A DNA stretch of 32,000 bases, taken from the NCBI RefSeq assembly GCF_000014265.1, contig NC_008312.1, positions 4,350,001 to 4,382,000 of the forward strand, given 5' to 3'. The notes under the pieces were generated by a model. That model made no database searches. It was not told the DNA's origin and was given only the letters and a program-made list of their open reading frames with translations. The position numbers and the translations under genes were made by a program. Every line of letters starts with the position of its first letter. Within the stretch, counting starts at the first letter, position 1. The stretch is from Trichodesmium erythraeum IMS101 (lineage in GTDB: Bacteria > Cyanobacteriota > Cyanobacteriia > Cyanobacteriales > Microcoleaceae). Below are positions 1 to 32,000 of the stretch, one piece after another.

Positions 1-673
1 CCTCGTGCATCACAGCAATGCGGTCAGACATACTCATAGCCTCTTGTTGGTCGTGAGTTACCATTACAAATGTGACCCCCAAATCTTTATGTATATTGGA
101 CAATTCCATTTGCATTTGTTTGCGTAGCTTTAAGTCTAAAGCCCCCAGGGGTTCATCTAATAATAATACTGCTGGACGATTTACTAAAGCCCTTGCTAAA
201 GCCACCCGTTGTTGTTGTCCACCAGATATTTGATTAGGGTAGCGATCAGCAAATTTCTCCATTTTGACCAACTGCAAAGCTTGTGCTACTTTTTCCTCAG
301 TTTCAGTTTTTCCTAAACGTTTTATTCGTAGTCCAAAAGCGATATTATCTTTAACGCTCAAATGATTAAATAAAGCGTAGCTTTGAAAAACAGTATTTAC
401 TGGACGACGGTAAGCAGGAGTTTGACTCATAGATTGGCCTCGAATAATTATTTCACCTGCCGATGGGGTTTCAAATCCAGCTATTAAACGTAATGTGGTA
501 GTTTTACCACACCCAGAAGGTCCTAGAATACTAAAAAATTCTCCTTGACGAATATTGAAGTCCACGCCCTTTACTGCTGTATGGCCTTCAAATACTTTGA
601 ATACTTTACGCAGTTCAACGTCATTTTTGGTTTTATTTAGGGTCGTCCCAATATTCAGTGCAGTTTGAGTCAT
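1..673 (-). CDS. ABC transporter ATP-binding protein, PotA/CysA-like (N-terminal ~224 codons; the C-terminus runs off the left edge)
   Basis: Absent from the ORF track because it is open at the window edge. Reverse-complement translation from the ATG at 673..671 gives [34 protein letters not shown]... It contains [23 protein letters not shown] (Walker A), [15 protein letters not shown] (ABC signature), [11 protein letters not shown] (Walker B) and VTHDQ (H-loop). It is clearly paralogous to the ATPase at 25465..26610. Confidence 0.85.
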
Positions 674-1534
674 AATTGTTATGCCTTGGGAAATTGGGTT
701 TTCAACTAATTTAAATATTAGGTTTTGTAGTATTTTAACAGTTTGCGCTATTAGACTTCATCAAGAGTGAGTCAAGCTAGTCATGAAATATTTCCAGAAA
801 AGGTTCTCAAACCCTTATAGCACTAATGTTTAAAATCTCTATTTTCCCAGAGGTCTGTTGAAGTAGAACTTAGCTATTAGCAATCAGCTTCTCAAGGTAT
901 ATGTATAGTATAAATTTTAGTCCTATTTCTTACATATCCCTAATTTTTCCTCAATGGGTAAAAAACACTAGGGGGCTATTGCTCTTGAATTATTAACTTA
1001 TAACTAAATGCTGTTTGGGGAGAATTCTATCAGGAAAAGCTAATAGTTAGTTAACTGTAGAATTCAGCTATTAAGAATTAGCTTCTTAAGGTGACTGTCA
1101 ACTCTTAGGGATAAAAACCCCCGTTAGATATCAGATTTATTCTGGCTTAATTAATAAAACTTTTAGGGAAAAATTAGTTTTAATGCCTCCCACCCTGATT
1201 AGGGGGAATTTTGAGTTGTTTTTTTTTGATACATATGTTAAAATATTATTAATTTATTAGTGGTAGGCGCAGGTTGATAGTTTGAGACAAAAAATGGACA
1301 CACACTTTAGCTCTCTTCCTGGAGGGGGAACGGTGAAGTTGGGGTGTTTGTAGTAGGTTGTCAAGCCTAGACTGGTCTTTGAACTTCGCCTGGTTATGGT
1401 TCTATGTCCTTAACAGTTAGTGAGGATGTCAAAAGGTAATAAAAGTAATAAATTATAACATAATATAATTTTTCTAGCTGCAAATCTATAAATCTATTTA
1501 TGGGTTAGAACTATTCTTTGAATAAATATTAATA

Positions 1535-2224
1535 TTAATTGGTGGGTGAGGGAGAAACTTCTGAGTTACTAGATGATTTTTCCGATGGTTCTTTGCTTGT
1601 TTCTGGTTGCTCTTTTTTTTCGGTAGATTTTTCTTCTTCTTCTGTTTTCTCCTCATCGGAGATTTCAAGTTTTTCCCATTCGGAAACTGGTTTAGTTAAT
1701 ACATTTTTGAAGTTGACAGATAATAACAAAACAGATACCTCTTCTGGTGGTTCTCCCTCCGGTTCTAATTGAGAATATATAAAATTACCATTAAAGTCTG
1801 GTTGACCTAAAAATAGACGCATGTTTTTACCGTCTTTAAGTTGAACTTCTAAAGTGATTTCTGGTTTTTCTAAACCATATTCTGATAACCGAGAAATTGA
1901 AGTTGATATAGAGCGATCGCTTTTTAAGTTTGTTAGTTCATATAATAAAAATTCTACTGTTTGTAAATCAGCTTTTTTTTCGACAGGTGCAGTTATATTC
2001 CAGGCTTTTTCTTCTGCTTCTTTATTGATTTTTAAGGTTAATGTTTCTGACTCTTGTTTGATGGTAATAGTCTGAATTTGTTCTGAATCAAAATTAAACA
2101 CTTGTTTTTGTTTTTCTTGAGTTTCCGTTTGTTGTTGTTTACCTCGAATTTCGTATAAGTAAACAAATCCTCCTAAAACAAGTGCTGTTAACATTAATAT
2201 TAAAGTTGTTCTTTTGATTTTCAT
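1535..2224 (-). CDS. membrane-anchored protein, DUF4340-like partner of the GldG-like gene
   Basis: The ORF track gives 1535..2263 (242 aa). I prefer the internal ATG at 2224..2222, which gives MKIKRTTLILMLTALVLGGFVYLYE (basic N-terminus plus one TM helix). It lies about 125 nt downstream of the GldG-like gene on the same strand. The C-terminal tail is E/K/S-rich and low complexity. The family call rests on my memory of typical GldG + DUF4340 gene pairs, not on a search. Confidence 0.6.
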   Translation of the reverse strand: MKIKRTTLILMLTALVLGGFVYLYEIRGKQQQTETQEKQKQVFNFDSEQIQTITIKQESETLTLKINKEAEEKAWNITAPVEKKADLQTVEFLLYELTNLKSDRSISTSISRLSEYGLEKPEITLEVQLKDGKNMRLFLGQPDFNGNFIYSQLEPEGEPPEEVSVLLLSVNFKNVLTKPVSEWEKLEISDEEKTEEEEKSTEKKEQPETSKEPSEKSSSNSEVSPSPTN

Positions 2225-2248
2225 ATTATTTATGCTTTTAGGGAGTAT

Positions 2249-2276
2249 GTAGGGACATAACACGCAACGTCCCTAC
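2249..2276 (-). other. intergenic hairpin GTAGGGAC-N12-GTCCCTAC between the GldG-like and DUF4340-like genes
   Basis: Perfect 8-bp inverted repeat (2249..2256 / 2269..2276) with a 12-nt loop. No U-tract follows on the transcribed (-) strand, so it is not a classical terminator. A related GCAACGTCC(C)TAC hairpin occurs at 11271..11306. Confidence 0.4.
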
Positions 2277-2350
2277 CCCTAATCAATACTCAAGTAGAAA
2301 AGTTTTTGATAATGATAAATGGTATTAGGGGGGAGCTAAATTTTGACTTT

Positions 2351-4093
2351 TTATCGTCGCTGCCACCAAATTATTCCACCAATTGTCAAGGCTAAAATTG
2401 GCAAGATTACAATTGCCATCCAGCTTAAAAATCTGGCTTTTACTAAACTCATTGCAATACGACGATTTGTAGTTTTTTTCGGACTAATAGAAAGTGTTTC
2501 TTGTTCTGGTTTACTTAACCAAGAAATTGAATTAAGAAATACGTCTCCATTTAGTTGTTGTTGAAACCAACCATTGGTAGCAAATTGAGAATTTCCTAAT
2601 ACTATTAAACGTGCTTCTTCTAATTTATTTTCTAATTTTACCTCTATTTTACTAGAATCTAATTCATCTGGTGGTTGACCAGGAAGTGGGGAAATAACCT
2701 CTGCTGAAGTTGTCTTTTTTTCTGCTTCTAATTCTGAAGTATAAGTTGTAGTAGGTTCATTAGGTGGTTGACCAGGAAGTGAAGGAATAGGAGTCAATTC
2801 TAATTCTGTTTCCTGATTTTTTTCCCCAGTAGAAGAACGAGTCAAAGCTACACCTAAAGATAATGGTCCAATACGATCGCGACCTTCATTAAATCTTAAC
2901 TCACCCCTTAAATCTGTTTCTGCCCAACTTTGGTTACCAGTCCAAATTATAGGACTTTCCTTTATCCCATCTATGGCCTCAGTTTCTATGGGTCGGGCAA
3001 AGGGATATAATGAAATGCCATTACCAAAATCTTGGGTAATAGGATGTTCTCCATACATTGTAACTAATACCACCCAGGGGTCAAGACCGACTAATCTACC
3101 AATTTTGGGGTCATCTATTGCTAGGCGATCGTCAACTAATACACCCCACTCTTCAAATAAATTATTTAATCCTGGATCGGTGCTTGGGTCTAACATTATC
3201 AAAACACCGCCACCTTTTTCTAAATACTCTTGTAAAGCAATAACTTCTGCTTCTAAAAATTTTCTTTGAGCACCAGCAATAATTACAACATCTGCATCTT
3301 CTGGTACTTGAGAAATGCTTGCCAAATTGATAGATTCTACTATGTAATTCTTACTTTCAAGAGCATTAACAGCTTCAGAAAAACCTTTTTGGCCTTCTTT
3401 TAATTCTCGTTCCCCATGACCTTGAATAAAGTAGATTTTTAAAATTCGGCTACCAAGTATTTTTTCGATACTATTTGTGAGTTTAGATTCTGTTAGAAGC
3501 TCTAGTTGTTTACTAATAATAACTTCTTTTTTCTCCCCCACTTCTAGATGAATTTCTCCTAACTGTTTTACTCCAAATTGATTGGCTTTTCCTGGTTGTG
3601 TTTGAGGGTCTACTAACTCAAATATAAATTTACCATTTCCTTGTCTTTGATAATTTTCTATTAACTGAGTATATTGGGGATTTTCTCCTCGGTCAAATAT
3701 CCAAAGTTTGACTGGCTTTTGGAGATTTTCTAGTATTTCTATAGTTTGTGGTGATAATGTAAATTTTTGGTTTTCAGTCAGGTCTATTCTTGTTTGATAA
3801 CGAACTGCTAGAAAGTTAATTATCCCCAAAATTATCAGGACTGAAATAGTTGCAAAAATTGCATTTGTACCTGCTTCAGTTGCCCGACCACTCCACCAAG
3901 TTATGTTTGGGTTTTGTTCTCTAGAATAAGCTTGATAAAAAATCCATAAGCCAGTTATTATTATGGAAATACCTATCAATATTAATGGTATAGGTTCCCA
4001 ATTTCCTGACACAAATCCTGCTGATACACCGATAATAGCTGAAATTGGTCCAAGCCAAAATAAATAACTCCAAGTACTTTTGATAATTTTCAT
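2351..4093 (-). CDS. GldG-like / ABC-type transport auxiliary component (ABC_transp_aux-like)
   Basis: 580-aa ORF. N-terminal TM helices (LFWLGPISAIIGVSAGFV, PLILIGISIIITGLWIF, AIFATISVLIILGIINFLAV), a large soluble body, and a C-terminal TM helix (FLSWMAIVILPILALTIGGIIWW). This layout matches GldG-family proteins as I remember them. There is an internal LPGQPP(N/D)E duplication near residue 440-480. Confidence 0.7.
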   Translation of the reverse strand: MKIIKSTWSYLFWLGPISAIIGVSAGFVSGNWEPIPLILIGISIIITGLWIFYQAYSREQNPNITWWSGRATEAGTNAIFATISVLIILGIINFLAVRYQTRIDLTENQKFTLSPQTIEILENLQKPVKLWIFDRGENPQYTQLIENYQRQGNGKFIFELVDPQTQPGKANQFGVKQLGEIHLEVGEKKEVIISKQLELLTESKLTNSIEKILGSRILKIYFIQGHGERELKEGQKGFSEAVNALESKNYIVESINLASISQVPEDADVVIIAGAQRKFLEAEVIALQEYLEKGGGVLIMLDPSTDPGLNNLFEEWGVLVDDRLAIDDPKIGRLVGLDPWVVLVTMYGEHPITQDFGNGISLYPFARPIETEAIDGIKESPIIWTGNQSWAETDLRGELRFNEGRDRIGPLSLGVALTRSSTGEKNQETELELTPIPSLPGQPPNEPTTTYTSELEAEKKTTSAEVISPLPGQPPDELDSSKIEVKLENKLEEARLIVLGNSQFATNGWFQQQLNGDVFLNSISWLSKPEQETLSISPKKTTNRRIAMSLVKARFLSWMAIVILPILALTIGGIIWWQRR

Positions 4094-5704
4094 ATTATCT
4101 TTTTTTCAATGTCTAAATTCTCTTGAATAGTAAATTAGGAATAACATCGAAACAATATTATAAATAGATTGAGAGATTTCTGCAATAAATGATTGATATC
4201 AAATCTGGTTGATAAAAGCTCAGAGAAAATTTTGATGATTAACTTTCTTAATTATCTAATGTCTCATTTAATCCAGATAAAAGATATTCACCTGATAATA
4301 TAATATCCATAGTTAAAATTTCTAGATATTGATTGTAACATTATTTTGACAATAAGTTTAGACTTGTTTTTTTTGAGAATTAATTAAGTTAATAATAAAC
4401 CTGATGCTCAATATTATCTAATTTTTAGCTATCAAGGTGTGAATTTATCAGATTGAGGCCGTAATTTAATCATAAAATATCAAGAAATAGCAGGAAAAAT
4501 CTTTCTTTTCTGTTGAGTAATAGTTTCCCATTTTTCTAAAGAGACTCAAGAAAAATTAAGGGAGCGATCGCTTCCTCCTGGTCAACTAAATATTAAAACT
4601 ACTCCTAAGTAAGCTTGATAATTCCAGAGACTAATATCAATAATTAAATTAACTTCTTTTTGACCACTTTGCACCACAAGCTGGGAAAATAATAATTAAT
4701 TCTCTTTGATAATTTATTTTTAATTGTAATTCAAGATAGCTTGACACAGTCAAAAAAATTGTTTTCTATTTAGCTTCGTAATTGGATTAAGATTTAATAC
4801 TATAGTTATAAGTTAAAATCTTTTTTCGGTGGAGTCCCCAGGGTAGTTGTCTGGAAAGAGAGAAGAGGTATATTGAGATTTGATAGGCGATCGCTTAGGG
4901 CATGCTAAAGGTTGAGAAGTACTTTTTTGACATTTTTATCAAGAGCTTCACTATAAAAAAAATTGCCCAACGGCAAGGAATATCCTAGATATATTATTTT
5001 AGGGGGATATATTTGGCCAATAACACAGATAAAAGATAAGTTGAGTCACTATTATCTAGGGACGGAGAAGAAAGTAAGTCTGAGGCCAATGGCCCGTAGA
5101 AAGTTGTCTATCCTCAGGAAAAATCAGGAAAAGCAGGAGAGAACTGAGTCGAAAGAAAAGAAAAAGTTGGAGACAGGAGGGAAGCAATTTCAATGAGATA
5201 AAACTATATTTGATGGCCATTCTATCTCTTCATTACCCCATTACCAGAAGAGGTGGCAGAGCTAGAAAAATTTGATTCTGGGGATAGTTGAGTAGAGTTA
5301 GGGGTGAGATAATGTAGGTGAGATTAGATATTCAGGAAATGACAACAGTATCCGTAGAGGTCAAACTATATCTGGTAGTTAAGGCAGAAGAACAAGGGCG
5401 CTGTGAAGTCAAAAGGACAAATTAACTAGAAGATGTAGGAAATTGTTAATAATTAACAGAATTATAGTGTGTTGAGGTAGTTGAGGTAGAAAAAGATGGG
5501 TGTGTTGAAGGTTCCTTAGAGTGAAAGGATAATAGACATATCCAGAAAATCAGTAATTTTATGAAAGCGTTCTATGGAACAGGAAGTAAAAGTAAACAAA
5601 AAAAAATTATTAATTATACAATTCTTAATTATCTGTCTAGTGGCTAAACTAGTTTTTTCCCAATTTCAACTGTCTAGCTCTGGCTAAATTTAAGGTCATC
5701 AGAA

Positions 5705-6000
5705 GCGATCGCTCCCCCCCCATCTTTAGCAATAATATTTATGGTATCAATTATTTTTTTAATATTTCTCTAATATTTTTCTTTTAACTAAAATAGCAGC
5801 ATCTCTAGTAACTTTTGCCAGGGTTGACTAACTGATAAGATATTAGAAGTAGTAAAAAGGAGCGATCGCCACAATAATTTAAATCTTCATTATCTCCTTA
5901 GTAGCTGTTCTAGTCAAAATTGACAGGGCTTTTCAAAGTGATGAACTATATTACCATCACTAAAACCTTCTAAGGAGGTTGCATGAAAACTCCCTACTAT
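5705..6000 (-). pseudogene. decayed C-terminal half of a GT4-type glycosyltransferase (relic 1)
   Basis: Minus-strand translation gives VGSFHATSLEGFSDGNIVHHFEKPCQF* (compare the GT4 PSxxEGFG...G.PVI block). About 25 codons later it gives STLAKVTRDAAILVKRK (compare SSLPEVAGDAAILV). Stops and frameshifts interrupt it. Confidence 0.35.
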
Positions 6001-6040
6001 GGTCTGCCGTGCCGGAAAACTTCTGTATTGTCATTGATAT

Positions 6041-6266
6041 GCGATCGCTCTCCCTATCTTTAGGAATAACATTCATCACATCAGTTATTTCTCCCACATT
6101 TTTCGGTTTAACTAAAATATCAGTATCTCCAGCAACTTCTGACAGGGATGAAATATAACAAGTACTAATACGAATTCGCTCCCATGCATTCTCAGAAAAT
6201 GTAGATAGATATTCCTGTAGGTTCTGGGGTTAATACTGATGAGTTATAAAGAAGTTTCTTAGACAT
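6041..6266 (-). pseudogene. internally deleted glycosyltransferase relic (N-terminal ~30 codons joined to a C-terminal ~37 codons; relic 2)
   Basis: The minus strand from the ATG at 6266 gives MSKKLLYNSSVLTPEPTGISIYIF*, which resembles a GT4 N-terminus. It then gives SSLSEVAGDTDILVKPKNVGEITDVMNVIPKDRESDR. At DNA level 6041..6150 is a diverged copy of 5705..5828. Confidence 0.35.
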
Positions 6267-6605
6267 TAATAGTTAAAGGCAACAATTTTAAAGACTGTAG
6301 GTTAGCTCAGAATGTAGCAAGAACTCTTAGAGTCACCCAATATTTTCACTTAACTAGGTTCAGATCAGATAAAAAATTCTCACCCTTCCAAATGATGGAA
6401 AGAGGAAATCATGTATTTATGCATTAAAATTTAATAAGCTCAAAACTTTGATGCCCTCTGTAATTTTAGGAAATTATTTCAAATTTTAGCTATATTTAAT
6501 TAGTTTAAATTAGTTTAGCCTAAGTTTATCAAATTAGTATAACCTTAAGTTAGGTTAAAATTGAGTCGGCAAATTTCTATATAAATAGTTAAGGGACTTG
6601 AACTG

Positions 6606-8057
6606 ATGAATGAAAGGAAAAAAAGCAGACGAGGTCGTATTCTGACAGATGAAGGGTTTGAGAAACTAAAAAATGCTGTAAATAAAAAGTTTCTCCTTGA
6701 TAATATCGAATCCACAGCTATTGAGCTTACAGAAATGTTAAGTCTAGTTATCCAGAATAAAGGAGAATTTAGTCTAAATACTTTAAAAAAAATCTGGAAG
6801 CGTGAAGAAAATACTGACATAAAATTTATTAAAGTAATAGCTGAAACTTTTGGTTTAAAATTTGAGGATGGTATTGACTATACCTATAAAGATGATACTG
6901 ATAATACTACAGAACAAAAAACTTCTTCTTCTCCTGCTACTGCTAAAATTGATACAGATATAGAAGATTATAATTTGCAGTGGGTAGGTCGCTGTGACCT
7001 AATTTCTGAGTTGAGGCAAAACCTGTTAGGTGAGTTGCGCATAATATCTATTGTTGGCATAACTGGTATTGGTAAAACTTCTCTGGCAATGCAACTTTCT
7101 GTTGACGAGCATATCTCAAATTACCTGACTTCCTCTTGGGTGAATTTTTATGATGCTCCAACTAAAACTTTTGATGTAGTAGCGCGACAGGTATTGGGGG
7201 AAAAGTTGGCTGCACAACCTCAGTTAAAACAGGATCGAGAAGTTCTACTGTTAACAATGATAAATGAGTTACAAGTTCGCCCGACTCTATTAATTATGGA
7301 TATGTTGGAAGGGGTCTTAATGCCTGAGGAGAAAGGTGGTTATCGGTGGAAGGAGGAAGAGTCTATTTTTGCAGATTTTCTAGGAAGAATAATACTAGCT
7401 GAAAATATGCCCTCTCGGATAATACTAACTTCTCAATATAGTTTACCTGTGTTAATACAAAGTAGGTATGATGATGTCCGACTCCTACAAGTCACTCTTA
7501 AGGGTTTAACTCAGGAGGAGTCTTTGGGACTATTTGAGAGCTGGAAAGTTAACATTGAGAATAATCAAATCAAAAATTTTTTAATCAGAATAATTAATAT
7601 TTATGATGGTCATCCTCTAGCTTTAAGGTTGATTGCTGGGGATATTATTAATGAACCTTATGATGGAGATTTTGAAGCTTTTTGGGAAGATAATAAACTA
7701 TATTTTGAAGCGATAGAGTCTCAGAATATAAATGGAGAAAATTTTGAGGGAAAAGATATTATTGATAGGGTTGGCAGTAGAGTGGAGGAAACTTTAAAAC
7801 GTTTATCTGTTTCTCACATTTTTGCTTATTTAATGTTATGTATGGGAGGAGAATTAGAATGTTTTGTAGAGAAAAATGCCTGGCTTCTGCTTTTGTGTAA
7901 TCTACCAAAAGAAGAACAGAATTTAGCTTTTGAAACTTTAAATAAAAGGTTTTTATTGGATCGAAAAAATTTTCAAAATAAAGCTTTTTATCGTCTTCAT
8001 AGTTTAATTAAAAATGTGGCAAATGAATATGATTTGGATAATTTTGAAAAAGATTGA
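6606..8057 (+). CDS. STAND NTPase, NB-ARC/AP-ATPase type, with small HTH-like N-terminal module (cassette 1 NOD)
   Basis: 483-aa ORF. Motifs in order: Walker A VGITGIGKTSLAMQL, Walker B LLIMDMLE, SRIILTSQ (RNBS-B/sensor-1 position), GHPLALRLIAGDI (GxP/GLPL motif), and FYRLHSLIKNV (MHD-like His motif) near the C-terminus. The N-terminal ~90 aa align by eye with the N-terminus of the 11784 paralog. Confidence 0.85.
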   Translation: MNERKKSRRGRILTDEGFEKLKNAVNKKFLLDNIESTAIELTEMLSLVIQNKGEFSLNTLKKIWKREENTDIKFIKVIAETFGLKFEDGIDYTYKDDTDNTTEQKTSSSPATAKIDTDIEDYNLQWVGRCDLISELRQNLLGELRIISIVGITGIGKTSLAMQLSVDEHISNYLTSSWVNFYDAPTKTFDVVARQVLGEKLAAQPQLKQDREVLLLTMINELQVRPTLLIMDMLEGVLMPEEKGGYRWKEEESIFADFLGRIILAENMPSRIILTSQYSLPVLIQSRYDDVRLLQVTLKGLTQEESLGLFESWKVNIENNQIKNFLIRIINIYDGHPLALRLIAGDIINEPYDGDFEAFWEDNKLYFEAIESQNINGENFEGKDIIDRVGSRVEETLKRLSVSHIFAYLMLCMGGELECFVEKNAWLLLLCNLPKEEQNLAFETLNKRFLLDRKNFQNKAFYRLHSLIKNVANEYDLDNFEKD

Positions 8058-8133
8058 TTAACTCGGCTTTAAAAAAAATAAACCTGAAGAAAAATACTTT
8101 TATCAAAATATAGATAATTAATTAAATTTAACC

Positions 8134-11091
8134 ATGGATAAAAAATATCAAATACTTGAAAAAATACAGGGATTATCTATTTATCAATTAAGTAATACTT
8201 ACTATGAAAAATCTGGTAAATTAATCACTGTTAAACCTCAAGAAAAGAAAAATATTTTTCTGAAAAATAGTATAGAAATCATCAAAAAAATTACTAGGTT
8301 GATGAAAATTAACTCTCCCCAAAATAAACTAAATTTATTAGAAAATAACTACTCGCCTCAACCAGAAAAAAAATTAACGGTGAGAGAAAAAGCTAACCTC
8401 CGCCTCGCCTATTATTGGTTAAAAATATATCAACCAGAACCAGGTGCATCTAACTTGGAAAAAGTCAAAGGATATCTGCAAGCCTTCCGTCATTTTGCCA
8501 AAATGGGAGAGTGGGAAAAAGCTAGTCAAATTCTTTCTCTTAAATTACCGCTAGTTGATGAAAATTTAGACACTCAACTAAATAGATGGGGTTACTATGA
8601 GGAATGTATGGAACTCTACAATAAATTATTAGGTAAATTAGACCAAAGCTGGGATGGTATTTGTTTAAATGGTTTGGGAAATGCTTACTTATCTCTCGGA
8701 AAATATCACAAAGCTATTGAGCATTATCAGCAGCACTTACAAATAGCTAAGGAAATAGGTGATCTTGGGGGACAGGGTATTGCTTTAGGGAATTTGGGAG
8801 ATGCTTACCATTCTCTAGAAGAATATAACAAAGCTATTGAGTATCATCAGCAGCATTTACAAATAGCGAAGGAAACAGGGGAACTCGGGGGAGAAGGTAT
8901 TGCTTTAGGGAATTTGGGAAGTGCTTACTATTCCCTGGGAAAATATCACAAAGCTATTGAGTGTCATCAGCAGCATTTACAAATAACAAAGGAAATAGGG
9001 AATATGAAACAGCAGGGCATTGCTTTAGGCAATTTAGGGAATGCTTACCATTCCCTAGGAGCATATCACAAAGCTATGGAATATCATCAACAGGACTTAG
9101 AAATAGTTAGGAAAATAGGCGATCTTGGGGGTGAGGGCATTGCTTTAGGGAATTTGGGAAGTGCTTACTATTCCTTGGGAGAATATCACAAAGCTATTGA
9201 GTCTCATCAGCAGCATTTACAAATAGCTAGAAAAATAGGCAATGTTAAACAGGAGGGTATTGCTTTGGGGAATTTGGGTAATGCTTACCATTCCCTAGGA
9301 GCATATCACAAAGCCATGGAATATCATCAACAGGACTTAGAAATAGTTAGGAAAATAGGGGATCCTGGGGGTGAGGGTAATGCTTTGGGAAATTTGGGTA
9401 ATGCTTACTATTTTTTGGGGGAATATCACAAAGCTATTGAACATCATCAGCAGCATTTACAGATAGCCAGAGAAATAGGTAGCCAGAAAGGAGAGGGTAA
9501 TGCTTTGGGAAATTTGGGTAATGCTTACTATTCTTTGGGGGAATATCACAAAGCTATTGAGCATCATCAGCAGCATTTACAAATAGCCAGAGAAATAGGC
9601 AACCAGAATAGAGAGGGTAATGCTTTGGGGAATTTGGGTAATGCTTACTATTCTTTGGGAGAATATCACAAAGCTATTGAGCATCATCAGCAGCATTTAC
9701 AAATAGCCAAAGAAATAGGCGATCGCTCTGGAGAAGGAAATGCTTTGGAGAATTTGGGTAATGCTTACTATTCCAGCAGAAAATACGACAAAGCTATTGA
9801 ACATCATCAGCAGTATTTACAAATAATTAGAGAAATAGGCGATCGCTCTGGAGAAGGAAATGCTTTGAGGAATTTGGGTAATGCTTACTATTCTAGCAGA
9901 AAATACGACAAAGCTATTGAAGATCATCAGCAATATTTACAAATAGCCCAAGAAATTGGCGATCGCTCTGGAGAAGGAAATGCTTTGGAGAATTTGGGAA
10001 ATGCTTACTATTCCAGCAGAAAATACGACAAAGCTATTGAACATCATCAGCAGTATTTACAAATAGCCCAAGAAATTGGCGATCGCTCTGGAGAAGGAAA
10101 TGCTTTGGGGAATTTGGGTAATGCTTACTGTTCCCTAGGAGAATATTACAAGGCTATTGAACATCATCAGCAGCATTTACAAATAGCCCAAGAAGTTGGC
10201 GATCGCTCTGGAGAAGGAAATGCTTTGGGGAATTTGGGTAATGTTTACTATTCTCTAGGAGAATATCACAAAGCTATTGAACATCATCAGCAGCATTTAC
10301 AAATAGCCCAAGAAATTGGCGATCGCTCTGGAGAAGGAAATGCTTTGGGAAATTTGGGAAATGCTTACTGTTCCCTAGGAGAATATCACAAAGCTATTGA
10401 GCATCATCAGCAGCATTTACAAATAGCCCAAGAAATAGGCGATCGCTATGAGGAGGGTAGTGCTTTGGGGAATTTGGGTAATACTTATGATTTTTTGGGA
10501 GAATACGACAAAGCTATGGAGTATCATCAGCAGCATTTACAAATAGCTAGGGAAATTGGCGATCGCTCTGGAGAGGGTAATGCTTTGGGGAATTTGGGAA
10601 ATGCTTACTATTCCCTGGAAGCATATCACGAAGCTATTGACCATCATCAGCGGCATTTACAAATAGCAAAGGAAACAGGCAACTTTAGAGGGGAGGGTGT
10701 TGCTTTGGGGAATTTAGGAAATGTTTACTTATCCCTAGGAGAATATTACAAGGCGATCGAGTCTTATCAGCAGAGCTTAGAAATAGCTAGAGAAATAGGT
10801 AACCGTTCTGGGGAAGGTGGTGCTTTGGGAAACTGGGGAAAAACTCTCCTCAAATTAGAAAAGTATGCCGACTCTTTGGAATATTCACAAGCAGCATTAG
10901 AGATATTTGAGCAGATAGGAAACCCTCATCACCAAGCAATAGTTCTGAAGAATATAGCAGAAACCTATCAAAATTTGGGGTTTTGGGATATGGCACGGCG
11001 GCATTGCGAGGAGGCGTTGGCTATTTTCACAGAATTAGGAGTGCCAGAGTTGAGAGAATGTCAGGAGTTGTTTGAGGTTCTTGAAAAATAA
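8134..11091 (+). CDS. TPR-repeat protein (20 x 40-residue TPR_12-like units), separate sensor-like partner of the NB-ARC gene (cassette 1)
   Basis: 985-aa ORF, same strand, 77 nt after the NB-ARC stop and in a different frame. A lead-in (...LAYYWLKIYQPE...VKGYLQAFRHFAKMGEWEKA...) is followed by units of the form GNALGNLGNAYYSLGEYHKAIEHHQQHLQIAxEIGDRSGE. Confidence 0.9.
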   Translation: MDKKYQILEKIQGLSIYQLSNTYYEKSGKLITVKPQEKKNIFLKNSIEIIKKITRLMKINSPQNKLNLLENNYSPQPEKKLTVREKANLRLAYYWLKIYQPEPGASNLEKVKGYLQAFRHFAKMGEWEKASQILSLKLPLVDENLDTQLNRWGYYEECMELYNKLLGKLDQSWDGICLNGLGNAYLSLGKYHKAIEHYQQHLQIAKEIGDLGGQGIALGNLGDAYHSLEEYNKAIEYHQQHLQIAKETGELGGEGIALGNLGSAYYSLGKYHKAIECHQQHLQITKEIGNMKQQGIALGNLGNAYHSLGAYHKAMEYHQQDLEIVRKIGDLGGEGIALGNLGSAYYSLGEYHKAIESHQQHLQIARKIGNVKQEGIALGNLGNAYHSLGAYHKAMEYHQQDLEIVRKIGDPGGEGNALGNLGNAYYFLGEYHKAIEHHQQHLQIAREIGSQKGEGNALGNLGNAYYSLGEYHKAIEHHQQHLQIAREIGNQNREGNALGNLGNAYYSLGEYHKAIEHHQQHLQIAKEIGDRSGEGNALENLGNAYYSSRKYDKAIEHHQQYLQIIREIGDRSGEGNALRNLGNAYYSSRKYDKAIEDHQQYLQIAQEIGDRSGEGNALENLGNAYYSSRKYDKAIEHHQQYLQIAQEIGDRSGEGNALGNLGNAYCSLGEYYKAIEHHQQHLQIAQEVGDRSGEGNALGNLGNVYYSLGEYHKAIEHHQQHLQIAQEIGDRSGEGNALGNLGNAYCSLGEYHKAIEHHQQHLQIAQEIGDRYEEGSALGNLGNTYDFLGEYDKAMEYHQQHLQIAREIGDRSGEGNALGNLGNAYYSLEAYHEAIDHHQRHLQIAKETGNFRGEGVALGNLGNVYLSLGEYYKAIESYQQSLEIAREIGNRSGEGGALGNWGKTLLKLEKYADSLEYSQAALEIFEQIGNPHHQAIVLKNIAETYQNLGFWDMARRHCEEALAIFTELGVPELRECQELFEVLEK
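8656..11088 (+). repeat. in-frame tandem array, 120-nt period, 20 units (TPR units of cassette 1)
   Basis: Unit boundaries fall at 8656 + n*120 (checked at 8656 and 9736). Units form local sub-blocks: units 3+4 resemble 5+6 (240-nt super-repeat), units 10-12 share SSRKYDKAIE, and units 13-15 share QIAQE(V/I)GDRSGE. Confidence 0.9.
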
Positions 11092-11094
11092 CTT

Positions 11095-11126
11095 CCCCTT
11101 AACCTCTCCTATATTGTAGGGGTTTT
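11095..11126 (+). terminator. weak candidate intrinsic terminator after the cassette-1 TPR gene
   Basis: CCCCT (11095..11099) pairs with AGGGG (11118..11122) and is followed by TTTT. The stem is only 5 bp and the loop is 18 nt, so this is weak. Confidence 0.25.
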
Positions 11127-11364
11127 CTGGTATTTTTCTATAGCTATTCCATAATGCTCGACGGAATTATATTGCTCCCAAGCCAGGGGATGTGGTCAGA
11201 GTGATAATTCTCATTTTTTCATTTTTGATTTCCATTGGTTGGCTTGGAGCAATTTTCCGGCAGGGTATACCCCAGTAGGGAACCTATTCTGCAACGTCCT
11301 ACTGGGTTTCACTAATGACGATGATGCCATTTGCTGAGATATAGCGCTTTTGCATAAATTCTGA

Positions 11365-11538
11365 TTATTTATGCTTTCGTTTTTGTATCATGACTGGACG
11401 TAACACCCACAGTAAAAAGGCAACTGCTAAAATAATGCCGGTGGGACTGTTTCCATTTTTTAATAATGGAGTTGGATCTATGGGTAAAATGTTTGTGTTA
11501 GGTTGACTGCTACAAAGTATATTTTGTTTAGAAAACAT
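11365..11538 (-). CDS. possible small membrane-anchored protein (57 aa)
   Basis: This is the internal start of the track ORF 11365..11667: MFSKQNILCSSQPNTNILPIDPTPLLKNGNSPTGIILAVAFLLWVLRPVMIQKRKHK. The ATG is preceded by AAGGA about 9 nt upstream. The C-terminus is a hydrophobic helix plus a KRKHK tail. I recognise no homology. Confidence 0.25.
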   Translation of the reverse strand: MFSKQNILCSSQPNTNILPIDPTPLLKNGNSPTGIILAVAFLLWVLRPVMIQKRKHK

Positions 11539-11772
11539 CTTTTTTTTCCTTAAAGTATATTGGGTTTTTTTCAGGACTGACGCCAACTCACATAAAGACG
11601 CCATATTTAAGGGCGAATAGCATTTCCCCTCAGGGTCAGGGCCTAGCCGTGGGTAAGTCCTGTTCATATTTCTATCTTATTATGAGGTTTGGCAAGTCAA
11701 GGTGCAGTAATAGCTCAGTGTTTCTCATTGGAAAAAAAGTGAGCTATAATTGATCCGAAAAAAGGTTATTTT

Positions 11773-11777
11773 GGAGG
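11773..11777 (+). promoter_or_regulatory. Shine-Dalgarno-like GGAGG, 6 nt upstream of the cassette-2 NB-ARC start
   Basis: ttGGAGGtatgatATG; the spacing fits a ribosome-binding site. Confidence 0.5.
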
Positions 11778-11783
11778 TATGAT

Positions 11784-13232
11784 ATGGCGGTTAGTCTCAG
11801 AGCTTCTAGAGAGGGGCTGCAAAAGGTTGATGCAGCTAGAAAAAAGAAAGGTTGGACAAAAGCAGAGGATGCTTGGTGGGGACTAGCCCCAACTTCAAAA
11901 GCAACTTTAAAACGTTTTTGGCGCAGCATTCCCATTGAACGAGAAGCTTTTATTGCTATTTGTGAGAATGTTGGGGTTAACTGGGAAGAAATAGTGGACG
12001 AGACTCCTCCCTCACCTGACAGTTCTACTGTTAAATTTTTTTCTTATGATAATATTTGGGTGGGTAGAGAGGACCTGATAGCTGAACTTTCTACAAAAGT
12101 TAAAGAGTCTTGCCGCTTACTTATTCTTGTTGGTCTTAGTGGTATTGGTAAAACTGCTTTGGCTGAAAAATTAGCAGTGGAGCTACAGAAAGAATTTTTG
12201 CAGGGAGACTGGAGCAAGTTTCACCAGGAAAATTTGGAAAATACTGAAGCTAGAGATTTTCGTAGTGTTGCTTTTCGGTGGTTGAAAAAATGGGGTGAGT
12301 CTCTGACTCCTGATGATTTTAAGGATGTGAATAGGTTACTCTATAGACTGGTTTATCGTTTGCGAGAACATCGGTATTTGATAATTATTGACTCTCTGGA
12401 AAATATTTTGGTGGGAAATGAGGATCAGGGATGGAATAATTTTGAGGATAAGTTGTGGGTGAAATTTTGGGAGTTGTTTTTGGCATCTCCAGAATGTCAA
12501 AGTCGGATCATTTTGACTTCCCAAGACTTGCCTGAGGAAATTCCTGGACGTTATCAGAATTTCTGGGAGCATAAAGTTTTGACTGGTTTGAGTAAGTCGG
12601 AGCAGTTGCAGTTATTTGGGAAAACTGGGTTGGAGGTTGAGGAAAATTCTGTGAATTTACCTTATCTACAAAGTATTGGTAATGCTTATGAGGGTCATCC
12701 TTTGGCGTTGCGGGTCATTGCGGGGGAAATTTGTGGCAAACCTTTTAATGGTAATGTGGTGGCTTATTGGAAAAAGTATGGTAAAGAAATTGAAGAGGTG
12801 GAAAAGGCTATTGAGGAAGGGAGGACTCAGGGGGTAACTGTTGGTGCTGATGATAAGTTTCAGCTAGACAGATATACCCGTATGTTGCGGAAAAATGTCA
12901 GTCAACGACTAGATAAAACTTTTCTCCGGTTGCAGAAAGATGCTGTTAATGCTTATCGGTTAATTTGTGTTGGTGCAATATATAGGTGTGAGGTGCCAGA
13001 GAGTTTTTGGTTGAAACTTTTGAAAACTTGGCAGTGCGATGAAGAAAAGCAAGAGGCGGCATTGCAGACTTTGCGCGATCGCTTTTTGGTTGAGGATGTG
13101 GGAGTTGATGAAAGTGGTGAGTTTCTATTTAGGCAACATAATTTAATTCGTAGTGTGTCACTAGAACATTTAAAAAAATTGGATAAAGCAAGAGGTGGCA
13201 TTGCAGAATTTATGCGATCGCTTTTTGGTTGA
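11784..13232 (+). CDS. STAND NTPase, NB-ARC/AP-ATPase type, with HTH-like N-terminal module (cassette 2 NOD)
   Basis: 482-aa ORF. The N-terminus LRASREGLQKVDAARKKKGWTKAED...SKATLKRFWRSIPIEREAFIAICENVGVNWEEIVD is XRE-HTH-like. Motifs: Walker A VGLSGIGKTALAEKL, Walker B YLIIIDSLE, SRIILTSQ, GHPLALRVIAGEI, and FRQHNLIRSV (MHD-like). The 3' end is altered by a 139-bp tandem duplication. Confidence 0.88.
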   Translation: MAVSLRASREGLQKVDAARKKKGWTKAEDAWWGLAPTSKATLKRFWRSIPIEREAFIAICENVGVNWEEIVDETPPSPDSSTVKFFSYDNIWVGREDLIAELSTKVKESCRLLILVGLSGIGKTALAEKLAVELQKEFLQGDWSKFHQENLENTEARDFRSVAFRWLKKWGESLTPDDFKDVNRLLYRLVYRLREHRYLIIIDSLENILVGNEDQGWNNFEDKLWVKFWELFLASPECQSRIILTSQDLPEEIPGRYQNFWEHKVLTGLSKSEQLQLFGKTGLEVEENSVNLPYLQSIGNAYEGHPLALRVIAGEICGKPFNGNVVAYWKKYGKEIEEVEKAIEEGRTQGVTVGADDKFQLDRYTRMLRKNVSQRLDKTFLRLQKDAVNAYRLICVGAIYRCEVPESFWLKLLKTWQCDEEKQEAALQTLRDRFLVEDVGVDESGEFLFRQHNLIRSVSLEHLKKLDKARGGIAEFMRSLFG

Positions 13233-13323
13233 GGATGTGGGAGTTGATGAAAGTGGTGAGATTCTACTTAGGCAACATAATTTAATTCGTAGTATGTCAC
13301 TGGAACATTTAAAAAAATTGGAT
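13046..13323 (+). repeat. 139-bp tandem duplication (13046..13184 and 13185..13323) across the 3' end of the NB-ARC gene
   Basis: The two copies align base for base with a handful of substitutions (for example the HIP1 sites at 13075 and 13214 are offset by 139). Because 139 is not a multiple of 3, copy 2 is read out of frame and the ORF stops at 13230..13232. Confidence 0.9.
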
Positions 13324-15670
13324 GAGGAAGATGGTTGATACTGAAAATAATACCCAAGGTGGAGTTATTCTACCTTCTGCTGAGTCTGTTTTGAAATTGT
13401 TGAACCTGGACCCTGATGGCCTTATGTCCATTAAGCCACTTTCCAAACGTCTTCAATATCAGGCTGTTATTATCTGGTTGAGTGACTACAAATGTCCGCA
13501 AAGAGTAAATGATAATTTAGAGGTGGTAAAAGGCTATCTGGAAGCATTTTATCATCTTTGTGAAGTGGGAGACTGGGAACGAGCAAAGCAAATTTATTTT
13601 ATTAAAGTACCGCCAGTTAATGAAGAGTTACGTACTCAACTAATGAGGTGGGGTTGTTATAAGGAATGTATTCAACTCTACAGTAGACTATTAGGTAAAT
13701 TAGACCAATATTGGGATGGTATTTGTTTAACTGATTTAGGTAATGTTTACTATTCCCAAGGAGAATATGACAAAGCTATGGAGTATTATCAGCAGCGTTT
13801 ACAAATAGCTAGGGAAATTGGCGATCGTTCTGGGGAGGGTGGTGCTTTGGGGAATTTGAGTAATGTTTACTATTCCCAAGGAGAATATGACAAAGCTATG
13901 GAGTATTATCAGCAGTCTTTACAAATAGCTAGGAAAATTGGCAACCGTTCTTGGGAGGTTGCTGCTTTGATAGGTTTGGGTGATTTTTACGATTCCCAAG
14001 GAGAATATGACAAAGCTATGGAGTATTATCAGCAGTCTTTACAAATAGCTAGGGAAATAGGCAACCGCTCTGGGGAGGGTATTGCTTTGGGAAATTTGGG
14101 TAATGTTTACTATTCCCAAGGAGAATATGACAAAGCTATGGAGTATCATCAGCAGGATTTACAAATAGCTAGGGAAATTGGCAACCGTTCTGGGGAGGGT
14201 ATTGCTTTGGTGAATTTGGGTGTAGTTTACAATTCCCAAGGAGAATATGACAAAGCTATGGAGTATTATCAGCAGTCTTTACAAATAGCTAGGGAAATTG
14301 GCGATCGCTCTGGGGAGGGTGGTGCTTTGGGAAATTTGGGTAATGTTTACAATTCCCAAGGAGAATATGACAAAGCTATGGAGTATTATCAGCAGTCTTT
14401 ACAAATAGCTAGGGAAATTGGCGATCGCTCTGGGGATGGTAATGCTTTGATGGGTTTGGGTAATGTTTACTATTCCCAAGGAGAATATGACAAAGCTATG
14501 GAGTATTATCAGCAGCATTTACAAATAGCTAGGGAAATAGGCGATCGCTCTGGGGAGGGTCGTACTTTGGGGAATTTGGGTCTTGTTTACTATTCCCAAG
14601 GAGAATATGACAAAGCTATGGAGTCTTATCAGCAGGATTTACAAATAGCTAGGGAAATAGGCGATCGCTCTGGGGAGGGTATTTCTTTGGGGAATTTGGG
14701 TGATGTTTACTATTCCCAAGGAGAATATGACAAAGCTATGGAGTATTATCAGCAGCATTTACAAATAGCTAGGGAAATTGGCGATCGCTCTGGGGAGGGT
14801 AATGCTTTGATGGGTTTGGGTAATGTTTACCATTCCCAAGGAGAATATGACAAAGCTATGGAGTATTATCAGCAGTCTTTACAAATAGCTAGGGAAATTG
14901 GCAACCGTTCTGGGGAGGGTAATGCTTTGGGGAATTTGGGTAATGTTTACAATTCCCAAGGAAAATATGACAAAGCTATGGAGTATTATCAGCAGCATTT
15001 ACAAATAGCAAGGGGAATTGGCGATCGTTCTGGGGAGGGTCGTGCTTTGGGAAATTTGGGTGTAGTTTACAATTCCCAAGGAGAATATGACAAAGCTATG
15101 GAGTATTATCAGCAGTCTTTACAAATAGCTAGGCAAATAGGCAACCGTTATGGGGAGAGTAATACTTTGGGGAATTTGGGTAATGTTTACAATTCCCAAG
15201 GAGAATATGACAAAGCTATGGAGTATCATCAGCAGTCTTTACAAATAGCTAGGCAAATAGGCAACCGTTCTGAGGAGGGTATTGTTTTAGGGAATTTGGG
15301 TAAAGTTTACAATTCCCAAGGAGAATATGACAAAGCTATGGAGTATCATCAGCAGTCTTTACAAATAGCTAGGGAAATAGGCAACCGTTATTGGGAGGGT
15401 ATTGCTCTAGGAAATTGGGGAGAAACTCTGCTCAAGTTAGAAAAATATGCCGCATCTCTGGAATATTCACAAGCTGCATTAGAGATATTTAAGCAGATAG
15501 GAAACCCTCATCACCAAGGAATAGCTCTTAAGAATATAGCAGAAACTCATCAACATTTAGGAAATTTAGATGCAGCACGACAGTATTGCGATGAGGCATT
15601 AGCTATTTTCACAGAATTAGGAGCGCCAGAATTGAAAGAATGTCAAGAATTCCGCGATAAATTGGGGTAG
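13322..15670 (+). CDS. TPR-repeat protein (16 x 40-residue units), separate sensor-like partner (cassette 2)
   Basis: 782-aa ORF with an alternative start at ATG 13331. The lead-in ...VKGYLEAFYHLCEVGDWERA...RWGCYKECIQLYSRLLGKLDQYWDG is homologous to the cassette-1 lead-in. Units have the form GxALGNLGNVYxSQGEYDKAMEYYQQxLQIAREIG(D/N)RSGE. The C-terminal cap is about 80% identical by eye to the cassette-1 cap. Confidence 0.9.
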   Translation: MRKMVDTENNTQGGVILPSAESVLKLLNLDPDGLMSIKPLSKRLQYQAVIIWLSDYKCPQRVNDNLEVVKGYLEAFYHLCEVGDWERAKQIYFIKVPPVNEELRTQLMRWGCYKECIQLYSRLLGKLDQYWDGICLTDLGNVYYSQGEYDKAMEYYQQRLQIAREIGDRSGEGGALGNLSNVYYSQGEYDKAMEYYQQSLQIARKIGNRSWEVAALIGLGDFYDSQGEYDKAMEYYQQSLQIAREIGNRSGEGIALGNLGNVYYSQGEYDKAMEYHQQDLQIAREIGNRSGEGIALVNLGVVYNSQGEYDKAMEYYQQSLQIAREIGDRSGEGGALGNLGNVYNSQGEYDKAMEYYQQSLQIAREIGDRSGDGNALMGLGNVYYSQGEYDKAMEYYQQHLQIAREIGDRSGEGRTLGNLGLVYYSQGEYDKAMESYQQDLQIAREIGDRSGEGISLGNLGDVYYSQGEYDKAMEYYQQHLQIAREIGDRSGEGNALMGLGNVYHSQGEYDKAMEYYQQSLQIAREIGNRSGEGNALGNLGNVYNSQGKYDKAMEYYQQHLQIARGIGDRSGEGRALGNLGVVYNSQGEYDKAMEYYQQSLQIARQIGNRYGESNTLGNLGNVYNSQGEYDKAMEYHQQSLQIARQIGNRSEEGIVLGNLGKVYNSQGEYDKAMEYHQQSLQIAREIGNRYWEGIALGNWGETLLKLEKYAASLEYSQAALEIFKQIGNPHHQGIALKNIAETHQHLGNLDAARQYCDEALAIFTELGAPELKECQEFRDKLG
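13718..15667 (+). repeat. in-frame tandem array, 120-nt period, 16 units (TPR units of cassette 2)
   Basis: Units start at 13718 + n*120. The 14 core units (13718..15397) are nearly identical, including at synonymous sites. Differences cluster at a few codons. Confidence 0.92.
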
Positions 15671-15953
15671 GACTAGGACACAGACTTGACCACAGATGCA
15701 CAAATAGTTAATAGCCAGCTTATCTATTAGTATCGCTACAACCCTTGCATCTGATGTCACCCCTAAAAACTTCCAGCCTTTGCCCATACTGATAGTAAAA
15801 TCTTCCGAAATTACCCACGCAGCCTCAAAATATACACCATCCCTAGGAGTTAACAGCCCTTAAATTATACTAGATATAGTAGTTTAGCGTCAGTAATGCT
15901 ACAACCATCAAATTATTTGCTAAAATTAAACAAAATGTCACAGTCAAAATATT

Positions 15954-16712
15954 ATGGTAAACTACAACAAATTACTTAATCTACCATCAAGTGACGAATT
16001 ACCAGATTCAGATAACAAACCCGTGGATCATGAAATACAAGTTATTATTCCTAACCTGCTCAAACAGATTTTAAATCTATTGTGGGGCGATCGCCAAGAT
16101 TGGTTTTTTGGGGTCAACATGGGAATTTACCACACCACAGGGTCAAACCCTAGAATTGCCATAGTTCCTGATGGTTTCCTCAGTTTAGGAGTGACACGAC
16201 TCAAAAATGATAACTTGCGACCCTCCTATATTCTTTGGGAGGAAAATTATATTGTTCCCATACTGGTATTAGAAATTGTTTCTAAAACCTATGGGGATGA
16301 ATACGAGCAAAAAATGATTGATTATGCTCGTATGGGAGTATTATATTATGTCATCTATAACCCAGATTATTCCAAGCGGGACAAACACAAACAATTTGAA
16401 GTATATCATTTACGAAATGGAGTATACGAACCTCAGCTCGGAAATCCCGTGTGGATGCCAGAAATTGGTCTAGGGATAGGGTCTGAAGTTGGTAATCATG
16501 AACGTTGCCAAAGAGAGTGGTTGTATTGGTATGACTCTCAAGGGAACAGGCTCATGACCCCAGAAGAGAAAACACTTCAGCAACAACAACGAGCTGAACA
16601 AGAACGGCAACGAGCTGAACAAGAACGGCAACGAGCTGAACAAGAACGGCAACGAGCTGAAAAACTTGAACAAATGTTACGTTCTCTTGGCATTGATCCA
16701 GAACAGTTATAG
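15954..16712 (+). CDS. Uma2-family (DUF820) PD-(D/E)xK nuclease-like protein
   Basis: 252-aa ORF. IAIVPDGF and LVLEIVSKTY match the Uma2 PD...E.xS/K core. The C-terminus has a coiled-coil (QRAEQER)n tail ending in LRSLGIDPEQL, which I recall as typical of cyanobacterial Uma2 proteins. Confidence 0.8.
   Translation: MVNYNKLLNLPSSDELPDSDNKPVDHEIQVIIPNLLKQILNLLWGDRQDWFFGVNMGIYHTTGSNPRIAIVPDGFLSLGVTRLKNDNLRPSYILWEENYIVPILVLEIVSKTYGDEYEQKMIDYARMGVLYYVIYNPDYSKRDKHKQFEVYHLRNGVYEPQLGNPVWMPEIGLGIGSEVGNHERCQREWLYWYDSQGNRLMTPEEKTLQQQQRAEQERQRAEQERQRAEQERQRAEKLEQMLRSLGIDPEQL
16587..16662 (+). repeat. perfect 21-nt tandem repeat, 3.6 copies (caacgagctgaacaagaacgg), encoding (QRAEQER)n
   Basis: Units at 16587..16607, 16608..16628 and 16629..16649 are identical. 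A fourth partial unit runs to 16662. Confidence 0.95.
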
Positions 16713-16758
16713 TTATAGGTCAAGTTCAAAGTCAAACCAATAAAAACTTATAATTTAT

Positions 16759-16788
16759 GGAAATGAGTTGCGATCGCGATTCATTTCC
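16759..16788 (+). terminator. HIP1-centred hairpin downstream of the Uma2 gene (possible terminator)
   Basis: GGAAATGA (16759..) pairs with TCATTTCC (..16788) around a TTGCGATCGCGA core. The following sequence CTTTCAG is only weakly U-rich. Confidence 0.35.
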
Positions 16789-16800
16789 CTTTCAGAAAAA

Positions 16801-17111
16801 AATGCTACAACCATCAAATTATTTGCTAAAATTAAACAAAATGTCACAGTCAAAATATTATGGTAAACTACAACAAATTACTTAATCTACCATCAAGTGA
16901 CGAATTACCAGACTCCGACGACAAACCTGTAGATCATGAAATACAAAACCTAATTCCTCACCTGCTCAGACAGACTTGAAATCAATTAAATTATGGAGCG
17001 ATCGCTCAGATTATTTTTTGGGGTCAACATGGGAACTTACCACACCACAGAGTCAAACCCTAGAATTGCCATAGTTCCTGATGTTTTCCTCAGTGTAGGA
17101 GTGACACGACT
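16801..17111 (+). pseudogene. Uma2 pseudogene, 5' half (leader plus first ~84 codons)
   Basis: Copy of 15895..16201 at an offset of 906 nt. The first ~115 nt are identical, including the 59-nt leader and the ATG (16860). It then diverges, with an in-frame TGA at 16977..16979 (codon 40) and indels. Confidence 0.9.
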
Positions 17112-17226
17112 TGACCTTGAACTATATAGCTAACAGTTTTGGTGTGGCTGAAATTACAGTATAAGATAAATCCAAGGTTTCACCGTAAGTGATATCTTTA
17201 CTCTCAATGTGGATCCAGTGGACAGT
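17112..17226 (+). pseudogene. degraded fragment of one cadherin-like repeat unit of the giant gene
   Basis: ttgaccttgaactatatagctaacagttttggtgtggctgaaattacagtataagataaatccaaggtttcaccgtaagtgatatctttactctcaatgtggatccagtggac aligns with ctgactttgaattatatacctaatgctagtggtgtggctgagattacagtagaaggaacatccaatggtctcacagtcagtgatacctttactgtgaacgtggctccagtggac. It contains stops. Confidence 0.8.
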
Positions 17227-17236
17227 AGGCTATAAG

Positions 17237-17371
17237 TGGCGAATGCGATAGCTAACTGTTCTAGGGAGAGTAGTGCTGTGGGGAATTTGGGTATTACTGA
17301 CTATTCCCTAGGAGAATATGACAAATATAAGGAGTATTATCAGTAGTATTGACAAATAGTAGGTAAAAATT
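17237..17371 (+). pseudogene. degraded fragment of one TPR unit
   Basis: ...gtagtgctgtggggaatttgggtattactgactattccctaggagaatatgacaaatataaggagtattatcagtagtattgacaaatagtaggtaaaaattg aligns with a TPR unit (G.ALGNLG..Y.SLGEYDK..EYYQQ.LQIA.KIG). In-frame stops are present. It mixes cassette-1-like (SLG) and cassette-2-like (EYDK, EYYQ) features. Confidence 0.75.
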
Positions 17372-17761
17372 GTCTTTTTTATTCTCCTACTTGAAATAGT
17401 TTTCTTATGGCTATCTTTAGCTTTTTTTTTGACAAATAGTCTTTGATTAAGTTAAAATGAAATTAAAATTTTTTGAGAAATTTGATCTTGTTGTGTATGA
17501 TCAAATTATAAAAAGTTAAAATAAATTAATACACTTAAGTAAAATCACTGTATTAGTTAGTAAGCTTTCAGGGATTTGGTATCTACAGGAAAATTACTCA
17601 TGAAACCTTAAGTATCACCCGGAGTTCAGCATATTAATATTTACATTAATAAATTGGTTTTTAGGGCTTAAGGCCTAGGTAATAGAAAAATTTGCTCAAA
17701 TGTTTTAAATTATTTGTGTAGTCATATAGATTATATATTTGTTATAAATTACCCTATCATT

Positions 17762-17767
17762 AGGAGG
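17762..17767 (+). promoter_or_regulatory. Shine-Dalgarno AGGAGG upstream of the giant gene
   Basis: tAGGAGGaaATGataaagATG. It lies 2 nt from ATG 17770 and 11 nt from ATG 17779, so 17779 (MFETGD...) may be the real start. Confidence 0.55.
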
Positions 17768-17769
17768 AA

Positions 17770-20700
17770 ATGATAAAGATGTTCGAAACAGGTGACATAA
17801 ATGTCAACAAAATCGATGACCCCCTCGTTCCCTTAGAGGGGCAGTCTGATGTTGAACAGATAATCACAAGCAGTAGTACAAGCAATATAGAACATAATTT
17901 CCTTGGTTTATCTTCTGAGTCAGAGTTGCTTGATACAGCTGAAAGTCTCTCTAAAAGTACAGAAACAACCGTAGAAAAGACAGAGATTATAACCCCAGGA
18001 GACGTCAAAGGGACAGAGAAAGAGGATATTGATACTATTACTGGTGAAGCACTAAAAAACCTCAATGTTACTCCTCTAGAAGAAGACCTACTAACTAAAA
18101 CTAGGATTACAAACCGGAAAAGGAGCAAAAAGATAGACCCCGGGAGTGATGCCGAAAATGCTCATGACTTGGACAAAATCGGAAAATCTCCGACTACATA
18201 TAATGAAAAGATTGGGTATAGATCTGGTGGTTCGAGGGACAAAAGTGACTACTACAAATTCACCCTCCAAGGCCAGAAAAAGCAAAAATTCAACGACTTA
18301 AATATTGTCCTTGATGGTCTAAATGCTAATGCTAATATTCAACTTTTTGATGAGGATGGCAAAACTATTATCGACCAGTCGCGAAAAAAGGGCAAGAGGG
18401 AGGAGGAAATTAACCAAATACTCAATAATGGGACTTATTACTTGAACGTTCAAGCCCAAGGTAAGGCTAAAACTCAATATAGTTTGAGTTTGAGTTCGGA
18501 TCAGGTCAAAGACGAAGATGGTAAAAGGAAAGATGCACAAGATTTGGGCTCACTCAAAAAGAAGCCTCAACGCATTAAGGATGACATTGGTTTCCAACTG
18601 GGGAGCGTTCGCGACCAAAAAGACTTTTTTGAGTTTTCTGTGAATAGAGACAGTGAAGTTACTATTACCCTTGATGCTTTAAAGGAAGATGCTAATCTGA
18701 AGCTCTTGAATAAACAGGGTAGTTTGCTGTTTAGTTCTAGCAATGAAAATCGCGAAAAAGAAAAGATTAATACTATTCTGGAGAAAGGTAAATATTTTGT
18801 AGAAGTCGCTCCAGAATCAGGCGATCGTACCAATTATATGTTGAGTCTAAGTGCCGATGATGAAATTGAAGACCCGGACGGTCAAATACCAGGGAAAAAC
18901 CTGGGAAAACTTACATCTAAAACCATCAGCAAAACGGACAGGATAGGTTCTCAAAGGGGTTTTATAGACAGTGACGACTTCTGGGAATTTCAACTAACCA
19001 AAGAGACAGATTTAACTATAAATCTTGACAGCTTGAAGGCAAATGCTGACTTGGAACTGTACGATAGTGATGGAACTACTTTGATTTTTAGTTCCAAGAA
19101 CGAAGGCAGAGAAGAGGAAGAAATAGAGGCTATTTTAGAAAAAGGTATTTATTATGTTCGAGTGAAATCTGTCGGTGGTAGCAGTACCAAGTACAGACTG
19201 AGTTTATCTGGGGATACCGATATAACTGAGGAAGATGACAAACTGCCAGGAACGTCATTGGGAGAATTGGGTGCTGAAGAAGTAACGCAACGGGATAGAA
19301 TAGGCTTCGGAAGAGGTAGCCTTCGCGACTTTCAAGACTATTATAGCTTTAGCTTAGGAGAAAAAAGTGATGTTAATATTAGCCTTGATAACTTGAGAGC
19401 TAATGCTGAGTTAGAGTTATTAGGAATTGATGGTCGAACTATTGAAAAATCGAACAAAAAAGGGCGAGCTAGTGAAACAATTGACAGCATACTCGCTCCT
19501 GGAGATTACTATGTTAAAGTGTCTCCCGTAGGGAAAGCGAAAACTAAATACGATTTGGGGTTAACTGCAAATCCGGCCATTGATGATTATTCAAATCCTA
19601 AACAGGCTAAAGAAATTGGAATTCTTTATGAAGAAAATACCTATGAAGAAACTAATGAAATTGGTTTTAAACGAGGTAGTGTTCGTGACTTTGCTGACTA
19701 CTTTCATTTTGAGTTAGCTCAGTCCCAGCAAGTTAATATTTCTCTTGATAACTTGAGGAAAAATGCCGGTTTGCAGTTACTTGGTGGTGAAAACGGTAAG
19801 AAACAGATAGAGATATCTAATGAAAAAGGCCGCCAACCGGAGGAAATTAATAAAGATTTGGAACCGGGCAATTATTATGTCAAGGTCTTTTCGGTTGGCA
19901 AGTTAAAAACTGGATATGAGTTGAGTTTTGAGGCTTTATCGCCAGATGAAGCGCCTTATGTAGTTGCTCCAGGTATTGAGGATGTCAAGGTAAAAGAAGA
20001 CAGAAATATTCGTCCTTTTAATGTCTCCAAGTTCTTCAAAGATCCAGATAGCAGAATTGAAACAATAGAGGTGACAGACAATACCAACCCGGGACTAGTA
20101 ATTCCTTCAGAGAAAAACAAAAATCTCAAAGGTAAGAAATTAGAGTTAGAGTTGGTCAAAAATCAGAATGGTTATGGGGAGATTACCATTACCGCAACTT
20201 CCAAAGGTAAGACGGTCTCCGATACTTTCGCTGTCGACGTAACTCCAGTAGACGATCCACCAAAACTTAAGTTGCCGATCGACAATGTTAATGTTGATGA
20301 AGATGCTCCTAAAAAGGAAATCACTTTATCTAATCATTTTGAGGACATCGACAGCGATCTTACATATAAGGTCATCAATAACAATAACGGTAGTTTGCTT
20401 TCTCCTTCTATTAACGGCAACACCCTCACCTTAGAATTTTCAAAGGACCAGAATGGTGAAGCCAAAATTAAGGTTCAGGCAACTGGTGATGGTAAATCTG
20501 TTACTGATACTTTTACTGTGAATGTTGATCCAGTGGACGATCCACTGTTTGTTGACAAACCCAGAGAAAATTTATCTGTTGAGGAAGATAATCCTAACGA
20601 GGTCATCGATCTGTCAAAAGTTTTTAAGGACATAGATAGCCAGATAACTTTAGCTTTTAGCGACGATAACAACACCAACCAAAACTTAGTCAAGGCAACT

Positions 20701-23700
20701 TTAGACTCTGAGAGTCAAACCCTAAGCCTCAATTTTGAGGCAGATCAACACGGCGAAGCTGATGTCACAGTTACTGCAAATTCTGATGGCAAACCTGTGG
20801 AGGATAGCTTTACGGTCACTGTCGCTCCGGTAGATGATCCTCCCCGCCTGATTAAGGAAATAAATGATCTCAATGTCCTAGAGGATGCTGATAATACTAA
20901 CATCAACCTAAGTGAACATTTTGAAGATGTAGATAGTGTTATCAACTACAGCGTTGTTGCTAATAATAATACTGGCATGGTCAAAGATAGTGCTAACGGT
21001 AATATCCTGAACTTAGATTATGTGCAGGACAAGTACGGCAGCGGAGATATTACTGTTCGGGCAGAATCTAACGGTTTATCCGTAGAGGATACCTTTACTG
21101 TGAACGTGGCTCCAGTGGACGATCCCCCAAAAGTGGTGAATCCGATAGCTGATGTATCAGTAAATGAGGATGCACCAGCCACCTCTATAGACTTATCTAA
21201 CGTATTTAGCGATATTGATAACGAGGATGCAGCCATCACAAAAGCAGTAATTACTAATAGTAACTCAGGCTTAGTGACTCCAGTAATTGATGGCAACAAC
21301 CTGAGCTTGAATTATATACCTAATGCTAGTGGTATAGCTGAGATTACAGTAGAAGGAACATCCAATGGTCTCACAGTCAGTGATACCTTTACTGTAAACG
21401 TGGCTCCAGTGGACGATCCGATAGTAGTGGTGAATCAGATAGCTGATGTATCAGTAAATGAGGATGCACCAGCCACCTCTATAGACTTATCTAACGTATT
21501 TAGCGATTCTGATAACGAGGATGCAGCCATCACAAAAGCAGTAATTACTAATAGTAACTCAGGCTTAGTGAATCCGGTAATTGAGGGTAACAACCTGAGC
21601 TTGAATTATATACCTAATGCCAGTGGTATGGCTGAGATTACAGTAGAAGGAACATCCAATGGTCTCACAGTCAGTGATACCTTTACTGTAAACGTGGCTC
21701 CAGTGGACGATCCGATAGTAGTGGTGAATCAGATAGCTGATGTATCAGTAAATGAGGATGCACCAGCCACCTCTATAGACTTATCTAACGTATTTAGCGA
21801 TTCTGATAACGAGGATGCAGCCATCACAAAAGCAGTAATTACTAATAGTAACTCAGGCTTAGTGAATCCAGTAATTGATGGCAACAACCTGACTTTGAAT
21901 TATATGCCTAATGCTAGTGGTGTGGCTGAGATTACAGTAGAAGGAACATCCAATGGTCTCACAGTCAGTGATACCTTTACTGTGAACGTGGCTCCAGTGG
22001 ACGATCCGATAGTAGTGGTGAATCAGATAGCTGATGTATCAGTAAATGAGGATGCACCAGCCACGTCTATAGACTTATCTAACGTATTTAGCGATTCTGA
22101 TAACGAGGATGCAGCCATCACAAAAGCAGTAATTACTAATAGTAACTCAGGCTTAGTGAATCCAGTAATTGATGGCAACAACCTGACTTTGAATTATATG
22201 CCTAATGCTAGTGGTGTGGCTGAGATTACAGTAGAAGGAACATCCAATGGTCTCACAGTCAGTGATACCTTTACTGTGAACGTGGCTCCAGTGGACGATC
22301 CGATAGTAGTGGTGAATCAGATAGCTGATGTATCAGTAAATGAGGATGCACCAGCCACCTCTATAGACTTATCTAACGTATTTAGCGATATTGATAACGA
22401 GGATGCAGCCATCACAAAAGCAGTAATTACTAATAGTAACTCAGGCTTAGTGAATCCGGAAATTGAGGGTAACAACCTGACTTTGAATTATATACCTAAT
22501 GCTAGTGGTGTAGCTGAGATTACAGTAGAAGGAACATCCAATGGTCTCACAGTCAGTAATACCTTTACTGTGAACGTGGCTCCAGTAGACGATCCGCCAG
22601 TAGTGGTGAATCCGATCGCTGATGTATCAGTAAATGAGGATGCACCAGCCACCTCTATAGACTTATCTAACGTATTTAGCGATATTGATAATGATGATGC
22701 AGCCATCACAAAAGCAGTAATTACTAATAGTAACTCAGGCTTAGTGAATCCAGTAATTGATGGCAACAACCTGACTTTGAATTATATACCTAATGCTAGT
22801 GGTGTGGCTGAGATTACAGTAGAAGGAACATCCAATGGTCTCACAGTCAGTGATACCTTTACTGTGAACGTGGCTCCAGTGTACGATCCCCCAGACTATC
22901 CGCCAGTAGTGGCCAATCCGATCGCTGATGTTGTTGTTAATGAGGATGCACCAGCCACGTATATAGACTTATCTAACGTATTTACCGATATTGATAACGA
23001 CGATGCAGACATCACAAAAGCAGTAATTACTAATAGTAACTCAGGCTTAGTGACTCCAGTAATTGATGGCAACAACCTGAGCTTGAATTATATACCTAAT
23101 GCCAGTGGTATGGCTGAGATTACAGTAGAAGGAACATCCAATGGTCTCACAGTCAGTGATACCTTTACTGTGAACGTGGCAGTAACTACAGGCAGGTCTA
23201 GCTGGGAGGGTACTCTAGGCAGCGATGATGATGATAATCCTACTCGTAATGGCAAGTATTATGATGATTACCTTCTGAATGGAGTCTCTCCAGGGGAGCA
23301 GGTCACAGTCGACATGACTGCCTCTTTTGATACTTACTTGCAACTGGTAAACGCTGCAACAGGAGAAGTAATTGCCTACAATGATGATGGTGGTTCTGGT
23401 GCTAACTCTAGCTTGACCTTTACAGTAGAATCAAATATTAATTATCTGATTCGGTCTACTAGCTATTCTTCAGGAGCGACTGGTGTTTACACTGTGGAAA
23501 CATCACGGGGCCTCATGATTCTGAGGGACGATGTTCCGCCAGTAGTGGCCAATCCGATCGCTGATGTTGTTGTTGATGAGGATGCACCAGCCACCTCTAT
23601 AGACTTATCTAACGTATTTAGCGATATTGATAACGAGGATGCAGCCATCACAAAAGCAGTAATTACTAATAGTAACTCAGGCTTAGTGACTCCAGTAATT

Positions 23701-24783
23701 GATGGCAACAACCTGACTTTGAATTATATACCTAATGCCAGTGGTATAGCTGAGATTACAGTAGAAGGAACATCCAATGGTCTCACAGTCAGTGATACCT
23801 TTACTGTGAACGTGGCTCCAGTAGACGATCCGCCAGTAGTGGTGAATCCGATCGCTGATGTATCAGTAAATGAGGATGCACCAGCCACCCCTATAGACTT
23901 ATCTAACGTATTTACCGATATTGATAACGATGATGCAGCCATCACAAAAGCAGTAATTACTAATAGTAACTCAGGCTTAGTGACTCCAGTAATTGATGGC
24001 AACAACCTGAGCTTGAATTATATACCTAATGCCAGTGGTATGGCTGAGATTACAGTAGAAGGAACATCCAATGGTCTCACAGTCAGTGATACCTTTACTG
24101 TGAACGTGGCAGTAACTACAGGCAGGTCTAGCTGGGAGGGTACTCTAGGCAGCGATGATGATGATAATCCTACTCGTAATGGCAAGTATTATGATGATTA
24201 CCTTCTGAATGGAGTCTCTCCAGGGGAGCAGGTCACAGTCGACATGACTGCCTCTTTTGATACTTACTTGCAACTGGTAAACGCTGCAACAGGAGAAGTA
24301 ATTGCCTACAATGATGATGGTGGTTCTGGTGCTAACTCTAGCTTGACCTTTACAGTAGAATCAAATATTAATTATCTGATTCGGTCTACTAGCTATTCTT
24401 CAGGAGCGACTGGTGTTTACACTGTGGAGACATCACAGGGTCTCATGATTCCTAGTATCGCTCCCAGTCAAAGCTTGAATGGTTACTTAGGCAGCAGCAC
24501 GCAGGATAACCCCACCCGCAATGGCAAATATTATAATGATTATCTGCTAACTGGTGTATCCCCTGGGGAGCAAATAACCTTGAATCTCAGTGCTGATTTT
24601 GATACTTACTTGCAACTAGTTAACGCTCAAACAGGAGAACTAATTACTTACAATGATGATGGTGGTTCTGGTACTAACTCTAGTTTGACCTTTACAGTGG
24701 AATCAAATATCAATTATCTAATTCGGGCTACTAGTTATGCACCCGCTCAAACAGGAGTTCACACTCTGAGTGTTCTTCGTTAG
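17770..24783 (+). CDS. giant repeat protein, adhesin-like: 5 PPC-like modules, 13 cadherin-like ~98-aa modules, 3 C-terminal PPC-like modules
   Basis: 2337-aa uninterrupted ORF. PPC-like pattern: D.(D/Q)DY(Y/F).F.L....(L/V).I.LD.L..(N/D)A.L.L.D..G..I..S...G...E.I...L..G.YYV.V......T.Y.L.L. Cadherin-like units: APVDDPPVVVNPIADVSVNEDAPATSIDLSNVF.DID...ITKAV...N.GLV.P.I.GN.L.L.Y.PN.SG.A.ITV....NGL.V.DTFTV.V. C-terminal modules: NPTRNGKYYDDYLL.GVSPGEQ....SFDTYLQLVNA.TGE.I.YNDDGGSG.NS.LTF. No N-terminal signal peptide is evident. Confidence 0.9.
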   Translation: MIKMFETGDINVNKIDDPLVPLEGQSDVEQIITSSSTSNIEHNFLGLSSESELLDTAESLSKSTETTVEKTEIITPGDVKGTEKEDIDTITGEALKNLNVTPLEEDLLTKTRITNRKRSKKIDPGSDAENAHDLDKIGKSPTTYNEKIGYRSGGSRDKSDYYKFTLQGQKKQKFNDLNIVLDGLNANANIQLFDEDGKTIIDQSRKKGKREEEINQILNNGTYYLNVQAQGKAKTQYSLSLSSDQVKDEDGKRKDAQDLGSLKKKPQRIKDDIGFQLGSVRDQKDFFEFSVNRDSEVTITLDALKEDANLKLLNKQGSLLFSSSNENREKEKINTILEKGKYFVEVAPESGDRTNYMLSLSADDEIEDPDGQIPGKNLGKLTSKTISKTDRIGSQRGFIDSDDFWEFQLTKETDLTINLDSLKANADLELYDSDGTTLIFSSKNEGREEEEIEAILEKGIYYVRVKSVGGSSTKYRLSLSGDTDITEEDDKLPGTSLGELGAEEVTQRDRIGFGRGSLRDFQDYYSFSLGEKSDVNISLDNLRANAELELLGIDGRTIEKSNKKGRASETIDSILAPGDYYVKVSPVGKAKTKYDLGLTANPAIDDYSNPKQAKEIGILYEENTYEETNEIGFKRGSVRDFADYFHFELAQSQQVNISLDNLRKNAGLQLLGGENGKKQIEISNEKGRQPEEINKDLEPGNYYVKVFSVGKLKTGYELSFEALSPDEAPYVVAPGIEDVKVKEDRNIRPFNVSKFFKDPDSRIETIEVTDNTNPGLVIPSEKNKNLKGKKLELELVKNQNGYGEITITATSKGKTVSDTFAVDVTPVDDPPKLKLPIDNVNVDEDAPKKEITLSNHFEDIDSDLTYKVINNNNGSLLSPSINGNTLTLEFSKDQNGEAKIKVQATGDGKSVTDTFTVNVDPVDDPLFVDKPRENLSVEEDNPNEVIDLSKVFKDIDSQITLAFSDDNNTNQNLVKATLDSESQTLSLNFEADQHGEADVTVTANSDGKPVEDSFTVTVAPVDDPPRLIKEINDLNVLEDADNTNINLSEHFEDVDSVINYSVVANNNTGMVKDSANGNILNLDYVQDKYGSGDITVRAESNGLSVEDTFTVNVAPVDDPPKVVNPIADVSVNEDAPATSIDLSNVFSDIDNEDAAITKAVITNSNSGLVTPVIDGNNLSLNYIPNASGIAEITVEGTSNGLTVSDTFTVNVAPVDDPIVVVNQIADVSVNEDAPATSIDLSNVFSDSDNEDAAITKAVITNSNSGLVNPVIEGNNLSLNYIPNASGMAEITVEGTSNGLTVSDTFTVNVAPVDDPIVVVNQIADVSVNEDAPATSIDLSNVFSDSDNEDAAITKAVITNSNSGLVNPVIDGNNLTLNYMPNASGVAEITVEGTSNGLTVSDTFTVNVAPVDDPIVVVNQIADVSVNEDAPATSIDLSNVFSDSDNEDAAITKAVITNSNSGLVNPVIDGNNLTLNYMPNASGVAEITVEGTSNGLTVSDTFTVNVAPVDDPIVVVNQIADVSVNEDAPATSIDLSNVFSDIDNEDAAITKAVITNSNSGLVNPEIEGNNLTLNYIPNASGVAEITVEGTSNGLTVSNTFTVNVAPVDDPPVVVNPIADVSVNEDAPATSIDLSNVFSDIDNDDAAITKAVITNSNSGLVNPVIDGNNLTLNYIPNASGVAEITVEGTSNGLTVSDTFTVNVAPVYDPPDYPPVVANPIADVVVNEDAPATYIDLSNVFTDIDNDDADITKAVITNSNSGLVTPVIDGNNLSLNYIPNASGMAEITVEGTSNGLTVSDTFTVNVAVTTGRSSWEGTLGSDDDDNPTRNGKYYDDYLLNGVSPGEQVTVDMTASFDTYLQLVNAATGEVIAYNDDGGSGANSSLTFTVESNINYLIRSTSYSSGATGVYTVETSRGLMILRDDVPPVVANPIADVVVDEDAPATSIDLSNVFSDIDNEDAAITKAVITNSNSGLVTPVIDGNNLTLNYIPNASGIAEITVEGTSNGLTVSDTFTVNVAPVDDPPVVVNPIADVSVNEDAPATPIDLSNVFTDIDNDDAAITKAVITNSNSGLVTPVIDGNNLSLNYIPNASGMAEITVEGTSNGLTVSDTFTVNVAVTTGRSSWEGTLGSDDDDNPTRNGKYYDDYLLNGVSPGEQVTVDMTASFDTYLQLVNAATGEVIAYNDDGGSGANSSLTFTVESNINYLIRSTSYSSGATGVYTVETSQGLMIPSIAPSQSLNGYLGSSTQDNPTRNGKYYNDYLLTGVSPGEQITLNLSADFDTYLQLVNAQTGELITYNDDGGSGTNSSLTFTVESNINYLIRATSYAPAQTGVHTLSVLR
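18136..19938 (+). repeat. five diverged ~120-aa PPC-like (pre-peptidase C-terminal-like) modules
   Basis: Protein-level periodicity is visible in the ORF translation (KSDYYKFTL..., QKDFFEFSV..., SDDFWEFQL..., FQDYYSFSL..., FADYFHFEL...). Each module ends in ...Y.L(S/G)L(S/T). Confidence 0.75.
21109..23178 (+). repeat. tandem 294-nt (98-aa) cadherin-like units C5-C11, near-identical
   Basis: Unit starts verified at 21109, 21403 and 21697 (GCTCCAGTGGACGAT). Units 21697..21990 and 21991..22284 encode identical peptides, and I saw only isolated base differences. Four older, diverged units precede them at 19939..21108. Confidence 0.9.
22901..24450 (+). repeat. 930-nt segmental duplication inside the giant gene (cadherin-like unit + PPC-like module)
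   Basis: 22901..23520 matches 23831..24450 at an in-frame offset of 930. In the PPC-like part (23179..23520 vs 24109..24450) I count only 3 mismatches. Confidence 0.9.
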
Positions 24784-24834
24784 CTGACATGACTAAAAAT
24801 GCCCTGAGTCTGTAATTTCAGAACTAGTTAATTT

Positions 24835-24878
24835 AGCGATCGCTCTTTCTTAACCATCCCGAGAGCGATCGCTTTTTT
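24835..24878 (+). terminator. intrinsic terminator of the giant gene
   Basis: A perfect 12-bp stem AGCGATCGCTCT (24835..24846) / AGAGCGATCGCT (24862..24873) has a HIP1 site in each arm and a 15-nt loop. It runs straight into a T-tract (through 24878), 52 nt after the TAG stop. Confidence 0.75.
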
Positions 24879-25027
24879 CCTAGTATTTTTAGATACCCAG
24901 TTTTTCCAAAAAACTGATAGGTGTTTGCATAAATTACAGGCTCGGCCATCAAAACTTTTTTGATCAGCAATTATATTATGTCCGGAACATCAGTCTTCAA
25001 TATAAATGCCTTGTGTTTTAGCTATGG

Positions 25028-25085
25028 GATAAATTTAGCGATCGCTTCCTTGACAAAAATGTGATTTGGTTAGCCATAGATTTTT
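25028..25085. repeat. ~58-nt intergenic element, copy A (downstream of potA)
   Basis: gataaatttagcgatcgcttcct is identical to 26651..26673. The remainder is about 75% identical by eye. Confidence 0.7.
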
Positions 25086-25244
25086 ATCGGGGAATATCAA
25101 ATTCTGAAATATAGTAGTTGATTTAATTAACAACCACTATTTTAATTTTTCCTGATTAGATTTTTCTTAGTCGTATTTAGAAATATAAGTACATTTCTTT
25201 TCTCAATCAATACCTCGTCTTTAAAGGCGGGGTTTTATGTCTGG

Positions 25245-25435
25245 ATACTAACATTAAGACTCTATACTATGAAGCAGGAAAATTATATTATTCCCATATT
25301 AGTATTAGAGATTATATCTAAAACCTATAGGGAGTAAATACGAACAAAAAATAATTGATTATCCTCAATTAGGAGTATTATATAGCAATTTAACTCCCAA
25401 ACTGCTGTAATAACAAACAGCCATAATATTTGCCT
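25245..25435 (+). pseudogene. Uma2 pseudogene, continuation (middle part of the gene)
   Basis: Aligns with the intact gene at about 16207..16400. For example, caggaaaattatattattcccatattagtattagagattatatctaaaacctataggga... aligns with gaggaaaattatattgttcccatactggtattagaaattgtttctaaaacctatgggga... Frameshifts and stops are present. It starts almost exactly where the 5' half (16801..17111) stops. Confidence 0.8.
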
Positions 25436-25464
25436 TATCTACTACTAATTTGGCAAAACTATAT

Positions 25465-26610
25465 CTAACTGCTAAACTTTCCCAAATTCAACCTCTCTTT
25501 TTCTGACAAACTTTCTGGCAAGATACTAATATTTTCCACAGGAATATGAACTTTAACCTTCTCACCAACAGAATATTGATTAAGATAAAAAAGATTAATA
25601 TTTTGTCGGCGAATAACTATCTTAATTTTGTCATTTAAACCCACAACATAACGAGTATCCGTACCAAGATAAACCAAATTTTCTATCCTCCCAGAAAAAT
25701 TATATTTTGCCGTAAAATTTGGTGGAAAAATTTCGATTTTTTCCGGTCTCACAACCAAAGTAATAACTGTACCTATTGGTAGATGATTAACAGAAGGTAT
25801 TAACAAACGCAAATCTTCATCTATTAACACCATACTCTTATCCTCTTGATGTGCAATTATTCCCCCAGTTAAAAAATTACTTTCCCCAATAAATTCAGCC
25901 ACAAAACGACTTTTTGGTTGTTCATAAATCTCCACCGGAGTTCCCACCTGTAAAACTTCACCATGGTGCATAACAGCTATCCGGTCAGACATAGTCAAAG
26001 CTTCTTCTTGGTCGTGAGTAACATATATAAAAGTCATACCCAACCTTTGCTGCATTAGCTTTAATTCTAACTGCATTTCTTGGCGTAATTTTAAATCTAA
26101 AGCACCCAAAGGTTCATCAAATAATAATACTGCTGGTTGTTTAATCAATGCCCTTGCCAAAGCTACCCTTTGTTGTTGTCCACCAGATAATTTTCGGGGA
26201 TAAAACTTCTGCATATCTATTAACTTTACTTGAGCCAAACTATCAGCTACCCGACGATTTATTTCTGGGCGTGGGAGATTTTCCATTTCTAATCCAAAAG
26301 CAATATTTTCTGCTACTGTGAGATGGGGAAATAAAGCATAATTCTGAAAAACTGTATTAACTGGTCGATGAAATGGCGGACTATTTCCCATTAGTTTATC
26401 TTGAATATAAATCTCTCCAGATGTGGGAATTTCAAAGCCAGCTATCATTCTTAATGTCGTAGTTTTACCGCATCCAGACGGACCAAGTATAGAAAAGAAT
26501 TCAGATTTTTTTATCTGGAGATTGATATTATTTACAGCGATAAATTGTTTTTTATTTTGACTAGAGAATATCTTGCCAATATTGATGAGATTGACTGCTA
26601 TATTTTCCAT
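25465..26610 (-). CDS. potA: spermidine/putrescine-type ABC importer ATP-binding protein
   Basis: 381-aa ORF with [49 protein letters not shown] and VTHDQEEAL, plus a C-terminal TOBE-like regulatory domain. It is clustered with potB/C/D homologs. Confidence 0.9.
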   Translation of the reverse strand: MENIAVNLINIGKIFSSQNKKQFIAVNNINLQIKKSEFFSILGPSGCGKTTTLRMIAGFEIPTSGEIYIQDKLMGNSPPFHRPVNTVFQNYALFPHLTVAENIAFGLEMENLPRPEINRRVADSLAQVKLIDMQKFYPRKLSGGQQQRVALARALIKQPAVLLFDEPLGALDLKLRQEMQLELKLMQQRLGMTFIYVTHDQEEALTMSDRIAVMHHGEVLQVGTPVEIYEQPKSRFVAEFIGESNFLTGGIIAHQEDKSMVLIDEDLRLLIPSVNHLPIGTVITLVVRPEKIEIFPPNFTAKYNFSGRIENLVYLGTDTRYVVGLNDKIKIVIRRQNINLFYLNQYSVGEKVKVHIPVENISILPESLSEKERLNLGKFSS

Positions 26611-26650
26611 TTATGAGTAAATTGTACTTTCTGATGATTTAATTATCAGC

Positions 26651-26708
26651 GATAAATTTAGCGATCGCTTCCTAGCAAAAAATATGATTTGATTGGTCAT
26701 CTATTTCT
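26651..26708. repeat. ~58-nt intergenic element, copy B (immediately upstream of the potA start)
   Basis: See copy A. On the minus strand it opens a 29-codon mini-ORF (26700..26611) whose TAA directly abuts the potA ATG, in the same frame. Confidence 0.7.
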
Positions 26709-26908
26709 GGATAATTAACTTAACCATAATTGAAGAAATACCCTGCAGCTTATTCCAGCAGCAGAATATTTTCTAGTCTAATATCATCAAAAGACTTAAT
26801 AATTTTATTAAATTTAAACCGCAAACCTAGATAAATACTAGCATCGTCAAATCCTAATATTTATTCAGATAATAAGTTGCCATTTATCCCTTGAATATTC
26901 AATAGACC

Positions 26909-26977
26909 TTTTAATTATCCTGGGAAACTAATTCCTCTTAGAAGTGTAATAATAAGCTAATAATTAATAACTATCAA
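26909..26977. repeat. short spacer motif shared with 29653..29710
   Basis: ttttaatt...gg(a/g)a(a/g)actaattcctctt...taat.a..taataat...atcaa is present in both the potD-potA and potB-potC spacers. Confidence 0.5.
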
Positions 26978-27025
26978 CTAAGTTTTTTTAGAGTCAGTTT
27001 ATTAATAGTTGAATGTTAAAAAAAA

Positions 27026-28090
27026 CTATTTACTAACTTCTAACTTAACTTCTGTCCAAGCTTTATCATACAAAACTGTAGCTTCACCAACATCTTGAAG
27101 ATAATTAAGTTTAGCAAATAATTCTGCTGGTGGATAAATAGCAGAATTATTCAGGTCATTAGCTTCAATTAAACCTTGGTCTTTTGCTGCTTGGTTTGGA
27201 GTAGCATACTTAATAAAATTAGATATTTTTGCCCCTATTTCTGGTTCAAGAATAAAGTTAATAAATTTTTCTGCCAGCTCTTTATTTCTACTTCCTTTAA
27301 GAATAACCATATTATCAGTTAAAATAATACTTCCCTCTTTGGGAATAGTGTAACGAAGGTCAGCATTTTCTTTCATAACTTGGAAAATATCTCCACTCCA
27401 TTCACAAGTTAAATCTACCTCACCTTGGTCTAATAAGTTTTGACCAGTATCTGGGGCAAAAACAGCGATCGCCTGTTTATTTTTAATCAGAAAATCTTTC
27501 CCTTGAGCAATTTCCTTAGGGTTAGTTGTATTCGGGTTATAACCAAGAGAAATTAAAGCAATAGCAAAGCTACTACGCATATCATCTAATAATGCTATTC
27601 TCCCCTTAAATTTCTCATCAAACATAGTTGACCAACTATTAATTTCACCTCCGGTTGCTTTAATATTATAACCTATTCCCATTGTACCCAATTGGTAAGG
27701 AATACTATATTTATTTCCCGGATCATATGGAAGATTAGTAAACTTATTATTGAGATTTTTTATATTAGGAATATTCTCTTTATTAAGTTCCTCTAACAGT
27801 CCTTCAGATGCCATAGTTTTCACCATGTAATCACCGGGAAAAGCCACATCATAACCAGGATTTCCAGGTTTAATTTTTGCATATAAGTCTTCATTACTTT
27901 CATAAGTATCGTACTGAATTTTGACATTAAATTTCTTCTCAAACTCAGTCATTACTCCAGGAGCAATATATGTAGACCAATTGTATATACTCAGAACATT
28001 ATTTTCTGAAGTATTGGGATTATTACTACAAGCAATAGGTAAAGTTAATGCGATTGTAAATATCAATAAGAAAAGAATAATTTTTTTCAT
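27026..28090 (-). CDS. potD: polyamine-type periplasmic substrate-binding protein (lipoprotein-like signal)
   Basis: 354-aa ORF. The signal peptide has a lipobox-like LPIAC. LSIYNWSTYIAPGVMTEFEKKFNVKIQYDTYESNEDLYAKIK...YSIPYQLGTMGIGYN aligns well from memory with E. coli PotD ([42 protein letters not shown]...YSIPYIWGATAIGVN). Confidence 0.9.
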   Translation of the reverse strand: MKKIILFLLIFTIALTLPIACSNNPNTSENNVLSIYNWSTYIAPGVMTEFEKKFNVKIQYDTYESNEDLYAKIKPGNPGYDVAFPGDYMVKTMASEGLLEELNKENIPNIKNLNNKFTNLPYDPGNKYSIPYQLGTMGIGYNIKATGGEINSWSTMFDEKFKGRIALLDDMRSSFAIALISLGYNPNTTNPKEIAQGKDFLIKNKQAIAVFAPDTGQNLLDQGEVDLTCEWSGDIFQVMKENADLRYTIPKEGSIILTDNMVILKGSRNKELAEKFINFILEPEIGAKISNFIKYATPNQAAKDQGLIEANDLNNSAIYPPAELFAKLNYLQDVGEATVLYDKAWTEVKLEVSK

Positions 28091-28463
28091 AGACTAAGCG
28101 TGATAAATATTTGTGAAAAAAGGCACAAGTAAGAAAGATAAAATTCTCAACAAAGGGGAAAAATGATAGAGATAGACTTCTCAAATTCAACAGTTCAGAT
28201 AAGACCAAAACAATTATGGTATTCAACCATTAAGTAATTGTACAAAATTAATTACATACTTGCTTCTGCTGAAAAGCCTGCAGTAGTAAAAATTATAGGA
28301 ATTAAATCATAGTAATTAATTTCGTCTAGCCACTTAGATTAGCTTTTGAGATTACATAAATGCAAAAAAATCTTAACTAAACTGTATTGGTCTATAGACT
28401 TATCTACTTTCCTTTTTCCTGCCTCCATCTTCCCTTTTTATTCTTTCTTTTTTTTCGGTAATT

Positions 28464-29327
28464 TTAGGCATTTTTTTTATTGCCCAATTTATCAATAAAA
28501 AGAGAAGATGCCACCAAAATTAAAGAAGCTACTAACATCAAAGTTGATATAGCATTAATGGCTGGAGTTACCGAAAATTTAATCATACCATAAACAAATA
28601 ATGGTAATGTTGTTGAGCCGACTCCAGCAGTGAAAAAAGTAATCACAAAATCATCTAATGACAAGGTAAAAGCTAACAAAGCAGCACTAAAAATTGCCGG
28701 CCAAATTAAAGGTAAAGTAATCTGAAAAAAAGTTTTCCATTCATTAGCACCCAGGTCTAAAGCAGCTTCTTCTAAAGCCGGGTCAAGTTGAGCTACTCGC
28801 GCTCTGACAGTTACAACAACAAAAGAGATACTAAACACTATATGACCAATAATTACTGTCGGCAAACCTAAAACTAAACGAATACCTAAAATATTTTCGA
28901 TTAGCTGAAACCCCAAGGAAAAGAAAACTAATAAAGAAATACCAATAGTAATTTCGGGTATAATTATCGGCAAAAAAAGTATGGCCTCTAAAACATTACG
29001 TCCGGGAAAACGAAAACGTTCTAATGCTAAAGCAATCATAGTACCAAAAATTGTTGCTAGCAATGTTGAAATTGTTGCTACAAAAAGACTATTTGTTAGG
29101 GCTTCCCAAATCATCACATTGCTAATAGCATTAGCCGAAAATTCTTGTAATAAATTGTCATACCATTTTAAAGTAAAACCTCGCCATACAGCATTAAAAC
29201 GGGAATTATTAAAGGAGTAAATTACTAATATCAAAATAGGTAGATAAAGAAAGGCGAAACTAAAAGTCGCATTTAGCCATAAACCGAATTTGCCAACAGA
29301 ACGAATAAATAAATCAATTTGTTTCAT
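28464..29327 (-). CDS. potC: polyamine-type ABC importer permease
   Basis: 287-aa ORF. YLPILILVIYSFNNSRFNAVWRGFTLKWY and the EAA loop LEEAALDLGANEWKTFFQITLPL match PotC (YIPIIILIVNSFNSSRFGINWQGFTTKWY; LEAAKDLGASEFTILRKIILPL). Confidence 0.9.
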   Translation of the reverse strand: MKQIDLFIRSVGKFGLWLNATFSFAFLYLPILILVIYSFNNSRFNAVWRGFTLKWYDNLLQEFSANAISNVMIWEALTNSLFVATISTLLATIFGTMIALALERFRFPGRNVLEAILFLPIIIPEITIGISLLVFFSLGFQLIENILGIRLVLGLPTVIIGHIVFSISFVVVTVRARVAQLDPALEEAALDLGANEWKTFFQITLPLIWPAIFSAALLAFTLSLDDFVITFFTAGVGSTTLPLFVYGMIKFSVTPAINAISTLMLVASLILVASSLFIDKLGNKKNA

Positions 29328-29652
29328 TCTCGCTTTTATCTTGAGTGTGATAAATGGTAATAACCTTACAGAAAACTTACCTTAAGGTTAATTAATGAAG
29401 CATAAATAAAGTATGAAAGCTACTCTTTTAAAATCATAAAAAAAATCTAAAGTTTTCTTGATTCATAATTCAGTAGGATGTAGTGATAACTAATAGATGA
29501 TAAATGTTTATCCAAAATAAATTACAGATAATTGCTTTTCCTGAACAACCTTTGTCAAAAATTACAGGTAATAAACAATTGTAATTAATTTTTCCGAGGT
29601 ACTTAACTGAAATCATCTTTTTCTTTACTGGGTAATAGTGGGCAGATATAAA

Positions 29653-29710
29653 TTTTAATTTTTTTTGGAGACTAATTCCTCTTTCCAATATAATGAGTTA
29701 ATAATATCAA
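29653..29710. repeat. short spacer motif shared with 26909..26977
   Basis: See 26909..26977. Confidence 0.5.
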
Positions 29711-30082
29711 ATACTCTTTCCAATTAAGTGTTTAATAAATCAGCTTTATGGGAGGTAGATATTATTAGTATTGTAGAACATTTAAGAGCTGATTTATAAA
29801 TTTAGCTGAGAGTCTTATATTACCTAGCTTTTAGTGATTTTGGTTTTACTGGCAAATAAATGGCAAAGCCTCAGCATAGTAATAAACTCAATATCTTAAT
29901 ATTTACTTGATAAATAAACTCTCATATAAACCCAGTTCCTATCCTTTTTTTTATAGATATATTTCATCTGATTGAGGTATAAATATCACAGGCAATATAC
30001 CTGTGCTATAAATATTTTATTATTAATATTTTTCAATCATATACTTGTAATTATCTGTTACTTATTCCTAATAGCTGAATAC

Positions 30083-30964
30083 TTAATTATTTTCCTCTTC
30101 CGATACTGCAAAATAGATGATAACTGGAATTAATACAATTATCATCAAGGCAATTGATAGTGCCGAACCAAACGGCCAATTTCTAGCTTTAATAAATTGA
30201 TTTTGAATCAAGTTTCCTACCATCATAGTTTTTGCACCACCTAAAATATCAGGAGTAATAAAAGCACCAAATGCCGGAATAAAAACTAGTAAACAACCTG
30301 CAACTATACCTCGAATTGTTAATGGTAAAAATATACGAAAAAAGGTGCGTAAATCATTAGCTCCCAAATCTTGAGCAGCTTCTAATAAATAAAAATTAAA
30401 GCGTTCAATTGTGGCATATAAAGGTAAAATCATAAACGGCAAGTAGCCATAAACTAAACCAATAGTCACAGCAAAGGGTGTAAATAAAATAGTTAAAGGT
30501 TTGTCTGTTAGCTGTAAACTTTGTAAGGCAATATTAAATATTCCTTCAGTCCGAAGCAGGACTATCCAAGCATAAGTACGTACTAAAAAATTAGTCCAAA
30601 AAGGAATAATAACTAACATCAATAAAACATTACGCCAAGGTGGTCTAATAGTAGCAATAAAATATGCTAAAGGGTAGCCAATTAATAAACACATTATAGT
30701 TGTAGTTAAACTAAAGAATAAAGACCGCCAAAATATTCCCCAGTATATTCCTTGACCTAGTCGTTGATAGTTATCTAGAGTAAATTTCCAAACGACACCG
30801 CCATAAGTACCTCGTTCTAGGAAGCTGTAAATTAAAACAATTACTAACGGGATGATGAAAAAAATTAATAGCCAGATAGTTGCAGGGAATAGAAGAATTA
30901 GTAATTTTTTTAGTTGAGATTTTTCAATGTTTGAGGTTGACTGTTTTTTCTGAGGTTGCCACAT
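30083..30964 (-). CDS. potB: polyamine-type ABC importer permease
   Basis: 293-aa ORF. FTLDNYQRL, IIPFWTNFLVRTYAW, LLEAAQDLGANDLRTFFRIFLPLT and GGAKTMMVGNLIQNQF...NWPFGSA match E. coli PotB (FTLDNYTRL, IVPFWTNSLIRIYGL, LLEAARDLGASKLQTFIRIIIPLT, GGAKNLLIGNVIKVQF...DWPFGAA). Confidence 0.9.
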   Translation of the reverse strand: MWQPQKKQSTSNIEKSQLKKLLILLFPATIWLLIFFIIPLVIVLIYSFLERGTYGGVVWKFTLDNYQRLGQGIYWGIFWRSLFFSLTTTIMCLLIGYPLAYFIATIRPPWRNVLLMLVIIPFWTNFLVRTYAWIVLLRTEGIFNIALQSLQLTDKPLTILFTPFAVTIGLVYGYLPFMILPLYATIERFNFYLLEAAQDLGANDLRTFFRIFLPLTIRGIVAGCLLVFIPAFGAFITPDILGGAKTMMVGNLIQNQFIKARNWPFGSALSIALMIIVLIPVIIYFAVSEEENN

Positions 30965-32000
30965 TTTAATTAGCCAAGAAGTCAGAAATTATGACCATCA
31001 TATTTATGTTTATTTGTCAATAATTTTTGGTAGTATTTTTTGAAGCCAGTATAATAATTTTTGATTAGTCTTAATGACACTTTAGGATTTTTTACCCCGA
31101 AAATGGTCTCAAAGCCAGTATAAGCGGAAATACTACCAAATATCTAAAAATAGCTGAAGCCTAGATATACTTAAAAAATGGTTTATTTAAGGTTAAAATG
31201 TTATTGTATAAGACTTTGACCTGATTTTTAGTATCTTTTTTTCCTAAAACCCTGTGAATAGGACTCATACCATTTTTCAAAAGCTTTTCTAGATTTTTTT
31301 TAGCTGAAAAGTACAAGAGTAGGAGATCAGGGGAATAGTAAACATTTATAAAATTAATATTAACTTAGCTAAAGAGAGAAATCAAATGATTATATTTATG
31401 TTAATTATTTAATAACTGAAGTGCTACCTAAGTATAGCATTAGTGCATGTAAATTGGTATTCAACAGAATAGAAACACAAAACAGGTTAAAATAAGTATT
31501 ATAGAGATTAGTCAAATTTTAAATTTTTTATCCTGAAAATTAATTTGTGTGATGGTATAAGGAAAATGTGAAAAGTGTAGGACTTAAAAATAATTCAGCT
31601 TTAGTAAAAAATTATGAAAAAAACTGATATAAATAACCAGGAATTTCTTGAGGGAAAAAATATCGTTAAAACTAAAAGAAAAGGATATTTTAGAAACATA
31701 GAAGAGGTAAAAGTTGTGACAACAATAGCAAATATTCCTGAAAACACATCTGATTCAAAATCTTTGAAACCAAAGGTTTGGGTTGCTCATACTTTTAGAT
31801 AAAAACAATATCAGGTTAAGCAAGATGGGTAAAAACCTATCAATATGATAAAAATTAATTACTCAGGACTTATGCAATAAAAATAATTGTAGTGGTTATA
31901 TCTGGAATAATGACTAAATTATCCACTACACATAGCAATATTATGTAAGCCCTAGTACTATCAAAGTTTCCAAATTTTGGGAACCTTTTTTTTATTGAAT

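What the first reader, a model, noticed from the sequence alone, without database searches (positions are those of the whole stretch)
6606..15670. Tandemly duplicated split-STAND cassette: NB-ARC NTPase gene plus a separate giant TPR-array gene, with no fused effector
Seen in the sequence: 6606..8057 and 11784..13232 each encode a ~480-aa protein. Each has a ~70-90-aa HTH-like N-terminal module (SLNTLKKIWKRE..IKFIKVIAETFGLKFED vs SKATLKRFWRSIPIEREAFIAICENVGVNWEE). The AP-ATPase motifs then follow in canonical order: GxxGIGKT(S/A)LA, hhhhD, SRIILTSQ, GHPLALR.IAG, and a terminal xH(S/N)LI(K/R) motif. Each gene is followed on the same strand, in a different frame, by an ORF that is a short helical lead-in plus 20 or 16 forty-residue TPR units. 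Established knowledge: in characterised STAND/NLR-type proteins (Apaf-1, plant NLRs, MalT/AfsR regulators, bacterial Avs proteins) the NOD and the repeat sensor are one polypeptide, and an effector or output domain is fused to it. Inference: the break falls at the same point (just after the winged-helix His motif) in two copies whose NOD genes have diverged strongly. A two-polypeptide NOD + sensor design is therefore probably functional rather than a frameshift artefact. The cassette encodes no enzymatic effector; the only cis candidate is the Uma2 nuclease-like gene at 15954. It could be an NLR-like immunity or cell-death sensor of a multicellular cyanobacterium, or an HTH-STAND transcription switch. 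I cannot decide between these from the sequence.
Basis: partly seen in the sequence, partly recalled or inferred. Interest (0 to 1): 0.75.

Follow-up and report, generated by a model that had tools for sequence, protein, structure and literature searches.

The report
Split NLR-like sensor with DNA-binding output
Two neighbouring gene pairs in Trichodesmium each encode an immune-receptor-like ATPase switch with a DNA-binding head and, as a separate protein, its long repeat "antenna"; this two-protein design is the conserved norm across filamentous cyanobacteria, so it is a naturally split and still uncharacterised version of the NLR-type receptors of plants and animals.

Summary
The window is Trichodesmium erythraeum IMS101, Tery_2808-2812.

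- **The genes.** Both ~480-aa genes encode an XRE-type HTH plus an NB-ARC NOD. Each is followed by a separate gene with a helical lead-in and 20 or 16 exact 40-aa TPR units.
- **The split is ancestral.** In 78 related loci, 58 of 79 NOD genes are followed by a separate lead-in+TPR gene. In 46 of these the start lies within -26 to +12 nt of the NOD stop. Only one is fused.
- **Junction variants.** In IMS101 a 139-nt tandem duplication broke the NOD2/TPR2 overlap. Fused Trichodesmium alleles derive from a 1-nt deletion.
- **Two old paralogues.** The cassettes share about 35% identity, so this is not a recent duplication.
- **Conflict-system family.** Orthologous NODs carry PNP or TIR/SEFIR in place of the HTH, or add EAD8. 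The TPR2 units vary almost only at helix-A positions.
- **New: an operator.** HTH-type genes carry a conserved TGAGCCA-N4-TGAGCC motif (27/56 against 0/17).
- **New: a small gene.** It sat next to an HTH-NOD in 4 of 4 independent look-ups.

Best reading: a split NLR-like sensor with a transcriptional output. This is a new variant of a known kind.

The parts
6606..8057 (+). NOD1 (Tery_2808): diverged XRE-like HTH (about aa 1-95), then NB-ARC NTPase, helical domain and winged helix that ends just after the His motif.
   Evidence: ORF. Pfam NB-ARC scores 32.7 bits against a cut-off of 23.5. It forms its own subfamily: P0129 is 69% identical, and about 45 stand-alone relatives follow. The N-terminus matches an HTH profile built without it, E 6.5e-7.
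8134..11091 (+). TPR1 (Tery_2809): 170-aa helical lead-in, 20 units of 40-aa TPR (120-nt array at 8673-10841) and a C-terminal cap.
   Evidence: A LEAD1-type lead-in is also found next to a NOD1-type NOD in L207, with a GTGA overlap.
11106..11122 (+). Terminator-like hairpin plus T-run just after the TPR1 stop. It suggests that the two cassettes are separate operons.
   Evidence: This is a consensus scan only.
11365..11538 (-). Conserved 57-aa single-pass membrane protein gene, divergent from NOD2. Sequence: MFSKQNILCSSQPNTNILPIDPTPLLKNGNSPTGIILAVAFLLWVLRPVMIQKRKHK. It lies within the 100-aa ORF 11365-11667 listed.
   Evidence: Homologues lie at the same relative position in 10 or more loci. 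dN/dS is 0.13-0.28. There are 315 homologues in filamentous cyanobacteria. In 4 of 4 independent look-ups it lies next to an HTH-NOD plus TPR genes. It matches no known family.
11705..11756 (+). Operator-like element in the NOD2 promoter region. TAGCTCA (11711-11717) is inverted relative to TGAGCTA-N4-TGATCC (11740-11756). The element overlaps a promoter-like TTCTCA-17-TATAAT (11722-11750), 28 nt upstream of the ATG.
   Evidence: The family motif TGAGCCA-N4-TGAGCC is present upstream of 27/56 HTH-type NOD genes and 0/17 non-HTH NOD genes, Fisher p 1e-4.
11784..13232 (+). NOD2 (Tery_2810): XRE-type HTH (about aa 1-75, nt 11784-12008), then NB-ARC NTPase and winged helix. The last 15 residues are a new tail created by the junction duplication.
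   Evidence: HTH fold. Tail.
13046..13323 (+). Tandem duplication, 2 x 139 nt at 94% identity, of the NOD2 3' end. Because 139 = 3n+1, NOD2 now stops at 13232. The second copy keeps the ancestral ...LDEEDG-TGA, whose TGA overlaps the TPR2 ATG.
   Evidence: The ancestral C-terminus ...KLDEEDG is seen in Okeania P0004 and Trichodesmium P0296.
13322..15670 (+). TPR2 (Tery_2811): 128-aa lead-in, 16 units of 40-aa TPR (120-nt array at 13734-15420, units 90% identical at nucleotide level) and a cap.
15954..16712 (+). Uma2/DUF820 PD-(D/E)xK-like gene (Tery_2812). It is a possible accessory component but is not established as part of the system.
   Evidence: Pfam Uma2, E 4e-16. Orthologues lie downstream of NOD2-TPR orthologues in L006, L008 and L009. 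Other Uma2 genes lie directly next to NOD genes in several loci. In L214 an Uma2 gene overlaps the NOD stop by 4 nt.

Best explanation
Each cassette encodes a two-subunit NLR-like (STAND, AP-ATPase clade) receptor.

**SHOWN**
- The NOD subunit is an XRE-type HTH fused to an NB-ARC NTPase, helical domain and winged helix.
- The sensor subunit is a separate protein made of a conserved helical lead-in and a long, internally homogenised TPR superhelix.
- The split is ancestral and conserved. The usual junction is a stop/start overlap, which is typical of translational coupling.
- Orthologous NODs carry PNP, TIR/SEFIR or EAD8 where this one carries the HTH.
- HTH-type genes, and only those, have a conserved repeated operator-like motif in their promoter region.
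- HTH-type genes are often paired with a divergent small membrane-protein gene.

**INFERRED**
1. The lead-in docks the TPR protein onto the NOD and holds it in the ADP-bound off state.
2. A protein or peptide ligand, probably from a phage or other non-self source, binds the variable concave face of the TPR array. This permits nucleotide exchange and NOD oligomerisation.
3. The clustered HTH domains then bind the 11-nt-phased TGAGCCA repeats cooperatively.
4. This changes transcription of the NOD operon itself. For the NOD2 type it also changes transcription of the divergent 57-aa membrane protein, which is the most likely executor (a small membrane toxin or holin-like protein).
5. In sister loci the same sensor drives a fused PNP or TIR enzyme directly.

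Keeping NOD and sensor as separate genes may let sensors be exchanged or multiplied. Several loci have 2-4 lead-in+TPR genes behind one NOD.
For: **NB-ARC membership**
- Pfam NB-ARC is above cut-off for both NODs.
- A family profile hits plant NLR NB-ARC regions in the PDB.
- Foldseek on the natural fused allele gives the STAND-TPR protein 6mfv as top hit, E 1.7e-14. LGN/KLC-type TPRs and the NRC and Sr35 resistosomes follow.

**The split is conserved**
-.
- NOD1-type and LEAD1-type partners co-occur.
- PNP- and TIR-type NODs also have separate lead-in+TPR genes.

**Effector swapping**
- PNP_UDP_1, SEFIR/TIR_2 and EAD8 occur in orthologues.
- Kaur et al. 2020 (PMC7159879) list these same domains, and HTH domains, among the effector modules of conflict systems.

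**Sensor diversification**
- TPR2 core units are 90% identical at nucleotide level with almost no synonymous differences.
- Nonsynonymous differences concentrate at unit positions 6, 7, 9, 10, 13 and 16 of helix A.
- This is the pattern described for fungal and bacterial NLR repeats (10.1101/2020.01.06.895854).

**HTH fold**
- 13 of 33 N-terminal modules hit HTH_26 and 6 hit HTH_3.
- The AF2 model has five helices at pLDDT 72.
- All top 50 Foldseek hits are XRE-family HTHs, probability 0.99 for the best hits (0.80-1.00 across the 50).

**Operator**
- 23 of 51 motif hits in 1.93 Mb lie within 200 nt upstream of NOD starts.
- The motif is upstream of 27/56 HTH-type against 0/17 other-type genes.
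- It is conserved in an otherwise diverged intergenic region.

**Small gene**
-.
Against: - No experiment or expression data exist for Tery_2808-2812.
- No defence-system model matches the NODs. PADLOC and NCBIfam Avs4 hits are far below cut-off.
- The neighbourhood in IMS101 is not an obvious defence island. It holds ABC transporters and a giant surface protein.
- The AF2 model of the fused allele gave no confident NOD/lead-in interface (pTM 0.39, lead-in pLDDT below 50).
- Foldseek E-values for the HTH are weak (0.04-0.3), as expected for a 70-aa domain.
- The association of the small gene with the HTH type is not significant after removing close relatives. NOD1 has no such gene.
- The small gene's role as effector is pure inference. 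It could instead be a ligand or an anchor.
- Both IMS101 junctions (76- and 89-nt gaps) lack the typical overlap.
- The fused Trichodesmium alleles show that the split is not strictly required.
- Mapping the variable TPR positions to the concave face rests on general knowledge of TPRs, not on a structure of this protein.
Confidence: 0.55

Rival explanations
1. Ordinary STAND-type transcription regulator, like MalT, GutR or AfsR. The NOD plus TPR pair would sense an endogenous metabolite or peptide and switch a physiological regulon. It would have nothing to do with immunity or cell death.
For: - The domain order is an N-terminal HTH, then an NB-ARC/AAA_16 NOD, then TPR. The TPR proteins hit TPR_MalT at 106-198 bits.
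- A conserved operator lies at the gene's own promoter.
- The IMS101 cassettes carry no toxin domain, and the chromosomal neighbourhood is housekeeping-like.
Against: - Orthologous NODs (55-64% identical over the NOD) carry PNP, TIR/SEFIR or EAD8 in place of the HTH. These domains are characteristic of conflict systems.
- The TPR arrays show the homogenised, hypervariable pattern of NLR sensors. That pattern is unexpected for a metabolite sensor.
- Copy number and junctions vary between Trichodesmium strains.
- A related subclade without a TPR gene sits next to RT-Cas1.
Confidence: 0.2
2. Peptide-signalling or self/non-self recognition module, analogous to the RNPP receptors (PlcR, PrgX, ComR, Rap). 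The divergent small protein would be the precursor or membrane-displayed form of a peptide. The TPR protein would bind that peptide, and the NOD-HTH would convert binding into transcription. In a colonial filamentous organism this could serve kin or allorecognition.
For: - An XRE HTH, a TPR protein and an adjacent conserved small ORF occur together.
- Foldseek hits for the HTH include the PrgX and ComR DNA-binding domains.
- TPR2 hits RNPP_C at 57 bits against a cut-off of 26.5.
- LGN/KLC-type TPRs bind extended peptides (plus general knowledge).
- AP-ATPase-TPR proteins are linked to peptide systems in Kaur et al. 2020.
Against: - RNPP receptors have no NTPase.
- The small protein has a C-terminal membrane helix, not an N-terminal signal peptide.
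- Its N-terminal segment is conserved across genera, whereas the TPR face is hypervariable.
- NOD1 and many HTH-type loci lack a detectable small gene.
Confidence: 0.12
3. The HTH is only an autorepressor, and the real effector is supplied in trans or in cis by another protein. The Uma2 PD-(D/E)xK-like nuclease encoded downstream is one candidate. Effectors recruited elsewhere in the genome are another.
For: - Uma2 orthologues lie downstream of NOD2-TPR orthologues in Okeania-type loci.
- Uma2-family genes lie on the same strand within 800 nt of the cassette in about 15 of 78 loci, against roughly 3.5 expected.
- An Uma2 gene overlaps the NOD stop by 4 nt in L214.
- Defence regulators such as CapH have the same HTH fold.
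Against: - Uma2 genes are extremely abundant in these genomes, about 1 per 27 kb of the flanks.
- Many of the adjacent cases are close relatives of each other.
- NOD or TPR and Uma2 share no adaptor domain.
- Most cassettes have no Uma2 neighbour.
Confidence: 0.1
4. The cassettes are decaying remnants of once-fused NB-ARC-TPR genes, that is, frameshift pseudogenes.
For: - Trichodesmium is rich in pseudogenes and non-coding DNA.
- A 139-nt duplication disrupts the NOD2 3' end.
- Fused alleles exist in close relatives.
Against: - The split is the family norm, with conserved overlapping stop/start codons.
- The NOD1 and NOD2 ORFs are intact and retain all family-invariant motifs.
- The duplication-bearing tail is shared by a 92%-identical cluster of 115 sequences.
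- The fused state is derived.
Confidence: 0.03

Closest known systems
AP-ATPase / NB-ARC STAND proteins with TPR sensors (Apaf-1 and plant NLR clade; prokaryotic NB-ARC-TPR proteins such as the Pyrococcus STAND-TPR structure 6MFV)
   Same: - NB-ARC profile match above cut-off.
- Walker A/B, GxP and MHD-like His motifs in canonical order.
- Helical and winged-helix modules.
- A TPR superhelix as the presumed sensor.
- Best fold match is 6mfv, followed by the NRC and Sr35 resistosomes.
   Different: - NOD and repeat sensor are two polypeptides encoded by coupled genes. The break falls right after the winged helix.
- The N-terminal domain is an XRE HTH, not a CARD, TIR or CC domain.
STAND transcription regulators (MalT/LAL family, AfsR/SARP-NB-ARC-TPR, Bacillus GutR)
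   Same: - An NTP-gated NOD plus a TPR-type sensor coupled to a DNA-binding domain.
- TPR_MalT and AAA_16 profile hits.
- Phased repeated sites near the promoter, reminiscent of MalT boxes.
   Different: - The HTH is XRE type and N-terminal. In MalT it is a C-terminal LuxR type, and in AfsR a SARP winged helix.
- The sensor is on a separate protein.
- Orthologues swap the HTH for PNP or TIR effectors.
- The TPR array is homogenised and hypervariable.
- Direct homology to GutR was not tested.
Antiphage STAND systems (Avs/AVAST, bNACHT) and the NTP-dependent conflict systems of multicellular prokaryotes (Kaur, Burroughs, Iyer & Aravind 2020/2021)
   Same: - The same logic: a variable N-terminal effector module (PNP, TIR, EAD8, HTH), a STAND core and superstructure-forming repeats.
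- Enriched in filamentous cyanobacteria.
   Different: - No Avs or bNACHT model matches. Avs4 scores 12-14 bits against a cut-off of 1500.
- Those papers describe NTPase and repeats as typically on one polypeptide.
- In the papers I searched I found no description of this split HTH-type family, its operator or its small partner gene.
Fungal and bacterial NLRs with highly internally conserved TPR/WD repeats (HET-E/NWD type; Dyrka et al.)
   Same: Repeat units are 80-90% identical. Variation is focused on a few positions, and copy number differs between strains.
   Different: The repeats are on their own protein. No amyloid (BASS) motif or Bell/HeLo effector partner was seen.
RNPP quorum-sensing receptors (PlcR, NprR, PrgX, ComR, Rap)
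   Same: An XRE HTH, a TPR peptide-binding domain and an adjacent small ORF. There is also an RNPP_C profile hit, and PrgX and ComR appear among the fold hits.
   Different: - An NB-ARC NTPase is inserted between the HTH and the TPR.
- HTH and TPR are on different proteins.
- The small ORF has a C-terminal membrane helix instead of a signal peptide.

Membership tests
STAND NTPase, AP-ATPase/NB-ARC clade | P-loop NTPase with Walker A (GxxGxGKT/S) and Walker B (hhhhD), recognised by the NB-ARC profile | tested here: met
   PF00931 scores 32.7 bits (NOD1) and 35.2 bits (NOD2) against a cut-off of 23.5. G120-T124 and D203/E206 are invariant in the family. PDB profile hits fall on the NB-ARC regions of Roq1, Sr35, MLA13 and NRC.
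STAND NTPase, AP-ATPase/NB-ARC clade | Helical domain with a GxP motif and a winged helix with a conserved His (MHD-like) after the NTPase | tested here: met
   GHPLALR (G304-R310) and R450/H452 (RQHNLIR / RLHSLIK) are invariant columns. The fold of residues 314-402 was modelled with low confidence only.
STAND NTPase, AP-ATPase/NB-ARC clade | Superstructure-forming repeats (TPR, WD40 or LRR) C-terminal on the same polypeptide | tested here: not met
   The repeats are on a separate gene in both cassettes and in 58 of 79 related NOD genes. Only one genomic fusion was found, in L040.
STAND NTPase, AP-ATPase/NB-ARC clade | Ligand-triggered, nucleotide-dependent oligomerisation | not testable with these tools
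   This needs biochemistry or cryo-EM.
Avs (AVAST) antiphage STAND | Match to an Avs family model, with an N-terminal nuclease, protease or other enzymatic effector on the same protein | tested here: not met
   PADLOC Avs4 scores 12.6 bits, E 0.0036, and covers the P-loop only. NCBIfam Avs4 scores 14.2 bits against a cut-off of 1500. No enzymatic domain is present.
bNACHT / NACHT clade | NACHT profile above cut-off | tested here: not met
   PF05729 scores 25.7 bits against a cut-off of 26.7 for NOD2 and is absent for NOD1. NB-ARC scores higher.
MalT / LAL-type STAND regulators | C-terminal LuxR-type HTH, with NOD and MalT-like TPR sensor on one chain | tested here: not met
   The HTH is N-terminal and XRE type. 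No LuxR or GerE hit was found. The TPR_MalT profile does hit the separate TPR proteins at 106 and 198 bits against a cut-off of 45.
XRE / Cro-C1 HTH DNA-binding domains | Five-helix HTH fold recognised by HTH_3, HTH_26 or HTH_31 profiles | tested here: inconclusive
   For NOD2 itself no Pfam HTH hit reaches E 0.01. Across 33 family N-termini, 13 hit HTH_26 and 6 hit HTH_3, best E 9e-6. The AF2 model has five helices. All top 50 Foldseek hits are XRE HTHs, with probability 0.99 for the best hits (0.80-1.00 across the 50), TM 0.6-0.69 for the best-matching small HTH chains and E 0.04-0.3. The fold is supported. Formal profile membership for this sequence was not reached.
XRE / Cro-C1 HTH DNA-binding domains | Binds a specific operator | tested here: inconclusive
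   A conserved TGAGCCA-N4-TGAGCC element lies upstream of 27/56 HTH-type and 0/17 other-type NOD genes. Binding itself was not tested.
RNPP peptide receptors | XRE HTH fused directly to a TPR domain, no NTPase, with the cognate secreted pro-peptide gene adjacent | tested here: not met
   An NB-ARC domain intervenes, and HTH and TPR are on separate proteins. An adjacent small gene exists, but it has a C-terminal TM helix and no signal peptide.
NTP-dependent conflict systems with effector-associated domains (Kaur et al. 2020) | A variable effector or EAD module attached to a constant NTPase core across orthologues | tested here: met
   PNP_UDP_1, SEFIR/TIR_2, PNP+TIR and C-terminal EAD8 occur on orthologous NODs. 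The IMS101 copies themselves carry only the HTH.

The most novel reading that the evidence does not exclude
An NLR-type receptor that works as a ligand-gated transcription factor. On sensing non-self through a hypervariable TPR subunit, the oligomerised NOD would use its XRE HTH to switch on a divergently encoded 57-aa membrane protein, which would kill or arrest the cell. The obligate split between NOD and sensor would be adaptive, because one NOD could then pair with several interchangeable, rapidly diversifying TPR sensor proteins. That would be a subunit-level analogue of plant sensor/helper NLR networks.
Probability: 0.3. Interest if true: 0.8.

Novelty: new variant of a known kind. Interest (0 to 1): 0.62.

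Why it matters
NLR/STAND receptors are central to innate immunity in plants, animals, fungi and bacteria. They are almost always studied as single polypeptides with a fused effector.

This family is different in four ways that matter:
- It is widespread in cyanobacteria. NOD2 alone has 946 homologues.
- Sensor and switch are separate, translationally coupled proteins.
- The output module alternates between an HTH, PNP and TIR.
- The HTH version comes with a recognisable operator and a small membrane-protein partner.

These properties make several questions directly testable:
- How a sensor domain controls a NOD in trans.
- Whether sensors can be mixed and matched.
- Whether an NLR-like switch can signal through transcription.

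The organism adds ecological interest. Trichodesmium forms blooms and fixes nitrogen, and its programmed cell death and phage interactions are important but mechanistically unexplained.

Tried and rejected
- **Protein search with the TPR2 lead-in alone.** It gave only 12 candidates, all short fragments. It was uninformative on fused versus split architecture, so I used the genomic survey instead.
- **Metagenome scan for the exact operator TGAGCCAAAAYTGAGCC.** It found 121 sites. Only 6 lay next to a NOD, all of Microcoleus type. The rest were chance hits or unrelated 11-nt arrays, and no further HTH-bearing genes lay downstream. It cannot define a regulon.
- **AlphaFold2 of the natural fused allele P0001 as a proxy for the NOD:TPR complex.** The HTH, NBD and TPR parts were confident. 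Residues 314-402 and the lead-in (458-594) were below pLDDT 50, with pTM 0.39. No statement about the interface is possible.
- **A first alignment that included lead-in fragments (A5).** It was misaligned and I discarded it.
- **Rfam scan of the window.** Nothing was found.
- **Expression or TSS data for Tery_2808-2812.** The locus tags appear in no searchable paper. The supplements of the IMS101 primary-transcriptome paper are not held.
- **RNA hairpin reading of the NOD2 upstream inverted repeat.** I rejected it. Conservation is at sequence level without compensatory changes (L009 has TAACTCA against TGAGCTA). The right arm overlaps the -10-like box.
- **The 'recent tandem duplication' reading.** I rejected it. 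The NODs are 32-35% identical, and each has closer relatives elsewhere.
- **PADLOC, NCBIfam and Pfam searches for the small protein.** No family matched.

Full report
**1. What is there**

The window comes from Trichodesmium erythraeum IMS101. The five genes are Tery_2808 to Tery_2812 (exact-sequence look-up).

- NOD1: 6606-8057, 483 aa.
- TPR1: 8134-11091, 985 aa.
- NOD2: 11784-13232, 482 aa.
- TPR2: 13322-15670, 782 aa.
- Uma2: 15954-16712.

Each TPR gene is in a different frame from its NOD gene, 76 and 89 nt downstream.

Pfam NB-ARC is above its gathering score for both NODs, at 32.7 and 35.2 bits against 23.5. The TPR proteins give very large TPR_12, TPR_1 and TPR_MalT scores.

A profile of the NOD family finds the NB-ARC regions of plant NLRs in the PDB: Roq1 at E 5e-6, plus Sr35, MLA13 and NRC.

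The TPR arrays are 20 and 16 units of exactly 40 residues. TRF reports period-120 arrays with 18.1 and 14.1 copies.

**2. The split is ancestral and conserved**

Of 946 homologues of NOD2, almost all of the best 120 are 457-490 aa stand-alone NB-ARC proteins from filamentous cyanobacteria. The genera include Okeania, Dapis, Trichodesmium, Microcoleus, Planktothrix, Anabaena and Coleofasciculus.

NOD1 belongs to its own subfamily. An exhaustive HMMER search gave 1373 hits. The closest ~45 (E below 1e-38) are all ~420-530 aa proteins that end with the NOD. Proteins with more than 250 aa of C-terminal extension appear only among more distant hits.

A scan of one genome per species returned 78 loci. 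I analysed them with a script:
- 58 of 79 NOD genes are followed on the same strand by a separate ORF that carries a conserved lead-in and TPR units.
- In 36 cases the TPR start overlaps the NOD stop. Typical forms are ATGA, ATGxxTAA or TAGTG, with overlaps of 1-26 nt.
- In 10 cases the gap is 0-12 nt.
- Only one gene is fused (L040, Mastigocoleus).

PNP- and TIR-type NODs also have separate TPR partners. At least nine loci carry 2-4 lead-in+TPR genes behind one NOD, for example L017, L026 and L039.

A NOD1-type relative (L207, 43-44% identical) is followed by a TPR gene with a GTGA overlap. That gene's lead-in aligns over its full length with LEAD1 (E 1e-38), and better than with LEAD2 (E 2e-27). 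NOD subtype and lead-in subtype therefore travel together.

**3. The NOD2/TPR2 junction in Trichodesmium**

IMS101 carries a 139-nt tandem duplication at 13046-13184 / 13185-13323, 94% identical. Because 139 = 3n+1, NOD2 acquires a new 15-residue tail (KARGGIAEFMRSLFG) and stops 89 nt before TPR2.

The second repeat copy preserves the ancestral end ...LKKLDEEDG-TGA. Its TGA overlaps the TPR2 start (ATGGTTGA).

Okeania P0004 and Trichodesmium P0296 end with ...KLDEEDG. The Okeania junction DNA is identical to the second copy.

A 92%-identical cluster of 115 sequences shares the duplicated tail.

Other Trichodesmium assemblies carry fused NOD2-TPR2 proteins of 665 (partial), 769, 889 and 1049 aa. 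One of these is isolate 21-75. The fused alleles lack the duplication and have a 1-nt deletion, GATGGTTGATAC to GATGGCT-ATAC.

Because the outgroups have the TGA, the fusion is derived. The fused alleles also share two local frame-shift patches, one of which removes the family-invariant P320. They may therefore be under relaxed constraint.

It is formally met, but with the opposite polarity to the one the criterion assumed.

**4. Not a recent duplicate**

NOD1 and NOD2 are 32-35% identical. None of 200 NOD2-type sequences is closer to NOD1 than to NOD2. NOD1's nearest relative is 69% identical.

The two cassettes are old paralogues that lie in tandem. A terminator-like hairpin after TPR1 (11106-11122) and a promoter-like site before NOD2 suggest separate operons.

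**5. The N-terminal module is an XRE-type HTH at the effector position**

No Pfam HTH model reaches E 0.01 on NOD1 or NOD2 themselves. The family-level evidence is stronger:
- Of 33 family N-termini, 13 hit HTH_26, 6 hit HTH_3 (best E 9e-6) and 3 hit HTH_31.
- The best PDB profile hit is a phage repressor, 5d50, at E 0.024.
- An AF2 model of residues 1-95 (pLDDT 72) has five helices.
- All top 50 Foldseek PDB hits are XRE-family HTHs: VanU, the ComR DNA-binding domain, CapH, HipB, ClgR, SinR, PrgX, P22 c2 and C-proteins. Probability is 0.99 for the best hits (0.80-1.00 across the 50), TM is 0.6-0.69 for the best-matching small HTH chains, and E is 0.04-0.3.
- NOD1's N-terminus matches the profile built without it, E 6.5e-7.

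In orthologous NODs this module is replaced by other domains:
- PNP_UDP_1 in L025, L026, L039, L045 and L068.
- SEFIR/TIR_2 in L037 and L042.
- PNP plus TIR in L039 and L068.
- A C-terminal EAD8 is added in L025 and L037.

These are the effector and adaptor modules of the NTP-dependent conflict systems described by Kaur et al. That work also lists HTH domains among effector modules (PMC7159879). A follow-up paper reads HTH effectors as pointing to a transcriptional response (PMC8195603).

**6. The TPR arrays behave like NLR sensors**

TPR2 core units are 90% identical at nucleotide level with almost no synonymous differences. Nonsynonymous differences concentrate at unit positions 6, 7, 9, 10, 13 and 16 in helix A, and at positions 28, 31, 37 and 40.

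With the usual TPR numbering (unit position minus 4), the helix-A sites are TPR positions 2, 3, 5, 6, 9 and 12. From general knowledge of TPRs, these line the concave ligand-binding face. I did not verify this on a structure of this protein.

High internal conservation with focused variability is the pattern noted for fungal and bacterial NLR repeats (10.1101/2020.01.06.895854).

Apparent unit number differs between Trichodesmium alleles, at roughly 5, 8, 12 and 16. Assembly collapse cannot be excluded as the cause.

The fold of the fused allele best matches the STAND-TPR protein 6mfv, then the LGN/Pins and KLC peptide-binding TPRs.

**7. A conserved operator-like element, found here**

Upstream of NOD2, TAGCTCA (11711-11717) faces TGAGCTA-N4-TGATCC (11740-11756). 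The element overlaps a promoter-like TTCTCA-17-TATAAT.

The same element is conserved in Okeania and Dapis, although the rest of the intergenic region has diverged.

Across the family the consensus is a direct repeat, TGAGCCA-N4-TGAGCC, with an 11-nt period. One to three inverted TGGCTCA copies often lie 20-30 nt upstream. The whole element sits 40-100 nt before the ATG.

Positional enrichment is strong. Of 51 matches (up to 2 mismatches) in 1.93 Mb of locus sequence counting both strands, 23 lie on the coding strand within 200 nt upstream of a NOD start. About 0.4 would be expected.

The element is present upstream of 27/56 HTH-type and 0/17 non-HTH NOD genes (Fisher p 1e-4). After crude removal of close relatives the counts are 14/38 against 0/11 (p 0.014).

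This is the main evidence that the HTH really binds DNA and at least autoregulates. NOD1-type genes share a different conserved upstream block.

**8. A conserved small partner gene, found here**

The 100-aa minus-strand ORF 11365-11667 contains a 57-aa gene. Its ATG is at 11538 and its stop at 11365-11367. The protein has a polar N-terminal part (SQPxTNILPIDPTPLL), one hydrophobic helix and a basic tail.

- **Position.** Homologues occupy the same position, on the opposite strand 120-500 nt upstream of an HTH-type NOD, in L006, L007, L027, L050, L041, L074, L048, L036, L043 and marginally L024. Every HMM hit with E below 1e-3 in about 1 Mb of loci is at that position.
- **Selection.** dN/dS is 0.13-0.28.
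- **Family.** There are 315 members of 57-90 aa in filamentous cyanobacteria, all annotated as hypothetical. No Pfam, NCBIfam or PADLOC model matches.
- **Independent test.** I started from four diverse small proteins that were not in my locus set, from Microseira, Scytonema PCC 7110, Nostoc and Trichocoleus. All seven places returned show the small gene 150-300 nt divergent from an HTH-NOD. In six of the seven a TPR-repeat gene follows (with a recognisable lead-in in four), and in six of the seven the operator-like element lies in the shared intergenic region.
- **Other small genes.** A second, unrelated small membrane protein (126 aa) takes the same position next to the closest NOD1 homologue and next to one Okeania NOD2 orthologue.
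- **Cassette 1.** NOD1 in IMS101 has no such gene.

**9. Mechanism**

Shown:
- The domain content.
- The conserved split and the coupling-type junctions.
- Effector swapping across orthologues.
- The hypervariable TPR positions.
- The operator and small-gene linkage.

Inferred:
1. The lead-in tethers the TPR protein to the NOD.
2. Ligand binding on the TPR releases the NOD for nucleotide exchange and oligomerisation.
3. The clustered HTHs bind the phased repeats.
4. This changes transcription of the operon and of the divergent small membrane protein, which is a candidate executor.

I put about 0.55 on 'split NLR-like sensor with transcriptional output'. I put about 0.3 on the more specific version in which the small membrane protein is the effector and the sensors are interchangeable.

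The rivals, all listed with tests, are:
- A purely physiological MalT/GutR-like regulator (0.2).
- An RNPP-like peptide or kin-recognition module in which the small protein is the ligand (0.12).
- An autorepressor whose real effector, such as Uma2, acts alongside it (0.1).
- Pseudogenes (0.03).

**10. Comparison and novelty**

The proteins meet the sequence criteria of the NB-ARC/AP-ATPase clade. They fail the 'repeats on the same polypeptide' feature. They match no Avs, bNACHT, MalT/LAL or RNPP definition (membership table).

The papers I could search describe related material:
- NB-ARC-TPR architectures in multicellular bacteria.
- High internal repeat conservation.
- HTH, PNP, TIR and EAD modules.
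- One AP-ATPase/TPR separation, in the FxSxx peptide context.

I found no description of this conserved split HTH-NOD/TPR family, its operator or its small partner. Absence from the searched library does not prove it is undescribed.

I rate it a new variant of a known kind. Interest is 0.62. It gives a directly testable handle on trans control of a NOD by its sensor and on transcription as an NLR output. All functional steps remain inferred, and no expression data were available.

Noticed in passing
window 13046-13323: A 139-nt tandem duplication (2.0 copies, 94% identical) of the NOD2 3' end. It shifts the frame, gives NOD2 a new 15-aa tail and uncouples it from TPR2. A relic 47-aa ORF (GTG at 13195, ending at the TGA at 13336-13338, which overlaps the TPR2 ATG codons at 13322 and 13331) is called as a gene in other assemblies. 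It might relay translation.
   Followed up: yes
P0295, P0001, P0297, P0300 (L005:1923-4232), compared with window 11784-15670: Natural fused NOD2-TPR2 alleles occur in other Trichodesmium, including isolate 21-75. They arose by a 1-nt deletion at the stop/start overlap. They carry different apparent TPR unit numbers and two shared local frame-shift patches. Three junction states coexist in the genus: overlapping, duplicated and fused.
   Followed up: yes
L056, L061, L063, L064, L066, L067, L069, L070, L072, L073, L075, L078: A subclade of HTH-NOD genes has a clearer XRE HTH and, apart from L075, no lead-in+TPR gene detected downstream. In these loci the gene sits divergently next to an RT-Cas1 fusion (Pfam RVT_1 + Cas_Cas1) and 23S-rRNA-IVP four-helix-bundle genes. 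This looks like a CRISPR type III adaptation neighbourhood.
   Followed up: partly
window 15954-16712; L006, L008, L009, L011-L015, L029, L041, L055, L061, L062, L070, L072-L074, L214: Uma2/DUF820 genes recur on the same strand right next to NOD cassettes, in about 15 of 78 loci against roughly 3.5 expected. In L214 an Uma2 gene lies between NOD and TPR and overlaps the NOD stop by 4 nt. Uma2 genes are very abundant in these genomes, so the meaning is uncertain.
   Followed up: partly
L204:1324-1704(-), L205, L009:6258-6647(-): A second, unrelated family of small membrane proteins (126-130 aa, MVTEFTPILFAVDPIITPIL...) occupies the same divergent position. It lies upstream of the closest NOD1 homologue and of one Okeania NOD2 orthologue.
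   Followed up: partly
window 16587-16661: A perfect 21-nt tandem repeat (3.6 copies) encodes (QRAEQER)n in the C-terminal tail of the Uma2 protein.
   Followed up: no
window 17770-24783: A 2337-aa ORF with PPC and bacterial cadherin-like domains. It contains 294-nt tandem repeats (7.1 copies at 21088-23180 and 2.0 copies at 23535-24110, 95% identical). It is collapsed to 1342 aa in a MAG of the same species (L001).
   Followed up: no
window 4094-6605: About 2.5 kb upstream of NOD1 has no ORF above 80 aa and no Rfam match. This is typical of the low coding density of Trichodesmium. The NOD1 upstream block ccttaagttaggttaaaatTGAGTCGgcaaattt (about 6541-6576) is conserved with L204.
   Followed up: partly
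L011-L015, L018, L029, L041, L060, L074 (downstream, minus strand): In Microcoleus-type loci the NOD-TPR cassette is followed by a conserved DUF2786/DUF7168 gene, a DUF790 (Bax1-like) gene and an XPB-type helicase gene. This holds even between NODs that are only 45-65% identical.
   Followed up: no
L106, L118, L139, L162, L178, L179, L190, L202 (metagenome contigs): The 11-nt unit TGAGCCAAAAC/T also occurs as longer tandem arrays (3 to 6 or more copies) in unrelated metagenome contigs, with no NOD gene within 2.5 kb.
   Followed up: no

What the first reader, a model, noticed from the sequence alone, without database searches (positions are those of the whole stretch)
13718..15397. TPR array with a homogenised scaffold but variable codons at predicted ligand-facing positions
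Seen: the 14 core units are almost identical at DNA level, including synonymous sites (for example tattcccaaggagaatatgacaaagctatggagta recurs essentially unchanged in every unit). Number the unit G1 x2 A3 L4 G5 N6 L7 G8 N9 V10 Y11 x12 ... A20 ... Y24. The amino-acid differences then concentrate at positions 2 (I/G/N/R/A), 3, 5-6 (GN/MG/VN/IG/TD), 9 (N/D/V/L/K), 12 (Y/N/H/D), 27 (S/H/D/R), 33, 36 and 38-39. Established: L4, L7, G8, Y11, A20 and F/Y24 are the canonical TPR scaffold positions. Helix-A positions 2, 5, 9, 12 and 13 line the concave groove that contacts ligands in solved TPR-peptide complexes. Inference: the pattern looks like concerted evolution (unequal crossover or gene conversion) of the scaffold combined with diversification of the binding surface. 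This behaviour has been described for highly internally conserved repeats of fungal NLR sensors, and it would fit a rapidly re-targetable recognition domain.
Basis: partly seen in the sequence, partly recalled or inferred. Interest (0 to 1): 0.65.

Follow-up and report, generated by a model that had tools for sequence, protein, structure and literature searches.

The report
Repeat sensor array with variable groove
A Trichodesmium-like cyanobacterium encodes 14 nearly identical 40-residue TPR repeats that differ mainly at residues predicted to line the inner binding groove; this matches the pattern known from fungal immune-receptor repeats, and the array is the separately encoded sensor partner of an NB-ARC (NLR-like) ATPase, so it is a clear bacterial example of a known kind.

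Summary
Window 13718-15397 is exactly 14 in-frame 120-nt units (89% nt identity, all distinct) inside a 782-aa TPR ORF. Scaffold positions are 95% identical and eleven variable positions 44%. Helix A carries 71% of the amino-acid entropy, on one helical face. The canonical TPR groove positions 2, 5, 6, 9, 12, 13 carry 44% (p=0.0003).

pN/pS at those codons is 2.3 here, which is not significant alone (p=0.15). Pooled over six independent cyanobacterial arrays of the same repeat type, omega is about 3.0 (p=0.0004), against 0.47 elsewhere. Mosaic sharing of variants indicates exchange between units.

The units are 40-residue LGN/Pins-type TPRs, not 34-residue ones. Positions 38-39 lie in the first turn of helix A and position 36 is the residue just before it. 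The neighbouring paralogous array lacks the pattern.

The gene is the detached sensor of a conserved two-gene module, with an NB-ARC ATPase carrying an XRE-like HTH. High internal conservation of bacterial NLR repeats is already in the literature, so this is a new member of a known kind. Strain comparison failed because short-read assemblies collapse the array.

The parts
13718..15397 (+). 14 core TPR units of exactly 120 nt (40 aa) each. This is the homogenised array with variable helix-A codons.
   Evidence: TRF period 120, 14.1 copies, 90% matches, 0% indels. The codon table gives the variable positions.
15398..15637 (+). Two degenerate C-terminal cap TPR units. They are not homogenised and correspond to the caps of the paralogous array.
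   Evidence: 88% and 80% nt identity to cap units 19 and 20 of array 1, but only about 57% to the core units.
13322..15670 (+). TPR sensor ORF of 782 aa. A second possible start lies at 13331.
   Evidence: TPR_12 E=4e-174; AF2 pLDDT 91.7, pTM 0.87, all-helical solenoid.
13322..13717 (+). Non-repeat helical N-terminal region of the sensor protein. It is the family-specific part and probably the region that docks on the ATPase (inferred).
   Evidence: conserved at 35-80% identity in 24 metagenome loci. In P0041 it is fused directly to the NB-ARC C-terminus.
11784..13232 (+). Partner gene: an XRE-like HTH followed by an NB-ARC STAND ATPase, 482 aa.
   Evidence: NB-ARC 35.2 bits against a cut-off of 23.5. 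Walker A GLSGIGKT, Walker B LIIIDSLE and the GHPLAL motif are read directly from the translation; hundreds of stand-alone homologues of about 470 aa.
11784..11999 (+). N-terminal five-helix domain of the ATPase with an XRE-type helix-turn-helix fold (moderate confidence).
   Evidence: pLDDT 70. The best PDB matches are all XRE-family DNA-binding domains (VanUg, ComR, PrgX, CapH-N, SinR), with probability up to 0.97 but E=0.07-0.6.
13046..13323 (+). 139-nt tandem duplication (2 copies, 94% identical) across the ATPase/sensor junction. It shifts the last codons of the ATPase ORF and separates the two ORFs by 90 nt.
6606..8057 (+). Paralogous NB-ARC ATPase of the upstream tandem module. It is 34% aa identical to the partner gene above.
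8134..11091 (+). Paralogous TPR sensor of 985 aa, with 18 core units (8656-10815) and 2 caps. It is less homogenised (79% nt) and has block duplications.

Best explanation
The array is the ligand-recognition domain of a bacterial NLR-like (STAND) module that is encoded as two genes.

Partner gene. The upstream gene encodes an XRE-like HTH fused to an NB-ARC ATPase.

Sensor gene. This gene encodes a free-standing TPR solenoid of 14 near-identical 40-residue LGN-type units plus two caps. In this repeat type helix A of every unit lines the inside of the superhelix. The variable residues form a stripe along that helix at positions 38, 39, 2, 3, 5, 6, 9 and 12. Each unit therefore contributes its own patch to one long groove.

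How the array evolves. The 120-nt units are similar enough to recombine. Unequal crossing-over and gene conversion keep the scaffold uniform, change the unit number and reshuffle the patches. Selection favours amino-acid change at the groove codons.

Proposed signalling (inferred). A non-self protein or peptide binds in the groove. This relieves inhibition of the NB-ARC partner, which oligomerises on ATP and signals through its N-terminal HTH. In paralogues the N-terminal domain is a PNP_UDP enzyme instead.

Shown here: the repeat anatomy, the concentration of variation on one face of helix A, mosaicism between units, the NB-ARC partnership and its conservation, and omega above 1 at the groove codons when pooled over the repeat family.

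Inferred: ligand binding in the groove, an immune or conflict role, activation in trans, and transcriptional output.
For: Anatomy and variable positions. Scaffold positions are 95% identical and the variable positions 44%.

Structure.
- The AF2 model has pLDDT 91.7. Helix A spans unit positions 37'-13 and helix B spans 17-33.
- The closest natural solved structures are LGN/Pins TPR domains, at 33-35% identity, all in complexes with peptides.
- PMC6525239 states that helix A faces the inner side and that the ligand lies in the inner groove.
- Unit numbering aligns one-to-one with consensus TPR. PMC1261162 places positions 2, 5, 9, 12, 13 on the concave face, and HOP uses 2, 5, 6, 9, 12, 13.
- Statistics: helix A holds 71% of entropy (p=0.004) and the canonical set 44% (p=0.0003).

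Selection.
- At the canonical codons pN/pS is 2.33, against 0.59 elsewhere.
- All six arrays tested have omega above 1 there. Pooled, S=8.7 and N=92.3, giving omega 3.0 (p=0.0004), against 0.47 elsewhere.
- 51 internally conserved arrays show the same entropy peaks at positions 2, 12 and 9.

Concerted evolution and shuffling.
- Identity is 0.894 within the array and 0.774 between arrays, with no decay over distance.
- 140 of 253 site pairs are four-gamete incompatible.
- Orthologues carry 2, 3, 5 or 8 core units against 14 here.

Module.
- The NB-ARC hit passes the Pfam cut-off.
- The split with adjacent or overlapping stop and start codons is conserved in Okeania, Oscillatoriaceae and other cyanobacteria.
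- A 1-nt variant fuses the two genes in frame.
- Paralogues carry a PNP_UDP N-terminal domain, a domain known in fungal NLRs.
- Between two strains the sensor gene is far more diverged (pS 0.06-0.19) than the ATPase gene (pS 0.003).
Against: - In this array alone the excess of non-synonymous change is not significant (p=0.145).
- Synonymous variation is also absent from codons 13-30, so patchy homogenisation contributes to the pattern.
- The paralogous array 1 in the same window has omega 0.72 at the groove codons and mostly uniform helix A.
- The Okeania SIO2C9 orthologue repeats GIALGNLGLAYY five times.
- The NB-ARC protein matches no PADLOC defence model.
- No ligand or effector gene was identified.
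- The HTH assignment rests on a model with pLDDT 70 and weak Foldseek E-values.
- No independent assembly confirms the unit order.
Confidence: 0.62

Rival explanations
1. Neutral relaxation. Gene conversion homogenises the units. The positions that vary are simply the solvent-exposed, least constrained residues of any TPR. There is no selection for new specificities.
For: - Whole-array pN/pS is 0.93, close to neutral.
- The single-array test at the groove codons is not significant.
- The same positions are the most variable ones in TPRs in general.
- Synonymous variants also cluster outside the invariant core.
Against: - Pooled omega at the groove codons is 3.0, significantly above 1 (p=0.0004), and exceeds 1 in all six arrays.
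- Many variable codons differ by two or three bases, for example GGG/ATG/ATA/ACT at codon 5 and AAT/GTA/CTT at codon 9, while their neighbours are identical.
- Exposed helix-B and loop positions are not comparably variable.
Confidence: 0.17
2. Fixed bespoke groove. The unit-specific residues are old and are kept by purifying selection, because the solenoid reads one particular long endogenous ligand. The module would then be a MalT/AfsR-like or RRNPP-like HTH regulator. Conversion erases differences everywhere else. The array is not being retargeted.
For: - The partner protein has an XRE-like HTH rather than a killing domain.
- STAND transcription factors with TPR sensors exist: TPR_MalT matches with E=2e-58, and AfsR appears among the PDB hits.
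- Multi-base codon differences would also fit old, retained variation.
Against: - Orthologues and close strains differ widely in unit number (2, 3, 5, 8, 14), and orthologous unit 1 differs at positions 5, 6 and 12 between strains.
- The sensor gene is 20-fold or more diverged at synonymous sites relative to its ATPase partner.
- Paralogues swap the HTH for a PNP_UDP enzyme domain, which is typical of conflict systems.
Confidence: 0.15
3. Assembly artefact. The 14-unit array, or its pattern of variants, is a chimeric reconstruction of a repeat that the sequencing could not resolve.
For: - Another assembly of the same organism has a 100-N gap and chimeric units here.
- Six metagenome contigs break inside the array.
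- Every difference between the window and that assembly lies in repeats.
Against: - The window array has perfect 120-nt periodicity, an intact 782-codon frame and 14 distinct units differing by at least 7 nt.
- Assembly errors would not place variation on one helical face.
- The same pattern is seen in arrays from megabase-scale contigs (4.8-7.9 Mb).
Confidence: 0.04
4. Targeted hypermutation by a diversity-generating retroelement.
For: DGRs diversify putative sensors in multicellular bacteria (PMC10907252, listed). Several variable codons are AAT.
Against: - No ORF of 100 aa or more in the window encodes a reverse transcriptase.
- Only 7 of 35 variable columns have A as the majority base, and substitutions arise from all four bases.
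- The variation is spread over 14 tandem units rather than one variable region paired with a template.
Confidence: 0.01

Closest known systems
Highly internally conserved TPR repeats of fungal NLRs (e.g. [quoted passage not shown] 2014, PMC4986451)
   Same: - NB-ARC-associated TPR array with above 80% identity between units.
- Polymorphic and positively selected sites lie on the concave face of the helices.
- Repeat-number differences and concerted evolution.
   Different: - The fungal units are 42-residue TPR_10/KLC-type repeats fused to the NOD. Here they are 40-residue LGN-type units on a separate polypeptide.
- The host is a cyanobacterium.
- Positive selection in this single array is not significant on its own.
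NLR-like NB-ARC/TPR and NACHT/WD proteins of filamentous bacteria (Dyrka et al. 2020, bioRxiv 10.1101/2020.01.06.895854)
   Same: - Same phylogenetic setting, filamentous cyanobacteria.
- The paper states that bacterial NLRs include TPR and WD repeats with 80-90% internal identity, and suggests they may diversify as in fungi.
   Different: - That paper gives no positional or dN/dS analysis of the bacterial repeats in the passages read.
- The module here has no Bell or amyloid motif. It has an XRE-like HTH and is split into two genes.
LGN (GPSM2)/Pins TPR domain (PDB 3sf4, 3ro2, 4wnd, 6hc2, 4a1s)
   Same: - 40-residue repeat with the LGN motif, aligning without gaps at 33-35% identity.
- Superhelix with helix A inside.
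- Extended peptides bind the inner groove.
   Different: - It is a eukaryotic polarity scaffold with 8 diverged repeats.
- It shows no internal homogenisation and has no NTPase partner.
Avs and related bacterial STAND pattern-recognition receptors (PMC13581612)
   Same: STAND NTPase with a TPR-like sensor that binds one foreign protein and triggers oligomerisation.
   Different: - Avs sensors are fused, irregular, non-homogenised TPR-like domains that recognise conserved phage folds by shape.
- The NB-ARC protein here matches no PADLOC model.
STAND transcription factors MalT/AfsR and RRNPP regulators (PrgX, ComR)
   Same: An HTH DNA-binding domain combined with a TPR sensor. RRNPP proteins bind peptides in the TPR groove. 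TPR_MalT and AfsR appear among the hits.
   Different: - Those sensors are diverged single-copy repeats bound to one cognate ligand and are fused to the HTH.
- RRNPP proteins have no NTPase.

Membership tests
TPR repeat (Pfam clan CL0020), LGN/Rapsyn-like 40-residue subtype | Significant profile match and helix-turn-helix units with scaffold residues L4, L7, G8, Y11, A20, Y24 | tested here: met
   - TPR_12 E=4e-174, TPR_1 E=1e-124.
- L4, L7, Y11 and A20 are invariant, and G8 is present in 13 of 14 units.
- two 17-residue helices per unit.
TPR repeat (Pfam clan CL0020), LGN/Rapsyn-like 40-residue subtype | 40-residue period aligning without gaps to LGN/Pins repeats | tested here: met
   - period 120 nt.
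- ungapped alignment to Pins over 190 residues.
- LGN/Pins are the top natural structural matches (TM 0.5-0.63 to target).
NLR-like STAND module (NB-ARC + superstructure-forming repeats) | NB-ARC/AP-ATPase domain with Walker A, Walker B and the GxP motif | tested here: met
   PF00931 scores 35.2 bits against a cut-off of 23.5. GLSGIGKT, LIIIDSLE and GHPLAL are present in the translation.
NLR-like STAND module (NB-ARC + superstructure-forming repeats) | NOD and repeats on one polypeptide (the classical tripartite architecture) | tested here: not met
   - two ORFs, conserved as a split across genera.
- They are fused only in variant P0041/L016 and in more distant homologues such as P0013 and P0014.
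NLR-like STAND module (NB-ARC + superstructure-forming repeats) | Physical and functional coupling of sensor and NOD, with ligand-triggered oligomerisation | not testable with these tools
   Only genetic linkage, start/stop overlap in orthologues and one in-frame fusion variant support coupling.
Highly internally conserved (HIC) NLR repeats sensu Dyrka et al. 2014 | Repeat units with very high internal conservation (their screen used 85% similarity; Dyrka 2020 quotes 80-90% identity) | tested here: met
   89% nt identity, 81% pairwise aa identity and 88% aa identity to the consensus. This is at the lower edge of the criterion.
Highly internally conserved (HIC) NLR repeats sensu Dyrka et al. 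2014 | Variable or selected sites map to the concave binding face | tested here: met
   The mapping is by position homology and helical phase, not by measured coordinates. Positions 24, 27 and 33 on helix B remain unresolved.
Highly internally conserved (HIC) NLR repeats sensu Dyrka et al. 2014 | Positive selection (omega above 1) at those sites | tested here: inconclusive
   For the window array omega is 2.3 with p=0.145. Pooled over six arrays of the repeat family omega is 3.0 with p=0.0004.
Highly internally conserved (HIC) NLR repeats sensu Dyrka et al. 2014 | Repeat-number and repeat-order polymorphism between strains | tested here: inconclusive
   Relatives carry 2, 3, 5 or 8 units. However, the conspecific assemblies are gapped, chimeric or possibly collapsed.
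Known anti-phage defence systems (PADLOC-DB 2.0) | Profile match of the NTPase to a catalogued system | tested here: not met
   no model matches either NB-ARC protein. Only generic TPR accessory models match the sensors.
Diversity-generating retroelement target | Nearby reverse transcriptase and template repeat, with adenine-specific substitutions | tested here: not met

The most novel reading that the evidence does not exclude
The array may be a cassette-shuffling repertoire generator working on ecological time scales. In the filamentous, colony-forming host, recombination among the 120-nt units would produce coexisting array variants between genome copies, filaments or colonies. The free-standing sensor protein, acting in trans on an HTH-NB-ARC switch, would then provide a population-level or quasi-somatic repertoire of recognition grooves that turns on transcription. 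That would be a bacterial counterpart of the reshuffling proposed for fungal and brown-algal NB-ARC-TPR genes.

Nothing here excludes this reading.
- All differences between two otherwise identical assemblies lie in the repeats.
- One collapsed consensus carries a codon combination (M-D at positions 5-6) absent from the window.
- These observations are equally well explained by assembly artefacts.
Probability: 0.07. Interest if true: 0.85.

Novelty: new member of a known kind. Interest (0 to 1): 0.45.

Why it matters
Fungal NLR repeats are the standard example of a receptor domain that stays uniform by recombination while its binding residues diversify. For bacteria, this behaviour has only been suggested in the papers read here.

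This locus gives a clean bacterial case. It has exact 120-nt units, a high-confidence solenoid model and a defined stripe of variable residues. It comes with family-wide evidence that the groove codons change faster than neutral.

It also shows the sensor as a separate, translationally coupled protein, with a naturally occurring one-base fusion variant. That makes sensor-NOD coupling testable by simple genetics.

For Trichodesmium it marks candidate non-self recognition genes. It also warns that such genes are systematically broken or collapsed in short-read metagenome assemblies.

Tried and rejected
- Strain comparison of unit order. The exact NB-ARC protein was found on 9 contigs. The long one (L001) has a 100-N gap and chimeric units in the array. 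Six short contigs end inside the arrays. The exact TPR protein is on no other record. This route was uninformative.
- L016/P0041, a strain 96-98% identical in the flanks, has only 2 core units. It is a MEGAHIT k119 contig and may be collapsed, so I used it only for the flanking genes.
- Programmed frameshift or read-through joining the two ORFs was rejected. The frame relation differs among orthologues: -1, +1, and in frame after a stop.
- A DGR was rejected.
- Rfam gave no match in the window.
- Pfam gave no significant match for the ATPase N-terminal domain or for the sensor N-terminal region.
- PADLOC gave no match for the NB-ARC proteins.
- Residue-level LGN-ligand contacts could not be obtained. 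The primary structure papers (PMC3158460, PMC3228485) are not held, so I relied on PMC6525239 and PMC1261162.
- I could not measure distances in the AF2 model, because only secondary structure and confidence are returned. Concave versus convex is therefore assigned by homology and helical phase.
- The metagenome scan for relatives of the sensor N-terminal region found 24 loci. All have 0-8 full-length units and lower internal identity (0.29-0.70 aa). None is a second copy of this array.
Full report
**What is there**

The finding's coordinates are exact. Window 13718-15397 is 14 head-to-tail units of exactly 120 nt with no indels (TRF period 120, 90% matches). All units are in frame inside ORF 13322-15670, which encodes 782 aa. 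Two degenerate cap units (15398-15637) and a short tail follow.

Mean pairwise identity is 0.894 at the nucleotide level and 0.813 at the protein level. All 14 units are different.

The codon table confirms the listed variable positions.

| Unit position | Entropy (bits) |
|---|---|
| 2 | 2.12 |
| 9 | 1.81 |
| 3 | 1.63 |
| 5 | 1.63 |
| 27 | 1.61 |
| 12 | 1.59 |
| 33 | 1.29 |
| 6 | 1.09 |
| 36 | 1.0 |
| 39 | 0.95 |
| 38 | 0.59 |

The 29 other positions are 95% identical between units, and these eleven are 44% identical. Codons 13-15, 17-22, 25-26 and 28-30 are invariant, including their third positions. Synonymous variants do occur, at codons 4, 5, 7, 31, 34 and 37.

**Repeat type and structure**

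The unit is 40 residues, not 34. Pfam gives TPR_12 at E=4e-174. The sequence aligns position for position with consensus TPR over residues 1-30. It also aligns without gaps with the 40-residue repeats of LGN/Pins, the closest natural solved structures.

An AlphaFold2 model built on a 33-sequence alignment is confident (pLDDT 91.7, pTM 0.87). It shows two 17-residue helices per unit.
- Helix A runs from position 37 of the previous unit to position 13.
- Helix B runs from position 17 to position 33.
- The loops are positions 14-16 and 34-36.

The concentration of variation is statistically supported.
- Helix A holds 71% of all amino-acid entropy (permutation p=0.004).
- The variability moment points to about 126 degrees, opposite the packing residues L4, L7 and Y11 (p=0.019).
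- The a priori set 2, 5, 6, 9, 12, 13 holds 44% of entropy (p=0.0003).

Magliery & Regan place positions 2, 5, 9, 12 and 13 on the concave face, and HOP uses 2, 5, 6, 9, 12 and 13 to hold its peptides (PMC1261162). In LGN, helix A faces the inside of the superhelix and ligands lie in the inner groove (PMC6525239; PMC5844954).

I could not measure this in the model, because coordinates are not returned. The concave assignment is therefore by homology and helical phase. Positions 24, 27 and 33 on helix B, about a fifth of the entropy, are left unexplained.

**Selection**

Nei-Gojobori estimates for this array are as follows.

| Codon set | pN/pS |
|---|---|
| All 40 codons | 0.93 |
| Canonical groove codons (2, 5, 6, 9, 12, 13) | 2.33 |
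| The other 34 codons | 0.59 |

Counted as minimum mutation events, the groove codons have S=2 and N=20. That excess is not significant alone (binomial p=0.145).

I tested whether the pattern is general in two ways. First, I extracted units from the homologues found. In 51 proteins whose units are at least 72% identical to each other, within-protein entropy peaks at positions 2 (2.00), 12 (1.96) and 9 (1.44). The next highest are 38, 24, 27 and 13.

Second, I fetched DNA for four such arrays, three of them on contigs of 4.8-7.9 Mb, and added an Okeania orthologue. Every array has omega above 1 at the groove codons, ranging from 1.33 to infinity. Pooled with the window array, S=8.7 and N=92.3, giving omega 3.0 (p=0.0004). 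The other codons give omega 0.47.

Diversifying selection on the groove is therefore supported for this repeat family. The window array behaves like the rest, but it does not prove the point by itself.

There are also counter-examples.
- The paralogous array in the same window has omega 0.72 at these codons.
- The Okeania SIO2C9 orthologue has five units sharing the same helix A.

**Homogenisation and shuffling**

Units are more alike within the array (0.894) than between the two arrays of the window (0.774). Identity does not decline with distance between units. Of 253 pairs of informative sites, 140 show all four combinations. This needs recombination between units or repeated mutation.

The two modules are old paralogues. 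Their ATPases are only 34% identical and the sensor N-terminal regions 46% identical. Yet the arrays and C-terminal caps are 77-88% identical in DNA. That suggests exchange between the two arrays as well.

Unit number varies widely among relatives.

| Source | Core units |
|---|---|
| This window | 14 |
| Strain L016 (93-98% identical in DNA) | 2 |
| Okeania KiyG1 | 3 |
| Metagenome relative L021 | 5 |
| Okeania SIO2C9 | 8 |

**Why strains could not be compared**

The identical ATPase protein occurs on nine other contigs. The long contig (GCA_018457135.1) is 100% identical to the window outside repeats. Inside this array it has a 100-N gap and chimeric units. All 43 differences between it and the window lie in this array or in the 294-nt repeats of the large downstream gene.

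Six metagenome contigs start in array 1 and end in unit 1 of array 2. The exact sensor protein is on no other record. Short reads cannot resolve these arrays. The 2-unit version in L016 may also be a collapsed assembly.

**Genomic context**

The gene is the second half of a two-gene module. Upstream, 11784-13232 encodes a 482-aa protein with an NB-ARC domain that passes the Pfam cut-off. It carries the Walker A motif GLSGIGKT, the Walker B motif LIIIDSLE and the GHPLAL motif.

Hundreds of stand-alone homologues of about 470 aa exist in filamentous cyanobacteria. In Okeania, Oscillatoriaceae and other cyanobacteria the ATPase gene is followed directly by the TPR gene, with overlapping or adjacent stop and start codons. 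The frame relations differ between taxa. The split is therefore genuine, and it argues for translational coupling rather than frameshifting.

In this window a 139-nt tandem duplication (13046-13323) changes the last residues of the ATPase and moves the ORFs 90 nt apart. A 92%-identical orthologue keeps the duplication. Strain L016 lacks it, and there a one-base difference fuses the two ORFs in frame.

The first 70 residues of the ATPase model as a five-helix bundle. Its best PDB matches are all XRE-type DNA-binding domains. The support is weak, with pLDDT 70 and E-values of 0.07-0.6.

Paralogues replace this domain with a PNP_UDP phosphorylase domain, a known NLR effector domain in fungi. A second, older copy of the whole module lies at 6606-11091.

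Between the window and L016, synonymous divergence is 0.003 in the ATPase gene. It is 0.06-0.19 in the sensor gene.

**Most likely mechanism**

This is an NLR-like switch with a detached sensor. The TPR solenoid offers a long inner groove built from 14 interchangeable patches. Recombination between the 120-nt units keeps the scaffold uniform and reshuffles, adds or removes patches. Selection favours change at the groove residues.

Three further steps are inferred by analogy and not shown here.
- A foreign protein or peptide binds in the groove.
- That binding activates the NB-ARC partner.
- The signal is passed on through the HTH.

The analogies are LGN-peptide complexes, bacterial STAND receptors (PMC13581612) and STAND transcription factors.

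**Rival explanations**

- Neutral relaxation at exposed sites is weakened by the pooled omega and by the multi-base codon differences.
- A fixed groove for one endogenous ligand is weakened by unit-number variation and by the fast-diverging sensor gene.
- An assembly artefact is unlikely given the perfect frame, the distinct units and replication in arrays from megabase-scale contigs.
- A diversity-generating retroelement is excluded. There is no reverse transcriptase, and only 7 of 35 variable columns have A as the majority base.

**Novelty**

Highly internally conserved TPR, ANK and WD repeats with selected concave-face residues are established for fungal NLRs (PMC4986451). Dyrka et al. 2020 already note that bacterial NLRs include TPR and WD repeats of 80-90% internal identity and suggest that they may diversify in the same way.

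The finding is therefore a new, well-resolved member of a known kind. Three things are added here: the positional and omega analysis for cyanobacterial arrays, the 40-residue LGN-type unit, and the conserved split HTH-NB-ARC plus TPR architecture with a natural fusion variant.

Noticed in passing
window 13046-13323: A 139-nt tandem duplication (94% identical copies) spans the end of the NB-ARC ORF and the start of the TPR ORF. It replaces the last residues ...LDEEDG with ...LDKARGGIAEFMRSLFG. It is retained in a 92%-identical orthologue (P0121). It is absent in strain L016, where a 1-nt difference fuses the two ORFs in frame (P0041, 769 aa).
   Followed up: yes
window 6606-11091: A second, older copy of the whole module lies here. 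Its NB-ARC is 34% identical and its TPR protein has 18 core units. The units are only 79% identical in DNA and show block duplications (units 3/5, 4/6 and 10-12 are alike). Helix A is mostly uniform. The array and caps are much closer to array 2 (77-88% nt) than the rest of the genes are, which suggests exchange between the two arrays.
   Followed up: partly
window-wide; in the arrays at 9719-10559 and 14301-14781: The cyanobacterial HIP1 palindrome GCGATCGC occurs 29 times in 32 kb, against 0.11 expected from composition. Thirteen copies lie inside the TPR arrays at codons 35-37 (GGC GAT CGC). Their presence tracks the D36/N36 dimorphism of the units.
   Followed up: partly
window 17770-24783 (repeats 21088-23180 and 23535-24110): A 2337-aa protein with PPC and Por_Secre_tail-like domains carries 294-nt tandem repeats (7.1 and 2 copies, 95% identical). 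The other assembly of this organism has its second N-gap here. All remaining window/L001 differences are also here.
   Followed up: no
window 11784-15670 versus L016 1923-4232: Between two strains the NB-ARC gene is almost identical (pS 0.003, 12 differences). The adjacent TPR gene is much more diverged: pS is 0.064 in the N-terminal region, 0.084 in the caps and 0.19 in unit 1. The sensor gene therefore has a different history from its partner.
   Followed up: partly
window 15954-16712 (repeat 16587-16661): A Uma2-family putative endonuclease gene carries a perfect 21-nt x 3.6 repeat encoding QRAEQER. It is syntenic downstream of the module in Okeania (L010, L011) and partly deleted in L016. 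Whether it belongs to the module is unknown.
   Followed up: no
proteins P0227-P0239: Close paralogues of the NB-ARC protein (61-64% identical over 82% of the query) carry an N-terminal PNP_UDP_1 nucleoside phosphorylase domain in place of the XRE-like HTH. This is an effector swap like that seen in fungal NLRs.
   Followed up: no
proteins P0003, P0005, P0028, P0032, P0040: Coral (Pocillopora, Acropora, Stylophora, Porites) TTC28-like CHAT-TPR proteins are among the best hits. Those tabulated (P0003, P0005, P0028, P0040) have 40-residue units with 0.79-0.89 internal identity. The homogenised LGN-type array is therefore not confined to cyanobacteria.
   Followed up: no
window 11365-11667, minus strand: A 100-aa ORF lies between the two modules. 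It has a C-terminal hydrophobic stretch and matches no family. It is called as a gene in every assembly of the locus.
   Followed up: no
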